This document shows, in pieces, positions 1 through 64,000 of a DNA stretch of 64,000 nucleotides. Source of the stretch: Vicinamibacterales bacterium (GTDB lineage: Bacteria; Acidobacteriota; Vicinamibacteria; Vicinamibacterales; 2-12-FULL-66-21); assembly GCA_035758845.1 (NCBI GenBank), contig DASTVZ010000178.1, positions 34,713 to 98,712 of the forward strand. The letters are read 5' to 3'. The number at the start of each line of letters is the position of its first letter. Within the stretch, counting starts at the first letter, position 1. The notes beneath the pieces were generated by a model, which searched no databases, was not told where the DNA came from, and saw only the letters and a program-made list of their open reading frames with translations. A program made the translations under genes and the position numbers.

Positions 1-277
1 AGCGGCTCCGGAAGGAGTGCTGAGCGCCTGGTCGGAGACGACGGACCTCACGCGCGTGACATTCGTTGGCGATGGCGCCACCCGCCATGAAGAAACTCTG
101 CGGCGCCGCATCGGCCCGGACGTCGCGATCGTCAGGCCCCCGCCGGTTGCGGGCCTCATCGGTCAGATCGCCGCTGAAAACCCGTCGCGAGCAGTTCTGC
201 CGCACGCGATCGTTCCGATTTATGTCCGACGATCGGACGCGGAACTCGCACGCGCGCGACGCGCCGCGCTGCCATGA
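1..277 (+). CDS. tsaB: tRNA threonylcarbamoyladenosine biosynthesis protein TsaB (YeaZ-like), C-terminal part; 5' end outside window
   Basis: The C-terminal sequence (GLIGQIAAE...PIYVRRSDAE) resembles TsaB/YeaZ tails. ATGA stop/start overlap with rimI, a common tsaB-rimI arrangement. Confidence 0.55.
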   Translation, partial: AAPEGVLSAWSETTDLTRVTFVGDGATRHEETLRRRIGPDVAIVRPPPVAGLIGQIAAENPSRAVLPHAIVPIYVRRSDAELARARRAALP

Positions 278-771
278 CCTCGAGCGGTGCGCCTGACTAC
301 TCGATCACGCGCCTCCGCCCGGGCGACGCGCTCGACGATGTGGTCGCGCTCGAAGCCGCCTCGTTCAGCAACCCATGGTCACGCGACACGCTCGAGCGCG
401 ACCTTCGAAATACGGATGTCGTCCGCGTCTACGTCCTGCGCGATGCCGATGCACACGTGGTCGGATTCTGCGGCTGCTGGTTCGTCGCCGACGAATTGCA
501 CATCAACACGCTGGCAATTGCCGAGGAATTTCGCCGGCGCGGCCACGCCACACGGTTGCTGCGATTCGTACTCGCGGAAGCGGCCGCGGCCGGCATCACC
601 CGCGCCACGCTGGAAGTGCGCCGATCCAATGTCGCGGCCCTTCGACTCTACGGCCGGTTCGACTTCGAAGTCGGCGGGATCAGGCCGGATTACTACACCG
701 GGCCGGTTGAGGACGCCCTCGTCCTCTGGAGCCGGAAACTCGGCTTTTTGAATTTGAATACGGAACCTTGA
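274..771 (+). CDS. rimI: ribosomal-protein-alanine N-acetyltransferase RimI (GNAT)
   Basis: 165 aa. GNAT core (LHINTLAIAEEFRRRGHATRLL, ATLEVRRSNVAALRLYGRFDF) typical of RimI. Coupled to tsaB. Confidence 0.85.
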   Translation: MTSSGAPDYSITRLRPGDALDDVVALEAASFSNPWSRDTLERDLRNTDVVRVYVLRDADAHVVGFCGCWFVADELHINTLAIAEEFRRRGHATRLLRFVLAEAAAAGITRATLEVRRSNVAALRLYGRFDFEVGGIRPDYYTGPVEDALVLWSRKLGFLNLNTEP

Positions 772-842
772 AGCGTGCCGGCCCTTGTGATAGGTTGGTT
801 TTATGAATGTCTAGCCCTAACTTCATTCCCAGGAGGTCGGAA

Positions 843-1094
843 ATGCCAAACGACTTCGAAGAGCTGAAGCGTCAGTTGTTACAGAGCGACGACGAGTACC
901 GACAGTTAGCCAGCCGCCATCACGCCCTCGACGAACAGATTCACAACCTCAGCGATCGCCCCTATCTGACGCAGCCAGAACAGCTCGAAGAAGTCCGGTT
1001 GAAAAAGGTTAAGCTCCAAGTAAAAGACCAGATGGAAAATATTCTCCGCCGTCATCGGACGGACGGTGGTTCGCAGCACGCCGCGCATCGATGA
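843..1094 (+). CDS. DUF465 (YdcH-like) small coiled-coil protein
   Basis: The motif EELKRQLLQSDDEYRQLASRHHALDEQI...LEEVRLKKVKLQVKDQM matches the DUF465 pattern. I moved the start to ATG 843, which has AGGAGG 6 nt upstream. Confidence 0.7.
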   Translation: MPNDFEELKRQLLQSDDEYRQLASRHHALDEQIHNLSDRPYLTQPEQLEEVRLKKVKLQVKDQMENILRRHRTDGGSQHAAHR

Positions 1095-1218
1095 GACGCG
1101 CGGCCTGACGGCCGTTACAGCTCCCTTTTTCACCGAAGGGCCAGCAACCGGCGTAGCTCCGCTCACCGATTCCTGGCCCTCGTGACTTTCCGCCCGCTTC
1201 CGGGCATCATCACATTCA

Positions 1219-1857
1219 ATGAGAATCGATCGCGCGGGATTTCCGTTTATCGCGGCCGCCCTCGTGCCCGCTGCCTTCCTGGTTGCCGTGCGGCGCTACG
1301 CGCTTGCTGCACCGTTGGCGGCGCTCGGCGGTTTCATGGCGTACTTCTTCCGCGATCCGGAGCGACGTGTCCCACAGGATCCCGATCTGGTCGTGTCGCC
1401 GGCCGATGGACGCGTGATGATCGCCGGTCCGAGCGACGGCCGCTGGTCACCGCCCGGAACGTGGAAACAGGTGACGATTTTTCTCTCGCCGATGGACGTG
1501 CACATCAACCGCTCGCCGGTGGCCGGCCGAATCACCCGCGTCGATTACCGCCGAGGCAAATTCCTGCCCGCCTACGACGAACGATCCAACGACAATGAGT
1601 TGAACGAGGTCTGGGTTGACTACCACGGCCGTCCGGTCGTTTTTCGTCAGGTCGTGGGAATTCTCGCCCGCCGGATCGTCTGCCGCGTGCAGGAAGGGCA
1701 GGTGCTGGAACGCGGCGAGCGCGTGGGGCTCATGCGGTTCGGATCGCGAATGGACGTGTTCCTGCCCGAGGATGCCGTGCTCGATGTTCGCGTCGGCGAT
1801 CGGGTGATCGGCGGGGAAACGGTTCTCGCAACACTGGAGCCTGGCAGTGCTCGATAA
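1219..1857 (+). CDS. psd: phosphatidylserine decarboxylase proenzyme (short, archaetidylserine-decarboxylase-like type)
   Basis: 212 aa with FFRDPER, SPADGRV and the GSRMDV self-cleavage-type motif near the C-terminus. Overlaps pssA. Confidence 0.85.
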   Translation: MRIDRAGFPFIAAALVPAAFLVAVRRYALAAPLAALGGFMAYFFRDPERRVPQDPDLVVSPADGRVMIAGPSDGRWSPPGTWKQVTIFLSPMDVHINRSPVAGRITRVDYRRGKFLPAYDERSNDNELNEVWVDYHGRPVVFRQVVGILARRIVCRVQEGQVLERGERVGLMRFGSRMDVFLPEDAVLDVRVGDRVIGGETVLATLEPGSAR

Positions 1858-2668
1858 CACATCGCTCCGTCGGCGCCGACGTGAAGATCGTCCGAATCGT
1901 TTCCGCCGCGGCGTTTTCCTGCTGCCGTCTCTGTTTACTGTCGCGAACCTTTTCTGCGGTTACGCGTGCATCGTGTACTCGACGCGATCCGATTTCGACA
2001 CCGCTGCATTGTTCATTGGTATCGCGATGGTGCTGGATACGCTTGACGGCTTCTTCGCCCGCTTGACCAATTCATCGTCGGCATTTGGCGTCGAACTCGA
2101 TTCGCTGGCCGACGTCGTCTCGTTCGGCCTTGGGCCGGCGATCCTGGCATTTACGTGGGGACTCTGGCCACTCGAACGACTGGGATGGGCAGCCGGGTTT
2201 CTCTACGTCACGGCTGCGGCGATGCGGCTCGCGCGTTTCAACGTTCAGACGACGACGACCACGGCGTCAACCGACAAACGGTATTTCGTCGGCATGCCGA
2301 GTCCGGCTGCGGCCTCGGTGATTGCGTCGACGGTGTATCTCTACCCCTACGGGCTGCAGGAACGGGAAGCCGCGTTTCCCGCGCTCGCGATGGTACTCGT
2401 GCCGGCGTTCCTGATGGTCAGCACGATTCGCTTCCGCAGCGTCAAGGCGATCGACGTTGGTCACACGCGGTCCTACCTCTCTCTATTCCTCGCGGCAGTG
2501 GCCCTGGCGCTCGTCGCAACACATCCCCGTATCGCGCTCGTCGTGCTGTCCTACACCTACACTGCGGCGGCGCTCATCATGTGGGGATATTCGAAGCTGC
2601 GGCGAAGACCAACCGAGCAGGCGCCGGAAGATCATCCAGTTCCAGATTCGGGGGGGAATCCCTATTAG
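1847..2668 (+). CDS. pssA: CDP-diacylglycerol--serine O-phosphatidyltransferase
   Basis: CDP-alcohol phosphatidyltransferase motif (LDTLDGFFAR...ELDSLADVVSFG), a multi-TM protein. GTG start overlaps the psd stop. Confidence 0.85.
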   Translation: MLDNTSLRRRRREDRPNRFRRGVFLLPSLFTVANLFCGYACIVYSTRSDFDTAALFIGIAMVLDTLDGFFARLTNSSSAFGVELDSLADVVSFGLGPAILAFTWGLWPLERLGWAAGFLYVTAAAMRLARFNVQTTTTTASTDKRYFVGMPSPAAASVIASTVYLYPYGLQEREAAFPALAMVLVPAFLMVSTIRFRSVKAIDVGHTRSYLSLFLAAVALALVATHPRIALVVLSYTYTAAALIMWGYSKLRRRPTEQAPEDHPVPDSGGNPY

Positions 2669-2713
2669 TCACGTCGTTCACCGTCGAGCTGAGACGTACC
2701 CACGGTTTACGGT

Positions 2714-5700
2714 CTAAGCGACAGCAACCGGCAAGCGTACGCTGACGGTTGTCCCGCGTCCCTTGCCGCTCTCGACCTCAATCGTTCCGCCATTCAATTC
2801 AATATTGCGCCGTGCGATCGGAAGGCCGAGGCCGGTGCCGGTGGTCTTGGTGGAGAAGTACGGCTCGAAGACACGCGCGAGAGATTCTTCGTCCATGCCG
2901 ACGCCGTCGTCGTGAACGCGAAGCGTGACGAACTGACGATCGCTGGAAGCGTCGATCGTCAGCCGACCTTCACCAGGCATCGCATGGAGCGCATTTTCGA
3001 CGATGTTGGCCAGGCTTCGGGCGGTGAGCGTGCGATCGACGAACACGCGCGGAAGCGGTCCGGCAACGTTGTTGACGATCTCGATCCGGCCGCTGAGGCC
3101 GGTCCGATACGGATCGATGACGTCGGTTATCAGTTCGGGGACATCGACGGGTGCCGGTCGTGCCGTCGGTGACGACGCGAAGCTGGAGAACTCGGCAGAA
3201 ATCTGGCGCAGCAGCTTCACCTGGCTGAGAATCGAGTTCACACACCCTTCAAGCACGTCACCCATCGGCTCGCCGCGATCGGCATGGACGCGACGAAGAT
3301 GCTCGGCGGAGAGCTGAATCGGGGTCAGCGGATTCTTGATTTCGTGCGCGACCTGGCGCGCCATCTCCGCCCACGCCTCGAGACGATGGGTGCGCTCCAG
3401 CTGCGCCCGCTGCGCCTTGAGCTCGCCAGCCATGCTGTTGAAGGCATCGACCAGGCGACGCAACTCGTCTGACGACCGCACGGCGATCTGTGCATCAAAG
3501 TCGCCGCGTGCGATCTGGCGCGTCGCGCGCGTGAGCCGCCGGATCGGATCAGCAATGCGCTCGGCCATTGAGAGCCCAATCGCCGCTCCGAGCAGCACAA
3601 AGAGCAGCGCCGCGAGGTGGACGCCGCGATCGAGGTCGTCGATCTCGCGATCGATATCCCGCTGTCGCGTCGCGAGGGGAACCGTCAAAATGACTTTCTT
3701 GCCACCGGCATGCACCGGTGCGGCGGCGATAGTGTAGGGAACCGTGCCGATTCGATCCTCGCCAACGAAGCTGGGCAGCCGTTGCAGCGCGATCGCGCGA
3801 TAGACCGCATCAGGCGTGCGCGTCGCGAGCAGACCCGACGCAAACAGATCACGCTTGCTCGTCGCCACGAGCTGAGCGCCTTCAAAAATGTTGACGTCCT
3901 GATCGATCACCTGGCTGATCCAGATCATCACGTCGTCGCTCGCCGGCGCCAGGCCTTCCGTCCGTTGCGTCAGCGCGTTGGACTGCTCGATGACCCGCTG
4001 CGCGACGGCAGCGGTACGTGCGGCCTCGAGTGCGACGTCAGCGGTCAGAAGATTGGCGAAGTACCAACGGATGGCGACCGAGAGAATCAACACCGGGATG
4101 ATTGCCGCGAGTACGAACGCAAGGAAGAGCTTTCGATAGAAGCTCGATCGAATCTCCCGAAGCAATGCGCGCCCCAGCCGAGGACGGGCACGGGCCAATC
4201 GCGTGAAGAACGCGGTGCCGACGAGCACGAGCACGTAGAAAACACCGGACAGCGTCGTCAACTCGGCCAGATGGACGAGGTGATCGAAGAGCGTCAGCGT
4301 GCGATAGCCGATCGCGTAAATGAACACGCGATCGTTCGAGAAGAACACGCGATAGCGGTCGCCGTTGGTTTGGACCGTCGTCCAGAACGGCCGCCGCGCC
4401 GGATCGTAAATCCGTGCAAACAGATCATCGTCGATCGACCACGCCGCGTGTGGGGAGTTGTAAACGGCACCGAGGCCCCAACCGTAGATCGCGACTTCCA
4501 CCTCGCTCCCGGCAACGTCGTCGAGCCCGGTGCCAGCATCTGCCGGTCGGAAGACCTCGAAGTAGGGACTCTGCGAGGTGATGAACGGAAGCGTGCGGTA
4601 GTCGAACACCAGCACATGAACGACGATTGTGCCAACGACGCGCCGTGGTTCGTCGCCAGAGGGCATCGTGCAAATCTGTCGCGCCGCATGCAGCAATCGT
4701 CGCTCGGCGGCGCCGAATGGGGCCGCCTCGCCGAAGACGTCCCAGTCGCACGGCTTGCCCTCGATGTGCGGCGCCTGAGCGGTTCCGGAATATTCCGGCA
4801 GATCGAGTCCGAACCGGCTGACACATTCGCCAGCCGCATCGTAGAGTTCGACCGCGGAGGTCAGGCGGGCGCGCCCAAGCGCGGTTCGACTCCACACGAA
4901 ATAGGCGGGCTGTGTTCGCTCACACGGCTTCGGCTCGATCGGCTGTTCGGTCACCAGCACGGGAAGCGATTCGAGCGCGTCGATTTCAGCGCGAGCTTCG
5001 CTGAGTCTCTCCTGTAAGAACTGCGAATACTGCTGCGCCTGCGTCGCATAGCGGGACTCGACGAGCGCGCGCATGGCGCGTTCGGCGTAGTAGTCGACCG
5101 ACGGGTACAGAAGCAGCGCGGGCAGGAGGAACGCGGCGAACAACGCGAGGATTCGCGCCGCAACGGTCGTATGGCGATACCAGACCACGACGCGCGACGC
5201 GATGAGCGCCGCGACGGCGCAGGTGAAAGCCGACAGGATCAGAGCGACCGACGGCAGTGACCATCCGCGGACCGGCGCCATGAGCCCGATCGCGACTGAC
5301 GGCCCCAGCCAAAGCAGAAGCACCTGAATCCGCGAACGCGCCGCGGTGCTCAGACGCCAGCGCGCGAGCGCCGCGCTCAAAATAAGCGTCGCCGTCCATA
5401 AAGCTGCAGCATGGGACGCGAGGACTCCCGTCAGCAGCGCCAATCGCTTCGCATTCCAGGGATACAGCGAGAACCGGCGCAGATCGGCGGTCACTGGGTC
5501 GACCACGCGGGGGAGAAGCAGTTCGAACACCAAGAGAACCGCCGCCACGGCAATCCCGGCCAGCAGCTGACGACTGATAAAGCCGACAGCTGCGCCCTCG
5601 ACGTTTTGTCGCCGCGCGCGCAGGGCAATCCGCAGCCGAACGACGGGCCCGGCCAGGAGCGCGATCGCCGCGGCCGTTGTCGCGCCCGCGGTCAGCACCA

Positions 5701-6685
5701 GCACGCTCGGTGGCGGACGACGGCCAAGCTCAATCGCGAGTGCGACGCCGATCACCGCCGAGCCGGCGGCGAGGAGCAGGAGGCTCAGCGCCGTCGATCG
5801 CAGGAAGTCTCGCGCCGTTGTCGCTTGCGCGCGCCGATCGAGTACCGGACCGAGCACCAGGAGGATCGTGATCCCGGCGATCCACAGCAGCGCGGCGGCG
5901 ACATGGCGCCGCCAGGTACGGCGTGCGGTGTCGAGCGTATCCGGCAGGAGCGAGACCTCGACAAGCGTTTCGCCACCTGGCGATCGGAGCAGAAATGCAT
6001 TCTCTCGCGGCCGGTCGCCGGCACCTTCCGCGCGCGTTCTCAGCGACCCGGGTCCAACCGGCGTATCGAGGACGTAGCCGGTGGCGGTAAACGTCGCCGT
6101 CGCCGACGCGCGCGAGAGGGCGTGCTCGGCGACCACCGAGCCCAGGCGGCGCTGATCTGCCTCGAGGATGGGCAGGACGTGGACGAGGCGAAGTCCCAGC
6201 GGCGTGGGCGCGACGTAGAACGCGGACGGACCGGTCAACCGCGCCGACACACCCACGTCGGACGGGCGGCCTACCCACGCCAGGGCGACGCCGGCGCGAT
6301 CGTAAATCGTGACCGCAATTGCGTCGGGCGAGGCGGCAGCGTCTGACAAACGGCGGTCGAGCAGATTGAACAAATCGCGGGCCGCGTCAGGCCCGCCTGA
6401 CAGCGCGCGAGCGGCGTCAGGATCCATCGCCACGCCGACCGCGACCCGCGAAAGCGCGGTCGTCGTGCGCTCGAAATCCCGCCGGACCTGCTGCTCGACT
6501 CGTGTCTGAGTGGCGCCTCGAGTGAGGCCAAAGCGCCAAATCTCGATGAACGCGCCGGAAATCGCCGCGATGAGCGCGATCGCCAAGCCACCGAGGATCA
6601 GGCGTTTCGCGCTAATCCGCTGCTCGCGGAGACTCGGCTTTAGCGATGAGGACACTGAAGCAGCAGAATACCGCAAAGGGTACAA
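2714..6685 (-). CDS. very large membrane sensor histidine kinase, NtrY-like (HAMP-HisKA-HATPase C-terminus)
   Basis: H-box HEIKNPLTPIQLSAEHL and G-box GTGLGLPIARRNIELNGG. A HAMP-like segment sits after the last TM. The N-terminal sensor part of about 1000 aa has many hydrophobic segments. The TTG start at 6685 is only 12 nt from the divergent gene, so the true start may be internal (for example GTG at 6655). Confidence 0.85.
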   Translation of the reverse strand: MYPLRYSAASVSSSLKPSLREQRISAKRLILGGLAIALIAAISGAFIEIWRFGLTRGATQTRVEQQVRRDFERTTTALSRVAVGVAMDPDAARALSGGPDAARDLFNLLDRRLSDAAASPDAIAVTIYDRAGVALAWVGRPSDVGVSARLTGPSAFYVAPTPLGLRLVHVLPILEADQRRLGSVVAEHALSRASATATFTATGYVLDTPVGPGSLRTRAEGAGDRPRENAFLLRSPGGETLVEVSLLPDTLDTARRTWRRHVAAALLWIAGITILLVLGPVLDRRAQATTARDFLRSTALSLLLLAAGSAVIGVALAIELGRRPPPSVLVLTAGATTAAAIALLAGPVVRLRIALRARRQNVEGAAVGFISRQLLAGIAVAAVLLVFELLLPRVVDPVTADLRRFSLYPWNAKRLALLTGVLASHAAALWTATLILSAALARWRLSTAARSRIQVLLLWLGPSVAIGLMAPVRGWSLPSVALILSAFTCAVAALIASRVVVWYRHTTVAARILALFAAFLLPALLLYPSVDYYAERAMRALVESRYATQAQQYSQFLQERLSEARAEIDALESLPVLVTEQPIEPKPCERTQPAYFVWSRTALGRARLTSAVELYDAAGECVSRFGLDLPEYSGTAQAPHIEGKPCDWDVFGEAAPFGAAERRLLHAARQICTMPSGDEPRRVVGTIVVHVLVFDYRTLPFITSQSPYFEVFRPADAGTGLDDVAGSEVEVAIYGWGLGAVYNSPHAAWSIDDDLFARIYDPARRPFWTTVQTNGDRYRVFFSNDRVFIYAIGYRTLTLFDHLVHLAELTTLSGVFYVLVLVGTAFFTRLARARPRLGRALLREIRSSFYRKLFLAFVLAAIIPVLILSVAIRWYFANLLTADVALEAARTAAVAQRVIEQSNALTQRTEGLAPASDDVMIWISQVIDQDVNIFEGAQLVATSKRDLFASGLLATRTPDAVYRAIALQRLPSFVGEDRIGTVPYTIAAAPVHAGGKKVILTVPLATRQRDIDREIDDLDRGVHLAALLFVLLGAAIGLSMAERIADPIRRLTRATRQIARGDFDAQIAVRSSDELRRLVDAFNSMAGELKAQRAQLERTHRLEAWAEMARQVAHEIKNPLTPIQLSAEHLRRVHADRGEPMGDVLEGCVNSILSQVKLLRQISAEFSSFASSPTARPAPVDVPELITDVIDPYRTGLSGRIEIVNNVAGPLPRVFVDRTLTARSLANIVENALHAMPGEGRLTIDASSDRQFVTLRVHDDGVGMDEESLARVFEPYFSTKTTGTGLGLPIARRNIELNGGTIEVESGKGRGTTVSVRLPVAVA

Positions 6686-6697
6686 TCAATTAGTTCG

Positions 6698-7720
6698 ATG
6701 CCGCACCCTCCCGCCCTGAAGGCTTCACTCAAGCGGGGCGCCTTCATCGCCGCCGCCAACTGGCCGCTCATTGCCGTGCAGTTCATTGCCGGAGGCACGC
6801 AACAGCTTCTGCTGGCGGTGCCAGTCGTCGGCGGAGTTGCCATGGTGGTGCTGCTGCTCGGGGCGAATGTCGAAGACGTGATGGGCAACGACATGAAGGG
6901 AACCATCCCGCACGTCATCGCGGCACTTCGCGCGAATCCGGTGGCACTCGGGTTGTTTGCCGCCGCCTTCCTCGTCGTTCTTCTCGGAGCCTCGGTGCTG
7001 ACCTTCATTGTCAAAGCCGGAACCGTGTCGATTCTCGCCGCCGCCGAGTCACAGGCCGGACCAATCGAACGACCTCCGCTTCGCCTGGCGGCGCTTCGTC
7101 GCGCAAACCTCACGAACATCGAACCGTTTCTCGAGGGCTGTCGAAACTTAGGACGACGGTACGTCAGGCTCGGACTGTGTCTGCTGCTGGTCTACGGCCT
7201 GACCGCGGCTGCCTGTCTCGGGTTTCTCGCCGGCGGCTACGGGCTTTCGGACAACTTCGGCGTGTTCCTGGGTTGGACCGTTGCTGCGATTCCGGCGCTC
7301 AGCGCGCTGGTTATGTGGATTACTCTCGTCAACTTCTTTTATCTCCTGACCCAGATGGCGATCGCGGTGGAGAACGTCGGCGTTCGCGAGGGAACACGCA
7401 AAGTCGCGCAGTTCATTCGCGCGAGCATTCGCGAAGTCGCTGGGATTTTCGGGGTCGTGCTCCTGCTCGTCGCCATCATGACGGGTGCGTCGATCCTGGC
7501 GACCGCGGGTCTCGGTCTCATCGCGGTGGTGCCATTCGTGGGTCTCGCCATGGTCCCCTTGCAGCTTGGCGCGTGGCTGCTTCGGGGCGTCGTCTTCGAG
7601 TATCTCGGACTGACCGCGCTTGGCGCCTACCTGACTCAATATAGGTTTTACCAGCACAGCCTCGTCACGGTTCACGTGCCCGAGCCAGCAACCGATGTCA
7701 CGGGGCCACGTCTCGCATGA
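6698..7720 (+). CDS. hypothetical polytopic membrane protein
   Basis: 340 aa with several long hydrophobic segments and codon usage like its neighbours. ATGA overlap with the downstream aminotransferase. I recognise no family. Confidence 0.5.
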   Translation: MPHPPALKASLKRGAFIAAANWPLIAVQFIAGGTQQLLLAVPVVGGVAMVVLLLGANVEDVMGNDMKGTIPHVIAALRANPVALGLFAAAFLVVLLGASVLTFIVKAGTVSILAAAESQAGPIERPPLRLAALRRANLTNIEPFLEGCRNLGRRYVRLGLCLLLVYGLTAAACLGFLAGGYGLSDNFGVFLGWTVAAIPALSALVMWITLVNFFYLLTQMAIAVENVGVREGTRKVAQFIRASIREVAGIFGVVLLLVAIMTGASILATAGLGLIAVVPFVGLAMVPLQLGAWLLRGVVFEYLGLTALGAYLTQYRFYQHSLVTVHVPEPATDVTGPRLA

Positions 7721-8982
7721 TCAACTACAACGACTTTCTTTCACAGGCTGCGTCGGGGATGCAGGAATCCGCCATCCGGCGCATGGGCACAATCCTGGCG
7801 CAGAACCGGGACCTGATTTCGTTTGCTCCCGGGTATCCGGCTCCGGAAACGTTTCCGTGGTCCGAGTTCTCGGACATCGCGCATGAACTCTTATCGGGCT
7901 CCCATCCGAACGCGCTCCAGTACGGCGCGACTCGCGGATTCCGACCGTTGCTGGAAATGATCACGACGATCATGGCCAAGCGGGGCGCTCCGACCGAGAT
8001 GAGCCGGCTGCTCATCACGACCGGATCGCAGCAGGGTCTCGATCTGGTCGCGCGCGTCCTCCTCGATCCCGGTGACGTCGCCCTCGTGGAACTGCCGGCG
8101 TACACCGGTGCAATCACCGCGTTTCGGAATGTCCGCGCGCACATGGAGGGTGTTCCACAGGAGGACGACGGCATCGACCTGGCGGCGCTCGACGAAACGC
8201 ATCAGCGCCTGCTGAAAAGCAATCGCCGCGTACGATTCGTGTATGTCGTTCCGAACTTTCAAAATCCCACCGGCATGCTGATGAGCCTGCGCAAGCGGCA
8301 GCAACTGCTCGAGTGGGGCTCGTCGCGGAATGTGCTGATCGTGGAAGACGACCCGTATCGTGAGCTGTACTTCGAAGACTCCGCGAGCGAGGCTGACGTT
8401 CGACCGATCAAGGCCGACGATCGCGAAGGACGGGTCATTTACCTCAGCAGCTTCTCGAAAACGCTCGCGCCTGGCTTCCGCGTCGCGTGGATCGACGCCC
8501 CAGCTCCGATCGCGGTGAAGATCGAAATGGCCAAACAGGCCGGCGATCTCTGCACCGGCGTGTTCGATCAACGCGTCGTTCACGAATGCGGACGACGGGG
8601 AATCCTCGAGCGGCAAGTGCCGCTGCTTCGGCGGCATTACGCTGAGAAGCGCGATGTGATGGTCGCAGCATTCCGGAAAGAGCCTGATACCGCGCTCACG
8701 TGGGCGGATCCGCGCGGTGGTTTCTTCCTCTGGGCGACGCTGCCGCGCGAGCTGAACGCGGACCGCCTGCTCGATCGGGCGGTGAAGCATGGCGTCGTCT
8801 ATGTCGCGGGAAGTGCGTTCTTCGTGAACGACGGCGGCGCAAGTCAGATTCGACTGTCATTTTCCGCGCCGGCCCACGAGCACATTCGCGAGGGCGTTCG
8901 TCGTCTTGCCGAAGCTATTCGCGAGGAGCTGCAGGAGCGGACACAGGCGGACCGGCCAGCACGAGCTTCCACTGGCCGTTGA
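7717..8982 (+). CDS. PLP-dependent aminotransferase, class I/II (2-aminoadipate/aromatic aminotransferase-like)
   Basis: 421 aa with the SFSKTLAPGFRVAW PLP-lysine motif and YVVPNFQNPTG, typical of the LysN/AruH-like fold-type I family. Confidence 0.8.
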   Translation: MINYNDFLSQAASGMQESAIRRMGTILAQNRDLISFAPGYPAPETFPWSEFSDIAHELLSGSHPNALQYGATRGFRPLLEMITTIMAKRGAPTEMSRLLITTGSQQGLDLVARVLLDPGDVALVELPAYTGAITAFRNVRAHMEGVPQEDDGIDLAALDETHQRLLKSNRRVRFVYVVPNFQNPTGMLMSLRKRQQLLEWGSSRNVLIVEDDPYRELYFEDSASEADVRPIKADDREGRVIYLSSFSKTLAPGFRVAWIDAPAPIAVKIEMAKQAGDLCTGVFDQRVVHECGRRGILERQVPLLRRHYAEKRDVMVAAFRKEPDTALTWADPRGGFFLWATLPRELNADRLLDRAVKHGVVYVAGSAFFVNDGGASQIRLSFSAPAHEHIREGVRRLAEAIREELQERTQADRPARASTGR

Positions 8983-9991
8983 GCGAACCGGTAAAAGCAG
9001 ACATCAGCGTCGAGTCGCCCGATTTCCCGAATGCGGGCGGCATGACGAGCGACTCCTCGAGCTTGATTTCACCTGCGGGACGGCCGGTCCCCGCGTCGAA
9101 GGCTCGCAGTTCGGAGGCATTGCCGGCGACCACGACCGCCGAGTCGACGAGCACGGGACCTGTCGTCGGACGAAACGGCACGCTCGGATGCCACAACAAC
9201 GCGCCGTTGGTTCGCCGATAGGCACGAAGCGTGTTATCCATGGACGCGACGTAGATGTGGTTGTCGTCGGCAATGGCTCGGCCTCGCAGCACCGAACCAA
9301 GCCGCACGCGCTGCCACACACGCGCACCGTCGGCGGCGCGCAGGCAGAAGAACCATTTGTCGTCGGTTCCGAAAAAAATCTCACCTGGAAGCGCGAGCAC
9401 TTCGCTCAACGGGCCGACGAAATTTTTCGCCCAGCGATCCGCTCCGGTCTTGAGATCGAGCGCCAGGAGTCGTCCGCTCTGGAGCGGGACGTAGAGGTTG
9501 TCGCCTTCAACTGTCGGCATCGCGCGCGCGCCGACAAGATCGCGAGTCCACACGCGACTGCCGTCGGCCGATCGAAAGGCGGTCACCCCATTTTCTGTTG
9601 TGGCAATCACCCAACCACCTTGCGCGACGAGCGGCACTGTCGCCGTGGGGGTCTGAGCACTCCACACTTTCACGCCGTCGGTTGCGTTCAGCGCGACGAT
9701 TTGATCGGAAGTCGCGACGTACGCGCGGCCGCCTTCGACAGCGACCGGTTGTTCCGATTGCAGGGGCACTTCCCATGCCGGCGTTCCATCGCTGACTTTG
9801 CGTGCGGAGATCACACCGGGCTGCAGCACGATAAATATCTGGTCGCTGTCGATGACCGGCGGCGCGGCAGGGCTGGCAGAAATTTCAACCGACCAACGGA
9901 TCGTGGTTGGCAGAGAATGCGTCGCCGCGGGGGGCGTGGTGCCGACGATCTGCGCGGCGACGAGAAGAAGTGTGGTGCGAAGCGGGTGCAC
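8915..9991 (-). CDS. secreted PQQ-like beta-propeller repeat protein (BamB-like fold)
   Basis: N-terminal signal peptide (MHPLRTTLLLVAAQIV). Repeated G..W/DG..vW blades (ADGSRVW, TDGVKVW, ADGARVW, TNGALLW). Confidence 0.7.
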   Translation of the reverse strand: MHPLRTTLLLVAAQIVGTTPPAATHSLPTTIRWSVEISASPAAPPVIDSDQIFIVLQPGVISARKVSDGTPAWEVPLQSEQPVAVEGGRAYVATSDQIVALNATDGVKVWSAQTPTATVPLVAQGGWVIATTENGVTAFRSADGSRVWTRDLVGARAMPTVEGDNLYVPLQSGRLLALDLKTGADRWAKNFVGPLSEVLALPGEIFFGTDDKWFFCLRAADGARVWQRVRLGSVLRGRAIADDNHIYVASMDNTLRAYRRTNGALLWHPSVPFRPTTGPVLVDSAVVVAGNASELRAFDAGTGRPAGEIKLEESLVMPPAFGKSGDSTLMSAFTGSLNGQWKLVLAGPPVSAPAAPRE

Positions 9992-10058
9992 GTCTTATAA
10001 TAGTGTGCCTGACACACCTTGACGCCTGCGTTGCTTCATTCCTCCGTCGGGCCGCTCG

Positions 10059-11645
10059 ATGATCGCGAATGAAATCGTTTCGTCGTCCGATCACCACTCG
10101 GCACGCCCCGTGAATCACCAGACCATCGTCGTTCTCGATTTCGGATCGCAGTTCACCCAACTGATCGCGCGGCGGCTGCGTGAACTCTCGGTCTATTCGG
10201 AGATCGTACCGTTCGATACCCCGCTCGAGGAGATCAAACGACGGAATCCCGTCGGGATCGTGTTGTCGGGCGGGCCGAAGAGTGTTTCCGAAACCGGCGC
10301 GCCACATTGTGAAACCGGTGTCTACAACGCCGGCGTGCCGGTGCTCGGCATCTGCTACGGCATGCAGTTGATGACCCATGCGCTCGGCGGCGAGGTCGCT
10401 CCCGCACCGCACCGCGAGTTCGGGCTGGCAACGATCGACATTCAACCGGGCGCGCCGCTCTTCGGATCGATTCCACCGAATCTCCGGGTGTGGGCGAGCC
10501 ATGGCGATTTCGTGAAAACCGCTCCGCCAGGCTTCCAGGTGATCGCGACAAGCGCGAACGCGCCCGTAGCGGCAATGGTCGCCGAAGACCGGCGCCTCTA
10601 TGCCTTGCTGTTCCACCCGGAAGTTGCCCATACCGATCACGGGATCGACATACTCCGCAATTTTTCGTACGACGTTTGCGGCTGCACCGGCGACTGGACG
10701 ATGTCGTCGTTTGTCGAGGAGGCGACCGAACGAATTCGCCGGCAGGTGGGAACCGGTCGCGTCGTCTGCGGCCTGAGCGGTGGCGTCGATTCCACGGTCG
10801 CGGCGCTGCTGATTCACCGCGCCATCGGCGATCACCTGACGTGCATCTTCGTCGATAACGGCGTCATGCGCGAGGATGAAGCCGGACAGATCCGCCGGCG
10901 TTTCGAGCGGCTGAAACTGCCGCTCGTCTTCGCCGATGCGTCGTCGCTGTTTCTCGACCGGCTGGCGGCGGTGACCGACCCTGAGCAGAAGCGCAAGATA
11001 ATCGGCGCCGCGTTTATCGACGTCTTCGAAGCGGAAGCGCAGAAGCTCGGATCATTCGACTTTCTGGGGCAGGGGACTCTGTATCCGGACGTCATCGAGA
11101 GCGTTTCGGTCATCGGGCCGTCGCACGTCATCAAGAGCCATCACAACGTCGGCGGCCTTCCGGAACGCATGCGCTTCAAACTGGTCGAGCCACTTCGGCT
11201 GCTCTTCAAAGACGAAGTGCGACTGGTCGGCAAGGAGCTCGGGCTCGACGACGAGTTCGTCTGGCGGCAGCCGTTCCCTGGACCAGGTCTCGCAGTGCGC
11301 ATCCTCGGCGAAGTGACGCCGGCGCGACTCCAGCTAATCCGCCGTGCCGATCACATCGTCGCGGAAGAAGTGAAACGGGCGGGCTGGTATCGGCGGCTAT
11401 GGCAATCGTTCGCGGTGCTGCTGCCGGTGCAGAGTGTCGGGGTGATGGGCGACGCTCGGACCTATGAGTACACGATTGCGATTCGCGCCGTGGAGAGCCG
11501 CGACGGCATGACCGCCGACTGGGCCCGTCTGCCACACGACCTGTTGGCGACGATTTCGTCGCGCATTGTGAACGAAGTCAAAGGCATCAATCGCGTTGTC
11601 TACGACATCAGTTCGAAGCCGCCCTCTACGATTGAATGGGAGTAA
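10059..11645 (+). CDS. guaA: GMP synthase (glutamine-hydrolysing)
   Basis: 528 aa. GATase (GICYGMQL) plus ATP-pyrophosphatase (SGGVDSTV) and a C-terminal PPSTIEWE. Confidence 0.95.
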
Positions 11646-11653
11646 GAATGCGG

Positions 11654-11696
11654 ATTGCGGATTGGTGACTGCGGTCATCAGTCGACAATCCGCAAT
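11654..11696. repeat. imperfect 17-bp-stem hairpin with heptamer-periodic arms (GCGGATT)n / (AATCCGC)
   Basis: 11654-11670 ATTGCGGATTGGTGACT pairs with 11680-11696 AGTCGACAATCCGCAAT (15 of 17). Sits between the guaA stop and the dnaE start. Confidence 0.8.
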
Positions 11697-11701
11697 CGAC
11701 T

Positions 11702-14700
11702 ATGAGCAATTTCGTCCATCTTCATCTGCATTCCGAGTATTCGCTCCTCGACGGCGCCTGCCGGATTGAGGAGCTGCTGGATCGCGTCGCGGAATTGAAG
11801 ATGCCGGCGGTGGCGATCACCGAGCACGGGAACATGTTCTCGTCGGTGATTTTTCACGATCAGGCGCGGAAGCGTGGACTCAACCCGATCCTCGGATGCG
11901 AGGTCTACGTCGCGCCGGGCGATCGACGGATCAAGAGCGGCACGCCGGGCGAGACCGCCAACCACCTGGTCTTGCTCGCTGAGAGCAAGACCGGCTACCA
12001 CAATCTGATCAAGCTGGTATCGTCCGGGTACACAGAGGGGTTCTACTACAAGCCGCGCATCGATAAAGAGCTTCTGGCGCAGCATGCCGAAGGCTTGATT
12101 GGCTTGAGCAGTTGTCTCAAGGGGGAAGTGGCCACCGGCATCCGCACTGAGCAACAGCAGAAAGCGATCGCCGCCGCGGCGACGTATCGCGACATCCTCG
12201 GTCGACAAAACTTTTTCCTGGAGATGCAATACCAGGGGATCGACGAGCAGAAGACCGTCAATACGGGCCTGCTCCCGATTGCCAGGGATCTCGGCCTGTC
12301 GCTCGTCGCCACCAACGACGTTCACTATCTCCAGAACTCAGATTTCAAACCGCACGATGTGCTGCTCTGTATCGGTACCGGCAAATCGGTCAACGACGCC
12401 GAGCGCCTGCGCTATCACGGCGACCAGTTCTACCTGAAGACCACCGCAGAGATGGCGGAGGTGTTCAAGGATCATCCGGACGCGCTCGCCAACACCGTGC
12501 GGATTGCGGAGCGCTGCCACGTCGACCTCTCGAACGCGATCAACCACCTGCCGAATTTCGACGTGCCCGCCGGCTTCACCCTCGATGACTACTTCGAACA
12601 TGTCGTCCGTGAGGGATTCGGGCAGCGATTGCCGAGACTGAAAGGACTCGCCGCGGCTGGAGTCCTCAGCCACACCATCGACGAGTACGAACGGCGGCTG
12701 ACCTATGAAGTCGACATGATCAAGAAGATGAAGTATCCGGGGTACTTCCTGATCACCTGGGACTTCATTCGGTACGCGCGCGAGCAGGGCATTCCAGTCG
12801 GACCCGGCCGCGGTTCTGCCGCCGGCAGTTTCGTCGCGTATTGCCTTCGCATCACCGATGTCGATCCGATCGAATACGACCTGATCTTCGAACGTTTTCT
12901 CAATCCCGAACGCGTCTCGCTTCCGGACATCGATATTGACTTCTGCGAGCGGCGGCGCGGCGAGGTCATCGACTACGTCACACAGAAGTACGGCCGCGAG
13001 AACGTCGCGCAGATCATCACGTTCGGCACGATGAAGGCGAGAGCGGTGGTTCGCGATGTCGCGCGCGTCATGGACATTCCCTACGCCGATGCCGATCGGG
13101 TGGCGAAAGCCATCCCGCCGGCGCTGGACATGACCCTCGACAAGGCGCTGGAGGAGAACCCCGTCCTCAAGGACATGGAGCAGAAGGACGAGCGGGTCAA
13201 AGAGCTGCTGGGCGTCGCGCGCCGACTCGAGGGGATGACGCGGCATGCGTCGGTGCACGCCGCGGGTGTGGTGATCGCGCCGCGGCCGTTGACCGAGTTC
13301 GTTCCTCTCTACAAGAGTCAAAAGGACGAAATCGTCACACAGTGGGCAATGAAGGAGGTCGAACGCATGGGCCTCCTGAAGATGGATTTCCTCGGGCTCA
13401 GCACGCTCACGCTGATTTGCGACGCGCGCGACGAGATTCGGCGCACCGAGGGCATCGATCTCGACATCGACGCGATTCCGCTGAACGACGCGAAAACCTT
13501 CCAGTTGTTCTGCGATGGTCAGACCTACGGCGTGTTCCAGTTTGAAAGCTCGGGCATGCGCGAGCTGCTGCGGAAGGCGAAGCCGGAACGGCTCGACGAT
13601 CTGATCGCCTTGAATGCGCTGTATCGTCCTGGTCCACTCAAGAGCGGGATGGTCGACGATTACATCTCGCGCAAGCAGGGAAAAACCGAGGTCAAATACG
13701 AACTTCCGCAGCTCGCGCCAATCCTCGAGGACACCTACGGGGTGATCGCCTATCAGGAACAGGTCATGCGCATCGCCGCCGTCCTGGCCGGATTCACGAT
13801 GGGCCAGTCCGACGTCCTGCGAAAGGCCATGGGCAAGAAGGACCCCAAGGTCATGGCGAAGCAGCGCGAGGCCTTCGTCAGCGGCGCCGTCAAGAACGGA
13901 GTCAGCGAGAAGAAAGCCACCAAGATCTTCGACTTGATGGAGTTCTTTGCCGGCTACGGGTTCAACAAGTCCCACTCGACGACGTATGCGTGGGTGGCAT
14001 ATCAGACCGCGTACCTCAAGGCGAATTATCCCGCGCACTTCATGGCGGCACTGCTCACCATCGAGGCCGCCAACACCGACAAGCTCGCCATGTACCTCGG
14101 AGAATGCCGCGAACTTGGCGTCACCATCCTTGCGCCCGACATCAACTCGAGCGAAATGGCGTTCACGGTGGTGCACGGCGGCGTCAGGTTCGGACTCTGC
14201 GCGGTCAAAAACGTCGGCGAGGGTGCGATCCAGTCGATGCTCAACGTGCGTCGCGAACACGGCCGCATCGATTCGCTCTACACACTCTGTGAGTATGCCG
14301 ATTTGCGGCTGGTCAACAAGCGCGTACTCGAGAGTTTGATCAAGGCGGGCGCGCTCGATTCGCTCGTGCCGGCAGCGAGCGGCACCGTCGGCGGGCGCCG
14401 CGCGCGGCTCTTTGCCGCTGTCGACAAGGCGATCGAGCACGGTGGCCGCCACCAGCGCGATCGTGAGAAAGGGCAATCGCAGTTGTTCGGCGGGAGCGAC
14501 GACGACAGTTCGTCGGCCGCCGTGCCGTTGCCCGACGCGCCGGCGTGGGCCGAAATCCAACAGCTCGCGGGTGAGAAGGAAGCGCTGGGCCTCTACATGA
14601 GCGGGCATCCACTCGATCGCTTTACCGAAGAATTGAAGACGTTCGGCGCGCGACGCGTCGCCGATCTCACCGCCTCGGAAGCCGATATCTGGGTGGGCGG

Positions 14701-15178
14701 CATCGTCTCCGGGCTTCGGCCGCTGAAGACGCGCAAGGGCGATCGCATGGCGGTGTTCATGCTCGACGACGTCGGCGGCGGCGTCGAAGTGGTCGTCTTT
14801 CCGGAAACCTTCAGCAAGTTTGGCTCACTCGTCGAAAACGATGCCATGCTGCTCGTGCGCGGCAAGCTCGAACGCGACGACGAGTCGGCGCGCATCGTCT
14901 CGACAGAGCTCATGCCCATCGCGTCGCTGAAAGAGAAGACGACGCGCGAGGTGGTGATTCATCTCGGGCAGGGAACGCAGGCACGAACGACGTTCGAAGC
15001 GCTCGCCGAGTTGTTCGCCCGGCATCGCGGCGACCGTCGCGTGTCGCTGGAGCTGGAGGTCACCGGTCCGCCTCCGATGCGTGTGCGTGCCGACGTCGCT
15101 CAGCGTGTGCGGCCATCAGAGAAGCTCGTGGCGGAAGTGGAGTTGATTTGCGGAGCCGGAACGGTGGAACTTCGGTGA
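11702..15178 (+). CDS. dnaE: DNA polymerase III subunit alpha
   Basis: 1158 aa. PHP N-terminus (FVHLHLHSEYSLLDG), polymerase core (PDIDIDF) and an OB-fold C-terminus. Confidence 0.97.
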   Translation: MSNFVHLHLHSEYSLLDGACRIEELLDRVAELKMPAVAITEHGNMFSSVIFHDQARKRGLNPILGCEVYVAPGDRRIKSGTPGETANHLVLLAESKTGYHNLIKLVSSGYTEGFYYKPRIDKELLAQHAEGLIGLSSCLKGEVATGIRTEQQQKAIAAAATYRDILGRQNFFLEMQYQGIDEQKTVNTGLLPIARDLGLSLVATNDVHYLQNSDFKPHDVLLCIGTGKSVNDAERLRYHGDQFYLKTTAEMAEVFKDHPDALANTVRIAERCHVDLSNAINHLPNFDVPAGFTLDDYFEHVVREGFGQRLPRLKGLAAAGVLSHTIDEYERRLTYEVDMIKKMKYPGYFLITWDFIRYAREQGIPVGPGRGSAAGSFVAYCLRITDVDPIEYDLIFERFLNPERVSLPDIDIDFCERRRGEVIDYVTQKYGRENVAQIITFGTMKARAVVRDVARVMDIPYADADRVAKAIPPALDMTLDKALEENPVLKDMEQKDERVKELLGVARRLEGMTRHASVHAAGVVIAPRPLTEFVPLYKSQKDEIVTQWAMKEVERMGLLKMDFLGLSTLTLICDARDEIRRTEGIDLDIDAIPLNDAKTFQLFCDGQTYGVFQFESSGMRELLRKAKPERLDDLIALNALYRPGPLKSGMVDDYISRKQGKTEVKYELPQLAPILEDTYGVIAYQEQVMRIAAVLAGFTMGQSDVLRKAMGKKDPKVMAKQREAFVSGAVKNGVSEKKATKIFDLMEFFAGYGFNKSHSTTYAWVAYQTAYLKANYPAHFMAALLTIEAANTDKLAMYLGECRELGVTILAPDINSSEMAFTVVHGGVRFGLCAVKNVGEGAIQSMLNVRREHGRIDSLYTLCEYADLRLVNKRVLESLIKAGALDSLVPAASGTVGGRRARLFAAVDKAIEHGGRHQRDREKGQSQLFGGSDDDSSSAAVPLPDAPAWAEIQQLAGEKEALGLYMSGHPLDRFTEELKTFGARRVADLTASEADIWVGGIVSGLRPLKTRKGDRMAVFMLDDVGGGVEVVVFPETFSKFGSLVENDAMLLVRGKLERDDESARIVSTELMPIASLKEKTTREVVIHLGQGTQARTTFEALAELFARHRGDRRVSLELEVTGPPPMRVRADVAQRVRPSEKLVAEVELICGAGTVELR

Positions 15179-15273
15179 AATGCTGAATGCTGATGTCTGA
15201 ATGCTGAATGTGGCAGTGTCTTTAGGCCATGCCACATCAGAAATCAACAATCAGCAATCAGCACTTTCAGAAT
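15179..15273. repeat. heptamer-armed long hairpin (AATGCTG)n ... (NNCAATC)n
   Basis: Left-arm heptads at 15179-15213. A perfect 7-bp apex stem TGTGGCA/TGCCACA (15209-15215 / 15230-15236). Right-arm heptads at 15239-15273. About 6 of 7 positions are complementary per heptad. Confidence 0.8.
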
Positions 15274-15280
15274 TGCACCT

Positions 15281-16270
15281 ATGCCTGACTTACTCGAATT
15301 CGAGGAACCCATCGGCGTCCTGCTGAAAGAGATCGAAGCGCTCAGCATGCTGCCGCGTACGCCCGACCGCGAACGTTCGATCGACTCGTTGCGCCGTCGC
15401 GCTGACGAGATCCGCGCGGAGTTGTACACGAATCTGACACCATGGCAGCGCGTACTGGTCGCGCGCCATCCGAATCGTCCGAACACGCTGGATTACATCG
15501 AGCGATTGTTTACCGGGTGGGACGAGCTCCACGGCGATCGCCGCTTCGCCGACGACCACGCGATCGTCGCCGGCCTTGCGCGATACCGTGACCAGCCGGT
15601 GGCCGTCATTGGCCATCAAAAAGGGGGCGACACCAAGCAGAAGATCTATCGCAACTTCGGCTACGCGCGGCCGGAAGGGTATCGGAAAGCCCTCCGCGTG
15701 ATGCAGCTGGCCCAGAAGTTCGCAAGGCCGATCATCGTCTTTATCGATACTCCCGCGGCGTACCCGGGTGTCGAATCCGAGGAGCGCGGCGTCGCCGAGG
15801 CGATTGCGTTCAATCTTCGCGAGATGATGATGCTCGAGGTGCCAATTGTCGTGCTCGTATGCGGCGAAGGCGGCAGTGGCGGGGCGCTTGGTATTGCGAT
15901 TGGCGATCGCGTCCTGATGCAGGAGTTTGCCGTCTATAGCGTGATTCCACCGGAAGGGTGCGCGGCGATTCTCTGGCGGGACGCCAACCGCAAGATCGAA
16001 GCCGCGGAGGCGTTGAAGATCACGGCACCCGATATGCTCGCGCTCGGTCTCATCGACGGGATCGTGCCCGAACCGACCGGTGGCGCACACAACAACCCGG
16101 ATGCCGCAACTGCGCTGGTCGATCAGGCGCTCTCAGCGGCGCTCCCGGAAGTAGCAGCGCTGTCGGTCGACGATCGGCTTCGCGTCCGTTACGACAAGTT
16201 CCGCAAGATGGGTGAGGAGCGCAGCTCCTTCCTGGATGCGAACGAGCCGCGGATGGAGCCGGCGCAGTGA
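15281..16270 (+). CDS. accA: acetyl-CoA carboxylase carboxyltransferase subunit alpha
   Basis: 329 aa with LDFEEPI, RHPNRP, FIDTPAAYPG and GEGGSGGALG motifs. Confidence 0.95.
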   Translation: MPDLLEFEEPIGVLLKEIEALSMLPRTPDRERSIDSLRRRADEIRAELYTNLTPWQRVLVARHPNRPNTLDYIERLFTGWDELHGDRRFADDHAIVAGLARYRDQPVAVIGHQKGGDTKQKIYRNFGYARPEGYRKALRVMQLAQKFARPIIVFIDTPAAYPGVESEERGVAEAIAFNLREMMMLEVPIVVLVCGEGGSGGALGIAIGDRVLMQEFAVYSVIPPEGCAAILWRDANRKIEAAEALKITAPDMLALGLIDGIVPEPTGGAHNNPDAATALVDQALSAALPEVAALSVDDRLRVRYDKFRKMGEERSSFLDANEPRMEPAQ

Positions 16271-16280
16271 CAATCCGCTG

Positions 16281-18002
16281 ATGAAGACTCTCCTGTGGCA
16301 TCACCTGCCGTGCAATGACGCCCAGGCGGCCACCCTTGCCGGCGCACTCGGCGTGCATCCGATCATCGCCCGACTGCTCTGTCTTCGTGGGTTCAGTAAC
16401 GTCGACGACGCGGCACGGTTTTTGAACCCGTCGCTGGATCAGTTACACGACCCGTTCCGGCTGGCGGACATGGACCGGGCCGTCGATCGGTTGGAGCAGG
16501 CACTCGCGCGCCGCGAGCGGATCGCGATCCATGGCGACTACGACGTCGACGGCATCACCTCGACGGTCATCCTTCGCCGCGCCCTCGAGATGCTCGGCGG
16601 TGACGTCGTCCATTTCATTCCTGAGCGACTGCGCGATGGATATGGCCTGCAGCGAGCCGCCATCGATCGACTTCATGGCGAACGCGTTGGTTTGATTGTG
16701 TCGGTCGACTGCGGAATCAGAAGTTCGGATGCCGCGGCCCGGGCGCGCGAGCTTGGCGTCGACCTCATCGTCACCGATCATCATGAACCCGACGGGACGT
16801 TGCCATCAGCGCTCGCGGTGATCAACCCGAAGCGCGCCGACTGCACCTATCCAGACAAGCATCTGGCCGGGGTTGGCGTCGCCCTCAAACTCGTCCAGGC
16901 GCTCTGCCACCGCGCCGGGAAAGGGAAGTGGCTGCCGGCATTCATCAAAGTCGCCGCAATTGGCACGCTCGCGGATGTCGTCCCGCTGGTCGGAGAGAAT
17001 CGCGTGATTGCGCGCCTGGGCCTGGCCTCGCTCAGTCGCGGGCCGCACACGATCGGCTTGCGGTCCCTGCTCGATGCGTCCGGCCTGAGCGGCAAGACAA
17101 TCGATAGTTACCAGGTGGCATTCATGCTGGCGCCTCGCGTCAATGCCGCGGGGCGTATGAGCACGCCGGACATCGCCACCCGCCTGCTGCTCGCGACCGA
17201 CGAAGCGATGGGAGAGGAAGCGCGCTCGCTCGCCCAACAGTTGAACGACGAGAATCTCCGGCGACAGCAGGAAGAGGCGGATCTCGTAGCGCAAGCTCGC
17301 AAGGCGATCGAAACCGACCCTGCCGTCGGCGCACATAACGTCCTGGTGGTCGGAGGAGATGGATGGCATCGCGGTGTGATCGGCATCGCCGCTTCGAAGC
17401 TCGTGGATACATTTCACAAGCCGGCCATTGTCCTGTCGGTGGAAGGCGAAGTGGCGCACGGATCCTGCCGAAGTATTCCTGACTTCGACATGCTCGCCGC
17501 GCTGGAGCATTGTTCCGACGTGTTCGTCAGGTTTGGCGGGCACAAACAAGCCGCCGGTCTGACAATGGAAGCCGCCCGCGTGCCGGAGTTCCGGTCGCGC
17601 ATAAATGCCTATGCCGACGACGTGCTCGAGCCGGATCAGCTGCGCCCACGTCTTCGGATCGACGGCCCGCTGAGCCTGCGCTCGATTACCCCGGACTTCA
17701 TGCGCGAGCTCGACACCATGGGTCCGTTCGGTATGGCGAATCCGCGGCCGGTATTTCACGCCTCAGGCGTCGAGATCGTCGACGGACCGCGGCCGCTCAA
17801 GGACCGGCATCTCAAGATGACCTTTTCGCAGGATGGACGGCGCTTTCGGGCGATCGCATGGCGTGCCGCCGAACGCGCCGACTTTCTCAATCAGAACCGA
17901 GCTGGCGTGAACCTCGCCTTCTCGCTGGAAAAGAACGAATTCCAGGGGGAAACGTATCTCGAGTTGTCCGTCGCTGACATCAAGAGCCTGAGCGACGGAT
18001 AA
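16281..18002 (+). CDS. recJ: single-stranded-DNA-specific exonuclease RecJ
   Basis: DHH motifs (IAIHGDYDVDGITS, VTDHH) and DHHA1 (GGHKQAAG). I trimmed the start to ATG 16281, just after the accA stop. The track ORF from 16212 overlaps accA. Confidence 0.9.
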   Translation: MKTLLWHHLPCNDAQAATLAGALGVHPIIARLLCLRGFSNVDDAARFLNPSLDQLHDPFRLADMDRAVDRLEQALARRERIAIHGDYDVDGITSTVILRRALEMLGGDVVHFIPERLRDGYGLQRAAIDRLHGERVGLIVSVDCGIRSSDAAARARELGVDLIVTDHHEPDGTLPSALAVINPKRADCTYPDKHLAGVGVALKLVQALCHRAGKGKWLPAFIKVAAIGTLADVVPLVGENRVIARLGLASLSRGPHTIGLRSLLDASGLSGKTIDSYQVAFMLAPRVNAAGRMSTPDIATRLLLATDEAMGEEARSLAQQLNDENLRRQQEEADLVAQARKAIETDPAVGAHNVLVVGGDGWHRGVIGIAASKLVDTFHKPAIVLSVEGEVAHGSCRSIPDFDMLAALEHCSDVFVRFGGHKQAAGLTMEAARVPEFRSRINAYADDVLEPDQLRPRLRIDGPLSLRSITPDFMRELDTMGPFGMANPRPVFHASGVEIVDGPRPLKDRHLKMTFSQDGRRFRAIAWRAAERADFLNQNRAGVNLAFSLEKNEFQGETYLELSVADIKSLSDG

Positions 18003-18186
18003 TGGAATTGCTGACTGTTGATTGCCGATTTGGCGCGGTCTAACCAGCCTTGGCCAAGGCTACGGCGGTCCGCGGAGCGCTTCGCGCGAAGGCGGAAGAC
18101 CGCGCCCTACAGCCATCAATCGGCAATGACATTCGACAATCGGCAATCACAGCAATCAGCAATCGACAATCAGCAATCAGCAATTC
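18003..18186. repeat. heptamer arrays (NGATTGC)x4 and (NNCAATC)x~10 flanking an inserted 79-bp element
   Basis: Left arm 18005-18032, right arm 18112-18186. The arms are mutually complementary in sequence family. Confidence 0.75.
18033..18111 (+). repeat. 79-bp structured repeat, copy 1 (closing stem GCGCGGTCT/AGACCGCGC)
   Basis: Near-identical to 53904-53980. Contains the 16-nt palindrome AGCCTTGGCCAAGGCT and a TCCGC...GCGGA stem. Confidence 0.8.
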
Positions 18187-18189
18187 TGA

Positions 18190-20376
18190 ATGTCCTGGCA
18201 ACGAAAAGCTCGCATCGCCATAGCCGCGTTCGTGATCGTCTTCATCGCGATCGTGGTCGTTGCCTTGCGTCAGCGTAAGGGGCCGCCACAGACCGCGGCC
18301 GTGCCCGAGCGGCGGGACAAAGACTGCATTCTCGAGAACACCCAGAGCGGTGAGGTGAAGCAGTCCAAAGACGGGAAGATTGTTTTTGCGATGAAGTTTG
18401 GCGCCCAGTGCAGCTACAACGATGGTCGCACACGACTCGGAAATGGCGTCGAGATTACATCGTTGAGAAATGGGAAACCGTTCACCGTCCGAAGCAACGA
18501 AGCGGAGGTGGTTCAGTCTGGCGAGGATTTGAAGACCGCTCATTACATCGGAGCGGTGAAGCTGACGAGCGAGGGGACGGAAGTCACGACCGACGATGCC
18601 ACCTACGATCACCAGGCCGGACTACTTAAAGCGCCTGGACCGGTGGCGTTCACGCGTGGGCGGATGCATGGAAGCGGCGTCGGCGCGACATACGATTTCA
18701 ACCGCGAAGTGCTCTGGCTGCTCGCGCAGCCTCACGTCACAGTGACGCCCGACGAGAAGGGTCAAGGCGCGATCGATGCCACGGCTGAATCGATTGGCCT
18801 GGCGAAAGCCGAACACTATCTGAAACTGACGCGCAGCGCACACATCAATGCCGAAGGACGCGTCATTGATGCCGATGAGATCATGATCCTGCTGACCCAG
18901 GACGATCAGCGCGTCCAGGTGCTGCAGCTTCGCAACAACAGCCGCATCACCAGCTCGGGGGACGGCGGCCCCCAGTCGATGGCCGCTCGCGATATCGACC
19001 TGACCTACGGCGACGACGGCCGCACGCTGCAGCACTCGCACCTGGTCGAGAACGCCGTCGTGCAACTACCCGGCGAAGCCAACGGAGCCGGAAAGCGGGT
19101 CGCCGGGAAAACGATCGACATGTCGATGTCGCCAGATGGCAAGACGTTAACCAGTCTCGACGCGGTGGAGAACGTCGAGGTCGATCTGCCGCCGGATGGC
19201 GATTCGCCCGCGAAGCGTATTCGTTCAGCCACGTTGAACGCGACCGGAGCACCGGGAACAGGGCTGCAGAACGCGACGTTTGGCGGCAATGTCGAGTATC
19301 GCGAGACTCGAGCCGCACGGGGCACTCTGCCGGCCGTCGATCGACAGGCACGCGCGGTGACCCTGGTCATTACGACCAAGCCCGGGTTTGGTGCGGTCGA
19401 ACAGGCGGACTTTCGCGGCAACGTGCACTTCACGGATGGTCCGCAGGTCGCGGCGGACGCGACCCACGCCTTGTACCATGTCGAGAAAGACCAAATCGAT
19501 CTGTCGCCGTCGCAGGATCCGGGGCCGTCGGCGCCGCGAGTGAGCGACGGCCGGGTCACCGTCGAAGCGCGGGCCATCGAGTTCTCGATTGCCTCGAGAA
19601 AGCTGAAAGCGGACACAAAAGTGCGCACCTCGATGCTGCCGCAGAAGGGGGCAGATGGGGGTCAATCCGGGGTCAAACCGGGGTCAGACCAGGGTCAGAC
19701 CCCAACACGCGTGCCGGCATTGTTGCAGCAGGACCAACCCGTCACCGTCACGTCCAACCGGCTCGAGTACGATGGACTCGCCGGCCACGCCGTCTACATT
19801 GGAAACTCCCGGTTGTGGCAGGGCGCGACCAAAGTGAACGCCGACACGATCGTCGTCGACGACAAAACCGGCAACCTCGAGGCACGCGTCAACGTGCACA
19901 CTGAAATGATGATGGACGACGTCGATCCGAAGACCAACGTCCGAAAGAGCACGCCGTCGACGGGAGAATCGGAAACATTCCTGTACGATGACGCGAAACG
20001 GCTCGCGACCTACACCACCAAGGCGCACATGATCGGTTCGGAAGGGGACGTCGCTGCCGAAAAACTTGAACTCTATTTGAAGAAGGACGTGAATGAGCTC
20101 GAGCGCGTCGAAGGATACGGCGCCAATGGTTCGGTGATAGTGAAGGAAGGAGGTCGGATCGCAACTGGCGCTCGTCTCACGTATCTGTCGAAGGACCAGA
20201 CCTATCACATGACCGGAACACCCGTGGAGGCGATCGAAATCGCTCCAAACGACTGCAAGAAGTCGGTCGGTGCCACATTGACCTTCCAGCGCGCGGTCGA
20301 CTCCATCACCATGAAGGGGCCAAATCTACTCAGGTCCGTGCAGCAGTCAATCGCGTGTCCAACGGAGACGCGGTAG
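18190..20376 (+). CDS. membrane-anchored LptC/LptA (OstA-like) multi-domain protein
   Basis: N-terminal TM anchor (IAIAAFVIVFIAIVVVAL) followed by repeated OstA-type strands (A.D.A.Y..., FRGNVHF, FGGNVEY, NADTIVVDDKTGNLEARVNVH). Sits 4 nt upstream of lptB, in the lptC-lptA slot. Confidence 0.7.
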   Translation: MSWQRKARIAIAAFVIVFIAIVVVALRQRKGPPQTAAVPERRDKDCILENTQSGEVKQSKDGKIVFAMKFGAQCSYNDGRTRLGNGVEITSLRNGKPFTVRSNEAEVVQSGEDLKTAHYIGAVKLTSEGTEVTTDDATYDHQAGLLKAPGPVAFTRGRMHGSGVGATYDFNREVLWLLAQPHVTVTPDEKGQGAIDATAESIGLAKAEHYLKLTRSAHINAEGRVIDADEIMILLTQDDQRVQVLQLRNNSRITSSGDGGPQSMAARDIDLTYGDDGRTLQHSHLVENAVVQLPGEANGAGKRVAGKTIDMSMSPDGKTLTSLDAVENVEVDLPPDGDSPAKRIRSATLNATGAPGTGLQNATFGGNVEYRETRAARGTLPAVDRQARAVTLVITTKPGFGAVEQADFRGNVHFTDGPQVAADATHALYHVEKDQIDLSPSQDPGPSAPRVSDGRVTVEARAIEFSIASRKLKADTKVRTSMLPQKGADGGQSGVKPGSDQGQTPTRVPALLQQDQPVTVTSNRLEYDGLAGHAVYIGNSRLWQGATKVNADTIVVDDKTGNLEARVNVHTEMMMDDVDPKTNVRKSTPSTGESETFLYDDAKRLATYTTKAHMIGSEGDVAAEKLELYLKKDVNELERVEGYGANGSVIVKEGGRIATGARLTYLSKDQTYHMTGTPVEAIEIAPNDCKKSVGATLTFQRAVDSITMKGPNLLRSVQQSIACPTETR

Positions 20377-20379
20377 GAC

Positions 20380-21105
20380 GTGGCCACACTGCACACCGCA
20401 GACCTCACCAAGTCATACAGCGGACGCACCGTGGTGAAGGGCGTGAACCTCGATGTCTCGTCCGGCGAGGTCGTGGGCCTTCTCGGTCCGAACGGCGCCG
20501 GAAAGACGACGACATTTTCAATGGTCGTCGGGTTGACGGCACCTGATTCCGGTCGTGTCCTGCTCGACGGGGCCGATGTGACCGACGATCCAATGTACGT
20601 CCGGGCCCGAAAGGGCATCGGCTATCTGCCGCAGGAAGCATCGATCTTTCGCGGCCTTAGCGTCGAGGACAACATTACGGCGATTCTCGAAACGCTTCCG
20701 CTCGATTCCGCCAGCCGCCGCAATCGGAGAACAGAACTGCTCGCCGAGCTCGGCCTGACGCCGCTCGCGAAGGCGCCAGCCTACACCCTGTCCGGCGGCG
20801 AACGGCGCCGGGTCGAAATCACTCGCGCGCTCGTCGTCTCACCCAAGATCATGCTCCTGGACGAGCCGTTCGCCGGGATCGATCCGATCGCCGTGACCGA
20901 CATCCAGAAGATCGTGTTTCATCTCAAGGAGCGGGGAATCGGTGTACTGATTACCGACCACAACGTGCGGGAAACACTCAGGATAACGGACCGCGCGTAT
21001 ATCGTGCATGACGGCGTCATCTTCCGCAGTGGAACTCCGGCCAGCCTCGCCGCCGACGAGGAGGTGAAGCGGATTTACCTCGGCTCGGAGTTCCGATTGG
21101 ACTAA
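20380..21105 (+). CDS. lptB: LPS export ABC transporter ATP-binding protein LptB
   Basis: 241 aa. Walker [10 protein letters not shown], signature LSGGERRR, and the conserved lptB-rpoN synteny. Confidence 0.93.
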
Positions 21106-21139
21106 GATTGGAAGGGACGGACACGGCCCCACTCGACTA

Positions 21140-22579
21140 ATGGCGATTCAGCAGAAGCTCCACACCAAGCTCGTTCAAAAGCTCATCCTTACTCCATCGC
21201 TGCAGCAGGCGATCAAGCTGTTGCCGATGTCGACGCTCGAGCTCGCGGAGCTGCTGAACCAGGAAATGGTCGAAAATCCGCTGCTCGAGGAGGTGCCGAC
21301 TGAGGAACTTCAGCCGGCAGAGCAACAGCAGCAACAGGAAAAAGCGGCGGACCAGCAGCCGGCCGACAAGGGCGATCCCTGGGACGATGCCGACTACGAG
21401 TACTTCTTCGGAGACTATCTCGACGACGGCTATCGCTCCCGCACCCCATCCGAGGTCAAGGAGCTGCCGCCGATCGAGAACACACTCTCGACGGCGGCTT
21501 CACTCTCCGACCATCTGCTCTGGCAACTCTCCCTCCAAACAGACGACGAACGGCTCAAGGAGATCGGCGGCGCGATTATCGGCAATCTCGACGACGATGG
21601 ATATCTGGTCGCGTCGGTCGAAGAAATCGCGGCAATGGGGGAGTGGCCCGTCGCCGATGTCGAACGCGCATTGCAGCACGTACAGACGTTCGATCCGATC
21701 GGTGTCGCCGCGCGTGATCTGCAGGAGTGTCTCTGGCTCCAGATTCGGCATCTCGGTCTCGAGGGCACACCGACCGAGAAGATCGTCACCGAACACCTCC
21801 GACTTCTCCAGAACCATCAGGTTCCTGAAATCGCGAGGAAGCTCGGCATCTCGCTCGACGACTTGAAGGAACACGTCGAAATCATTCGCAACCTGGATCC
21901 CAAGCCGGGAAGCCGCTACAACCCCTCGCAGTCACAGTACGTCATTCCGGATGTGTACGTCGTCAAGGTTGAGGATCAGTACGTCGCCGCGTTGAATGAG
22001 GAAGGATTGCCGCAGCTGCGGATCAGTCCGGTCTATCGGCGGCTGCTCGACAAGACCGGCGCCGGTGGCGGAGAACAGAACGACGAGACGCGCGCCTATG
22101 TGAAGGACAAATTCCGATCGGCGCTCTGGTTGATCAAGTCGGTCGATCAGCGGCAGAAGACGATTCACAAGGTCGCGACCAGTATCATCAATTTTCAACG
22201 CGAGTTTCTCGATCACGGGATCGAGTATCTGCGGCCGCTCGTGCTTCGTGACGTGGCCAACGACATCGGCATGCACGAATCGACGGTCAGCCGCGTCGTC
22301 AACAACAAGTACATGCACACGCCGCAAGGCGTCTTCGAGCTGAAATACTTTTTCCACAGCGGGATCAGCAGCTCGTTCGGCGAGAGCGTCTCGTCGGTCA
22401 CCATCAAACAGCGGATCCGCAAGATCATCGAGAACGAGGATCCGCGCAAGCCGTTGAGCGACTCGAAAATCGTGAGCATCCTCCAGAAAGAGGGTCTGAT
22501 GCTTGCCCGCCGCACCATCGCGAAGTATCGCGAGGAGCTGAAGATTCCAACATCGAACCAGAGAAAAGTGCTTTTCTGA
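21140..22579 (+). CDS. rpoN: RNA polymerase sigma-54 factor
   Basis: 479 aa. N-terminal Gln-rich region I and the RpoN box ARRTIAKYR near the C-terminus. Confidence 0.95.
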   Translation: MAIQQKLHTKLVQKLILTPSLQQAIKLLPMSTLELAELLNQEMVENPLLEEVPTEELQPAEQQQQQEKAADQQPADKGDPWDDADYEYFFGDYLDDGYRSRTPSEVKELPPIENTLSTAASLSDHLLWQLSLQTDDERLKEIGGAIIGNLDDDGYLVASVEEIAAMGEWPVADVERALQHVQTFDPIGVAARDLQECLWLQIRHLGLEGTPTEKIVTEHLRLLQNHQVPEIARKLGISLDDLKEHVEIIRNLDPKPGSRYNPSQSQYVIPDVYVVKVEDQYVAALNEEGLPQLRISPVYRRLLDKTGAGGGEQNDETRAYVKDKFRSALWLIKSVDQRQKTIHKVATSIINFQREFLDHGIEYLRPLVLRDVANDIGMHESTVSRVVNNKYMHTPQGVFELKYFFHSGISSSFGESVSSVTIKQRIRKIIENEDPRKPLSDSKIVSILQKEGLMLARRTIAKYREELKIPTSNQRKVLF

Positions 22580-22659
22580 GCTCTCAGCTATCAGCTCTCA
22601 GCTGTCAGCAGCACGCGGCGGCTGTGAGCTGAAAGCTGACGGCTGACAGCTGATAGCTT
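22578..22659. repeat. heptamer-armed hairpin (CAGCTNT)n / (GCTGANN)n
   Basis: Left arm 22585-22612 and right arm 22621-22658, with the right arm the reverse complement of the left. It fills the rpoN-hpf spacer. Confidence 0.85.
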
Positions 22660-22662
22660 CTT

Positions 22663-23187
22663 ATGCGACTCGATATAACCGGCCGGCACGTGGAGATCAC
22701 CGCTCCCGTGCGGCAGCTGATAACCAGACGTTTTTCCCGCCTCGAGCGTCTCCTGAACGACGCGGCCGTCTCCGCAATCATCACGCTGACGAAAGAGAAG
22801 TACCGTCTGCGCACGGAGATTGCCGTTCACACCAAAGGGGACCACGTGCTCCGCGGGAACGGTGAAGGGAACGCGTGGCCGATCTCGATCCGCCAGGCGA
22901 CGCAGAAGATCGAGCAGCAGGCGCAAACGTTGAAGGGCAAGTGGGATGGCCGCAAACGTACTGCGGCTCCGCGTGTCGTTCGGCCCGCGCCTGGTGAAGC
23001 GGCTTCGGCGCCGCGTATTGTCAGGAACGCGCGGTACGCCGTGAAACCGATGTCACTCGAAGACGCGGCGCTGCGGGTCGACGGCGAGGGAGACAACTTC
23101 GTCGTGTTTCGGAATGCTGAAACCGACGCCGTCAGCATTTTGTATCGCCGAAAAGACGGAAATCTCGGGCTGATCGAGCCGGAGTAG
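22663..23187 (+). CDS. hpf: ribosome hibernation promoting factor, long form
   Basis: 174 aa. The N-terminal sigma-54 modulation/S30EA domain (ITGRHVEIT) and a C-terminal dimerisation domain (VVFRNAETDAVSILYRRKDGNLGLIE). Confidence 0.9.
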   Translation: MRLDITGRHVEITAPVRQLITRRFSRLERLLNDAAVSAIITLTKEKYRLRTEIAVHTKGDHVLRGNGEGNAWPISIRQATQKIEQQAQTLKGKWDGRKRTAAPRVVRPAPGEAASAPRIVRNARYAVKPMSLEDAALRVDGEGDNFVVFRNAETDAVSILYRRKDGNLGLIEPE

Positions 23188-23244
23188 TTCCCGCGACGAA
23201 CGATCGGGAACCGATTTCGTGCAGATTCACGTAGCATTGCCGCG

Positions 23245-24231
23245 ATGACCGAAACCGCCCAGCCGCGGGGCGTCACCGTCGCAACGATCCTTCGAGATGT
23301 CTCGGATTCCGGCGCTTTCGATCTCGAACTGCTTGCCGGGCACTCCGGGCTCGAACGGCTGATCACCATTCCGCACACGCAGAAAACGGGCCTCGCTCTC
23401 TCCGGGTTCGATGCCTACCTTCGTCCCGGCCGTGTGCTCGTGTTCGGCACGAGCGAAGTGCGATATCTCGAAACCCTGACCGCTGAGGAACGCGCCGTGG
23501 CCCTGCGACGAGTATTCAGCCACGAGCTTCCATGTCTGCTCGTCACCGGAGGCGCCTCGCCGCCCCCTGAAACCATCGCCGAAGCCGACCGCGCCGCCGT
23601 GCCGCTGCTGCGGTCGCGAACGCCGACGCCGGAAGCCATCTCGAGACTTTCGTCAGTCCTCGATGCGCATCTCGCCGCGCGCGGTGTGGTCCACGGCGTC
23701 CTGATGGACATCCTCGGTCTTGGCGTGCTCGTGGTCGGCGAAAGCGGTATCGGAAAGAGTGAATGTGCGCTGGACCTGGTCGTCCGTGGCCACCGGCTTG
23801 TCGCCGACGACGTGGTCGAACTGCGATGCCGGGCGCAATCGTTCCTGATCGGAACATGTCCCGAGTTGACGCGGAACCACATGGAGATTCGCGGGCTTGG
23901 GTTAATCAATGTGCAGGATCTCTTTGGCGTCGCATCGACGCGATCGTCGAAGCGCGTCGAACTGGTCGTCCAACTGGAACGATGGGAGCACGGCCGGGAA
24001 TACGATCGCCTCGGCGTTGACGACGAATCCTACGAAACACTCGGCGTGCGCATTCCAATGATTCGGATGCCGGTCGCTCCAGGACGCAACGTCGCGATTC
24101 TCGTCGAAGTGGCGGCGCGTAACCAACTGCTGCGCGTGCGCGGCCACCATGCGGCGCGCAAGCTCGTGACCCGCCTGAACGACCAGCTTGCCGGCCGCGG
24201 GCAGGATGTCGACATAGGAGAAGACCATTGA
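23245..24231 (+). CDS. hprK: HPr kinase/phosphorylase
   Basis: 328 aa. Walker A GESGIGKSE, LVADD, and MEIRGLGLINV, typical of HprK. Confidence 0.9.
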   Translation: MTETAQPRGVTVATILRDVSDSGAFDLELLAGHSGLERLITIPHTQKTGLALSGFDAYLRPGRVLVFGTSEVRYLETLTAEERAVALRRVFSHELPCLLVTGGASPPPETIAEADRAAVPLLRSRTPTPEAISRLSSVLDAHLAARGVVHGVLMDILGLGVLVVGESGIGKSECALDLVVRGHRLVADDVVELRCRAQSFLIGTCPELTRNHMEIRGLGLINVQDLFGVASTRSSKRVELVVQLERWEHGREYDRLGVDDESYETLGVRIPMIRMPVAPGRNVAILVEVAARNQLLRVRGHHAARKLVTRLNDQLAGRGQDVDIGEDH

Positions 24232-25145
24232 TGCGAGAGAAGCGCCACGCTGCGAGGCGCGCCGCTCGCACGGCGGTGACCTCCCGCTTCGTCGTGCTGA
24301 CGGGTCTTTCCGGATCGGGAAAGTCGCAAGCGATCCGCGCGCTCGAGGATCTCGGCTACTTCTGCGTCGATAACCTGCCGGTGACGCTCTTGCCGATGCT
24401 CGCCGAACTCACGCTGAGGGCTGGGACGGAGATTTCCCGGGCTGCCGTTGTCGTCGACGTGCGCGAAGGGAAGATGCTGAAAGAGTTTCCGGGCGTCTAC
24501 CGTCGCTTGAAGGCGCGGAAGAACCTGAATCCGGTCCTGATCTTCCTCGAGGCGGCGGAGCCTGCGCTCGTGCGGCGATTCAGCGAGACGCGCCGGCCAC
24601 ACCCGCTGGCACCCGATCGATCGGCGATCGAAGGAATCCGGGAAGAGCGCGACGCCATGCGCGCCATTCGAAAGCTGGCCGATCACGTCATCGACACGAC
24701 CGAGATGACGGTTCATGAACTGCGACATGTCTTCACCGGGGTGGCGGCCGGCAGCACCCCTGGATCGCAGCTTGTCGTCACGATTCTAAGCTTCGGGTTC
24801 AAGCACGGCATTCCCGTCGACTCGGATCTGCTTTTTGACGTGCGCTTTCTTCCCAATCCGCATTTCGTTCCCGCCCTGCGGCCCTATACGGGACGAGATG
24901 CGGAAGTCGCTCGCTATCTCGATCGTTCCAGCGCCACCCACGAATTCCTGGATCACACACTCAATCTGCTGAAATTCCTGATTCCGCAGTACGCTCACGA
25001 AGGAAAGACGTATTTGACTATCGGGATCGGATGCACCGGCGGGCGCCATCGGTCGGTGGCGATCGCGGAGGCACTGAGAAAGGGACTCGCGGGGATTCCT
25101 GGCGTGCGTCTTCGGGTGAAGCATCGGGATATTGCGAATGAATAG
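24228..25145 (+). CDS. rapZ: RNase adapter protein RapZ (YvcJ/YhbJ family)
   Basis: 305 aa with GLSGSGKS, FGFKHG, DVRFLPNP and CTGGRHRSV motifs. Confidence 0.92.
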   Translation: MMREKRHAARRAARTAVTSRFVVLTGLSGSGKSQAIRALEDLGYFCVDNLPVTLLPMLAELTLRAGTEISRAAVVVDVREGKMLKEFPGVYRRLKARKNLNPVLIFLEAAEPALVRRFSETRRPHPLAPDRSAIEGIREERDAMRAIRKLADHVIDTTEMTVHELRHVFTGVAAGSTPGSQLVVTILSFGFKHGIPVDSDLLFDVRFLPNPHFVPALRPYTGRDAEVARYLDRSSATHEFLDHTLNLLKFLIPQYAHEGKTYLTIGIGCTGGRHRSVAIAEALRKGLAGIPGVRLRVKHRDIANE

Positions 25146-25265
25146 ACGTCGTCTAAGTGGGACAAGGCGCGCCACGGGCGCGCCCGCCGGAGCGGAGCGG
25201 GGCGTTGGGGCCCCGCGAGCGAAGGCGTGGGGGGTCCGCGGGGGCGAAGCCCCCCGGATCAGAAC

Positions 25266-25697
25266 ATGAAGCTGGGCATTGTCGTCGTGACCCACGGCCA
25301 ACTGGCGACCGAACTCGTCAATTCTGCTGAGATGATCGTCGGCGATCTGCCGCATTTCGCGGCGGTCTCCATCGGATGGCACGAGGATGTCGACCACGCG
25401 CGAGAGGGGATCGGCGCCGCGATCGCTCGGGTTGGCGCGTCGGCCGGCGCGACTGACGAGGAGCCGGCCAAGGTACTCGTGCTGACTGATATGTTCGGCG
25501 GGACGCCTGCGAACCTGGCGGTCACGTTCGTCAGCGAACATGTCGAGGTGATTACCGGGGTCAACCTGGCGATGTTGATTAAGCTCGCGCGGCCGCAGAA
25601 GTTCGCGGATCTCGCATCGCTCGCGCGCGACATGCGCGAGCATGGCCGGAACGCCATCTGGGTCGCCTCGGATCTGCTGAAGGGCGAGAAGGCGTGA
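25266..25697 (+). CDS. PTS EIIA component, mannose class
   Basis: MKLGIVVVTHGQLA, with the phosphorylatable His, is typical of EIIA-Man. I trimmed the start to ATG 25266 because the upstream part of the track ORF lies in a GC hairpin region. Confidence 0.8.
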   Translation: MKLGIVVVTHGQLATELVNSAEMIVGDLPHFAAVSIGWHEDVDHAREGIGAAIARVGASAGATDEEPAKVLVLTDMFGGTPANLAVTFVSEHVEVITGVNLAMLIKLARPQKFADLASLARDMREHGRNAIWVASDLLKGEKA

Positions 25698-25705
25698 CAC
25701 GATGT

Positions 25706-25969
25706 ATGGTCACCATACTGAACCCACTCGGGCTTCATGCCCGCGCGGCGGCACGGTTCGTTCACGCCGCCAGTGGTTTCGCGTGCCGCATCAAGGTCGG
25801 CCGCGGTGGCCGCGAAGTTGACGGGAAAAGCATCATGGGACTGCTGCTGCTTGCTGCCGCGAAGGGCAGCGAAATCACGATATTGGCGGATGGACCAGAC
25901 GAGGAGGCGGCCGTGGCGGCGCTCTGCGCGTTGATCGAGCGCGGTTTGGACGAAGCGCCATGCGTCTGA
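25706..25969 (+). CDS. ptsH: phosphocarrier protein HPr/NPr
   Basis: MVTILNPLGLHARAAARFV (His15 context) and GKSIMGLLLLAA (Ser46 context, the HprK target). Confidence 0.85.
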   Translation: MVTILNPLGLHARAAARFVHAASGFACRIKVGRGGREVDGKSIMGLLLLAAAKGSEITILADGPDEEAAVAALCALIERGLDEAPCV

Positions 25970-27705
25970 CCGGCCTCGGCGTATCCCCCGGCATCGGCAT
26001 CGGCAAAGCGCTCGTGCTGCGTCGCGGTGCGCGCGATTTCCGATTCCGCATTCCAGCCGCCCGGATCGAGCGCGAAATCGAACTGCTCGCCGAAGCGCGC
26101 GCTCGCTCACGCGAGCAACTGCAACAGATCCGGCAGCGGATCGCGCAATCGGCCGGTGTCGAGCACGCGTATCTGTTCGACGCGCAACTGCTCATGCTCG
26201 ACGATGCGATGTTGATCGACCGGGCGGTTGAAATCATTCGCACCGAACAGCTGAATGCGGGATCGGCGCTGGAACGCGCGTTTTCGGAGATCTCGGCGGT
26301 GTTCGATCAGGGTGAAGACGCGTATCTCAAAGAGCGACAGGGAGACGTCGGTGACGTCGTTGGCCGTCTCTGCATGAACCTTCGCACCGGAGGAGATCCG
26401 CTCGAGGTGTTCAAAGATCTCGAAGGCCCACTGGTGCTTGTCGCCGACGAGTTGACGCCTTCGGTGATCGCCCAGCTCGATTGGCAGCGTTTCTCGGCGT
26501 TTTTGACCGATGGCGGCAGCTGGACGTACCACACGGCGATTCTCGCCAGATCGATCCAGGTGCCGGCGGTGGCCGGCCTGCGCACCGCAAGCAGCGTGAT
26601 TGCCCCGGGTGCTCTAATCGCCGTCGACGGCGCGAGTGGCGAGGTGTTCGTCGATCCGGATCCGGCGACGCTCGAGCACGTCCGGACACGGCAGCAGCGC
26701 CGCGAAAAATTCGAACAGTCGCTCGACGAGTATCGGCGCCTGCCGCCAGTCACCGAAGATGGCGTTCAGATCCGGCTCGAAGCTAACGTCGAGTCTCCCG
26801 ACGACGCGATGCGGGCGCGCGAGGCGGGCGCCGAGGGCATCGGCCTCTTCCGATCGGAGTTTCTGCTCGCGTGGGGCGGACACGCGGCGTTGACCGAAGA
26901 AACACAGTTCGCGGCCTACACGCGCCTCGTCGAGAGCATGGCGCCGGGCCGGGTCACGATCCGCACATTCGACATCAGTGAGGGGCAGCTGCCCGTCGAC
27001 ACGCCTGACGCCGATGGCGCGCGCGCGCCGCTTGGACTGCGCGGTGTCCGGCTGAGCCTGGCGATGGACGACGTGTTTCAGGCGCAGCTTCGCGCGTTGC
27101 TGCGCGCGGCGGCGCACGGACCTCTGCGGATCATGTTTCCGTTCGTGTCAGGCGTCGATGAACTTCGCGAGGCGCGCGCAGCCGTCGTGCGCGCCGCCGA
27201 GACTCTTCGCGCCCGCGGCATCGGCATACCTCCTGTGCCCATTGGCGTGATGATCGAGGTACCGTCGGCGGCAGTGACAGCCGATCTGCTCGCGGAGCAC
27301 GCGGACTTCTTCAGCATCGGCACCAACGACCTCATTCAGTACTGCTTGGCGGTCGATCGCACCGACGAGCGGGTGTCCAATCTGTATGAACCGCTCCATC
27401 CTGCCATCGTGAGAATGCTTCGGCTCGTCGCGCGTGCGGCGCGCCGGCGCGGCATCCCGGTGTCGGTGTGCGGCGAGATGGCCGCCGATCCGATCGTGCT
27501 GACACTGCTCGTGGGACTGGGTCTGACCGAATTCAGCATGGCGCCAACCGCCGTGCCTCTGGCCAAACAGGCGTTGCGCGGACTGAGCGCCGCCGAGGCG
27601 ACACGAATGGCAGCCCGGACGCTGCGCGCACACACCGCGTCCGACGTCGAGAAGCTGCTGGCGGAATTCATGTCGACGCGAATGAAAGTAGGGCCGCGGC
27701 TGTAA
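25960..27705 (+). CDS. ptsI: phosphoenolpyruvate-protein phosphotransferase (PTS Enzyme I)
   Basis: 581 aa. GGSWTYHTAILARS (active-site His) and the PEP-utilising TIM-barrel motifs FFSIGTNDLIQY and VCGEMA. Confidence 0.92.
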   Translation: MRLTGLGVSPGIGIGKALVLRRGARDFRFRIPAARIEREIELLAEARARSREQLQQIRQRIAQSAGVEHAYLFDAQLLMLDDAMLIDRAVEIIRTEQLNAGSALERAFSEISAVFDQGEDAYLKERQGDVGDVVGRLCMNLRTGGDPLEVFKDLEGPLVLVADELTPSVIAQLDWQRFSAFLTDGGSWTYHTAILARSIQVPAVAGLRTASSVIAPGALIAVDGASGEVFVDPDPATLEHVRTRQQRREKFEQSLDEYRRLPPVTEDGVQIRLEANVESPDDAMRAREAGAEGIGLFRSEFLLAWGGHAALTEETQFAAYTRLVESMAPGRVTIRTFDISEGQLPVDTPDADGARAPLGLRGVRLSLAMDDVFQAQLRALLRAAAHGPLRIMFPFVSGVDELREARAAVVRAAETLRARGIGIPPVPIGVMIEVPSAAVTADLLAEHADFFSIGTNDLIQYCLAVDRTDERVSNLYEPLHPAIVRMLRLVARAARRRGIPVSVCGEMAADPIVLTLLVGLGLTEFSMAPTAVPLAKQALRGLSAAEATRMAARTLRAHTASDVEKLLAEFMSTRMKVGPRL

Positions 27706-27714
27706 GGAGAACAT

Positions 27715-28068
27715 GTGCCTGAACAAGTGACAAAAGTCGATAAACCCTGGGGTTACGAACTGCATTGGGCCAAGACCGAGCGCTATGTCGGCAAGGTGAT
27801 TCACATCAACGCTGGCCACGCGCTCAGCCTTCAGTACCACAATCAGAAGGATGAAACGATCTACCTGGCGTCCGGCCGGATGCTCTTTGAGATCAAAGAA
27901 GGCGATGAACTCGTCAAGCGCGAGATGAAGCCTGGCGACGCAGTCCACGTGACGCCGAAGACCGTCCACCGCATGACCGCGATTACCGATTGCGATGTCT
28001 TCGAAGTTTCGACACCCGAACTTCACGACGTCGTCCGCCTCGAGGATCGCTACGGCCGTACGACGTAA
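27715..28068 (+). CDS. cupin domain protein (type II phosphomannose-isomerase C-terminal-like)
   Basis: 117 aa. KPWGYE...SLQYHNQKDET...VHRM cupin motifs. GTG start with AAGGAGA upstream. Confidence 0.7.
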   Translation: MPEQVTKVDKPWGYELHWAKTERYVGKVIHINAGHALSLQYHNQKDETIYLASGRMLFEIKEGDELVKREMKPGDAVHVTPKTVHRMTAITDCDVFEVSTPELHDVVRLEDRYGRTT

Positions 28069-28130
28069 TCACAACATTCGACACCGATCGATGTGGCAGA
28101 AACCGCGCCGCCGATTGGTAAATATGTAGA

Positions 28131-28160
28131 TTGACGCGAGAAACGCGCACGTCACACAAT
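28131..28160 (+). promoter_or_regulatory. weak promoter candidate for ssb (TTGACG-18 nt-CACAAT)
   Basis: Hexamers read by eye only. A TGACG...CGTCA inverted repeat lies in the spacer. Confidence 0.3.
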
Positions 28161-28175
28161 GGCGCGACTTTTGTT

Positions 28176-28207
28176 AATTGGTGAATTGGTGGATCGGTGA
28201 ATTGGTG
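28176..28207. repeat. octamer tandem repeat (AATTGGTG)x4, one copy GATCGGTG
   Basis: Read directly. Lies just upstream of the ssb start. The partial complement TCACAACATTCGACACCGATC sits at 28069-28089. Confidence 0.75.
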
Positions 28208-28215
28208 AGGCTTCG

Positions 28216-28647
28216 ATGGGCAGTGTGAACAAAGTAATCCTGGTTGGAAATCTCGGGCGCGATGCCGAGCTTCGTTATACGCCGGGCGGCGCACCGGTTG
28301 CGACTTTGAGCCTCGCGACAACGGAGATGTGGAACGACAAGGCCGGGCAGCGTCAGGAAAAAACCGAGTGGCACCGTGTCGTCCTCTGGGGAAAGACGGC
28401 CGAGAGCCTGAACGAATACCTGATGAAGGGAAAGCAGATCTACGTCGAAGGCAAGCTGCAGACGCGCGAGTGGACCGACAAGGACGGCACGAAGCGTTAC
28501 ACGACGGAAATCCGCGGTGATCGGGTCGTGCTGCTCGGCGGCGGCGGAGGAGGTGCGCGTCAACAGCCTCGCGCGGCGGCAGCGCCGGCCGAGGAGCACA
28601 TGGGGGAGCCCGTCTCCGAATTGACGGACGACGATATTCCGTTTTAA
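28216..28647 (+). CDS. ssb: single-stranded DNA-binding protein
   Basis: OB fold ([31 protein letters not shown]), a Gly-rich linker and the acidic tip DDDIPF. Confidence 0.95.
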
Positions 28648-28656
28648 CTGACCGAG

Positions 28657-29511
28657 CTACTTTCTATTCAGCGCGTCTAATCGCTGCTTCGCAAGGAAGG
28701 CCTCCGGCGCAGCGGGGTATTTCTGCATCACCGTCTCGAACGCACGGCGCGCGAGATCCGGTTGCTTCAGATCGTTGTAGGTGACACCAAGCTTGTAGTA
28801 CGCGACCGGAATACTGTCGCTATTCGGGTAATTCGAAATCACCTTCTGATAGGCGTCGATCGCTTCGCGTTGTTTTCCCGCCCCGTAGTACGCATTGCCG
28901 ATGTTCAGCTGTGCGTCGTCTGCCTTGTCCGACTTCGGAAAGCTCGCGATATACGCATTGAATCCCTGAATGGCAATGTCGAACTGCCCGCCCGCATAGT
29001 CGCTGTAGGCGTTGTCGTACATCCGCTGGGGCGAGATGAACGGCGCTGATCCAGGCGGTGTGGTTGGCACCGGCGCGGCTGCGGTTGGGGCGGCACCAGG
29101 CTCACCGGTGGGAGACGGTTCGGCTCCAGGAGCTGGCGGCGGAACCTGCGCCGTCGGCATCGACGACATCGCCTGCCGGACAGCCTCGAGCTCCTGCGAC
29201 ACCGTCGAGAGACGAACATTCGTATCGTCGGCTTTCTCGCGGAGCACTCTCACTCCATCTGCGACATTGTCGACTTGCAGCTTTTGATCGGCGAACGACT
29301 TCCTGTTCGCCGCTGTTTGATCGTCGATCTTCGTCGAGACGGTCTTGAGCGTTTCCGCAAGCATCCCCATCATCTGCTGAAGCTGCTGTTGCTGCTCCTG
29401 CAACATCCTGATCTCGGCCATCAGCTGCTGGTGTGCCTTGTCAGCCGCAGCGGCCGGCGACGCGCCAACGAGCACCAGCACTGCAGCAACCGTCAATGCA
29501 CTTTGTTTCAT
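28657..29511 (-). CDS. cpoB: Tol-Pal system protein CpoB/YbgF (coiled coil plus TPR)
   Basis: Signal peptide from MKQSALTVAAVLVL, a Gln-rich coiled coil and C-terminal TPRs. It is the last gene of the tol-pal operon. Start trimmed to ATG 29511. Confidence 0.8.
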   Translation of the reverse strand: MKQSALTVAAVLVLVGASPAAAADKAHQQLMAEIRMLQEQQQQLQQMMGMLAETLKTVSTKIDDQTAANRKSFADQKLQVDNVADGVRVLREKADDTNVRLSTVSQELEAVRQAMSSMPTAQVPPPAPGAEPSPTGEPGAAPTAAAPVPTTPPGSAPFISPQRMYDNAYSDYAGGQFDIAIQGFNAYIASFPKSDKADDAQLNIGNAYYGAGKQREAIDAYQKVISNYPNSDSIPVAYYKLGVTYNDLKQPDLARRAFETVMQKYPAAPEAFLAKQRLDALNRK

Positions 29512-29574
29512 ATGCGCGCCTCGAACAGCGTGAACCCACGGCAACGTGGAGATAGCATCAACACCCAAAATGGA

Positions 29575-30150
29575 CTACTTGCTCGTGACGACAAAATGCG
29601 CCCGGCGATTCTTCGACCACGATGTTTCGTCGTGGCCGGGCTCGAAGGGAAATTCCTTGCCGTAGCTGACGGTCCGCAGCCGATCGGCCGGGATACCGAG
29701 CGATACCAGGTAGTTTCGCGCCGCAAGCGCGCGACGCTCTCCGAGCGCCAGATTGTATTCTGCCGTACCGCGCTCGTCGGCGTGCCCTTCAATTGTGACA
29801 ATCCAGCTCGGATATTTCTTCATCAGCTCGGCATTGTTATTCAACGCCTGCTGACCCGGCGCATCGATATCGTCCTGGTCGTAGGCAAAAAACACTGGCT
29901 GGAAGGGGGAGTTCTTGTTGAGTGTGTCTATGTCGATCGACGACAGGGTATCGCGGCCAATTGGTTCGGCGGGTACGGGAACGGGCTCGCGCACGGGCTC
30001 AGGTGGACCAGGTATCTTCGATCCGCCGGTGGACGACGATCCGGGAGGTGGCGTCACCGGCCGCGCGACCGGCGGCTTCTTCTTCGAGCACGCGCTCACC
30101 AGCATCAGCGCCACGATCGCCACCGCCACAACGGTTCGTCTCTGGGTCAT
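29575..30150 (-). CDS. pal: peptidoglycan-associated lipoprotein Pal (OmpA family)
   Basis: Lipobox LVSAC. OmpA-like domain ([23 protein letters not shown]). Confidence 0.9.
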
Positions 30151-30211
30151 CTCTCTCTCGTTTCCTTTTTGCCTTTTCCCTTTTCCCTTTCGCTCGCCGC
30201 AGGCGAGCGGC

Positions 30212-31582
30212 CTATTGCGACCAGTTCGGATAGCGGTTCATTCCGGTCCTGGTGATCTGCTGCAAGTTCTTGCCATCGCGATCGATCAGGAAGATCTGCG
30301 CTTTGCCGGCTCTCGTCGACGTGAACGCGATGTGACGGCCGTTGGGCGAAAAGGCCGGGCTCTCGTTGCTGCCGATGCCATCAGTGATCGTCTGGCTGCT
30401 ACTGGTCGCGACATCGTAGATCCGGATGTCGTAGCCGGCGCCGGTCAGTGACGCGTAGGCGATCTCATTGTTCGGCGAAATCGACCAGGTCGGGCGATCG
30501 CACCTCGATTCGTTGGTGATCTTGTGCGGTTCGGACCCATCGTCGTTCATCACCCAGATCTGCGGCGCTCCGGTGCGGTCGGACGTGAATGCGATTTGCG
30601 TCCCGGTGGGGGACCAGGTCGGCGTCACGTCGATAGCCGGATGATTGGTCAGACGACGGAGCCCGCTGCCGTCGCGATTGATCACGTAGATCTCGCTGTT
30701 GCCATCGCGATTCGACGTGAACGCCAGCCGCGTTCCATCGGGCGACCATGCCGGCAGGAAATTCTGTTTCTCCGAAGTCCCTGCCGTCGGGTTCGAATAT
30801 TTCCCCTCGTAAATGTACGAAACGATGATGTCCTGGAACCCCGTGCGATAAGACGTGTAGGCAATGGCGCGCGAGTCAGGCGACCAGGCCGGCGTAATGT
30901 CGAGCGAACGGGTAATCGTCACGCGCTGCTGGTTGGCGCCGTCGTAATCCGACATGTAGATGTTGGAGATGCCGCGATCGACAATGGGTCCCTTCATGCG
31001 TTCGCCATCGCGATCGGACGCGAACGCCAGCCTCGTGCGCGCGACCCCTTTCAGCCCGCGCTGCTGCAGATGAATCTCGTCGGACGCGGTGTGCGCGTAA
31101 AGCCGCGGGTTCTTCAATGTGCCGCTGTACTCTTTGCCGAGGGCGGTCCGCCCGGACGTCACTTCGATGAGCCGTATCTGCACAGCGGCGCCGGTTGGGG
31201 TCTTTCGTACAGTGCCGACGATGAGGCCGTCTGCACCAAGCTGCTTCCATTGATCGAGCGGCACCTGATCGATTGACGTCGCCGGAGGAATCGTTCTGTA
31301 GGTGTCGCGTGGAATCAGGTAGAACTCGCGCTCGAAGTTCAAGTCGTCCCACAGAACCTGGCCGATTGTTTTGGCAGCGGCGACGGTTTCCGGATCGTTC
31401 GTGAGCGGAATGAAGTCGGGCACCGCGTACCTCGGTGGAAGCCCTGGTGCGCCACTGATTTTCACGACAATCTGATCGGATTGAGGCGCGGGCTGCTGGG
31501 GTGTGCTGCCCTGAGGCGGCCCCTGCGCGGCGAGGGTCAACGCGACTGACGCCGCGATCGTGCTCGAGATGAGTATTCGCAT
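30212..31582 (-). CDS. tolB: Tol-Pal system beta-propeller protein TolB
   Basis: Repeated WSPDG/FSPNG blades plus the N-terminal TolB domain. Start taken at ATG 31582. The track TTG at 31594 abuts the tolA stop. Confidence 0.92.
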
Positions 31583-31590
31583 AGGTCTAA

Positions 31591-32388
31591 TCAACGATGG
31601 TAATCAAATATCAGATGGACGGTCAGCGTGTTTTCAGTGAATTCGCGCGGCAGCGGGGGCAACGTGCGCGTCTTCGCGAGGGCTCGCTGCGACTCGAGAT
31701 CGAGCAATGAGATGTTGCTCGGTTTCTCCAGTTCCACATCAGTGATGGTGCCGTCGCGACGGATCGTGAACTTCACCTGCACTTCGCCGGACGCCCCCTG
31801 GTTCTGGTTCCAGTTGCGCTTGATCAGATCGACCATCTGATTCAAGTAGGACGGACAGCAGAAGTTCGCGTAGTCGGTCATGACCGCGGCGCCGGCGGAA
31901 CTGGCACCGGCCGGCCGAGTCAATCCGCCGAACGGAATCGCCGCGCCTCCAGTGTCGGCGCGGGCATCGCCCGTGCGCACTTCCGGGCCGGTGGTCGGTT
32001 TTCGCGCGCTCGATTTATCAACCGGTTTCTCGGTGCGTTTCGGCGGCGTTTTCGCAATCGGAGTCGCCTTCGGCTCCGGCGCAACCATCTCTGGCGGTTT
32101 GGACACGGGCGGCGCGACCGGAGCCGGTTTGGTTGCTGCGGCGACTTCCTGCACGGGCCTTCCGGAAATGGGCGTCAAACCTCCCGTATCGGGTCCCCCT
32201 CCGCTACTGAGCGTAATGGTCATGGGCGTGACGTCAGTCGTTGTCGAAGACATCCGCCAGCTCGATGGCATCAGAACGAGAGCCGAGATGAGCAACGCGT
32301 GCGCAAGGAAGGAGACCAGCACCATCTGGCCAAGGCGGTCACTTTCGCGCGATCGTTCGAGGAGAATGTCGCTGACAGCTTCGTGCAT
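31591..32388 (-). CDS. TonB-family energy transducer in the TolA position
   Basis: N-terminal TM, a Pro/Lys-rich spacer and a C-terminal TonB_C-like domain (VQVKFTIRRDGTITDVELEKPS). Located between tolR and tolB. Confidence 0.75.
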   Translation of the reverse strand: MHEAVSDILLERSRESDRLGQMVLVSFLAHALLISALVLMPSSWRMSSTTTDVTPMTITLSSGGGPDTGGLTPISGRPVQEVAAATKPAPVAPPVSKPPEMVAPEPKATPIAKTPPKRTEKPVDKSSARKPTTGPEVRTGDARADTGGAAIPFGGLTRPAGASSAGAAVMTDYANFCCPSYLNQMVDLIKRNWNQNQGASGEVQVKFTIRRDGTITDVELEKPSNISLLDLESQRALAKTRTLPPLPREFTENTLTVHLIFDYHR

Positions 32389-32391
32389 GCG

Positions 32392-32850
32392 TTACCGGGT
32401 GACGGGCTTGGTCATCCAGCCGACCTTCTCGATCCCGCCTTCCTTCAGTTTGTCCATGACCGTGGCGATGTCCTGCACGGTCGCCGTGGCGTCTGCGCGA
32501 ATGAACACGGATTTGTCTTCACGCGGAAGCAGGGCCTGACGCACGCGCTCCGAAAGAAAATCAATCTTGACGTCGTCCTTGTCGAGCTGCACCGTTCGAT
32601 TGCGGCTGAAGTCGGCGGGCACCGTGACGTAGATCGGCTGCGCCGTCACCGGTGTCGCGCGGCGCGCCTGCGGAAGATTCACTTGCAGCCCTTGCTGCAT
32701 CATCGGTGCAGTCACCATGAAGATGATCAAGAGCACGAGCATCACATCGACGAGCGGCACGACATTAATCTCGGCCAGCGTCGTCGTCACACGCGCGCTT
32801 CGGCCACGTCGTGAACCGTTAGCACCCGCTGTATCGTGGACTTTTGGCAC
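32392..32850 (-). CDS. tolR: biopolymer transport protein TolR/ExbD
   Basis: 152 aa. The EINVVPLVDVMLVLLIIFM motif with the conserved Asp. Confidence 0.85.
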   Translation of the reverse strand: MPKVHDTAGANGSRRGRSARVTTTLAEINVVPLVDVMLVLLIIFMVTAPMMQQGLQVNLPQARRATPVTAQPIYVTVPADFSRNRTVQLDKDDVKIDFLSERVRQALLPREDKSVFIRADATATVQDIATVMDKLKEGGIEKVGWMTKPVTR

Positions 32851-32854
32851 TATG

Positions 32855-32960
32855 AATCCCTAATCACTGATCACTAATCGTGAACCACTAATCGTGAATC
32901 ACTCATCCTCGAATCCCGAATCGCGGCCAGCAGCCAACAGCGAGGAGCCAGCAGCCACTA
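32855..32960. repeat. two adjacent heptamer arrays, (AATCNNN)x~10 then (GCCANCA)x5
   Basis: 32855-32924 and 32926-32960, in the tolQ-tolR spacer. The second array is the complement-strand form of the GGCTGCT unit. Confidence 0.8.
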
Positions 32961-33725
32961 AGTGAAATTCCGCTCCGAGATATTGAGAAATTCGAGCGAG
33001 AAATCGTCCATGTCCGAGGCGAAGTGCTTCACGCGGTTCGTGAAGTAGTTGTAGAAATACACAGCCGGTATCGCGGCGAAGAGTCCCGCCGCCGTGGTGA
33101 TCAGCGCTTCCGCGATGCCCGGTGCGACAACCCCAAGGCTTGATGAACCCTGCGCGCCGATCTGCTGGAACGAGCTCATGATCCCCCACACGGTTCCGAA
33201 CAGTCCGATGAACGGCGTGATGCTCGCCGTCGTCGCGAGAAACGTCACGCGACGTTCGAGTTTCGTCATCTCGACGGTCGTCGCGCGAAGCAGTGCGCGG
33301 TCGACGCTATCGAGACTCTTGAGGGTTGGACGTCCGGCCGCGGCTGCTGGCTTGGCGGGCTCGGGGTTGCCTGAGGTTCGCAGTTGCGAATTGAGCTCCG
33401 TGTACCCCGATTGAAACAAGCCAACGAGTGGACTCGCCGAGAGCGTCCGGCACACCGCCTGCACTTCAGAGAACTTGCTGCTCTTACGAAAGACGTCGAG
33501 AAATGTCGACGACTGGCGCGATGAGCGGCCGAACTGCCAGAACTTGTAAAGAATGATCCCCCACGAGATCGCTGAGAAGAGCAGCAGGATCGCCAACACC
33601 AGCTGCGCAACCAGGCTCGCGTGAAGGACGAGATAAATGATGTCGGTGTTGACTTCGCCGGCCCCAGTTGCCGGCGCATCGCCCTGCGCGTACAGCGCAA
33701 GAGCGTAGTATCCGGGCGTGCGCAA
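32958..33725 (-). CDS. tolQ: MotA/TolQ/ExbB proton channel protein
   Basis: 255 aa, three TM segments, PFIGLFGTVWGIM and APGIAEALITTAAGL motifs. Confidence 0.85.
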   Translation of the reverse strand: MRTPGYYALALYAQGDAPATGAGEVNTDIIYLVLHASLVAQLVLAILLLFSAISWGIILYKFWQFGRSSRQSSTFLDVFRKSSKFSEVQAVCRTLSASPLVGLFQSGYTELNSQLRTSGNPEPAKPAAAAGRPTLKSLDSVDRALLRATTVEMTKLERRVTFLATTASITPFIGLFGTVWGIMSSFQQIGAQGSSSLGVVAPGIAEALITTAAGLFAAIPAVYFYNYFTNRVKHFASDMDDFSLEFLNISERNFT

Positions 33726-33837
33726 ACATTCCTCCGCTACGATGTATGTCGCGCCGCTGGGACAGCGCAGGGTTTTTGAAGAGTAACATGCCCCCTATGC
33801 GCTGTCAAACATCTGATAAGATTGTACTTCGCGCCCC

Positions 33838-35526
33838 ATGCTCCGTTTTCTTTCCGTCCGCAATCTGGCCGTGATCGATCGGCTTGAACTCGAGTTCGGG
33901 ACCGGTCTGAACGTGCTCACAGGGGAGACCGGGGCAGGCAAGTCCATACTGGTGGGGGCCGTCGGACTACTCGTTGGCGGGCGCGCCTCCGCCGACCTGG
34001 TCAGGACGGGTGAAGATGCTGCCACGGTCGAAGCGATTTTCGAGACACCGGATGGTGGAGAGGTGATCGTCAGGCGCGAAGTGTCGGCACAAGGACGAAG
34101 CCGCGCGTCGATCGACGGTGCGCTCGCGACGAGCGCGACACTGCGCGATGTCTGCTCACCGCTTGTGGATCTCCACGGCCAACACGAACACCAGCGACTG
34201 CTCGACGCGTCGACGCACCTCGATCTGCTCGACGCGTTCGCCAATCTTGGCGATCACCGCTGCGTGGTTGCCGACCGCTTCGCCACGTTCCAGGCAGTGC
34301 GTACGGAACGAGACCGGTTGGTCACTGGAGAACGCGAAAAAGCGTCGCGTCTCGAATTCCTCTCGTTCCAGCTTGCGGAGATCGATCGCGTTGTCCCCAG
34401 GGTCGGCGAAGACGAAGAACTCGCCGCCACGCGGATCGTCCTCACGAATGCTGATAAGCTGCAGCGCCTTTGCTCGGAAGCGTACGAGGCGCTCTACGAA
34501 GGGGACGCGGCAGTACTCCCGGCCCTCGGTATCGTGTGGAAGAAGGTCGGGGATCTCGCGGCGCTCGACATGCGGTTCGGTCCGTATCTAGACACGCGCG
34601 ACGCGGTGAAGTCGCAGCTGGAAGATCTTTCCTTCTTTCTTCGATCGTACGCCGGGACCATCGACGCCTCGCCGGCGCGGTTGCAGGAAGTCGAGGATCG
34701 GCTCGCCCAGCTCGAACGGTTGAAGAAAAAGCACGGCGCGACGCTCGCCGACGTCCTGCAGAAGGCAGAGGCGCTGCGACGCGAGGAGCAGGAGTTGACG
34801 CACGCGACCGAGCGTGTTGCGACCATCGATCGGGAATTAGCGCTTGCGCGCGACCTATATGTCCAGGCGGCGACGACGCTGGCGAGCGCGCGCCGCACGG
34901 CTGCCGCCGAGTTCTCACGCGCACTCGAAAAGGCCCTGGGCGAACTGGCGATGACCCGCACCCGGTGTGACGTGCGATTCACCCCCGCCTCGACCGAAGC
35001 GGAATGGACCAGCCGCGGGATCGAGGAAGGGGAGTTCTACATCTCGCCGAATCCAGGGGAGGATCTTCGCCCGCTGGCACGCATTGCCTCGGGCGGCGAG
35101 TTGTCGCGCGTGATGCTCGCGCTCAAGACCTTGGCGTCCACTGACACGCCCGGAAAGACGCTCATCTTCGACGAAGTGGATGCCGGCATCGGAGGCGGCG
35201 TCGCCGATGTCGTCGGGGCGCGACTCCAGAGCCTGGCAGCGATGTATCAAGTGCTCTGTATCACTCACCTTCCGCAGATCGCCGCGTACGGCTCGGCACA
35301 CTACCGGATCGAAAAGAGCATCCGGACGGGCCGAACAGTTACAGACGTTGCACGGGTTGAAGGCGTCAAAAGGGAAGAGGAGCTGGCGCGCATGATCGGC
35401 GGGAGCGACATCTCGGCGACTGTCATGGCCAGTGCACGAGAGATGCTGGCGCTGCGGCTCAAAAGAGAGCAGAGTCGTTACAGAGGAAACGGAGATTCCT
35501 CAGCACAGAGGAAGCAGAGAAATTGA
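33838..35526 (+). CDS. recN: DNA repair protein RecN
   Basis: 562 aa. LTGETGAGKS Walker A, a long coiled coil, and SGGELSRVMLAL/IFDEVDAGIGG. The last ~20 codons run into a repeat region and may not be conserved. Confidence 0.92.
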   Translation: MLRFLSVRNLAVIDRLELEFGTGLNVLTGETGAGKSILVGAVGLLVGGRASADLVRTGEDAATVEAIFETPDGGEVIVRREVSAQGRSRASIDGALATSATLRDVCSPLVDLHGQHEHQRLLDASTHLDLLDAFANLGDHRCVVADRFATFQAVRTERDRLVTGEREKASRLEFLSFQLAEIDRVVPRVGEDEELAATRIVLTNADKLQRLCSEAYEALYEGDAAVLPALGIVWKKVGDLAALDMRFGPYLDTRDAVKSQLEDLSFFLRSYAGTIDASPARLQEVEDRLAQLERLKKKHGATLADVLQKAEALRREEQELTHATERVATIDRELALARDLYVQAATTLASARRTAAAEFSRALEKALGELAMTRTRCDVRFTPASTEAEWTSRGIEEGEFYISPNPGEDLRPLARIASGGELSRVMLALKTLASTDTPGKTLIFDEVDAGIGGGVADVVGARLQSLAAMYQVLCITHLPQIAAYGSAHYRIEKSIRTGRTVTDVARVEGVKREEELARMIGGSDISATVMASAREMLALRLKREQSRYRGNGDSSAQRKQRN

Positions 35527-35617
35527 TCTCTGCCAACGCTGCTACCTCAGTCGTGAGGAACTCTGCTAACTCTTTTGGGCGAAAGCGAAATAAACGCGAA
35601 AGCGAAAGCGAAGGTAG

Positions 35618-36985
35618 ATGGGGCGCAAGTATCTGATCGAAACGTTCGGATGTCAGATGAACATCCACGACTCGGAGCGGATGGCCGGCCTGCTCGATCA
35701 GGCGGGCCTCGAGCCGACGACCGACGCACGTGACGCCGATGTGATCGTGATCAATACCTGCAGCGTCCGCGAACGCGCCGAAGAGAAGCTGTTTACCCGG
35801 CTCGGGGAGATTCGACAGCTCAGCGACGAGACGGGCGTGCGTCCGGTTGTCGCCGTCACTGGCTGCGTTGCCCAACAGGAAGGATCGCAGATTCTGCGAC
35901 GCTCAAAGTCAGTCGACGTGATCCTTGGTACGCAGAATCTGAAACGACTGCCGCTGCTGGTCACAGAAGCGCTCGAACAGCCTCGTCGGCCGTCGGTCGC
36001 AGCGACAGTCGCGATCGATCCCGTCGACGACGTGTCGTTTCCGTTGGGGATTGCGCGACGAAGCGATCCGGTGAAGGCGTATGTGACCATCATTGAAGGG
36101 TGCAATGAGTACTGCGCCTTCTGCGTCGTACCGTACACGCGCGGCCACGAGCGCATGCGTCCTGTCGCAGACATCCTGGCGGACGCCAGACATGCGGTTG
36201 CGACCGGCGCCAGGGAAGTGCAGCTGCTCGGACAAATCGTGAATCACTACCAGGCGCCTGACGATCCGGCGTGCGATTTCGCCGCGCTGCTCGAACGGCT
36301 CAACGAGATTGAGGGCCTGGCGCGAATTAGATTCGCGAGCCCGCACCCGAGACACGTGACGCCGCGGATGATTGCCGCGATGCGGGATTTGCCGGCCGTC
36401 TGCCGGCATCTGCATCTGCCGGTGCAATCGGGGTCGACGCGAGTGCTCGCGGCCATGCGCCGGCGTCACACGCGTGAGCATTATCTCGAACTTGTCGCGG
36501 CGTTGCGCGACGCTATCCCGGACATCGCCCTATCGACCGATATGATCGTCGGGTTCCCGGGAGAGAGCGACGCGGATTTTGCCGAGACGCTGTCCCTCGT
36601 GGAGCAGGTCCGGTATCACAGCATGTTTTCGTTCAAGTACTCGGAGCGGCCGAACACGCTGGCCTCGAAGCGCATGCCGGACGCTGTCTCCGAACGCGAC
36701 AAGACTGACCGGATCGTGGCACTGCAGGCATTGCAGAAACGGATACAGACAGAGATCTTCACTGCTGCGATCGGACACACATTCGACGTGCTGGTCGACT
36801 CTCGAAGCCGGCGGCGTGAATGGGAACTCTCGGGTCGGACGAGCGGCAACTCGGTCGTGAACTTCGCGGGAAGAGGGTATGAGATCGGGCGGATCATCCC
36901 GGTGCGAATTACAGGCGCGAACCCGAACAGTCTCAGAGGGGAGTCGGTCGCGCTTGACACTCGGATGACGGCTGCCTACGTTTGA
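35618..36985 (+). CDS. miaB: tRNA-2-methylthio-N6-dimethylallyladenosine synthase MiaB
   Basis: UPF0004 domain (ETFGCQMN), the radical SAM motif EGCNEYCAFCVVP and a TRAM C-terminus. Confidence 0.92.
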   Translation: MGRKYLIETFGCQMNIHDSERMAGLLDQAGLEPTTDARDADVIVINTCSVRERAEEKLFTRLGEIRQLSDETGVRPVVAVTGCVAQQEGSQILRRSKSVDVILGTQNLKRLPLLVTEALEQPRRPSVAATVAIDPVDDVSFPLGIARRSDPVKAYVTIIEGCNEYCAFCVVPYTRGHERMRPVADILADARHAVATGAREVQLLGQIVNHYQAPDDPACDFAALLERLNEIEGLARIRFASPHPRHVTPRMIAAMRDLPAVCRHLHLPVQSGSTRVLAAMRRRHTREHYLELVAALRDAIPDIALSTDMIVGFPGESDADFAETLSLVEQVRYHSMFSFKYSERPNTLASKRMPDAVSERDKTDRIVALQALQKRIQTEIFTAAIGHTFDVLVDSRSRRREWELSGRTSGNSVVNFAGRGYEIGRIIPVRITGANPNSLRGESVALDTRMTAAYV

Positions 36986-37069
36986 GCGGGTTCTAGCGGT
37001 TCTGCGAGGTTCTGCGTGGTTCTGAACCTGGCAGAACCTATGTGCGACTGCGAACTGGGAAACGACACC

Positions 37070-37552
37070 ATGCAGATTGAGATGACGATCAAGGGGCTGA
37101 TGGTCGATCCGATCACGAACATGCCGATCATCATTCTCCGCGACAAGGCGGAGCAGCGCGTGCTGCCGATCTGGGTCGGCGTGTTCGAGGCCAATGCCAT
37201 CGCGCTGCAGATCGAGAACGTCACCACGCCGCGCCCGATGACGCACGACCTGCTGCGCAACGTCATTCAGGATCTGAAAGCCGACATCCAGAAGATCGTC
37301 GTCTCGGATCTGAAGGACAACACCTTCTACGCGTTGATCTATCTGCTGGTCAACGGAGAGTCGATGGCGATCGATGCGCGGCCAAGCGATGCGATTGCCC
37401 TCGCGCTTCGCGCTCGCGCCCCTATCTTCGTCGAGGACACGGTCATCGACAACGCGAAGACGGTCGATTTCGCGCCCGAGAAGCGCGATTCAGAGTTGCA
37501 GAAGTGGCTCGAGAGCCTCGACCCGAACGAGATGGGGAAGTACAAGATGTAA
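37070..37552 (+). CDS. bifunctional nuclease family protein (BFN/DUF151)
   Basis: The LPIWVGVFEANAI...TPRPMTHDLL...RPSDAIALALR pattern. Start trimmed to ATG 37070. Confidence 0.8.
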   Translation: MQIEMTIKGLMVDPITNMPIIILRDKAEQRVLPIWVGVFEANAIALQIENVTTPRPMTHDLLRNVIQDLKADIQKIVVSDLKDNTFYALIYLLVNGESMAIDARPSDAIALALRARAPIFVEDTVIDNAKTVDFAPEKRDSELQKWLESLDPNEMGKYKM

Positions 37553-37557
37553 GTTTT

Positions 37558-37606
37558 GGCTGCTGGCTGCTGGCTGCTGGCTGCTGGCTGCTGGCTGCTG
37601 GCTGCT
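37558..37606. repeat. perfect tandem heptamer (GGCTGCT)x7
   Basis: Counted base by base: seven exact copies. Confidence 0.95.
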
Positions 37607-37647
37607 GCAACGTACTTCGAAAGTTTCCCGCCTTCGACGCGCTCCGC

Positions 37648-37698
37648 TTAGCAATCACAGCAGGAGCCGACAACCGGAAGCCAAGAGCTCGTAAGCCG
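37648..37698. repeat. degenerate heptamer array (NNNAGCC)x~7, approximate complement of GGCTGCT
   Basis: TTAGCAA TCACAGC AGGAGCC GACAACC GGAAGCC AAGAGCT. Confidence 0.6.
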
Positions 37699-37746
37699 GT
37701 ACATTTTGGTCGGGTGCCCTTTTCACTGACAACCCCGCACATTTCG

Positions 37747-37775
37747 TTGACACCCCCGCACACGCTTCCTACAAT
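37747..37775 (+). promoter_or_regulatory. sigma-70-type promoter candidate for parAB (TTGACA-17 nt-TACAAT)
   Basis: TTGACA at 37747-37752 and TACAAT at 37770-37775 with an exact 17-nt spacer, 37 nt upstream of the parA ATG. Confidence 0.55.
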
Positions 37776-37811
37776 GGCCGCACCCCCTGTGAATTCACAT
37801 GCATTGACGCG

Positions 37812-38567
37812 ATGATCGTTGCGATAGCCAACCAGAAAGGGGGCGTGGGGAAAACCACGACCGCGATCAACCTGGCGGCGGCTCTTTCGTTGCGCGGTGC
37901 CCGAACCCTCCTCGTCGATCTCGATCCTCAAGCGAACAGCACGATGTCGTATGTGGACATGTCGACGGTCACGCGCAGCGTGTACGACGCTGTCGCGGAA
38001 GCCTCGTGCAGTTTCGCCGACGTCATCGTCCCGTCGACGCAGCCGAACTTGTGGGTGGCGCCTTCCCGCATCGCCCTGGCGAAGATCGAATCAAAGCTGG
38101 TCGGGGAGCTCGACGCCCATTTCAGGCTCAAGGATCGCCTCGATCCGATTCTCGGCGACTATCCCAACATCGTTATTGATTGCCCGCCGACACTGGGCCT
38201 CCTGACTGTCAACGCCCTGGTCGCGGCAACGCACCTGCTGATTCCGATTCAGTCGTCATATTTCGCGCTCGAAGGGACTGACGATCTGCTCGAGACAATC
38301 GAGAAGGTGCGGACCCGAGCCAATCCGAATCTGCGCATCCTCGGCGTCGTGATCACCATGCACGACAAGCGCACCGCGCTCGGCCGCGACATCCGATCGC
38401 AGATCGACAAGGTATTCGGCAACAAGGTATTCAAGACCGTGATAACCAAGAGCGTTCGCCTGGAGGAGAGCCCGGCCTACAAGGAGTCGATCTTCTCCTT
38501 TGCGCCCGAATCGACCGGCGCCGCCGAGTATTACCGGCTGTGCGAGGAGGTCATGGATCGTGCCTAA
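37812..38567 (+). CDS. parA: chromosome partitioning ATPase ParA/Soj
   Basis: Deviant Walker A (ANQKGGVGKTTT), IDCPPTLG, 251 aa. Confidence 0.93.
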   Translation: MIVAIANQKGGVGKTTTAINLAAALSLRGARTLLVDLDPQANSTMSYVDMSTVTRSVYDAVAEASCSFADVIVPSTQPNLWVAPSRIALAKIESKLVGELDAHFRLKDRLDPILGDYPNIVIDCPPTLGLLTVNALVAATHLLIPIQSSYFALEGTDDLLETIEKVRTRANPNLRILGVVITMHDKRTALGRDIRSQIDKVFGNKVFKTVITKSVRLEESPAYKESIFSFAPESTGAAEYYRLCEEVMDRA

Positions 38568-39381
38568 GCGTGGTCTTCCGCAAACCGTGCGCATGCGGCA
38601 CGACGAGCACTATGTCGAGGCACTGACGAGCTCGGCAGGTACGCCCGTCGGCCGCATGGTTCCGATCGATCAGCTCGATCCGAATCCAAATCAGCCTCGT
38701 CAGGTCATGGGCGACCTTTCGGAGCTGATGGCCTCGATCGCCGAGAAAGGGATCATCGAGCCGATCATCGTCCGACAACGTGGAAGCCGGTTCCAGATTG
38801 TCGCCGGCGAACGCCGATACCAGGCCGCCGTCCAGGTGGGACTGCGCGAAATCCCTATCGTCATCAGGGAAGTCGACGACAACGAGATCATCGAGATTGC
38901 GCTCGTCGAAAACATCCAGCGGAAGGACCTGACGCCGTTTGAGGAATCCGAAGCGCTGCACGCGCTGGCGGAGCGTTGCGGCTACACGCACGAGGACATG
39001 GCGCGACGGCTGGGGAAGTCGCGGACCGCGATTACCGAGTCGTTGTCTCTGAATAATATGCCCGACGAGGTGAAAAACCTTTGTCGGCTGGCCGACATTC
39101 ACTCCAAGTCACTGTTATTACAGATAGTTAGGCAAGGCGACCCGCAGAAAATGGTCGCCTTGATAGAGAAACTCGGCCGCGACGGCGCCATAACCCGTGA
39201 AGCCGTCCGCAAAGAGACCGCCAAACCGAAACCAGGACGGCCGAAGGCCTACATCTTCAGCTACAGGGCACCCACCAAGGCGTTTAAACTGCAGCTGCGG
39301 TTTACGAAGTCCCGGGTCGATCGGGACGAAGTCATCGCAGCGCTGCAGGAAATCATCAAAGAACTGCGCGCCCAGTCGTAA
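38560..39381 (+). CDS. parB: chromosome partitioning protein ParB/Spo0J
   Basis: ParB box (IIEPIIVRQ, VAGERRYQAA) and an HTH (YTHEDMARRLGKSRTAITESL). GTG 38560 overlaps the parA stop by 8 nt. The track start at 38500 is probably too long. Confidence 0.9.
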   Translation: MPKRGLPQTVRMRHDEHYVEALTSSAGTPVGRMVPIDQLDPNPNQPRQVMGDLSELMASIAEKGIIEPIIVRQRGSRFQIVAGERRYQAAVQVGLREIPIVIREVDDNEIIEIALVENIQRKDLTPFEESEALHALAERCGYTHEDMARRLGKSRTAITESLSLNNMPDEVKNLCRLADIHSKSLLLQIVRQGDPQKMVALIEKLGRDGAITREAVRKETAKPKPGRPKAYIFSYRAPTKAFKLQLRFTKSRVDRDEVIAALQEIIKELRAQS

Positions 39382-39412
39382 CTCGCGGCGGCGTGGCGGC
39401 GGGCGGCGGGCT

Positions 39413-39468
39413 GGCTGCTGGCTGCTGGCTGCTGGCTGCTGGCTGCTGGCTGCTGGCTGCTGGCTGCT
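39413..39468. repeat. perfect tandem heptamer (GGCTGCT)x8
   Basis: Eight exact copies plus partial units on both sides (39408-39475). Begins 32 nt after the parB stop. Confidence 0.95.
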
Positions 39469-39514
39469 GGCTGTGATGGTCGCTATGAAAGCGACACGCG
39501 TCAAGTTCTTGCCG

Positions 39515-39627
39515 CGAAGCCGAAACGCGAGGAGCCGGGAGCCGGGAGCCAAGAGCCAGGAGCCGGAAGCCAGGAGCAGCCAGGAGCCGAGAACCGAGAG
39601 CCGAGAGCCGGAATCGGAGCCCGAACC
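39515..39627. repeat. degenerate heptamer array (RGGAGCC)x~15, approximate complement of GGCTGCT
   Basis: AGGAGCC GGGAGCC GGGAGCC AAGAGCC AGGAGCC GGAAGCC and onward. One fixed mismatch per heptad against AGCAGCC. Confidence 0.8.
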
Positions 39628-39819
39628 AGCGTTGTTAGTTAACATAACACTCATTATCAGACCCACGATGTTTGGTCAGAAAAACAGGCCTGTGGAAGGT
39701 TTGTGGACGATGCTTAAGGTTTGCCGCCCTGGCGCCGCTCGGTTGGCGCCGCCTTTTGGCTCCCGGCTCTCGGCTTGGCCGCCAACAGCCAGCAACCGGT
39801 GGATAATCACTAGGTAGCA

Positions 39820-42204
39820 ATGTTGCGAACGATCGACCGGTACATCATCAGGGAAACCATCCCGCCGTTCTTGCTCTCGCTGGTCATCTTCACGTTTCTG
39901 CTGGAAATCCCGCCCGTGATGCGCGACCTCGAGATGCTGGTCGCCAAGGGAGTCTCCTGGCCGGTCGCTGGCCGCATCGTCCTGACCCTGATTCCGCAGG
40001 CCCTGGGGCTTACCATTCCGATGGCCCTGCTGACCGGTCTTCTGATTGGCCTTGGACGTTTGTCCAGCGATCGCGAGACGGTTGCGCTCCTAGCGTGTGG
40101 CGTCAGCCCGCACCGGTTGTTGAGGCCCGTACTCCTGATGGCGACGATCGCGGCGGGCGCAACCCTCTACGTCATGGTCAAGGCGCTGCCCGACGCAAAC
40201 CAGACGTTCCGGGAAATCACCTTCGACGTCATCGCCAAGCAGGTCGAAAACGACGTCCGGCCGCGCGTGTTCTTCGAGAATTTCCCGGGCTGGGTGCTGT
40301 ACGCGCGTGACGAGCCGGAAGACCGCGTCGGCTGGAAAGACATGCTCGTCGCGAACACGGCGAGGCAAGATTCGACAGAACTGTTCCTGGCTTCCCGTGG
40401 CCGGCTGATTGTGAGCCGCCAGGAGCGCCGCGTCGATCTAGTACTGACCGACGGGACGCGGTACGCGACCGGCAAACCGGGTGAGACGCGTACCTATCGC
40501 TTCCCCGGCGATTTGACGATGGCGTTGAACCCGGAGAAGGTGTTCGAGAAAGCCGAATTGCCGCGCGGGTTGACGGAGAAGACGATCGCCGACTTGCAGC
40601 ATGACAGGCATGTGAAACTCACTGGCAACCCACAGCTCTCGCCGCACCCCGAAATCATCTTCATGGAGCAGAAATTCTCGGTGCCGTTTGCCTGCTTCGT
40701 GTTTGCGATCATCGGGCTGGCACTCGGGCTGTCGGTGGCCCGCGATGGAAAAATGGGCGGGTTCGTGATCGGCATCGCCGTCATCTTCGCCTACTACGTG
40801 ATCATGTACCTGGCGGAAGCGCAGACGCAGGGGCACTACCGGGCGATAGAAACTGCCCACCAGCTCAATTCCGCGAACTTTGCGCTCGCCCACCTCGCGC
40901 GCTGGTGGCCGAACATCATCCTGGGGATATTTGGAATCGGCGCGCTCGTCTGGCGCGATCGCTTCGCCAGCCGTCAACTTCCGCGAAGCTTCCCCGTCCT
41001 CGTGCCGCAGCTCGCCAGGAGGTGGCGCGGCCGTCGGGTCGCAAGCGAGCCTGCGTCGATTCCCGAGACTCTCAGTGGCAAAAGACGCAACGTCGTCGTT
41101 GTCGTAAGAGTGCCGAAATTTAAACTCCCGAGTGCAGGCCTCATCGACCAGTACGTGAGCCGGATGTATCTGCGCGTAGTCGCGCTGGCGTTTCTCGCAC
41201 TTGTCGGTCTTTTTTATATCTCCACGTTCATCGACGCGTCCGACAAGCTGTTCAAAGGATCGGCAACGGGTACGATGATCATGTCGTTGCTCGTTTACCG
41301 GACGCCGCAATTCGTCTACTTCGTCATTCCCATCGCGGCACTGCTCAGCGTGCTGGTGACCTTCGGACTGCTCTCGCGCACGAGCGAACTGACGGTCATG
41401 AAAGCCTGCGGGATCAGCCTGTATCGAGTCGCGCTGCCGATCGTCCTCCTGTCGCTGCTCTTCAGCGGCGCATTATTTGCCCTCGACCAGGAGATTCTCG
41501 CGCGCGCCAACCGCCGCGCGACCGCAATCGACGATCAGATCCGCGGCCGCCCTCCGAAGACGTTCAATCCGCTCAATCGTCGATGGATAATCGGCCGCGA
41601 TGGCAGCATTTATCACTACGGATACTTCGATCCGCGACGCGAAACCCTCACGTCTCTGAGCGTCTACCGGCTGGTGCCCAATACGTGGAGGCTCGCCTCG
41701 CAAACCTACTCGGCCACCGCTGAATTTCGGAATGGATGGACGGGCATCAACGGCTGGACCCAGGATTTCACGGGGGCGGCGGTAAAGGGGCGAACGTTCA
41801 GCCGCGAGTCGCTGCCGCTCGAAACGCCGGAGTACTTCAAGACCGAGGACACTGAAGCAGATCTGATGACCGTGGCACAGCTGCGGCGGACGGTCCGAGA
41901 ACTGGCGGCAACCGGCGCGAATGTGGTGCCGCAGCAAGTCGATCTCCAGAGGAAGCTCGCGTTTCCATTCGTCACGTTCGTGATGACTTTGCTCGCCGTG
42001 CCGTTTGGCGTGACGACTGGCCGGCGCGGCGCGCTGTATGGGATTGGTCTCGGGATTGTGCTGGCGCTCACATACTGGTTACTCATGAGCGTCTTCGTTG
42101 CCGTCGGAAAGGCTGGCCTGCTTCCACCACTTCTTGCGGCGTGGACGCCGAACATCATTGTCTCGGCGACCGCCATCTATCTGCTTCTTACGACGAAGAC
42201 CTAG
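39820..42204 (+). CDS. fused LptF-LptG LPS export permease (two YjgP/YjgQ modules)
   Basis: 794 aa. The first module starts IDRYIIRETIPPFLL and the second starts near residue 440 with IDQYVSRMYLRVVALAFL. Each module has 6 TM segments plus a periplasmic beta-jellyroll insert. Confidence 0.8.
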   Translation: MLRTIDRYIIRETIPPFLLSLVIFTFLLEIPPVMRDLEMLVAKGVSWPVAGRIVLTLIPQALGLTIPMALLTGLLIGLGRLSSDRETVALLACGVSPHRLLRPVLLMATIAAGATLYVMVKALPDANQTFREITFDVIAKQVENDVRPRVFFENFPGWVLYARDEPEDRVGWKDMLVANTARQDSTELFLASRGRLIVSRQERRVDLVLTDGTRYATGKPGETRTYRFPGDLTMALNPEKVFEKAELPRGLTEKTIADLQHDRHVKLTGNPQLSPHPEIIFMEQKFSVPFACFVFAIIGLALGLSVARDGKMGGFVIGIAVIFAYYVIMYLAEAQTQGHYRAIETAHQLNSANFALAHLARWWPNIILGIFGIGALVWRDRFASRQLPRSFPVLVPQLARRWRGRRVASEPASIPETLSGKRRNVVVVVRVPKFKLPSAGLIDQYVSRMYLRVVALAFLALVGLFYISTFIDASDKLFKGSATGTMIMSLLVYRTPQFVYFVIPIAALLSVLVTFGLLSRTSELTVMKACGISLYRVALPIVLLSLLFSGALFALDQEILARANRRATAIDDQIRGRPPKTFNPLNRRWIIGRDGSIYHYGYFDPRRETLTSLSVYRLVPNTWRLASQTYSATAEFRNGWTGINGWTQDFTGAAVKGRTFSRESLPLETPEYFKTEDTEADLMTVAQLRRTVRELAATGANVVPQQVDLQRKLAFPFVTFVMTLLAVPFGVTTGRRGALYGIGLGIVLALTYWLLMSVFVAVGKAGLLPPLLAAWTPNIIVSATAIYLLLTTKT

Positions 42205-42207
42205 AAA

Positions 42208-42293
42208 TCGGGATCCGTTGTCCGGGATCCGGGATCCGGGCTGCGTCTCGAGATCGATACGGAAAACGGATCCCGGACTCCGGATCCCGGCAG
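42208..42293. repeat. CGGGATC/GATCCCG heptamer-armed hairpin, copy A
   Basis: The left arm 42208-42240 and right arm 42266-42293 pair at 21 of 25 positions. Confidence 0.85.
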
Positions 42294-42303
42294 CGCCCTA
42301 GCG

Positions 42304-42334
42304 TACCAGTATGCTAGTATACCAGTGTGCTAGT
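42304..42334 (+). promoter_or_regulatory. candidate GntR operator: two 15-bp direct repeats TACCAGT(A/G)TGCTAGT
   Basis: 42304-42318 and 42320-42334, with one mismatch. Each is an imperfect palindrome, and the second covers the GTG start of the GntR gene. Confidence 0.45.
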
Positions 42335-42713
42335 TGACATAGATCCGTCCGACCCGAGGCCGGTGTATCGGCAAATCGTCGACGAAATTCGAAGGTGTGT
42401 CTCGGTGGGAATTTTGAAACCGGACGAGCCGCTGCCGGCGGTCCGCAAACTTGCGGGCGAATTGAAAATCAACGCGAACACGGTTCAGCAAGCCTACCGG
42501 ACGCTCGAGCACGAAGGTGACGCGTACGTAAAGCGTGGACTCGGGACGTTTATTACTACTCGCGCGAAGGAAGCTGGACGCGGACGATCAGCCGCGATCG
42601 CCCGGCAAATCGCCGGGAAGATGCTGCGTGAGGGCTTTCGCCACGGTCTGTTGGCGAGCGACCTGATTGCTGCACTTCAGGAAATCACCCCTCGAAAAGA
42701 CAAGACCCCTTAG
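42327..42713 (+). CDS. GntR family transcriptional regulator, short YtrA-like subfamily
   Basis: 128 aa. Winged HTH (PVYRQIVDEI...LPAVRKLAGELKINANTVQQAYRTLEHEG). Confidence 0.85.
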   Translation: MLVDIDPSDPRPVYRQIVDEIRRCVSVGILKPDEPLPAVRKLAGELKINANTVQQAYRTLEHEGDAYVKRGLGTFITTRAKEAGRGRSAAIARQIAGKMLREGFRHGLLASDLIAALQEITPRKDKTP

Positions 42714-44405
42714 CTATTTCACGAATTTCACTCCGGCAATCGAGATCGAATTCTGGCCTCCCGGCAGCGCATTCGTGAGATCGACCACGAACAGAAGTGA
42801 ACCGGCACCGGTCGTGTCGGGTGCCTGGCCCTGCTGAAAGTCGGCAGGGACCATTCCGGCGACTGGAACCGAAACCTCCCGTCGCTCATTGTCGACATAG
42901 ACCGATTTCTCCCAGCGCTCTCCCCTGCCATTTCGATACCGCAACTGCACGGACACCCGACCAGGATGCACCGCGACGATTGAGAATCTGATGGCCTTGA
43001 ATGTCGCGGCCCGTCCCTGGAAATCGGTGACCGCTGCGGCAAACTGACTGCGCCGTGTACCGCCAGCCAGCGTGTAATCAAGCCTCACCTCGCCGCCCGA
43101 AGCAATGATCTCCGCCTGCGTATCTGGGTCTTTCTCTGCGTGCCAGACTGCATCCGGCCCAAGGGGAACCGTGACATCCGGCCCGAATGTCGGCATCTCG
43201 ATCACGAATGGAGCACGGTAGAGGGCATTACTCACAATCCACGGCACGGCAGGTTTGCCCGGCGCGTACGGGACACGCGCTTCGAACCGCACAATCCCCA
43301 TCTCCTCTTTGGTCAATTGATACCGGCCGGAGGCGCCAGCCCTTAACAGCGGGAACTCGCGACCGTTGCGTACCATTACCAGCTCGGCGCCGTCACCGAT
43401 TCCGTAATCAAGCCACGCTCCGGGCCCGCCTTCGCGCGAAGCGACTTGGCGAGATCTCGCCGAAGCCTTGGCGTCGGCGGGCGGATCGGACTCGACGTCA
43501 AAATAACCGGGTGCGGCGATCGCGTCGATCAGCGTAAACACTCGCCCTGTCCGAACCGCCGCCAGGAGTTCCCTGGCGTCGGCCGCAGCATCGCCGGAAA
43601 ACGGCCGCTCGAGAATCGCTCTCGTCGTGAAGGTTCGAAAGCTTGCTTCGTATGACGGAACGGTGCCCAGCGCTGGACGCCGCTTCCCTCCTTCTTCCAT
43701 CCCTCGTCCGATTCCACCGTGAGCATCGACACCGGCGAGGGCCACCACGGGACGTCGCTGAATCACGTCATCCCAATGCGCGAACGTCGCAATCGGACGA
43801 TCGAGCAGCGACGCGAGCGCAGGTGCTGGCCGCACCAGGTAATCAAAAAGGACCTGGCTGATTCGGGCGCGAGACTCATCGCGCCATTCGCTGTCCGCGC
43901 TGAGCCATTCAAGACCGTCGAAAGGCGCATCCCAATCCTTCCAGGCCAGCTGGGATCTGGGTGAATCGGGATGGGCGACGATGCCAAATCCTCCGAGCCG
44001 CTTGACGTCTTCGACGACGGCCGACGGTTCGCCGCCGAGAGGATATGGCGCGGGTCGCATGTCGAGCGCGACGTAGTGTCCGCCGTTGGTGCTGATTTCG
44101 ACCGCGTCCAGGCACAACACGCCATGAAGGTATGCGGGCGGATCTGGCGTCCGCATCCCGTCGCCGTGATCGGTAAGGATGATGAATGCGAGACCCGCGC
44201 GCGATGCCGCAGCGGCAATCGCATCCTTGTCAGCCGCGCCATCCGATCGAGTGGAGTGGATGTGATACGCACCGCTGACCGTTCGCCGCATCAGCTCGGG
44301 ATTTACGGTGACGTTCGTTTGCCTGGGCTGCGGCGGAAGTGTGGCGAGCAGGAAAAAAATAACGGCGGCCGCGATGGCCGCCGTTACTAGTGCTACCTTT
44401 CTCAT
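42714..44405 (-). CDS. PHP-domain (CehA/McbA-like) metallohydrolase with a C-terminal beta-rich domain; N-terminal membrane anchor or signal
   Basis: YHIHSTRSDG and LTDHGD PHP motifs. N-terminal hydrophobic segment VALVTAAIAAAVIFFLL. Confidence 0.7.
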   Translation of the reverse strand: MRKVALVTAAIAAAVIFFLLATLPPQPRQTNVTVNPELMRRTVSGAYHIHSTRSDGAADKDAIAAAASRAGLAFIILTDHGDGMRTPDPPAYLHGVLCLDAVEISTNGGHYVALDMRPAPYPLGGEPSAVVEDVKRLGGFGIVAHPDSPRSQLAWKDWDAPFDGLEWLSADSEWRDESRARISQVLFDYLVRPAPALASLLDRPIATFAHWDDVIQRRPVVALAGVDAHGGIGRGMEEGGKRRPALGTVPSYEASFRTFTTRAILERPFSGDAAADARELLAAVRTGRVFTLIDAIAAPGYFDVESDPPADAKASARSRQVASREGGPGAWLDYGIGDGAELVMVRNGREFPLLRAGASGRYQLTKEEMGIVRFEARVPYAPGKPAVPWIVSNALYRAPFVIEMPTFGPDVTVPLGPDAVWHAEKDPDTQAEIIASGGEVRLDYTLAGGTRRSQFAAAVTDFQGRAATFKAIRFSIVAVHPGRVSVQLRYRNGRGERWEKSVYVDNERREVSVPVAGMVPADFQQGQAPDTTGAGSLLFVVDLTNALPGGQNSISIAGVKFVK

Positions 44406-44471
44406 TCCGCGAACCGCGTCGGCTGAGGCACCCTAGGTACTCCAGGCACCCATGGCCCTGGCACCGGTCTT

Positions 44472-45647
44472 CTAGACCTTTACCCCTACCGCACTCTTGA
44501 GGCCGGCGTCTGCCTTGATGGCCTCTGCTTTGTCGGTGCGTTCCCATCCGAACTCCGGCTCGGTGCGGCCGAAGTGACCGAAGGCTGCCGTCTTCTTGTA
44601 GATCGGCCGTCGCAGATCAAGCGTCTCGATGATGCCTTTCGGGGTCAGCTTGAAATGTCCCCGCACGATTTCGCTGATCCTGTCGTCGTCGATGAGACCG
44701 GTATCAAAGGTGTCGATCAGTACCGACACGGGTTCGGCGACGCCAATGGCATACGCGAGCTGGACCATGCAGCGGCTCGCCAGGCCAGCGGCGACGACGT
44801 TCTTGGCGACGTAGCGGGCCATGTAGCACGCCGAGCGATCGACCTTGGTGGGATCCTTGCCGGAGAATGCGCCGCCGCCGTGGGGTGCCGCGCCGCCGTA
44901 GGTGTCAACGATGATCTTGCGGCCGGTGACTCCCGCATCGCCATGCGGACCACCGACAACGAACCGGCCTGTGGGATTGATGAGGAAGCGAGTCTTGCTG
45001 TCGCGCATGTTCTCGGGGATCACGCGCTTGATGATGTTCTCGGTAACGTCTTCGCGCAGCTGCTCGTTGCTGACCGAATCGCTGTGTTGTGTCGAAATCA
45101 CGACGGTATCGACGCGAACCGGGCGATCGCCGTCGTATTCAACGGTGACCTGTGACTTCCCGTCCGGCCGAAGGTAGTCCATGACGCCTTCCCGGCGCGC
45201 ACGGGACAAACCCTTTCCGAGTTTGTGCGCCAGCATGATTGGCAGCGGCATGAGTTCTTCGGTCTCGGTGCACGCGTAGCCGAACATCAGTCCCTGATCG
45301 CCCGCACCGCCAGGATCGACGCCCTGCGCGATGTCCGGCGATTGTCCGTGTATCGTTGAAAGAACTCCGCACGTTTCGGAATCGAAGCCGTATTTTGCGC
45401 GCGTATATCCCACGTCCTTGATCGTCTCGCGGACGACCCTTTGGAAATCGACGTAGCAGTTCGTAGTGATTTCACCGGCGACAATTGCCAGTCCAGTCGT
45501 GACGAGCGTTTCGCACGCCACGCGGGCCAGCGGATCCTGGGTGAGAATTGCGTCGAGAATGGAATCTGAAATCTGATCGGCGATCTTGTCGGGGTGTCCC
45601 TCGGTTACCGATTCGGACGTGAAGAGATGGCGGCCTTTCCGGCTCAT
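44472..45647 (-). CDS. metK: S-adenosylmethionine synthase
   Basis: 391 aa with [19 protein letters not shown] and GGGAFSGKD motifs. Confidence 0.97.
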
Positions 45648-45788
45648 GCGTGTCGGGCTCCTTCATGCTGCGCGATCGCCCGCCTCAGGACGCGGCAACA
45701 GTGCGCAGGCGCTTTCATTGGGACTTGCTCGGAAGTTCCGAGGAAGCAGGCGCACCGCCACGGAGGGCGGTGCGAACAAAACCGAACA

Positions 45789-45817
45789 AATATATCAGCT
45801 TAGGAGGATCCGAGCAA
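45789..45817 (-). promoter_or_regulatory. sigma-70-type promoter candidate for metK (TTGCTC-17 nt-TATATT on the minus strand)
   Basis: Minus-strand hexamers at 45817-45812 and 45794-45789. Predicts a 5' leader of about 135 nt. Confidence 0.4.
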
Positions 45818-45841
45818 TCTCGGACCGCGCACAAGGCGGGT

Positions 45842-46111
45842 CTAGGCGACAGGGGTCGATTCCGGTTCGTTAACGGTCTTTTCGACTTCGATCGAGCAGT
45901 CGGTGATGAGCGCCGTCAGGGCGCCGATCGCGGCGGCGACCGGGGCAATTACTGCACCGATGACGCCGGCCGTCAACGGGAATTCGGCAACCGTCTTACC
46001 CTTCTGTTTCACGACAACGCGGCGAATGTTTCCTTCTTCGATGAGCTTTCGAAGCTGCGCGAAAACCTGTTCGGTCGTCCCTTCCAGTTTCTCCCAGAAC
46101 GTACGTTCCAT
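45842..46111 (-). CDS. DUF4342 domain small protein
   Basis: 89 aa. The GNIRRVVVKQKGKTVAEFPLTAGVIGAVIAPVAAAIGALTALITDCSIEV pattern is typical of DUF4342. Confidence 0.65.
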   Translation of the reverse strand: MERTFWEKLEGTTEQVFAQLRKLIEEGNIRRVVVKQKGKTVAEFPLTAGVIGAVIAPVAAAIGALTALITDCSIEVEKTVNEPESTPVA

Positions 46112-46169
46112 AGTCCTCCTCCAGTACGCGGTTGTGGCGTGTACTAAATAGACGAACCGCGTGGTGGTT

Positions 46170-46251
46170 GGTTCCGGGTTCCGGGATCCGGGATCCGAAT
46201 CGATCCACCGAGGGCGCGGATCACGGATACCGGACCACGGATCACGACTTA
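46170..46251. repeat. GGWTCCG / CGGAYNA heptamer-armed hairpin, degenerate relative of the CGGGATC family
   Basis: Left heptads at 46170-46197 and right heptads at 46217-46251. Follows the xerD stop on the minus strand. Confidence 0.65.
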
Positions 46252-46255
46252 TCCG

Positions 46256-47134
46256 CTACTTTCGTGGATGGAATTTGTCGTAGGCCGCCCGCAGCCGCGC
46301 CTCGAGCACGTGCGTGTAGATCTGCGTCGTCGACAGATCGGCGTGGCCGAGCATCATTTGTATCATTCGCAGATCGGCACCGCGCTCGAGCAGGTGTGTC
46401 GCAAACGAATGCCTGAGTACGTGAGGACTGAGATCGCGCGTGACGCCGGCTTTGATTCCGTACTCTTTCAGCACTTTCCAGAAGCCGACGCGCGAGAGTG
46501 GGCCGCCGTCACGCGCATTGACGAACAGCCACGGTGAACTCTTCTTACGAAGCAGCGCCGGGCGGCCGTCGCGTAGGTATCGCCGCACCCAGTCGGCCGC
46601 TTCATGTCCGAGCGGTACCATCCGCTGCTTGTCCCCCTTGCCAATGCAGGTCAGGTAACCCTCATCGAGATTCAAGTCACCGGCGCGCAACGCGACGAGT
46701 TCCGACACGCGAAGGCCGGTCGCATACAGCACTTCGATCAACGCTTTATCGCGCAGTCCGCGTGGCGTTGACGGATCCGGTTGCTCGAGCAAACGGTCGA
46801 CTTCCTCGAGTGAGAGAAACTTCGGCAACGCGGCCCATGCGCGAGGCGGCCTGAGGTCGTCGGCGGGACTGCTGTCGCGCTTCTGCTCCGCGGCGATGAA
46901 ACGATAGAAACCGCGGACGCACGCGACCGTGCGCGCGACCGAACGCGGCGCCAGTCCTGACGACATCAACTGCCGGACGAAGGCTTCCAGATCCTGACGC
47001 TGAAGCTCGCCGACGGTCGAGCTTCGTTTATCGGCGAACTCCGCCAACTGCGCCAGATCGCGCGCGTAACTCTCGACCGTATTTGGCGACATGCGCCGCA
47101 CGTCACGGAGATAGTTGAGGTACTCGTCGATCAT
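46256..47134 (-). CDS. xerD: site-specific tyrosine recombinase XerD-like
   Basis: The C-terminal catalytic region (HVLRHSFATHLLERGADLRMIQMMLGHADLSTTQIYTHV) resembles XerD more than XerC. Start trimmed to MIDEYLNYL (ATG 47134). Confidence 0.85.
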   Translation of the reverse strand: MIDEYLNYLRDVRRMSPNTVESYARDLAQLAEFADKRSSTVGELQRQDLEAFVRQLMSSGLAPRSVARTVACVRGFYRFIAAEQKRDSSPADDLRPPRAWAALPKFLSLEEVDRLLEQPDPSTPRGLRDKALIEVLYATGLRVSELVALRAGDLNLDEGYLTCIGKGDKQRMVPLGHEAADWVRRYLRDGRPALLRKKSSPWLFVNARDGGPLSRVGFWKVLKEYGIKAGVTRDLSPHVLRHSFATHLLERGADLRMIQMMLGHADLSTTQIYTHVLEARLRAAYDKFHPRK

Positions 47135-47228
47135 GGCGCTAAGTTTGACACCACTGTGACCGAGGAGTAGTGTAAGCGGTTGCACCATACAGCCAGCGCG
47201 CCACGCTACGCCGTAGACGGACGTATTC

Positions 47229-48194
47229 ATGCCGAGCCATTCCAAGTGGGAATTGCTTCCCACGGAAGCCATTAACCCAGACAGTCTTTCGGTCGACAAA
47301 GCTCCAGTTCCCGACATCATCGATATGGTGGTGAACGAGGATCGGAAAGTCGTCGCAGCCGTTCACAAAGAACGCCAGCGTATCGCGCATGGTGTCGAAA
47401 TCATCACCCAGGCGCTTCGCAAGGGCGGCCGCGTCATTTTCGTCGGCGCCGGCACCAGTGGCCGTCTCGGTGTCGTCGAGGCATCCGAGATGCCGCCGAC
47501 GTTTGGCACCAGCCCGACGCTCGTACAGGCGATCATGGCCGGCGGACAGGAAGCAGTCTTTCGCGCAAAGGAAGGCGTCGAAGACAACTATGAAGAGGGG
47601 GCGCGAAGCCTGGCGCGGCTTCGACTCGGCAAGAAGGACGTCGTGATCGGCGTGTCCGCGAGCGGCATGACGCCGTTCGTCCGTGGCGCGCTGACGCGTG
47701 CGCGGAAGGCCGGCGCAAAGATCATCTTCGTCACCTGCTGGCCCGGGTCCGAGCTGCAGAACTTCGTCGATCTCCAGATCGCGCCGGCCGTTGGCCCGGA
47801 GATCATCGCGGGATCGACGCGGTTGAAAGCGGGCACCGCGACCAAGATGGTGCTCAACATGCTCACCACCATCGCCATGATCAAGGTCGGGAAGACTTAC
47901 GGAAACCTGATGGTCGACGTCCAGACCGGGTCGGAGAAACTGAAAGACCGCGCTCGTCGCATTGTCGTCCTGGTCACCGGTGTCGAGTACGACAGGGCCG
48001 ATGCGCTGCTCAAGCGCGCAAAGTGGAACGTCAAGGCGGCCATCATCATGCAGCGTGCGGACCTGACGCTTCCGCAGGCGCTTCGGCGGTTAAGAAAGGC
48101 GCACGATTCTGTGCGCGAGGCGATCGGTGAAGAAGCCGACGCGCACCTCAGAGGGTTGCTTGAAGCCTCTCAGCCGCGCCAGCGTCCAGCATGA
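47229..48194 (+). CDS. murQ: N-acetylmuramic acid 6-phosphate etherase
   Basis: SIS domain (FVGAGTSGRLGVVEASEMPPTF, GVSASGMTPF, STRLKAGTATKMVLN). Confidence 0.9.
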   Translation: MPSHSKWELLPTEAINPDSLSVDKAPVPDIIDMVVNEDRKVVAAVHKERQRIAHGVEIITQALRKGGRVIFVGAGTSGRLGVVEASEMPPTFGTSPTLVQAIMAGGQEAVFRAKEGVEDNYEEGARSLARLRLGKKDVVIGVSASGMTPFVRGALTRARKAGAKIIFVTCWPGSELQNFVDLQIAPAVGPEIIAGSTRLKAGTATKMVLNMLTTIAMIKVGKTYGNLMVDVQTGSEKLKDRARRIVVLVTGVEYDRADALLKRAKWNVKAAIIMQRADLTLPQALRRLRKAHDSVREAIGEEADAHLRGLLEASQPRQRPA

Positions 48195-48927
48195 TGTCGA
48201 CATCGTCGTGAAGCTGGAGGAATGACGCCGGCAGCTCGGGGGTGATCGTTCCGTTCACGACATGCTCGATGCACGCCGCTTTCGCCCTCCCTGTCGCCAG
48301 GAGAATGATGGCGCGGGAGTGAAGAATCGTCGCCATCCCGACCGACAGCGCCTCCGGCGGAACGTTCGACGGATCGCCACCAAACAGCGCCGCATTGCTG
48401 CGGCGCGTTTCCGGCCGCAATTTGACGCGATGCGCACGCGCGACGAGTGTCGGTGCCGGCTCGTTGAATCCGATGTGGCCGTTGGTGCCGATCCCCAGTA
48501 CCTGCAGATCAATTCCGCCGGCCTCGGCAATTTCACGTTCGTATCGCAGACACTCGGCTTCGGGATCGCTCGCCGTGCCATTCAGAAAATGCCGGTTCTC
48601 CGGTTTGATGTTCACGTGGCTGAACAGATGTTGCTCCATGAAGCTGCGATAACTTCCGGGATGGGTCGCGGGTATTCCAAGGAACTCGTCGAGGTTGAAC
48701 GTGGTGACTTCGGAAAAATCGACACCGTGCGCGTGCAACGACGCGAGCTCACGATAGAGGCCTACCGGCGTTCGTCCGGTCGGGAGTCCAAGGACGACGC
48801 GCTTGTTTTTCGTGACGAGATCCGCGATCCGTCTCGCCACCGCTTTCGCGACTGCGTAGTCGTGGTTGAAGACGGTGACTCGTGGACTCCGCCCAGTGCC
48901 GATGGAGCGTCCGAGATCACCCGGCAT
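48148..48927 (-). CDS. nagB: glucosamine-6-phosphate deaminase
   Basis: 259 aa with GLPTGRTP, LGIGTNGHIGFNEP and FNLDEF motifs. Confidence 0.9.
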   Translation of the reverse strand: MPGDLGRSIGTGRSPRVTVFNHDYAVAKAVARRIADLVTKNKRVVLGLPTGRTPVGLYRELASLHAHGVDFSEVTTFNLDEFLGIPATHPGSYRSFMEQHLFSHVNIKPENRHFLNGTASDPEAECLRYEREIAEAGGIDLQVLGIGTNGHIGFNEPAPTLVARAHRVKLRPETRRSNAALFGGDPSNVPPEALSVGMATILHSRAIILLATGRAKAACIEHVVNGTITPELPASFLQLHDDVDIMLDAGAAERLQATL

Positions 48928-49872
48928 CTAGTCCGCTTTGTACGCGGGAATCATCGCCCCGCCGTGCGCTTCCTGCAGCGCCAGCGCGACCGCGCCACTC
49001 GCGGGTTCGCGGTCCAATAGCCGGACCCAGCTGCGACGCGCGGCCACCGGCAGCCGGCGCTCGAGTTCCTGCTCGAGCCAGGGCACGGCGCGAAAAATCC
49101 CTCCGGAGAGAATGAATACAAACGGCTGGCCCACCAGTTCGAGCCGACGGGCGACGGAGAGCGCGAACATTTCCAGCTCATTCGCCGCCGCTCTGAGGAT
49201 GCCGATCGCCACGGAATCTCCCTGTGAGAACGCCGACTGCACGCAGGTGGCGAGCGCCCCAATGGCGGTGGGTTTCAGGTCTTTGTTATAGACCTCGTGA
49301 ATCAGTTCCGGCGGAGCCGACACGCCGAAATGCTTGAGAACGAGCTCGGTCAGGACGGTGTCGGGACCTCTTCGATCCGCCTGCCGCAGGACGGCTCGAA
49401 GGGCGGCGCGTCCGATCCAGTAGCCACTCCCCTCATCGCCCAGCACATAACCCCACCCGCCGGCACGAGCCGCCTCCCCCTTTGCGTTCCGGCCGTACGA
49501 AATCGATCCCGTTCCCGAGATGACGACAATGCCGGGCTGGCCTGGAGCTCCCGCTTCCAGCGCAACCAGCGCGTCGTTGACGACGACGACCCTCGCCTTG
49601 TGGCCGATGCGACGCATGATCGAACTCACGATCGCAAAATCATCGCGGCGGTCGACGCCGGCCATGCCGAGGCAGATTGCCGCAGGAACGACCGCGCGAT
49701 TACCGATCGCCTCCTCCATCACGCGATGAAGAACCTTTTCCACCTCCAGTTCGCCTACTGCCTGGAGGTTCGCGCCGCCTGCTCGAGCACTGGCGATAAT
49801 ATTGCCCTGTTCGTCCGCGAGCAGGCACACCGTCTTCGTGCCGCCCGCGTCGATCCCGAGTACGTGTGTCAT
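48928..49872 (-). CDS. BadF/BadG/BcrA/BcrD-type sugar kinase (GlcNAc/MurNAc kinase candidate)
   Basis: LGIDAGGTKT N-terminus, GTGSISYG and LGDEGSGYWIG motifs. Its stop codon abuts the nagB start. Confidence 0.8.
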   Translation of the reverse strand: MTHVLGIDAGGTKTVCLLADEQGNIIASARAGGANLQAVGELEVEKVLHRVMEEAIGNRAVVPAAICLGMAGVDRRDDFAIVSSIMRRIGHKARVVVVNDALVALEAGAPGQPGIVVISGTGSISYGRNAKGEAARAGGWGYVLGDEGSGYWIGRAALRAVLRQADRRGPDTVLTELVLKHFGVSAPPELIHEVYNKDLKPTAIGALATCVQSAFSQGDSVAIGILRAAANELEMFALSVARRLELVGQPFVFILSGGIFRAVPWLEQELERRLPVAARRSWVRLLDREPASGAVALALQEAHGGAMIPAYKAD

Positions 49873-49910
49873 GAGTTGATGATGCGGATCGTACCACGGG
49901 TGAATCCTGT

Positions 49911-50003
49911 CGGGATCCGTTGTGCGGGATCCGGGATCCGATCTCTCGCATATACGCCGTGACGATGCGCACCACGGATCCCGGACACCGGATCCCGGCA
50001 GGC
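49911..50003. repeat. CGGGATC/GATCCCG heptamer-armed hairpin, copy B
   Basis: The arms are almost identical to copy A (one substitution per arm). The loop sequence is unrelated. Confidence 0.85.
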
Positions 50004-50071
50004 GAACGCGGAATACTCGCGTTCGCTCTCATTGACACTGTGCGCGTGACGCTGTTACATTCGTTCGATTT

Positions 50072-51355
50072 ATGAACTTTGACGGAGGGTGCGCGCGCGC
50101 TGCTGCTGCGCTCGCGATTGTGATAGGTGTGTGTGCGTCTCTGGGCTCCTCATCCGGGACGATCGCATCCTCCGAAGCCTCAGCTTCTGAAACTCGTGCG
50201 CTGTGGGTTCAGCGCGGATCACTTGCCACTCCTCAGAGTATTGCCACGCTGGTGAAATCGGCGCGCGAGCACGGGTTCAACACGCTGCTGGTGCAGGTGC
50301 GAGGGCGTGGCGACGCTTACTATCTCGGCGGCGTCGAGCCGCGCGCGACGGAACTGTTTCGGCAGGCGGACGATTTCGATCCGCTCGCGACGGTACTCGA
50401 CGCGGGACACGCTGCCGGTCTCCGCATTCACGCGTGGATCAACGTCAATCTGATTTCGAGCGCGGCGGAATTACCCTCGGCGCGGGAACACGTGATTTAC
50501 CGACACCCGGCGTGGCTGATGGTGCCGCGGGACATCGGCCAGCAACTGGCGGCCATGGAGCCCGACAGTCCGGGTTATGTCGGCACGCTGGCGCGATGGA
50601 CGCGCGCGCAATCTGCGGCGATTGAGGGGCTGTACCTCTCACCGATCGTTCCTGACGCCGCCGACTACACCGACTCGATCGTTCGCGCGCTCGTTCGACG
50701 ATATCCGGTCGACGGTATTCACTTCGACTACGCGCGATATCCAAACGACCGCTTTGACTACAGTCGTCTCGCGATCCGCGAATTTCGCGCGTCGGTGCGG
50801 AATCAGCTTGCGGAAGCGACTCGCCGTACTCTGGACGCGCAGGAACAGGCGGATCTCTTCGCCTACCCGGATTCGCTGCCCGATCGGTGGCGCGAGTTTC
50901 GAATCTCGCGGATGACCGAACTCATCACCCGCCTGCGTGCGACCGTCAAACGCGAACGTCCCGACGCGCTGGTCAGCGTCGCGGTCGTTCCCAACGCGCG
51001 TGAGGCTGAAATCCACCGACTCCAAAACTGGGGCGCCTGGGCCGAAACCGGCCTGGTCGACGCCGTGTGTCCGATGGCTTACGCAACCGAAGCAACCCAT
51101 TTCGCCGAACAGATCGCCGACGCTCGCGCCGCCGCCGGCTCGCGGCCGGTGTGGGCCGGCATCGGTTCGTATCGTCTGTCGCCGAAGGAAACCGTGGACA
51201 ACATCCAGACGGCTCGCCGGCTTGGCGCCACTGGCATCGTCCTGTTTTCGTACGACAGCCTGATCAACTCGCGGCAGTCTGACTCCGACTACCTGGCTGT
51301 CGTCGGACGAGCGGCGTTCGCTCCGGTGGCATCTTCGGCGGCCGGATCCCGCTGA
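50072..51355 (+). CDS. glycoside-hydrolase-like family 10 protein (DUF187/YngK type), secreted
   Basis: N-terminal signal. RALWVQR...GFNTLLVQVRGRGDAYY...GLRIHAWINV and GIHFDYARYP motifs of the DUF187 TIM-barrel. Confidence 0.65.
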   Translation: MNFDGGCARAAAALAIVIGVCASLGSSSGTIASSEASASETRALWVQRGSLATPQSIATLVKSAREHGFNTLLVQVRGRGDAYYLGGVEPRATELFRQADDFDPLATVLDAGHAAGLRIHAWINVNLISSAAELPSAREHVIYRHPAWLMVPRDIGQQLAAMEPDSPGYVGTLARWTRAQSAAIEGLYLSPIVPDAADYTDSIVRALVRRYPVDGIHFDYARYPNDRFDYSRLAIREFRASVRNQLAEATRRTLDAQEQADLFAYPDSLPDRWREFRISRMTELITRLRATVKRERPDALVSVAVVPNAREAEIHRLQNWGAWAETGLVDAVCPMAYATEATHFAEQIADARAAAGSRPVWAGIGSYRLSPKETVDNIQTARRLGATGIVLFSYDSLINSRQSDSDYLAVVGRAAFAPVASSAAGSR

Positions 51356-51373
51356 CCGCGATCAACAGAACGG

Positions 51374-52810
51374 ATGGTCCTCACCTGGGTTGACTACATC
51401 GTCATAGCCGGGTATCTGCTTGCGATCACCGCGTTCGGATCCTGGTTTGCGCGATTTCAGAAAACCACCCGCGACTATTTCCTCACCGGCCGCTCGGTGC
51501 CCTGGTGGGCAATCTGTTTCACGGTTGTCGCCACCGAGACCAGTACGCTGAGCTTCATCGGCGTTCCCGCAGGCGCCTATGCCGGCAACATGACGTTCCT
51601 CCAACTGCCCCTCGGGTACATCTGCGGCCGGTTCCTGGTCAGTCTGCTCTTCATCCCGGCATATTTTCGCGGCGAGCTGTACACCTCGTATGAACTTTTG
51701 CAGCGCCGTTTCGGCGCGCCGGTCAAGAACGCCGCCGCGATTATTTTCGTCGTCACCCGCACGCTCGCCGATGGCGTAAGGCTATTCGCCACCGCGCTGG
51801 CGATCGCGGTGGTCACCGGTGTTCCGGTGTCATTGACGGTCATTCTTCTCGGCGTGGCAATGATCGTTTACACAGTTCGCGGAGGGGTTGCCGCAGTCAT
51901 CTGGACCGATGTGGTCCAGATGTTCGTGTACGTCGCCGGAGCGCTGATCGTGTTCTTCGCACTGCTGTGGCAGATTCCCGGGGGATGGGCAACGGTTGTC
52001 GCCGCTGGAGACGCGGCGGGCAAGTTTCAGATATTCGACTTCAGTTTCAATCCCGCCAAGGTGTACACGTTCTGGGCCGGCCTGTTCGGCGGCATTGCGC
52101 TCACGCTGGCAACCCACGGAACCGATCAATTCCTCGTCCAGCGACTGCTATCGGCGCGATCCGCGAATGATGCCGGCAAGGGTCTGATTCTGAGCGGGTT
52201 CATCGTCTTCGCCCAGTTTCTGTTGTTCCTGATCATCGGTGTCATGCTCTACACGTATTACCAGCACACACCGCTGCCACGGCCGCTCGGGCGAACCGAC
52301 GAAATCCTGCCGCTCTTCGTGGTGCACGGGATTCCGCAGGGCATCTCAGGATTCATCATGGCCGCAATCGTCGCGGCGGCGTTGTCCCCCTCGATTAATG
52401 CGCTCGCCGCAACAACCGTCAATGATTTCTACGTGAAGTACGTGAGACCCGACGCGGATCAGGACACGCTGATGCGATTGTCGCGGCAGGCGACCATCGG
52501 GTGGGGCGTTGCGCAGATCGCCGTCGCCCTGGGCGCCCAATGGATCGATCGCTCCGTGCTCGATGCCGGTCTGCTCGTGCTCTCTTTCGCGGCGGGACCG
52601 GTGCTCGGCGCGTTTCTGACCGGTGTTCTCATTCGTCGCGTCGGTTCGATGGCGATGCTCTGGGGAATGATCGGCGGCACTGGTGTTGTGACCTACATCT
52701 GGTGGGCGACTGCCTGCGCCTGGACCTGGTACGCGCTGCTCGGCGCGTTATGCACGGGTGGACTTGCGGTCGCCTTGTCGTTTGCAATGCCCGCACGCGC
52801 GAATGCTTGA
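51374..52810 (+). CDS. sodium:solute symporter family transporter
   Basis: 478 aa, about 13 TM segments. YFLTGRSVPWW and the SSS-type N-terminal region. Confidence 0.85.
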   Translation: MVLTWVDYIVIAGYLLAITAFGSWFARFQKTTRDYFLTGRSVPWWAICFTVVATETSTLSFIGVPAGAYAGNMTFLQLPLGYICGRFLVSLLFIPAYFRGELYTSYELLQRRFGAPVKNAAAIIFVVTRTLADGVRLFATALAIAVVTGVPVSLTVILLGVAMIVYTVRGGVAAVIWTDVVQMFVYVAGALIVFFALLWQIPGGWATVVAAGDAAGKFQIFDFSFNPAKVYTFWAGLFGGIALTLATHGTDQFLVQRLLSARSANDAGKGLILSGFIVFAQFLLFLIIGVMLYTYYQHTPLPRPLGRTDEILPLFVVHGIPQGISGFIMAAIVAAALSPSINALAATTVNDFYVKYVRPDADQDTLMRLSRQATIGWGVAQIAVALGAQWIDRSVLDAGLLVLSFAAGPVLGAFLTGVLIRRVGSMAMLWGMIGGTGVVTYIWWATACAWTWYALLGALCTGGLAVALSFAMPARANA

Positions 52811-53900
52811 ATCTTTCGAACGCGCGTCGGAGATCCTGCTCGAAGGGATCCTCCATCGGGCGTTTCCGGCAGCGACCACTGAAGTTGGCCGATCAACCGG
52901 GCCAATCTGGCGACGCGCATTCGGCACGCTCACTTACGCAGCCGATTCGCCCGACGTCGGCCACGACACGATTTTCGATCTCGCCTCGCTGACGAAGGTC
53001 ATCGCGACGACGACCTTGTCGATGCGAGCGATCGATGACGGTCTGCTGACGCTGGACGATCGCCTCGCTGCGCACCTTCCGGAGTGGCGCGGCACGGATC
53101 GCGAAGCGGTCACAATCCGGGATCTGCTCGTACACGCCTCCGGGCTGCCAGCGTATCTGCCGTTCTTTCGCGATCACACCGGCCGTGTCGAATTCGAACC
53201 CGCGATCTGCCACACGCCGCTCGAGTATCCGCCTCGCTCGCAATCGATCTACAGCGACCTCGGCTTCATGCTCCTCGGATTCATCCTTGAAGATCTTCGT
53301 CGAAACACGCAGGCCCGTCCCGGCCAGTTCGATCCCTCCGCGACCCTGGTCTCACAATTCCGGCGCGTCGCTGCCTTCATCACGATCGAACCGCTCGCCT
53401 ACAACCCGCCACGTCCGTGGCGGTCGCGAACCGCGCCGACCGAACACGACGCTTGGCGCGGAAGAACCCTGCAAGGAGAAGTGCACGACGAAAACGCATG
53501 GGCTCTCGGGGGGGCCGCCGGCCACGCCGGGCTGTTCGGAACGGCCGGGGCCGTCGGCGCGTTCGCGCAATCCGTGTTGCGGACAATCGGCGGTGAACGC
53601 GTCATCTCCGCGCCCGACACTTTTCGCGATTTCATGCGTCGCGCCGGAACTCCCGGCAGTTCGAGAGCCCTCGGATGGGACACGATGCTTCCGACGTCAT
53701 CGTGCGGATCGCGAATGTCACCGACGGCCATCGGGCATACGGGCTTCACCGGGACGTCACTGTGGATCGACTGGGAGCGGGATCTGTACGTCGTGCTGTT
53801 GACCAATCGCGTGCACCCGACGCGCGAGAACGATCGGCTTCGCGCGATCCGACCGGCGTTTCACGATGCGGTGATTGAGGAATTCGATCGAACGCTGTAG
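52803..53900 (+). CDS. serine hydrolase, beta-lactamase/DD-peptidase fold (AmiE/YbbE-like candidate)
   Basis: SxxK motif (FDLASLTKV), YSD, and a HTGFTG (KTG-like) box. ATG 52803 overlaps the symporter stop. Confidence 0.8.
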   Translation: MLESFERASEILLEGILHRAFPAATTEVGRSTGPIWRRAFGTLTYAADSPDVGHDTIFDLASLTKVIATTTLSMRAIDDGLLTLDDRLAAHLPEWRGTDREAVTIRDLLVHASGLPAYLPFFRDHTGRVEFEPAICHTPLEYPPRSQSIYSDLGFMLLGFILEDLRRNTQARPGQFDPSATLVSQFRRVAAFITIEPLAYNPPRPWRSRTAPTEHDAWRGRTLQGEVHDENAWALGGAAGHAGLFGTAGAVGAFAQSVLRTIGGERVISAPDTFRDFMRRAGTPGSSRALGWDTMLPTSSCGSRMSPTAIGHTGFTGTSLWIDWERDLYVVLLTNRVHPTRENDRLRAIRPAFHDAVIEEFDRTL

Positions 53901-53903
53901 GCG

Positions 53904-53980
53904 GCGGGGTCTAACCAGCCTCCGCTAAAGCTACGGCGGTCCGCCGACGCCTTGGCGAAGGCGGAAGACCCCGCCCTACA
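53904..53980 (+). repeat. 77-bp structured repeat, copy 2 (closing stem GCGGGGTCT/AGACCCCGC)
   Basis: Same orientation and architecture as 18033-18111, with paired base changes in two stems. Confidence 0.8.
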
Positions 53981-53995
53981 CTTGGGCCCTTCGCG

Positions 53996-55276
53996 TTACA
54001 AACAGGGTCCATTTACGGTAATGCTGGTCTGACCCTGACCGACTGGACCGGTCGATTGAGTAACGGTAACCCGAACGTCAAAGGTGCTTGGTTTTGTATA
54101 CGTGTGCGAAATCTGCGGACTGCTCACCGTTGTTGTCGCTGATCCATCGCCGAAGTCCCATTCGTAAGAAGTAATGGACGAAACCGCCCCGGAGACGCTG
54201 GCGGTAAACGTGACTCTAGCGTTACACGACGCCGTTGCCGGACCGGTGATGGTTACCGCCGGCGGTTGAGCCGGGAGAATGGTGACCGCGGTGGCGACCT
54301 GCTCGTTGAAGCCGCTTGCGTCGGTCGCAGTCGCTCTCACCGTGAATGTGCCAGGCTGCCTGTACACATGTTGGATGACGGTGCTACCGCTGATCGCCCC
54401 CAGCGGTTGCTGCGAGCCATCACCAAAATCCACGATGACATTCTGAATGTTTGCCGTGGCGGCGACGTTCACCGTAAAGCTCGCCGGCAGTCCCGCGGAA
54501 ACCGCGGTCGTTGGAGCGGTGATGCTGAGACCCGTTCGCGGACTCAGACTGACGGTCACATCGGCCGTCTTGCCGGCAACGTTCGCCGTTACCTTCGCCG
54601 TGCGTGGCGCATTAAGAGACGTGGTCGCCACGCCATTTGAATCTGTCGTCGCCGTCGGCGGATTCAACGAGCCATTGTCGGTGGTAAACGTGACCGGGAT
54701 CCCGGAAAGGCCGAGGCCGGACACATCCTCGACACGAGCGGTGATCGTTGATGTCCCACCACCCGGCGGCAGCGTCTGTGGGCTGGCAGACAGGGTCACG
54801 CGCTCCACGGCTGCTGCTCCCACCTTCAGGTTCTCGAGCTTGCCCGATGCCCCACCTGAGAATGCCGTGATCGTCGCCGTGCCGCTCTGATTGCCCGAAA
54901 AGAAACGCACTCGTACTTGACCATTGCTGGTTCGGGCTTCACTCGGCTCGATTCGGCCGATCGTTGTCGTGAAAGACACCAGCGTGCCATTTTGTACCGG
55001 CGTTCCTGCTCCGGTAGTCGTCGTACTCGTAGTGCCTGTTGTTCCCGTTCCCGGAGTCCCGTTTGTCGGCGTCGTCGGCGTGCTTTGCGCCGTCCCGTTT
55101 TCAATGACGTTGGCGATGATCTCGATATCGCCATTCAGCGGGACGGTGTTGGCCGATGCAAAGACGCTGATCACCGAACCGGTCGGCGCGAGCAGCGGGA
55201 CTTTGTCGCACGCGACCGCGAGCGACAGAGCCGCGATGAGGCAGAGCACGGCAAGGCCGGCAAAGGAGCGCTTCAT
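53996..55276 (-). CDS. lipoprotein with bacterial Ig-like (Big_1-type) and two PKD domains
   Basis: Lipobox LAVAC after MKRSFAGLAVLCLIAALS. Thr-rich linker. PKD signatures (VDFGDGS...HVY, WDFGDGS...HTY). Start trimmed to ATG 55276. Confidence 0.7.
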   Translation of the reverse strand: MKRSFAGLAVLCLIAALSLAVACDKVPLLAPTGSVISVFASANTVPLNGDIEIIANVIENGTAQSTPTTPTNGTPGTGTTGTTSTTTTGAGTPVQNGTLVSFTTTIGRIEPSEARTSNGQVRVRFFSGNQSGTATITAFSGGASGKLENLKVGAAAVERVTLSASPQTLPPGGGTSTITARVEDVSGLGLSGIPVTFTTDNGSLNPPTATTDSNGVATTSLNAPRTAKVTANVAGKTADVTVSLSPRTGLSITAPTTAVSAGLPASFTVNVAATANIQNVIVDFGDGSQQPLGAISGSTVIQHVYRQPGTFTVRATATDASGFNEQVATAVTILPAQPPAVTITGPATASCNARVTFTASVSGAVSSITSYEWDFGDGSATTTVSSPQISHTYTKPSTFDVRVTVTQSTGPVGQGQTSITVNGPCL

Positions 55277-55313
55277 GTGTGCTACCATCGGAGACGCTAA
55301 GGATAATACTCTC

Positions 55314-56120
55314 ATGTGTTTAGAGGGTGGTCAAGACAACGAGCGGGGCTACGCCATGGCGGCGCTGCTCGTGAGCCTTGCCGTGATGATGGTGCTCATG
55401 TCCGTCGCGATGCCCGTCTGGAAGACACAGGCGCAGCGCGAGAAGGAAGCGGAACTCATTTTTCGCGGTGAACAGATTGCGCGGGGGATCAATCTTTATA
55501 TGCGGAAGATGGGCGGAGCCAGCTATCCGCCAAGTCTTGACGTCCTGGTGCAAGGCCGTTTCCTTCGAAAGAAATACAAGGATCCCATGACGGAAAATGA
55601 CACCTCGCTGCCGATGAATCAGCGTGGCGAATGGGACATTGTCAATGCTGCGGGCGGCGTGCCTGGCCAAGGAGGTGCTTCGCCGCAGCAGCCCGGCGGA
55701 CGTGGCCGCGCGGGTGCCCCCGCGACCGGCCTGAGTGCTCCACCGTCGCCACGGTCGGGAATAGGGTCTCCCACAGGATCGCCAGGGCCCTCGCTCGGTG
55801 GACAGACGGCAGTCGGCGGAATGATGGGTGTCCGCAGCAAGAGTAAGGAATCGTCCTTCAAGATCTACAAAGGAACAGGCACGCATTACAACGAGTGGCT
55901 GTTCCTCTTCAGCACGGTGAGCAACCGGCCCGGCGCCCCCGGCGGAGGCCAGCCCGTTCCGGGAATGCCGGGGCGGGGGGGGCCAGGACAACGCGGCGCC
56001 CCCGTTCCCGGCATGGGCCCGGGACGCGGCATCAACATCGGGCCTGACGGTGGCCGCGGGCCACGCGGCTTCGGACCGGGTCCGGTGCAGCCTGGTGTTC
56101 AGCGCGGGCGCGGCCAATAG
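55314..56120 (+). CDS. GspG-like pseudopilin paralogue with a degenerate prepilin signal and a Gly/Pro/Arg-rich C-terminal tail
   Basis: Hydrophobic N-terminal helix (GYAMAALLVSLAVMMVLMSVAMPVW), then a GspG-core-like segment (GEQIARGINLYMRKMGGASYPPSLDVLVQGRFLRKKYKDPMT). The upstream part of the track ORF (from 54924) is antisense to the Ig/PKD gene. Confidence 0.55.
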   Translation: MCLEGGQDNERGYAMAALLVSLAVMMVLMSVAMPVWKTQAQREKEAELIFRGEQIARGINLYMRKMGGASYPPSLDVLVQGRFLRKKYKDPMTENDTSLPMNQRGEWDIVNAAGGVPGQGGASPQQPGGRGRAGAPATGLSAPPSPRSGIGSPTGSPGPSLGGQTAVGGMMGVRSKSKESSFKIYKGTGTHYNEWLFLFSTVSNRPGAPGGGQPVPGMPGRGGPGQRGAPVPGMGPGRGINIGPDGGRGPRGFGPGPVQPGVQRGRGQ

Positions 56121-56178
56121 AGTCATCCGGACTTGAGACGGCTGGCGCCTGCGGGTCGGCCGAGTAGAATTTGTCCAG

Positions 56179-57624
56179 ATGCCGCCGCCCCATACTGATC
56201 CTTCCCTGTCCACTTCCAACACATCCACCGATCGCGGCCTGGTCCGAGGGATAGGCCTCTGGCAGGCCACGGCGCTGAACATGATCGACATGATCGGCGT
56301 CGGACCATTCGTCACGATCCCGCTCATGGTTGCCACCATGCACGGACCGCAAGCGATGGTTGGCTGGATCCTCGGCGCGTTACTCGTGGTGTGCGACGGC
56401 CTCGTGTGGGCCGAGCTCGGCGCCGCGCTGCCGCATGCAGGCGGTCCGGTTCGATACCTGCGCGCGATGTACGGTCCTCGTGTTGGAGGCTGGCTCGCAT
56501 TCCTGTTCGTCTTTCAGTTGACCTTCAGCGCACCGTTGTCGATGGCCTCCGGATGTATCGGCTTTGCGCAGTACGCCGAATATCTGTGGCCCGCGCTGCA
56601 CGACACGATCACGGCACAACGCATTCCGTTGTCGATCCCGGGCGTCGGGACGACGTTCATGGAAATCACGATTACCAAGGGAACATTCCTGGCAATGGCG
56701 ACCGTTGCCACCGCCGTGATCCTGTTGTATCGGCGCATCACCATCATCGGCAGGCTCGGCGCTCTCCTCTGGGTCGGCGTAATCGGGACGACGCTCGCGA
56801 TCATTTTCTCGGGACTGACGCACTTCAGTCCGTCGCAGGCATTTTCGTTTCCGCCGGGAGCCTGGGAGCCGACGCACGCGTTCTTTACCGGCCTCGGCGC
56901 CGCCCTCTTGATTGCCATCTACGACTACTGGGGCTATTACAACGTGTGTTATCTCGGCGGCGAGATCACAAATCCCGGCCGCGTCATCCCGCGCGCCATT
57001 CTTCTCTCGATCGCGGGCGTGGCGTTTCTCTACCTCACGATGAACCTGTCGATCCTCGGCGCCATGCCGTGGCAGGAGGTCGAGAAGTCACGGTTCATCG
57101 CGTCCGACTTCATGGCGCGCATCTGGGGTCCGGAGACCGGCGCGCTCGTGACGCTGATGATGCTGTGGACGGCGTTCGCCTCTGTTTTCTCGCTGCTCCT
57201 CGGCTACTCGCGGGTGCCTTACGCGGCCGCGCTCGAAGGGGATTACTTCAAGGTCTTCGCCCGCGTCCACCCGAAGCATCACTTCCCTCACGTCTCGCTC
57301 CTGTGGCTCGGGACGATGGCCGCGATCTTCTGCCTGTTCAAGCTTGCCGACGTTGTCACCGCGCTCGTGGTGATCAGGATCTCCACGCAGTTCCTCGCAC
57401 AGACGATCGGGGTCATGGTCCTGCGCCGGCGCGAGCCGGACCTGCCGCGTCCATTCCGGATGTGGCTCTACCCCATTCCAGCGGTGCTCGCGTTCCTCGG
57501 ATTCATCTATGTGATCGTGATGCGACCGAAATCGTTGGAATCGATTCGGTTGGCGATCGTGGTGATTATCGTCGGGACGCTACTGTTTTGGATCAGAAGG
57601 CGTTTTGCGAAGCGCATGACTTAA
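56179..57624 (+). CDS. APC-superfamily amino acid permease
   Basis: 481 aa, 12 or more TM segments, and an N-terminal IGVGPFVTIPL motif typical of APC transporters. Confidence 0.88.
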   Translation: MPPPHTDPSLSTSNTSTDRGLVRGIGLWQATALNMIDMIGVGPFVTIPLMVATMHGPQAMVGWILGALLVVCDGLVWAELGAALPHAGGPVRYLRAMYGPRVGGWLAFLFVFQLTFSAPLSMASGCIGFAQYAEYLWPALHDTITAQRIPLSIPGVGTTFMEITITKGTFLAMATVATAVILLYRRITIIGRLGALLWVGVIGTTLAIIFSGLTHFSPSQAFSFPPGAWEPTHAFFTGLGAALLIAIYDYWGYYNVCYLGGEITNPGRVIPRAILLSIAGVAFLYLTMNLSILGAMPWQEVEKSRFIASDFMARIWGPETGALVTLMMLWTAFASVFSLLLGYSRVPYAAALEGDYFKVFARVHPKHHFPHVSLLWLGTMAAIFCLFKLADVVTALVVIRISTQFLAQTIGVMVLRRREPDLPRPFRMWLYPIPAVLAFLGFIYVIVMRPKSLESIRLAIVVIIVGTLLFWIRRRFAKRMT

Positions 57625-57628
57625 ACAA

Positions 57629-57706
57629 GAGAAACGGGAAAGGAGAGATATTTTCTTGGTGCTCTAAAAATCAAAAACTCTCGTTTCTCCAGTTTCTCCT
57701 GTTTTT
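57629..57706 (+). terminator. candidate factor-independent terminator between convergent genes (long imperfect stem, AT-rich loop, T5 run)
   Basis: 57629-57647 pairs with 57678-57698 (with a 2-nt bulge), followed by TTTTT at 57702-57706. Begins 5 nt after the permease stop. Confidence 0.5.
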
Positions 57707-57716
57707 GATGGTGACG

Positions 57717-58118
57717 TTACCAATCTGAGTAGGAAGTGCCGTCGAGACCCGTACCAGGCGCGCCGCTCTTTATGTTGTAAATCCCAGGATCGCCCGATGT
57801 ATTTCCGGGCTCGGGTTCAGCCGGGACCGTCTGCCAGGTGTCGGCCGACTTGGTGATCGGATCTTCTGGAATCGCGCGCATGTAGCCGTCGCTGACAAGC
57901 GCGTCGAGGGAGGCGGGGTACTTCGCCTTGTCGGCGTAGTACTGATCGATCGCGTCGCGCATGCGGAAGAGATCGGTGCGAAGCGTCGCTTCTTTCGCGC
58001 TCTGGACGGAGTTGCGGTACTGCACGACCCCCATCGTCGCGAGGATTGAGATCAGCGCGATGACGATGAGCAGTTCGATCAGCGTGAACCCGCCGGCGCC
58101 CCGTTTCCTGTCGTTCAT
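57717..58118 (-). CDS. type II secretion pseudopilin GspG-like (prepilin-type N-terminal cleavage/methylation domain)
   Basis: Leader MNDRKRGAGG followed by FTLIELLIVIALISILA. GspG core (AIDQYYADKAKYPASLDALVSDGYMRAIPEDP). C-terminal LDGTSYSDW. Confidence 0.85.
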   Translation of the reverse strand: MNDRKRGAGGFTLIELLIVIALISILATMGVVQYRNSVQSAKEATLRTDLFRMRDAIDQYYADKAKYPASLDALVSDGYMRAIPEDPITKSADTWQTVPAEPEPGNTSGDPGIYNIKSGAPGTGLDGTSYSDW

Positions 58119-58167
58119 ACGTCCTACTATCTGCCCTGCGCGCGTTTCTCCCGCGAGTCGAATGGCC

Positions 58168-58635
58168 CTACCAGTCGCGATACTTGGTTCCGTCGAGCGC
58201 TGTGCCTTCTGCCTTGGTGTAAACGTCGTACACGTTGCCGCCGCCCCACGACGTCGAATCCGGTTTGTCGCCGTAGGCCCGCATTCCCCACTCCGTCGAT
58301 TTCGTCATCGGGTCCTGGGGAATGCGGCGAAGGAACTTCAGCTTGCGGCCGGACGCATCGTTTGCCACCGAGACGCCCTCGACGAGCGTTTCGAGATCCG
58401 GCGGATATCCCTCGCTGCCGACTTTGACGTCGACCGATCCAATGAGCCCGTTGTCGACCGAATCCTTGTACTTGTCGATCGCCAGTCGTATCTCGCGAAG
58501 CGCGCGATGCAACTCGATTTCGCGCTGACGCTGAACCGTGACCCGCGCAAGCGGCATCGCGGCCGTAGCAAGGATCAAGAGGATCGTCGTGACGACGAGG
58601 AGTTCGATGAAGGTGAAGCCCTTCGCCCCTCGCAC
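58168..58635 (-). CDS. type II secretion pseudopilin GspG-like, second copy
   Basis: KG followed by FTFIELLVVTTILLILA, and a C-terminal LDGTKYRDW. I prefer GTG 58635 (leader MRGAKG). The track start at 58680 adds a (RVP)n extension encoded by a 9-nt repeat. Confidence 0.8.
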   Translation of the reverse strand: MRGAKGFTFIELLVVTTILLILATAAMPLARVTVQRQREIELHRALREIRLAIDKYKDSVDNGLIGSVDVKVGSEGYPPDLETLVEGVSVANDASGRKLKFLRRIPQDPMTKSTEWGMRAYGDKPDSTSWGGGNVYDVYTKAEGTALDGTKYRDW

Positions 58636-58682
58636 CCCTGGCACTCTTGGCACCCGCGGCACCCGTAGCACCCAATTCACAT

Positions 58683-61214
58683 CTACCTCACCATCACATT
58701 CACCGGGCTGAACTGCAGGTTGATCGCCGCACCCTCGGGTGTGCTCGCGACGCCGCTCACCTGAATCACCGACCCGCCGGGACCGATGGCGTCGAAGATG
58801 AGTGCGGCGAGCAGTCCAGTGCCTGATGCGCCGGCCTGATCGGCTGTTCGTGTAATCGCGATGTCGATTCGACCCGACGCCGCGTCGATCCGCGGCGTGA
58901 AAGACGTCGCGACGCCCCCCTGCCGCATGAACGTGCCGTCCTGAGCCGTGCGTACGCGAAGCACGTTCGGGTTGTAGGTCACCGTCAGCGTCATCACCGA
59001 GAGACGGGCCACGTTGTTGATCGAGACCGGCACCGTATATGGACCACCGGCAACGCGGAACTCGGTCCCTGGTGGCGTGACGATCACTTGCGCGGTTGTT
59101 GCAGCGGGGGGAGTGGCCGTCCCCGGTGCCGCTGCAGGAGTCGGCGAGACGTCTCGTGGCGGCGTCGTGGGCGCAGCAACTCCACCCGGCGGCGGCGTCA
59201 CTGGCGCAATACCACCAGGCGTGGTGACGGGCGGTGCACCACCCGGTGCCGTGGCGGGCGGAGCCCCCGGCAGCGGCGTCACTAGTGTCGGTACGGGCGA
59301 CGTCCCCGGCGGCGCCGGGAAGTTAGTCGGCGGCACTCCGCCTTCGGGATTTGCCGTGGACCGTGGAACACCCGGAACGGTTCCCGGCTGCGTGCCGCCC
59401 GCTGGCGGCGCCCCTCCCGGAGCAGTTCCGGGTGGTGGATTATCTGGCCCGGGTTGCGGGGCGATGAGTGGCGGCGGACCGCCAAGGCCGACGTTCTGCT
59501 GCGTGCCGATGTAGATCGACGACAGATCTTCCACCGTGAGTTCGTGAGTGCGGACGATGTGCGGCGTCAGCAGCATGACGATGTCTGACTGGTTGATTTC
59601 GTCGTTGGTGGATCCGAAGAGGGACCGGAGAATGGGGGTCTTGGTGATGCCTGGGAAACCTGTCAGGATCTTGCGCTGCTCGTCGCGGAGCAACCCCGCG
59701 AGCAACGTCGACTCCCCTTCGCGCAATCGAAGCTTCGTCGTGACCTTGCGCGAACTGAACGACGGCACGTCCTGCCCGGCCACACTGATGCTTGGTCCAA
59801 GCGCGCTGCTCTCCAGCATGAAGGCATCGAGCACGATCTCCCCTTCGTAGGTCACACGCGGGGTCATTTCGAGATTGACGCCGACGTCTTTGTAGTTGAA
59901 CGACGACTGCGGGGTCGTCGCCAGCCCTCCGGGCACGGCGGCGCCGAAGACGGTCGACAGCACCGGAATCTGATCGCCGAGGTTCAGCGTCAGTTTGGTC
60001 CCTTCAGCGCCGCGAAGCTGCGGCTTCGCGATCACTTTCGTGCGGGAGTCGGTCTCGAGGAACTTGATGACCGCCGCCGGCACGCTGAGGTAGAAGTCCG
60101 CGGTACTGATTCCCTGTGAGATGGTGTTGAGATTGAAGGGCGGCGGCTGTGTTGGCGCGCTCGGCAAGGTATTCGGCGTGTTCGGAGGAGCCACTTCCGG
60201 CGAGAACGTCAGGCCCAACGCATAGGCGCTGAGATTCAGCCCGAGATCCTTCGTTCGCTTGCGATTCACCTCGAGGATCTGGACATCGACGATCACCTCG
60301 GCGCGCGGCTTGTCGTTGGCCTTGATGATCCGTTCGATGACGTCCATGACCGGAGCCGTCGCGCGCACGGTCAACGTGTTCGCCGTCTTGTTCTGCAGCA
60401 CCGTCGGCTGCACCGGCATCGTCGGGACACGCATGATCGTGTTGATGATCTGCGAGATTTCCGCCACGTCCGCGTGCGAGATGAAGAAGACCTTGACGAC
60501 GAGGTCGTCGTATTGGGCGTGCTTCTGCGCGTTATCGGGAACGATGATGATCGTCTTCGGATTCAGAACCTTGTAAAAGAACTGATTCGCCGCCGTGACC
60601 TGCTGCAGCGCCTGTTCGAGCGTGACGTCTTCGAGCCGTACGGTGTAGGCCTTGTCTTGATATTGCTGGTCGTAGGTGACGTTAATTCCCGTCGCGCTGC
60701 CGATGAAGTTCAGGATGTCGCGAACGCTGGCGTTCGGCCCGAAGCTGACGACCGGCAGTGGCGACGTCGGATTGAGCAGCGGCGTACTCGCCCGTCGCGC
60801 TTCCTCGCGCTGTCTCTCGATGGGCGGCTTTGGACGCAACGCCTCAATGCGATCGCGAATAGTCTTCTCGAGCTCGACGCTCTTTGCCGCCGCAAGGCGA
60901 TTCGAGGGATCAATGTCGAGCGCGCGCTTGTACTGGAGAAGCGCGGCGTCGAGCTGATCCGCCTGTTCCAGTTCGTGCGCGCGGCTCAAATGCTCGCGCG
61001 ACGCAGTCTGGACCGCCCGTTCGAGCGCGATCTTGTATTCGGCCTTGTTCGGGCTCTCCTGGACTGCCGTCGTGTAGTGCGTGACGGCAGCGTCCCAGTC
61101 GCCAACACGCGACGCCTCCTGCCCTTGACGGTACGCGCGTCCGGCAGCACATCCCGAGACGCACATCGCAAGAACGATTGCAATTGCAATCCTGTGCTTC
61201 ACCAACACCGCCAC
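58683..61214 (-). CDS. secretin (GspD/PilQ family) with an N-terminal lipidated TPR module and a C-terminal Pro-rich linker plus cohesin-like domain
   Basis: Lipobox VSGC. TPR-like helices at residues ~25-115. Secretin_N-type domains. Secretin core (GVNLEMTPRV...GFPGITKTPILRSLFG...VMLLTPHIV). A Pro/Gly/Thr linker of about 110 aa. The terminal ~140 aa beta-domain resembles cohesin (YTVPVSINNVARLSVMTLTVTYNPNVL...GTGLLAALIFDAIGPGG). Confidence 0.88.
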   Translation of the reverse strand: MAVLVKHRIAIAIVLAMCVSGCAAGRAYRQGQEASRVGDWDAAVTHYTTAVQESPNKAEYKIALERAVQTASREHLSRAHELEQADQLDAALLQYKRALDIDPSNRLAAAKSVELEKTIRDRIEALRPKPPIERQREEARRASTPLLNPTSPLPVVSFGPNASVRDILNFIGSATGINVTYDQQYQDKAYTVRLEDVTLEQALQQVTAANQFFYKVLNPKTIIIVPDNAQKHAQYDDLVVKVFFISHADVAEISQIINTIMRVPTMPVQPTVLQNKTANTLTVRATAPVMDVIERIIKANDKPRAEVIVDVQILEVNRKRTKDLGLNLSAYALGLTFSPEVAPPNTPNTLPSAPTQPPPFNLNTISQGISTADFYLSVPAAVIKFLETDSRTKVIAKPQLRGAEGTKLTLNLGDQIPVLSTVFGAAVPGGLATTPQSSFNYKDVGVNLEMTPRVTYEGEIVLDAFMLESSALGPSISVAGQDVPSFSSRKVTTKLRLREGESTLLAGLLRDEQRKILTGFPGITKTPILRSLFGSTNDEINQSDIVMLLTPHIVRTHELTVEDLSSIYIGTQQNVGLGGPPPLIAPQPGPDNPPPGTAPGGAPPAGGTQPGTVPGVPRSTANPEGGVPPTNFPAPPGTSPVPTLVTPLPGAPPATAPGGAPPVTTPGGIAPVTPPPGGVAAPTTPPRDVSPTPAAAPGTATPPAATTAQVIVTPPGTEFRVAGGPYTVPVSINNVARLSVMTLTVTYNPNVLRVRTAQDGTFMRQGGVATSFTPRIDAASGRIDIAITRTADQAGASGTGLLAALIFDAIGPGGSVIQVSGVASTPEGAAINLQFSPVNVMVR

Positions 61215-61387
61215 CCCATCTTTAGATCCGAGGGGCTTCGCCCCTCGGACTCCCCTTCACGCTCTCTCGCGAGCCGCTTCGTCGGCTCGCTCCGTTCGCG
61301 TGGCTCGCTTCGCTGCGCTCGCGTCTTTCTTCGCCGCTCTTGCCTCGCCATAGCAAGTGTCATCCTACGATGGCGAGACGAGTCGGG

Positions 61388-61975
61388 TTATTTCCCGACG
61401 CACTCCTGACCGGACAGCCGAATCGTTTGCCGGCCACGGCCGTCGACATACTCCATGACCACCGACTCGACGCCAATCTTCACGAGTCGATACTGACCTG
61501 AGATGATGTCCCCCTCGCGACCGCGCATAGTACTCCGACAATCACTGAATGCCGCCAACTTTCCACCACCCTTTTCCTCCAACAGCCCGATGTACTTTAA
61601 CGGGATGGCCGGCGGAGGCGGCGGTGGGGGCGGCACCGTCGACTCCGGCGTCGGCGGCGGCTCTGGCTTCGGCTGCGGCGGCGGAGGTGGCGGCGGCGGC
61701 TTCACGTAGAACCGAAACGGGTTCCGCTCGCTCGACTCGGCGTCCGGACGCGGCTCGCTCAGCGCCTTCAGGTGCACCTCGAGATCCCCCGGCTGCACAC
61801 TCTCGACGGTCTTCCCCCTCTGTGTCGCCCGGGGATTAGACGGTGCGGGTCCGGGCGCGGCTGGCTTTCCTACGGGCAGCCACGAGATCAGCGCCACGGC
61901 AACAACGATCGCCAAGGCGACGAGGAGCCACGGTCTCGGCCGGCCCGAAGGGCGGGTTGACGCGTCAGTTTCCAT
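61388..61975 (-). CDS. PilP-like / GspC-HR-like pilus assembly protein with a poly-Pro linker
   Basis: One TM (PWLLVALAIVVAVALISWL), runs of Pro, and a C-terminal beta-domain (LKYIGLLEEKGGGKLAAFSD...GDIISGQYRLVKIGVESVVMEY) like the PilP fold pattern. The start is ambiguous (61975 or 62017). Confidence 0.5.
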   Translation of the reverse strand: METDASTRPSGRPRPWLLVALAIVVAVALISWLPVGKPAAPGPAPSNPRATQRGKTVESVQPGDLEVHLKALSEPRPDAESSERNPFRFYVKPPPPPPPPQPKPEPPPTPESTVPPPPPPPPAIPLKYIGLLEEKGGGKLAAFSDCRSTMRGREGDIISGQYRLVKIGVESVVMEYVDGRGRQTIRLSGQECVGK

Positions 61976-62540
61976 TCGCTCCGGTCCGGTAGTACGTGGC
62001 GATGTCGACGCTGACATTCAACCCGCGATTTTCAATCTCGCTCTGGGTAAGCTCGACATTTTCGAGGACGAGAAATTCCGGGGCGGTTTCCAGCTCATGG
62101 ATGAAGCGACGGATGTTCCGGTACTCACCCGATAGCGACGCCCGATACGTGAACTTCACCAGCTGACTATCCCGCTGCGGTTGCGGATCGGACGTCTCGC
62201 GCTCGAGTCGCAGATTGGACTTTTGCGCCAGCTGCTCGATCCGAAGAAACGTCGCCCGTCGTGCGGCGCTCAAATCCGGCGGCAACACGTCGCTGTAGAA
62301 CTTCTGCAGCTCCTGATCGGCCTGTCCTTTTCCTGTTACCGTCGCGCGCGCCGCGTCGTAATCACGTTTCGCGGCATGGAGCGCGGTCGTTGCCGCCTTC
62401 GACTGCTGCTCCCCACCCGCCACTTTTTTCGACAGTGGATAGACCACAATCGCGAAGAGCGCGATGTTCACCACGAGTGCGATCACAATCGGCAGAATCA
62501 GTCTGCGCTTCTCGGCCAGCACACGACGCGCATCTGTCAT
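61965..62540 (-). CDS. PilO/GspM-like pilus assembly protein
   Basis: 191 aa. N-terminal TM, a coiled coil and a C-terminal ferredoxin-like part. Located between pilN-like and pilP-like genes, with an ATGA overlap with the pilN-like gene. Confidence 0.65.
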   Translation of the reverse strand: MTDARRVLAEKRRLILPIVIALVVNIALFAIVVYPLSKKVAGGEQQSKAATTALHAAKRDYDAARATVTGKGQADQELQKFYSDVLPPDLSAARRATFLRIEQLAQKSNLRLERETSDPQPQRDSQLVKFTYRASLSGEYRNIRRFIHELETAPEFLVLENVELTQSEIENRGLNVSVDIATYYRTGANGN

Positions 62541-63238
62541 TGCCGCCCCCGATCGCGCGGCACCTGAGGCGGCGGCGCATTTCCTGATGGCGGCTGACCG
62601 GCGCGGCCGGGCTCCGGGGTCGTCGGTGGTGTCGGATTGGTCGGAGCCGCGGGTGCAGCTTCCTGCGGCTTCGCTTCCGTCGCCGCGACATTTCCTACGT
62701 ACACGCTTTCAATTGTGGACCGCCGCAGCCCGTCGTCAGTGGTCTCGGTGGACGCCGGAACGGCGTCCTCGAAATAGCCGGTGGCCTCGAGCTTCTCCAT
62801 GAACTCGTCGATATCGGCAATCTGGCGACCGAGCACAATCATGGTGACGCGGGTGACACCATCCTTGAACGAAGGTCGAACCGATGTGAGCATCACGTCC
62901 GGCGGGATGGTCGCCTCGATCTGATTGAAGAACTCCGTCCACGAAAACGTCCGCTGATCGATCAACGCATTGGCTTCCTGCGCGGCGTTGACCACGAGCG
63001 TGAGTTCATCCTTATTGATCGTTCTCCGGATACGCAACGCCTCGGTACTCAACTTGGACGCTTCGTTTCGATCGGCGTTGGTGCGCGAAGACAGATCCGT
63101 GCTGTGCCGCGACAAGGTCACGATGCGACTGACATTCAGTACGGTGATCGCTAACACGATCAGCGCCGCGACCGCGAGCAGCAGGTGGATCGCGCGTTCG
63201 TTGTAAAAAGGGCGTGTCGCAAGGTTGGCGCGCAGCAT
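62537..63238 (-). CDS. PilN-like fimbrial assembly protein with a Pro-rich C-terminal tail
   Basis: N-terminal NLATRPFYNER followed by a TM segment, typical of the PilN family. Lies immediately downstream of pilM. Confidence 0.7.
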   Translation of the reverse strand: MLRANLATRPFYNERAIHLLLAVAALIVLAITVLNVSRIVTLSRHSTDLSSRTNADRNEASKLSTEALRIRRTINKDELTLVVNAAQEANALIDQRTFSWTEFFNQIEATIPPDVMLTSVRPSFKDGVTRVTMIVLGRQIADIDEFMEKLEATGYFEDAVPASTETTDDGLRRSTIESVYVGNVAATEAKPQEAAPAAPTNPTPPTTPEPGRAGQPPSGNAPPPQVPRDRGRQ

Positions 63239-64000
63239 CTAAGCGACCCGCTCCCGCAGAATGAGCCCAATGGCGGGCGCCAGGCTGTCGAGCAGCTCTG
63301 GCGCTGCAGCGATCCGATCGCGCAACGCGACGGCGCCGCGGAAGTCGAGTGCCTCGACGCGCGTACCGAGACGGCCTTCGAGCTCACGTCGCAGGAGGTC
63401 CGCCACCTCAGGTCCGCGAAGCGATGCGCCGGCGAGGACGACTCGCGCGAAGCCGCTGCCGCCCAATCGATCTTCGTGATACATCGCTGTCTGGTGCACC
63501 AGATCTGCAAGATCGTCGTCTTTGTCCGATGCTCGGGTGCGAAAGAAGATGACTTGCGATTCGCGAATCACCGCCATCGTGCTGTAGTCGGCGGCCACGT
63601 GCACGAGCAGCCAATCGGTTGCCGGCGTCGCGCGAGTCTCGGTGCCAAGGACGGCATTGACCAAGTTCACCGTCGCCAGATCGACAATGCCGGGATAGGC
63701 GCCGGCCGCTTCGCAGGCGCGCTCGTAGCTCTGGATGATGTCACGTCGCGCGACCGTCACGATGTACTCGCGGCCGCCTTCGGGAGGCACGATGCCAGGC
63801 ACCCACGAGACCTGCGCATCCTCAATCTTGAACGGCGCGGCTTTCCTGACCTGCCAGCGAATGAGCTGATCCAGATCCTGCACCTTCGCAGGAATTTTCT
63901 CGAACCGTATCAGAGACAATTTGCCGACCGTGTCGGGCAGTACGAGCGCGATCCGTTTCGGCCGCGACGACAGCCGGTCGAGAACGCTGCGGATGGCTGC
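63239..64000 (-). CDS. pilM: type IV pilus assembly ATPase-fold protein PilM; N-terminus outside window
   Basis: Actin-like fold motifs (IVDLATVNLVNAV, LLVHVAADYSTMAVI, VVLAGASL). The reading frame stays open through 63920-64000 (RIALVLPDTVGKLSLIRF), so the gene continues past the window edge. Confidence 0.8.
   Translation of the reverse strand, partial: AAIRSVLDRLSSRPKRIALVLPDTVGKLSLIRFEKIPAKVQDLDQLIRWQVRKAAPFKIEDAQVSWVPGIVPPEGGREYIVTVARRDIIQSYERACEAAGAYPGIVDLATVNLVNAVLGTETRATPATDWLLVHVAADYSTMAVIRESQVIFFRTRASDKDDDLADLVHQTAMYHEDRLGGSGFARVVLAGASLRGPEVADLLRRELEGRLGTRVEALDFRGAVALRDRIAAAPELLDSLAPAIGLILRERVA

Follow-up and report, generated by a model that had tools for sequence, protein, structure and literature searches.

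A conserved Vicinamibacterales secretin with a predicted lipid-anchored TPR module and a tethered C-terminal cohesin-fold domain

Several described systems share parts with the secretin reported here. The liposecretins HxcQ (P. aeruginosa T2SS), BfpB and TcpC (type IVb pili) carry a lipobox cysteine before N0, a short periplasmic part made of N0 and N3 and no recognisable S-domain, and all of these are found in the present protein. In lipidated secretins the N-terminal segment runs up the barrel to the membrane (PMC12531336). Such a segment from the membrane anchor to N0, like the LG domain of BfpB (PMC12531336), is needed here as well. In the known liposecretins it is a single helix with extended strands, whereas in the present protein it is a folded TPR of 2–3 repeats. 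We know of no described liposecretin that has a C-terminal tether and domain. The class 3 TPR pilotins PilF, PilW, Tgl and TadD are likewise outer-membrane lipoproteins built of TPR repeats, and they act on secretin assembly, a role that is predicted for the module here. TadD rings the barrel of RcpA, whose C-terminal peptide binds this TPR pilotin (PMC12531336). These pilotins are separate proteins of about 240–250 aa with about six repeats, whereas the present module has about 100 aa and is fused in cis.

GspD/PulD of the T2SS and PilQ of the T4aP share the secretin core, N0, N3 and an operon with an ATPase, a platform, alignment proteins and GspG-like pilins. Compared with them, the present secretin is without the N1/N2 rings, AMIN and the S-domain, and has the lipid-anchored TPR and the cohesin as extra parts. 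The polysaccharide exporters BcsC, PgaA, PelB and AlgK-AlgE also combine an outer-membrane channel with a periplasmic TPR region, either fused to it or associated with it. Each of these channels is a monomeric barrel of the porin type, and 10–19 TPRs guide the polysaccharide, whereas here the channel belongs to the multimeric secretin family and only 2–3 TPRs lie by the lipid anchor. At the other end of the protein, the cohesins of the cellulosomal anchoring scaffoldins SdbA, OlpB and ScaB and the non-cellulosomal Archaeoglobus fulgidus cohesin 2xdh share the nine-strand beta-sandwich, and the three scaffoldins also share a Pro/Thr-rich linker that tethers the module to a cell-envelope anchor. 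Here the part of the anchor falls to a secretin in a diderm envelope, not to SLH or sortase, and the domain may be periplasmic.

The secretin is encoded by a single ORF in the window (the whole stretch of DNA that was analysed, 64 kb), and its features are listed in Table 1. From the N- to the C-terminus they are a lipoprotein signal, 2–3 TPRs, N0, N3, the secretin core, a 27-aa tail, a Pro-rich tether and a cohesin-fold domain. All of the domain assignments in a first-pass annotation (lipobox, TPR, Secretin_N-type domains, core, Pro-rich tether and cohesin fold) held up in Pfam, AlphaFold2 (AF2), Foldseek and conservation analyses. Its author knew of no characterised secretin with this combination, and the literature agrees: searches returned no paper on secretins fused to cohesins or on the secretion systems of Vicinamibacterales, while the sequences are common in public data. 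The design is conserved, is related to the known liposecretins yet has an added TPR and cohesin, and no dedicated study of it was found in the literature. The window gave no hits in Rfam and tRNA scans. In-frame GTG/TTG codons at 61202–61214 are possible true starts of the secretin ORF.

Table 1. Features of the secretin and of its neighbouring genes in the window
Feature	Residues (aa)	Position	Strand	Basis
Secretin gene, single ORF, 843 aa, GTG start		58683..61214	-	ORF reading of the window
Signal peptide with lipobox	1–22	61149..61214	-	K6/H7/R8, hydrophobic core, V-S-G-C22
TPR module	23–126	60837..61148	-	Pfam, AF2 helices: two full TPR repeats plus flanking/capping helices
Pro-containing connector from TPR to N0	127–155	60750..60836	-	Low pLDDT at 139–150
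N0 (STN-type)	156–232	60519..60749	-	Pfam STN, AF2 mixed alpha/beta fold
N3 (Secretin_N)	236–308	60291..60509	-	Pfam PF03958
Secretin core	309–555	59550..60290	-	Pfam Secretin; Pro-rich insertion loop at about aa 330–379
Post-barrel tail (THELTVEDLSSIYIGTQQNVGLGG...)	556–582	59469..59549	-	Sits where the S-domain would be
Disordered Pro/Gly/Ala/Thr-rich tether	583–707	59094..59468	-	Composition, pLDDT <35
C-terminal cohesin-fold domain (136 aa)	708–843	58686..59093	-	Pfam, AF2, Foldseek
Secretin ORF stop codon		58683..58685	-	
PilM-like, N-terminus cut by window end		63239..64000	-	Pfam PilM_2; frame open to window edge
PilN-like		62537..63238	-	Pfam PilN 28.6 bits; syntenic in 67 loci
PilO/GspM-like		61965..62540	-	Pfam PilO, T2SSM_b; NCBIfam GspM_XpsM E 2e-10; syntenic in 67 loci
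GspC/PilP-like, 209 aa		61388..62017	-	NCBIfam GspC_delta E 3e-6, below cut-off; syntenic 68/80
GspG-like (pseudo)pilin 1		58168..58680	-	N_methyl motif; best NCBIfam GspG; 79/80 loci, 76% identity
GspG-like (pseudo)pilin 2		57717..58118	-	N_methyl, weak T2SSG; NCBIfam GspG E 5.8e-11; 78/80 loci

The same architecture was found in at least 125 species genomes and persists down to about 40% identity. The 80 loci kept for comparison come from Vicinamibacterales or Acidobacteriota MAGs, except for one bin labelled Bifidobacteriaceae, and the domain architecture was identical in all 10 of the 10 divergent representatives. The fusion could in principle be an artefact in which an assembly or frameshift error, or read-through, joins a secretin gene to a small cohesin gene that is in fact separate. 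Many database entries are indeed cohesin-only proteins of 123–230 aa, and the gene calls on some contigs split the secretin from the cohesin. However, one open frame of at least 650 codons runs uninterrupted into the cohesin in 54 of the 70 evaluable loci, contrary to the mis-join that the first-pass annotation had named as a possible objection. Among the 16 interrupted loci, 14 are long-read MFD MAGs, which are indel-prone, and the neighbouring genes are fragmented there too. The best 120 full-length homologs all measure 717–866 aa, and the frame is preserved although the tether length varies among homologs. The start of the 134-aa entries is an internal GTG that coincides exactly with the domain boundary, a sign of gene-caller behaviour. 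Separate small cohesin genes were therefore rejected as biology and regarded as split or frameshifted calls in the Pro-rich linker or as broken long-read assemblies, and we hold the artefact to be extremely improbable.

The N-terminal sequence reads M-A-V-L-V-K-H-R and is followed by a hydrophobic stretch and then by V-S-G-C22. The cysteine of this lipobox, V[ST]G-C (or SAC/AGC), is kept without exception among the 55 aligned homologs whose N-terminus is intact, 12 relatives that have diverged further have it too, and the lipobox is also present in homolog clusters that are only 40–58% identical. The pattern and its conservation, which bear out the lipobox of the first-pass annotation at the level of sequence, suggest that Cys22 is lipidated. 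Behind it, the Pfam families TPR_1, TPR_2 and TPR_11 match aa 28–105 with about 28–29 bits, at or above their cut-offs. Five helices (23–37, 40–53, 58–84, 88–101 and 106–126) were modelled by AF2 with pLDDT of 80–91, consistent with 2–3 repeats, and the mean identity of the module among homologs is 75%.

This module had been proposed to be a fused pilotin that makes the secretin self-targeting. The part of that proposal concerning a lipidated, probably self-targeting secretin is supported, and the identity as a pilotin is plausible at most: the PilW model TIGR02521 gave 14.4 bits against a cut-off of 154, the repeats number 2–3 against about six, and a PDB sequence search with the TPR module returned only consensus or designed TPRs and Hop/SGT-type proteins and no pilotin. 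An NCBIfam match to the N-terminus of the Myxococcus TraC lipoprotein (E 5e-11) was set aside as generic signal-peptide/TPR similarity, and the literature on it gave nothing useful. The class that is supported is a lipidated secretin of the HxcQ/BfpB kind with an added TPR spacer, which is probably self-targeting. By analogy with the BfpB LG domain (PMC12531336), the connector between the TPR and N0 would have the length to span the distance from the outer-membrane anchor to the base of the periplasmic rings.

The periplasmic part consists of N0 and one N3 ring only, without N1/N2. In this protein the Pfam matches to STN/N0 (aa 191–226, 21 bits) and to PF03958 Secretin_N (aa 240–305, 23.7 bits) are under their cut-offs, but divergent homologs score 23–34 bits (up to 33.8) for the former and homologs score up to 46.7 bits for the latter, both above cut-off. 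The AF2 secondary structure agrees with the placement of N0 and N3. The core is matched by Pfam Secretin PF00263 at aa 386–555 with 106.9 bits against a cut-off of 27.5 (E 1e-30), its sequence matches PDB secretins at 1e-18 to 1e-8, and its identity among homologs is 87%. Profile search found no AMIN and no S-domain in the secretin.

Neither sequence nor fold assigns the core to one machine. The GspD equivalog TIGR02517 scored 142 bits against the 351 required and matched over model positions 302–594 alone, and the T4aP PilQ model TIGR02515 scored 113 bits against the 284 required. A Foldseek search with the full-length AF2 monomer model (pTM 0.30) returned PilQ, BfpB, InvG and GspD, with PilQ and BfpB as the best. 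The secretin is about equally distant from T2SS, T4P and Tad in both respects, and an assignment to any of them on these grounds was rejected.

The machine type leans to T2SS from the neighbouring genes only, as predicted from their sequences. The cluster order is PilM-PilN-GspM-GspC-secretin-GspG-GspG, with synteny in 67–79 of the 80 species loci, and (pseudo)pilin 1 starts 2 nt past the secretin stop codon. In the GspC/PilP-like protein a poly-Pro spacer links a membrane anchor to a small beta domain at the C-terminus. A pilin-like ORF (55323–56120) and a Big_1/PKD lipoprotein (53996–55315) are also counted among the cluster proteins. GspG, GspM and GspC_delta gave the best NCBIfam scores for the neighbouring genes, and related contigs carry GspE, GspF and SLT still further upstream.

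Two conserved regions flank the tether. The post-barrel tail is the most conserved segment of the protein, with a mean identity of 92% and many invariant columns, and a function of its own may be expected for these 27 residues. At the C-terminus, Pfam Cohesin PF00963 matches aa 726–827 with 29.5 bits against a cut-off of 24.1 (E 9.5e-7) and is precomputed on 90 of the best 120 homologs. The AF2 model of this domain (pLDDT 88.2) has nine strands and one short helix. When it was searched against the PDB with Foldseek, all of the top 50 matches were cohesins, the best being 2xdh (TM 0.76, E 4e-9). Against known cohesins, of type I and type II, the model reaches TM 0.63–0.78 at a sequence identity of 11–21%. 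The cohesin-like fold of the first-pass annotation is thus returned by both profile and structure search.

The tether is rich in the residues that had been described (a 121-aa sample contains 40 P, 19 G, 17 A and 17 T), but with 125 aa it is slightly longer than the 110 aa first given. Among homologs it ranges from 95 to 153 aa and its identity is only 60%. In contrast, the mean identity of the cohesin domain is 83%, close to that of the core, as would be expected if a functional domain is carried on a spacer. The cohesin is probably a protein-docking module under purifying selection.

The following working model is modestly favoured, in one piece with the identity of the gene product as an outer-membrane secretin of a T2SS-like (type IV filament) machine in soil Vicinamibacterales (Acidobacteriota): the protein would be a self-piloting liposecretin whose periplasmic tethered cohesins dock a partner. 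The acylated Cys22 and the TPR helices would lie at the inner face of the outer membrane, outside the barrel, and would do in cis what pilotins and S-domains do elsewhere, targeting the protein to the membrane and bracing the ring. The conserved post-barrel tail may be held by the TPR in the way that the TPR of TadD clamps the C-terminus of RcpA. A self-piloting liposecretin of the HxcQ/BfpB kind is a plausible reading of the N-terminal sequence. Each of the 12–15 subunits would dangle one cohesin in the periplasm around the channel, where it would hold a partner at the secretin, either a secretion cargo or an accessory or envelope component.

By analogy with other secretins, a periplasmic location of the cohesin is the more likely one. 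In secretins of solved structure, the end of the barrel lies on the periplasmic side, where the S-domains bind periplasmic lipoprotein pilotins (PMC12531336 and general knowledge), so the tether most likely starts there. Consistently, the C-termini of T2S and T3S secretins were not detected on the cell surface (PMC4453517, 2015), and the neighbouring genes here are T2SS-like. The location is not secure, because tagging of the type IV pilus secretins BfpB and PilQ showed their C-termini to be accessible at the surface of intact cells (PMC4453517), and these two are the best structural matches of the full-length model.

The same tag data and structural matches would fit an arrangement in which the tether and the cohesin are displayed outside the cell and the secretin ring is an outer-membrane anchor that replaces SLH or sortase. 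The 12–15 cohesins around the exit pore would then catch emerging proteins with a dockerin or other tag, or the filament, in a cellulosome-like assembly. Pro/Thr-rich tethers are typical of anchoring scaffoldins, and the other cohesins closely related to this one all belong to proteins that are extracellular or on the cell surface, such as those with several cohesins and a type IX secretion tail. A related delta-type T2SS of Myxococcus also puts tagged proteins on the cell surface (PMC12475490). Against surface display stand the periplasmic end of the barrel with its pilotin-binding S-domains and the unexposed C-termini of T2S secretins. To our knowledge, a folded C-terminal domain has no membrane route to the outside of the barrel except the threading of 12–15 tethers through the channel. 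The first-pass annotation had taken a cohesin-like domain to imply a specific partner, dockerin-like or other; a six-frame regex search for dockerin motifs, with single and paired calcium loops, found none in the 64-kb window and 81 related loci (1.36 Mb, all of the same syntenic region). Surface display is considered unlikely.

The missing dockerin in the conserved neighbourhood would suit a cohesin that binds a part of the machine or envelope and recruits no cargo. Such a cohesin could bind the inner-membrane platform (GspC, PilN, PilO, which also have Pro-rich spacers) for a firmer trans-envelope link, or a wall-associated protein as a substitute for the missing AMIN domains. It could also fold into the periplasmic vestibule as a built-in plug of undocked channels, comparable to SlkA/SlkB on PilQ, and separate secretin plug proteins do exist (PMC13392014). 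The machine genes are strictly co-conserved with the fusion, the secretin has only N0 and one N3 ring and no AMIN, and the tether of 95–153 aa would be long enough to reach the platform or vestibule. However, the cluster proteins are without a recognisable dockerin-like module, and we know of no cohesin with a role inside such a machine. A machine-internal role is accordingly given a low probability.

The ring of 12–15 cohesins might be a modular cargo-handling device on a T2SS-like machine, by which proteins with matching dockerin-like tags are collected at the periplasmic entrance before export or retained at the exit pore after it. This is a speculative proposal that we regard as quite improbable. 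If it were true, abundant soil Acidobacteria would have a secretin linked directly to a code of the cohesin-dockerin type, and recruitment or retention of cargo at the pore would provide a new, engineerable coupling of secretion to complex assembly in Gram-negatives. A cohesin that does no more than brace the machine would still represent a new kind of accessory for secretins without AMIN and S-domains. Cargo recognition by the T2SS and the targeting and bracing of secretins in the outer membrane are only partly understood, and here a built-in, predicted lipid-anchored TPR and a conserved tethered docking module occur throughout an entire order of very common soil bacteria that have been little studied. 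Present annotation lists thousands of these proteins plainly as GspD, and public records label proteins of the same architecture simply GspD or CpaC.

The secretin gene of the window is a single open reading frame (Table), whose strand was absent from the first-pass annotation. Its signal peptide, MAVLVKHRIAIAIVLAMCVSG, precedes C22: a head with charged residues leads into a hydrophobic core, and the lipobox is V-S-G-C. About 125 residues link the secretin core to the last domain, and a 121-residue sample of this linker contains 40 Pro, 19 Gly, 17 Ala and 17 Thr. The Pfam scores, the signal peptide and the linker therefore indicate that all the elements proposed from the sequence alone (lipobox, TPR, Secretin_N, secretin core, Pro-rich linker and cohesin-like domain) are present.

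Table. Positions of the secretin, its regions and other features of the window; identity is the mean to the window protein over 56 homologs
Feature	Position	Description	Identity
Secretin ORF	58683-61214 (-)	843 codons, GTG start	
TPR repeats	aa 28-105	Pfam TPR_1, TPR_2, TPR_11; ~28-29 bits, at or above cut-offs	75% (TPR module)
N0	aa 191-226	Pfam STN; 21 bits, below cut-off	87%
N3	aa 240-305	Pfam Secretin_N; 23.7 bits, below cut-off	84%
Secretin core	aa 386-555	Pfam Secretin; 106.9 bits, E 1e-30	87%
Tail after last barrel strand	aa 561-582 (scored)	THELTVEDLSSIYIGTQQNVGLGG from T556	92%
Pro-rich tether		length 95-153 aa	60%
C-terminal domain	aa 726-827	Pfam Cohesin PF00963; 29.5 bits, cut-off 24.1	83%
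Spacer, GspC-like gene to secretin start	61215-61387 (-)	173 nt	
Pilin-like ORF	55323-56120 (+)		
Putative lipoprotein	53996-55315 (-)	439 aa	
GHL10 block	50072-53900 (+)		
LPS-transport genes	18190-20376, 39820-42204 (+)	728 aa, 794 aa	
Histidine kinase	2714-6685 (-)	1323 aa; HAMP, HisKA, HATPase_c	

An AlphaFold2 model of the last 136 residues, built with 35 homologs, showed nine strands and one short helix (pLDDT 88.2, pTM 0.80). When it was compared with the PDB by Foldseek, the 50 best matches were cohesins only. The nearest fold was 2xdh (E 4e-9, TM 0.76), a non-cellulosomal cohesin of Archaeoglobus fulgidus, which was also found, weakly, by a profile search of PDB sequences. Below it ranked cellulosomal cohesins of types I and II, with TM 0.63-0.78 and identity of 11-21%. 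Together with the Pfam score above cut-off, these matches confirm the cohesin-like fold. The cohesin is about as conserved as the pore, the tether behaves like a spacer, and the post-barrel tail has the highest conservation of all segments.

A search of 5.8 billion proteins gave 3988 homologs of the secretin. The best 120 of them (64-96% identity, 717-866 aa) are named only "general secretion pathway protein D", "GspD/PulD", "HofQ" or "CpaC", and PF00963, PF00263 and TPR families are already annotated on 90 of these 120, so that precomputed Pfam annotation of public sequences shows the domain combination. A cohesin-profile scan with one genome per species gave at least 125 species. All 80 species genomes kept are Vicinamibacterales or Acidobacteriota MAGs, including one bin labelled "uncultured Bifidobacteriaceae bacterium"; its contig (L071, CAZNOC010000011.1) carries an Acidobacteriota-type secretin-cohesin locus of 58% identity and is probably mis-binned. 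In 54 of 70 evaluable loci, a single frame stays open for at least 650 codons and extends into the cohesin, and 14 of the 16 interrupted loci belong to long-read MFD MAGs in which the neighbouring genes are fragmented too. The same architecture was present in 10/10 representatives of different 50%-identity clusters, 40-58% identical to the loci, and the lipobox cysteine followed by a GDWD-x-AV TPR start in 12/12 such divergent representatives. The uninterrupted loci and the divergent representatives show that the ORF is no mis-join of two genes, a possibility raised earlier, and the architecture is not rare. Many cohesin-only proteins (123-230 aa) exist in databases, and they were rejected as separate genes because they are split gene calls or contig-end fragments. 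In L001/L021, L082 and other MFD long-read loci, the secretin, GspE and GspF are fragmented into numerous short gene calls, and MFD indel errors give rise to false "cohesin-only" and "Secretin_N-only" entries in public databases. No paper was found on a secretin-cohesin fusion or on Vicinamibacterales secretion systems, which agrees with the earlier statement that no characterised secretin has this combination. The novelty lies in recognising this architecture and how widely it occurs, not in the sequence itself.

The protein matched the secretin superfamily as well as both the fold and the profile of cohesins, and its N-terminus fits the lipobox pattern; it was not recognized by the family models of GspD, PilQ and class 3 pilotin. 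Assignment to one secretin class was rejected, because GspD, PilQ, MshL and SctC models all scored far below their cut-offs and PDB secretins of all classes were about equally distant. The cluster genes all lie on the minus strand. PilM, truncated at the window end, is the most upstream and is followed by PilN, PilO/GspM, a membrane protein of 209 aa that has a poly-Pro spacer, the secretin and two GspG-like prepilins, the first of which starts 2 nt past the secretin stop codon. In NCBIfam, both pilins matched GspG best, the PilO-like protein GspM_XpsM and the 209-aa protein GspC_delta, all with scores below the family cut-offs. SLT, GspF and GspE lie further upstream on related contigs, and the gene order is retained in 67-79 of 80 species loci. 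The neighbour families, their best matches and the kept order point to a type IV filament system of the T2SS-like kind, with PilM and PilN in place of a split GspL. The spacer before the secretin forms three strong hairpins rich in GC, of which the last lies immediately 5' of the start codon (MFE -89.3 kcal/mol, z = -5.6 versus shuffles), and had no Rfam match. Within the operon it could stabilise the mRNA or serve as a processing site, tuning secretin expression.

In the full-length model, helices were predicted at residues 23-37, 40-53, 58-84, 88-101 and 106-126 (pLDDT 80-91), followed by a low-confidence, Pro-containing connector to N0 at about residue 156. The N-terminal module thus corresponds to two complete TPRs flanked by further helices. 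By family it does not belong to the PilF/PilW/Tgl/TadD pilotins, since the PilW model gave 14.4 bits against a cut-off of 154 and the only PDB matches were TPR proteins of generic or designed type. Secretins with a lipid anchor form a known class: the N-terminal "LG domain" of BfpB has an acyl anchor, packs on the barrel exterior where GspD S-domains sit and descends to N0, and in RcpA-TadD a TPR lipoprotein encircles the barrel and binds the C-terminal peptide of the secretin (PMC12531336; PMC12114550). By analogy, we infer that the TPR module may be a cis equivalent of the LG domain or TadD, acting as anchor and brace, and perhaps also clamps the conserved post-barrel tail. The window protein would then work like these liposecretins, with a pilotin-like brace; its cohesin is a true one.

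In solved secretin structures the barrel end is on the periplasmic side, where S-domains meet periplasmic lipoprotein pilotins. C-termini of T2S and T3S secretins were not found exposed on cells (PMC4453517). The cohesin may nevertheless sit at the cell surface, because the same study did detect C-terminal tags on intact cells for BfpB and PilQ, both type IV pilus secretins. PilQ and BfpB are also the best structural matches of the secretin, and the relatives of the cohesin outside secretins are all surface proteins, such as multi-cohesin proteins with type IX secretion tails. Because of the periplasmic barrel end and the T2SS-like neighbours, which speak against surface exposure, a periplasmic cohesin is the likelier of the two. 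The domain may also link to the inner-membrane platform or, by analogy with the separate vestibule plug proteins SlkA/SlkB (PMC13392014), serve as a built-in vestibule plug.

No dockerin-like calcium-loop pair was found in the window and 81 related loci (one syntenic region), and the conserved neighbours, a lipoprotein and a pilin-like ORF, contain no recognisable docking module. Cohesin-mediated cargo capture on the secretion machine seems improbable. The putative lipoprotein has a Thr/Gly-rich insert, one Big_1 and two PKD domains, lies within ~2 kb of the pilin genes, in either orientation, in 67/80 related loci, and may be a cargo of the machine or its partner at the surface. The pilin-like ORF (76/80 loci) has a hydrophobic N-terminal helix without Glu5 and a long Gly/Pro-rich low-complexity tail. 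A block of a GHL10 glycosyl-hydrolase-like gene, a sodium:solute symporter and a beta-lactamase-fold protein adjoins the cluster in 39-58 of 80 loci, with no functional link to it evident.

Elsewhere the window carries ordinary core-chromosome genes (DnaE, GuaA, RecJ, Lpt proteins, PTS enzyme I, TolB, RecN and MiaB). The first ~1000 residues of the histidine kinase matched no Pfam family at E <= 1e-5. The LPS-transport genes appear as fusions, with LptC and LptA/LptD_N domains in one chain of 728 aa and two LptF_LptG domains in the 794-aa protein.
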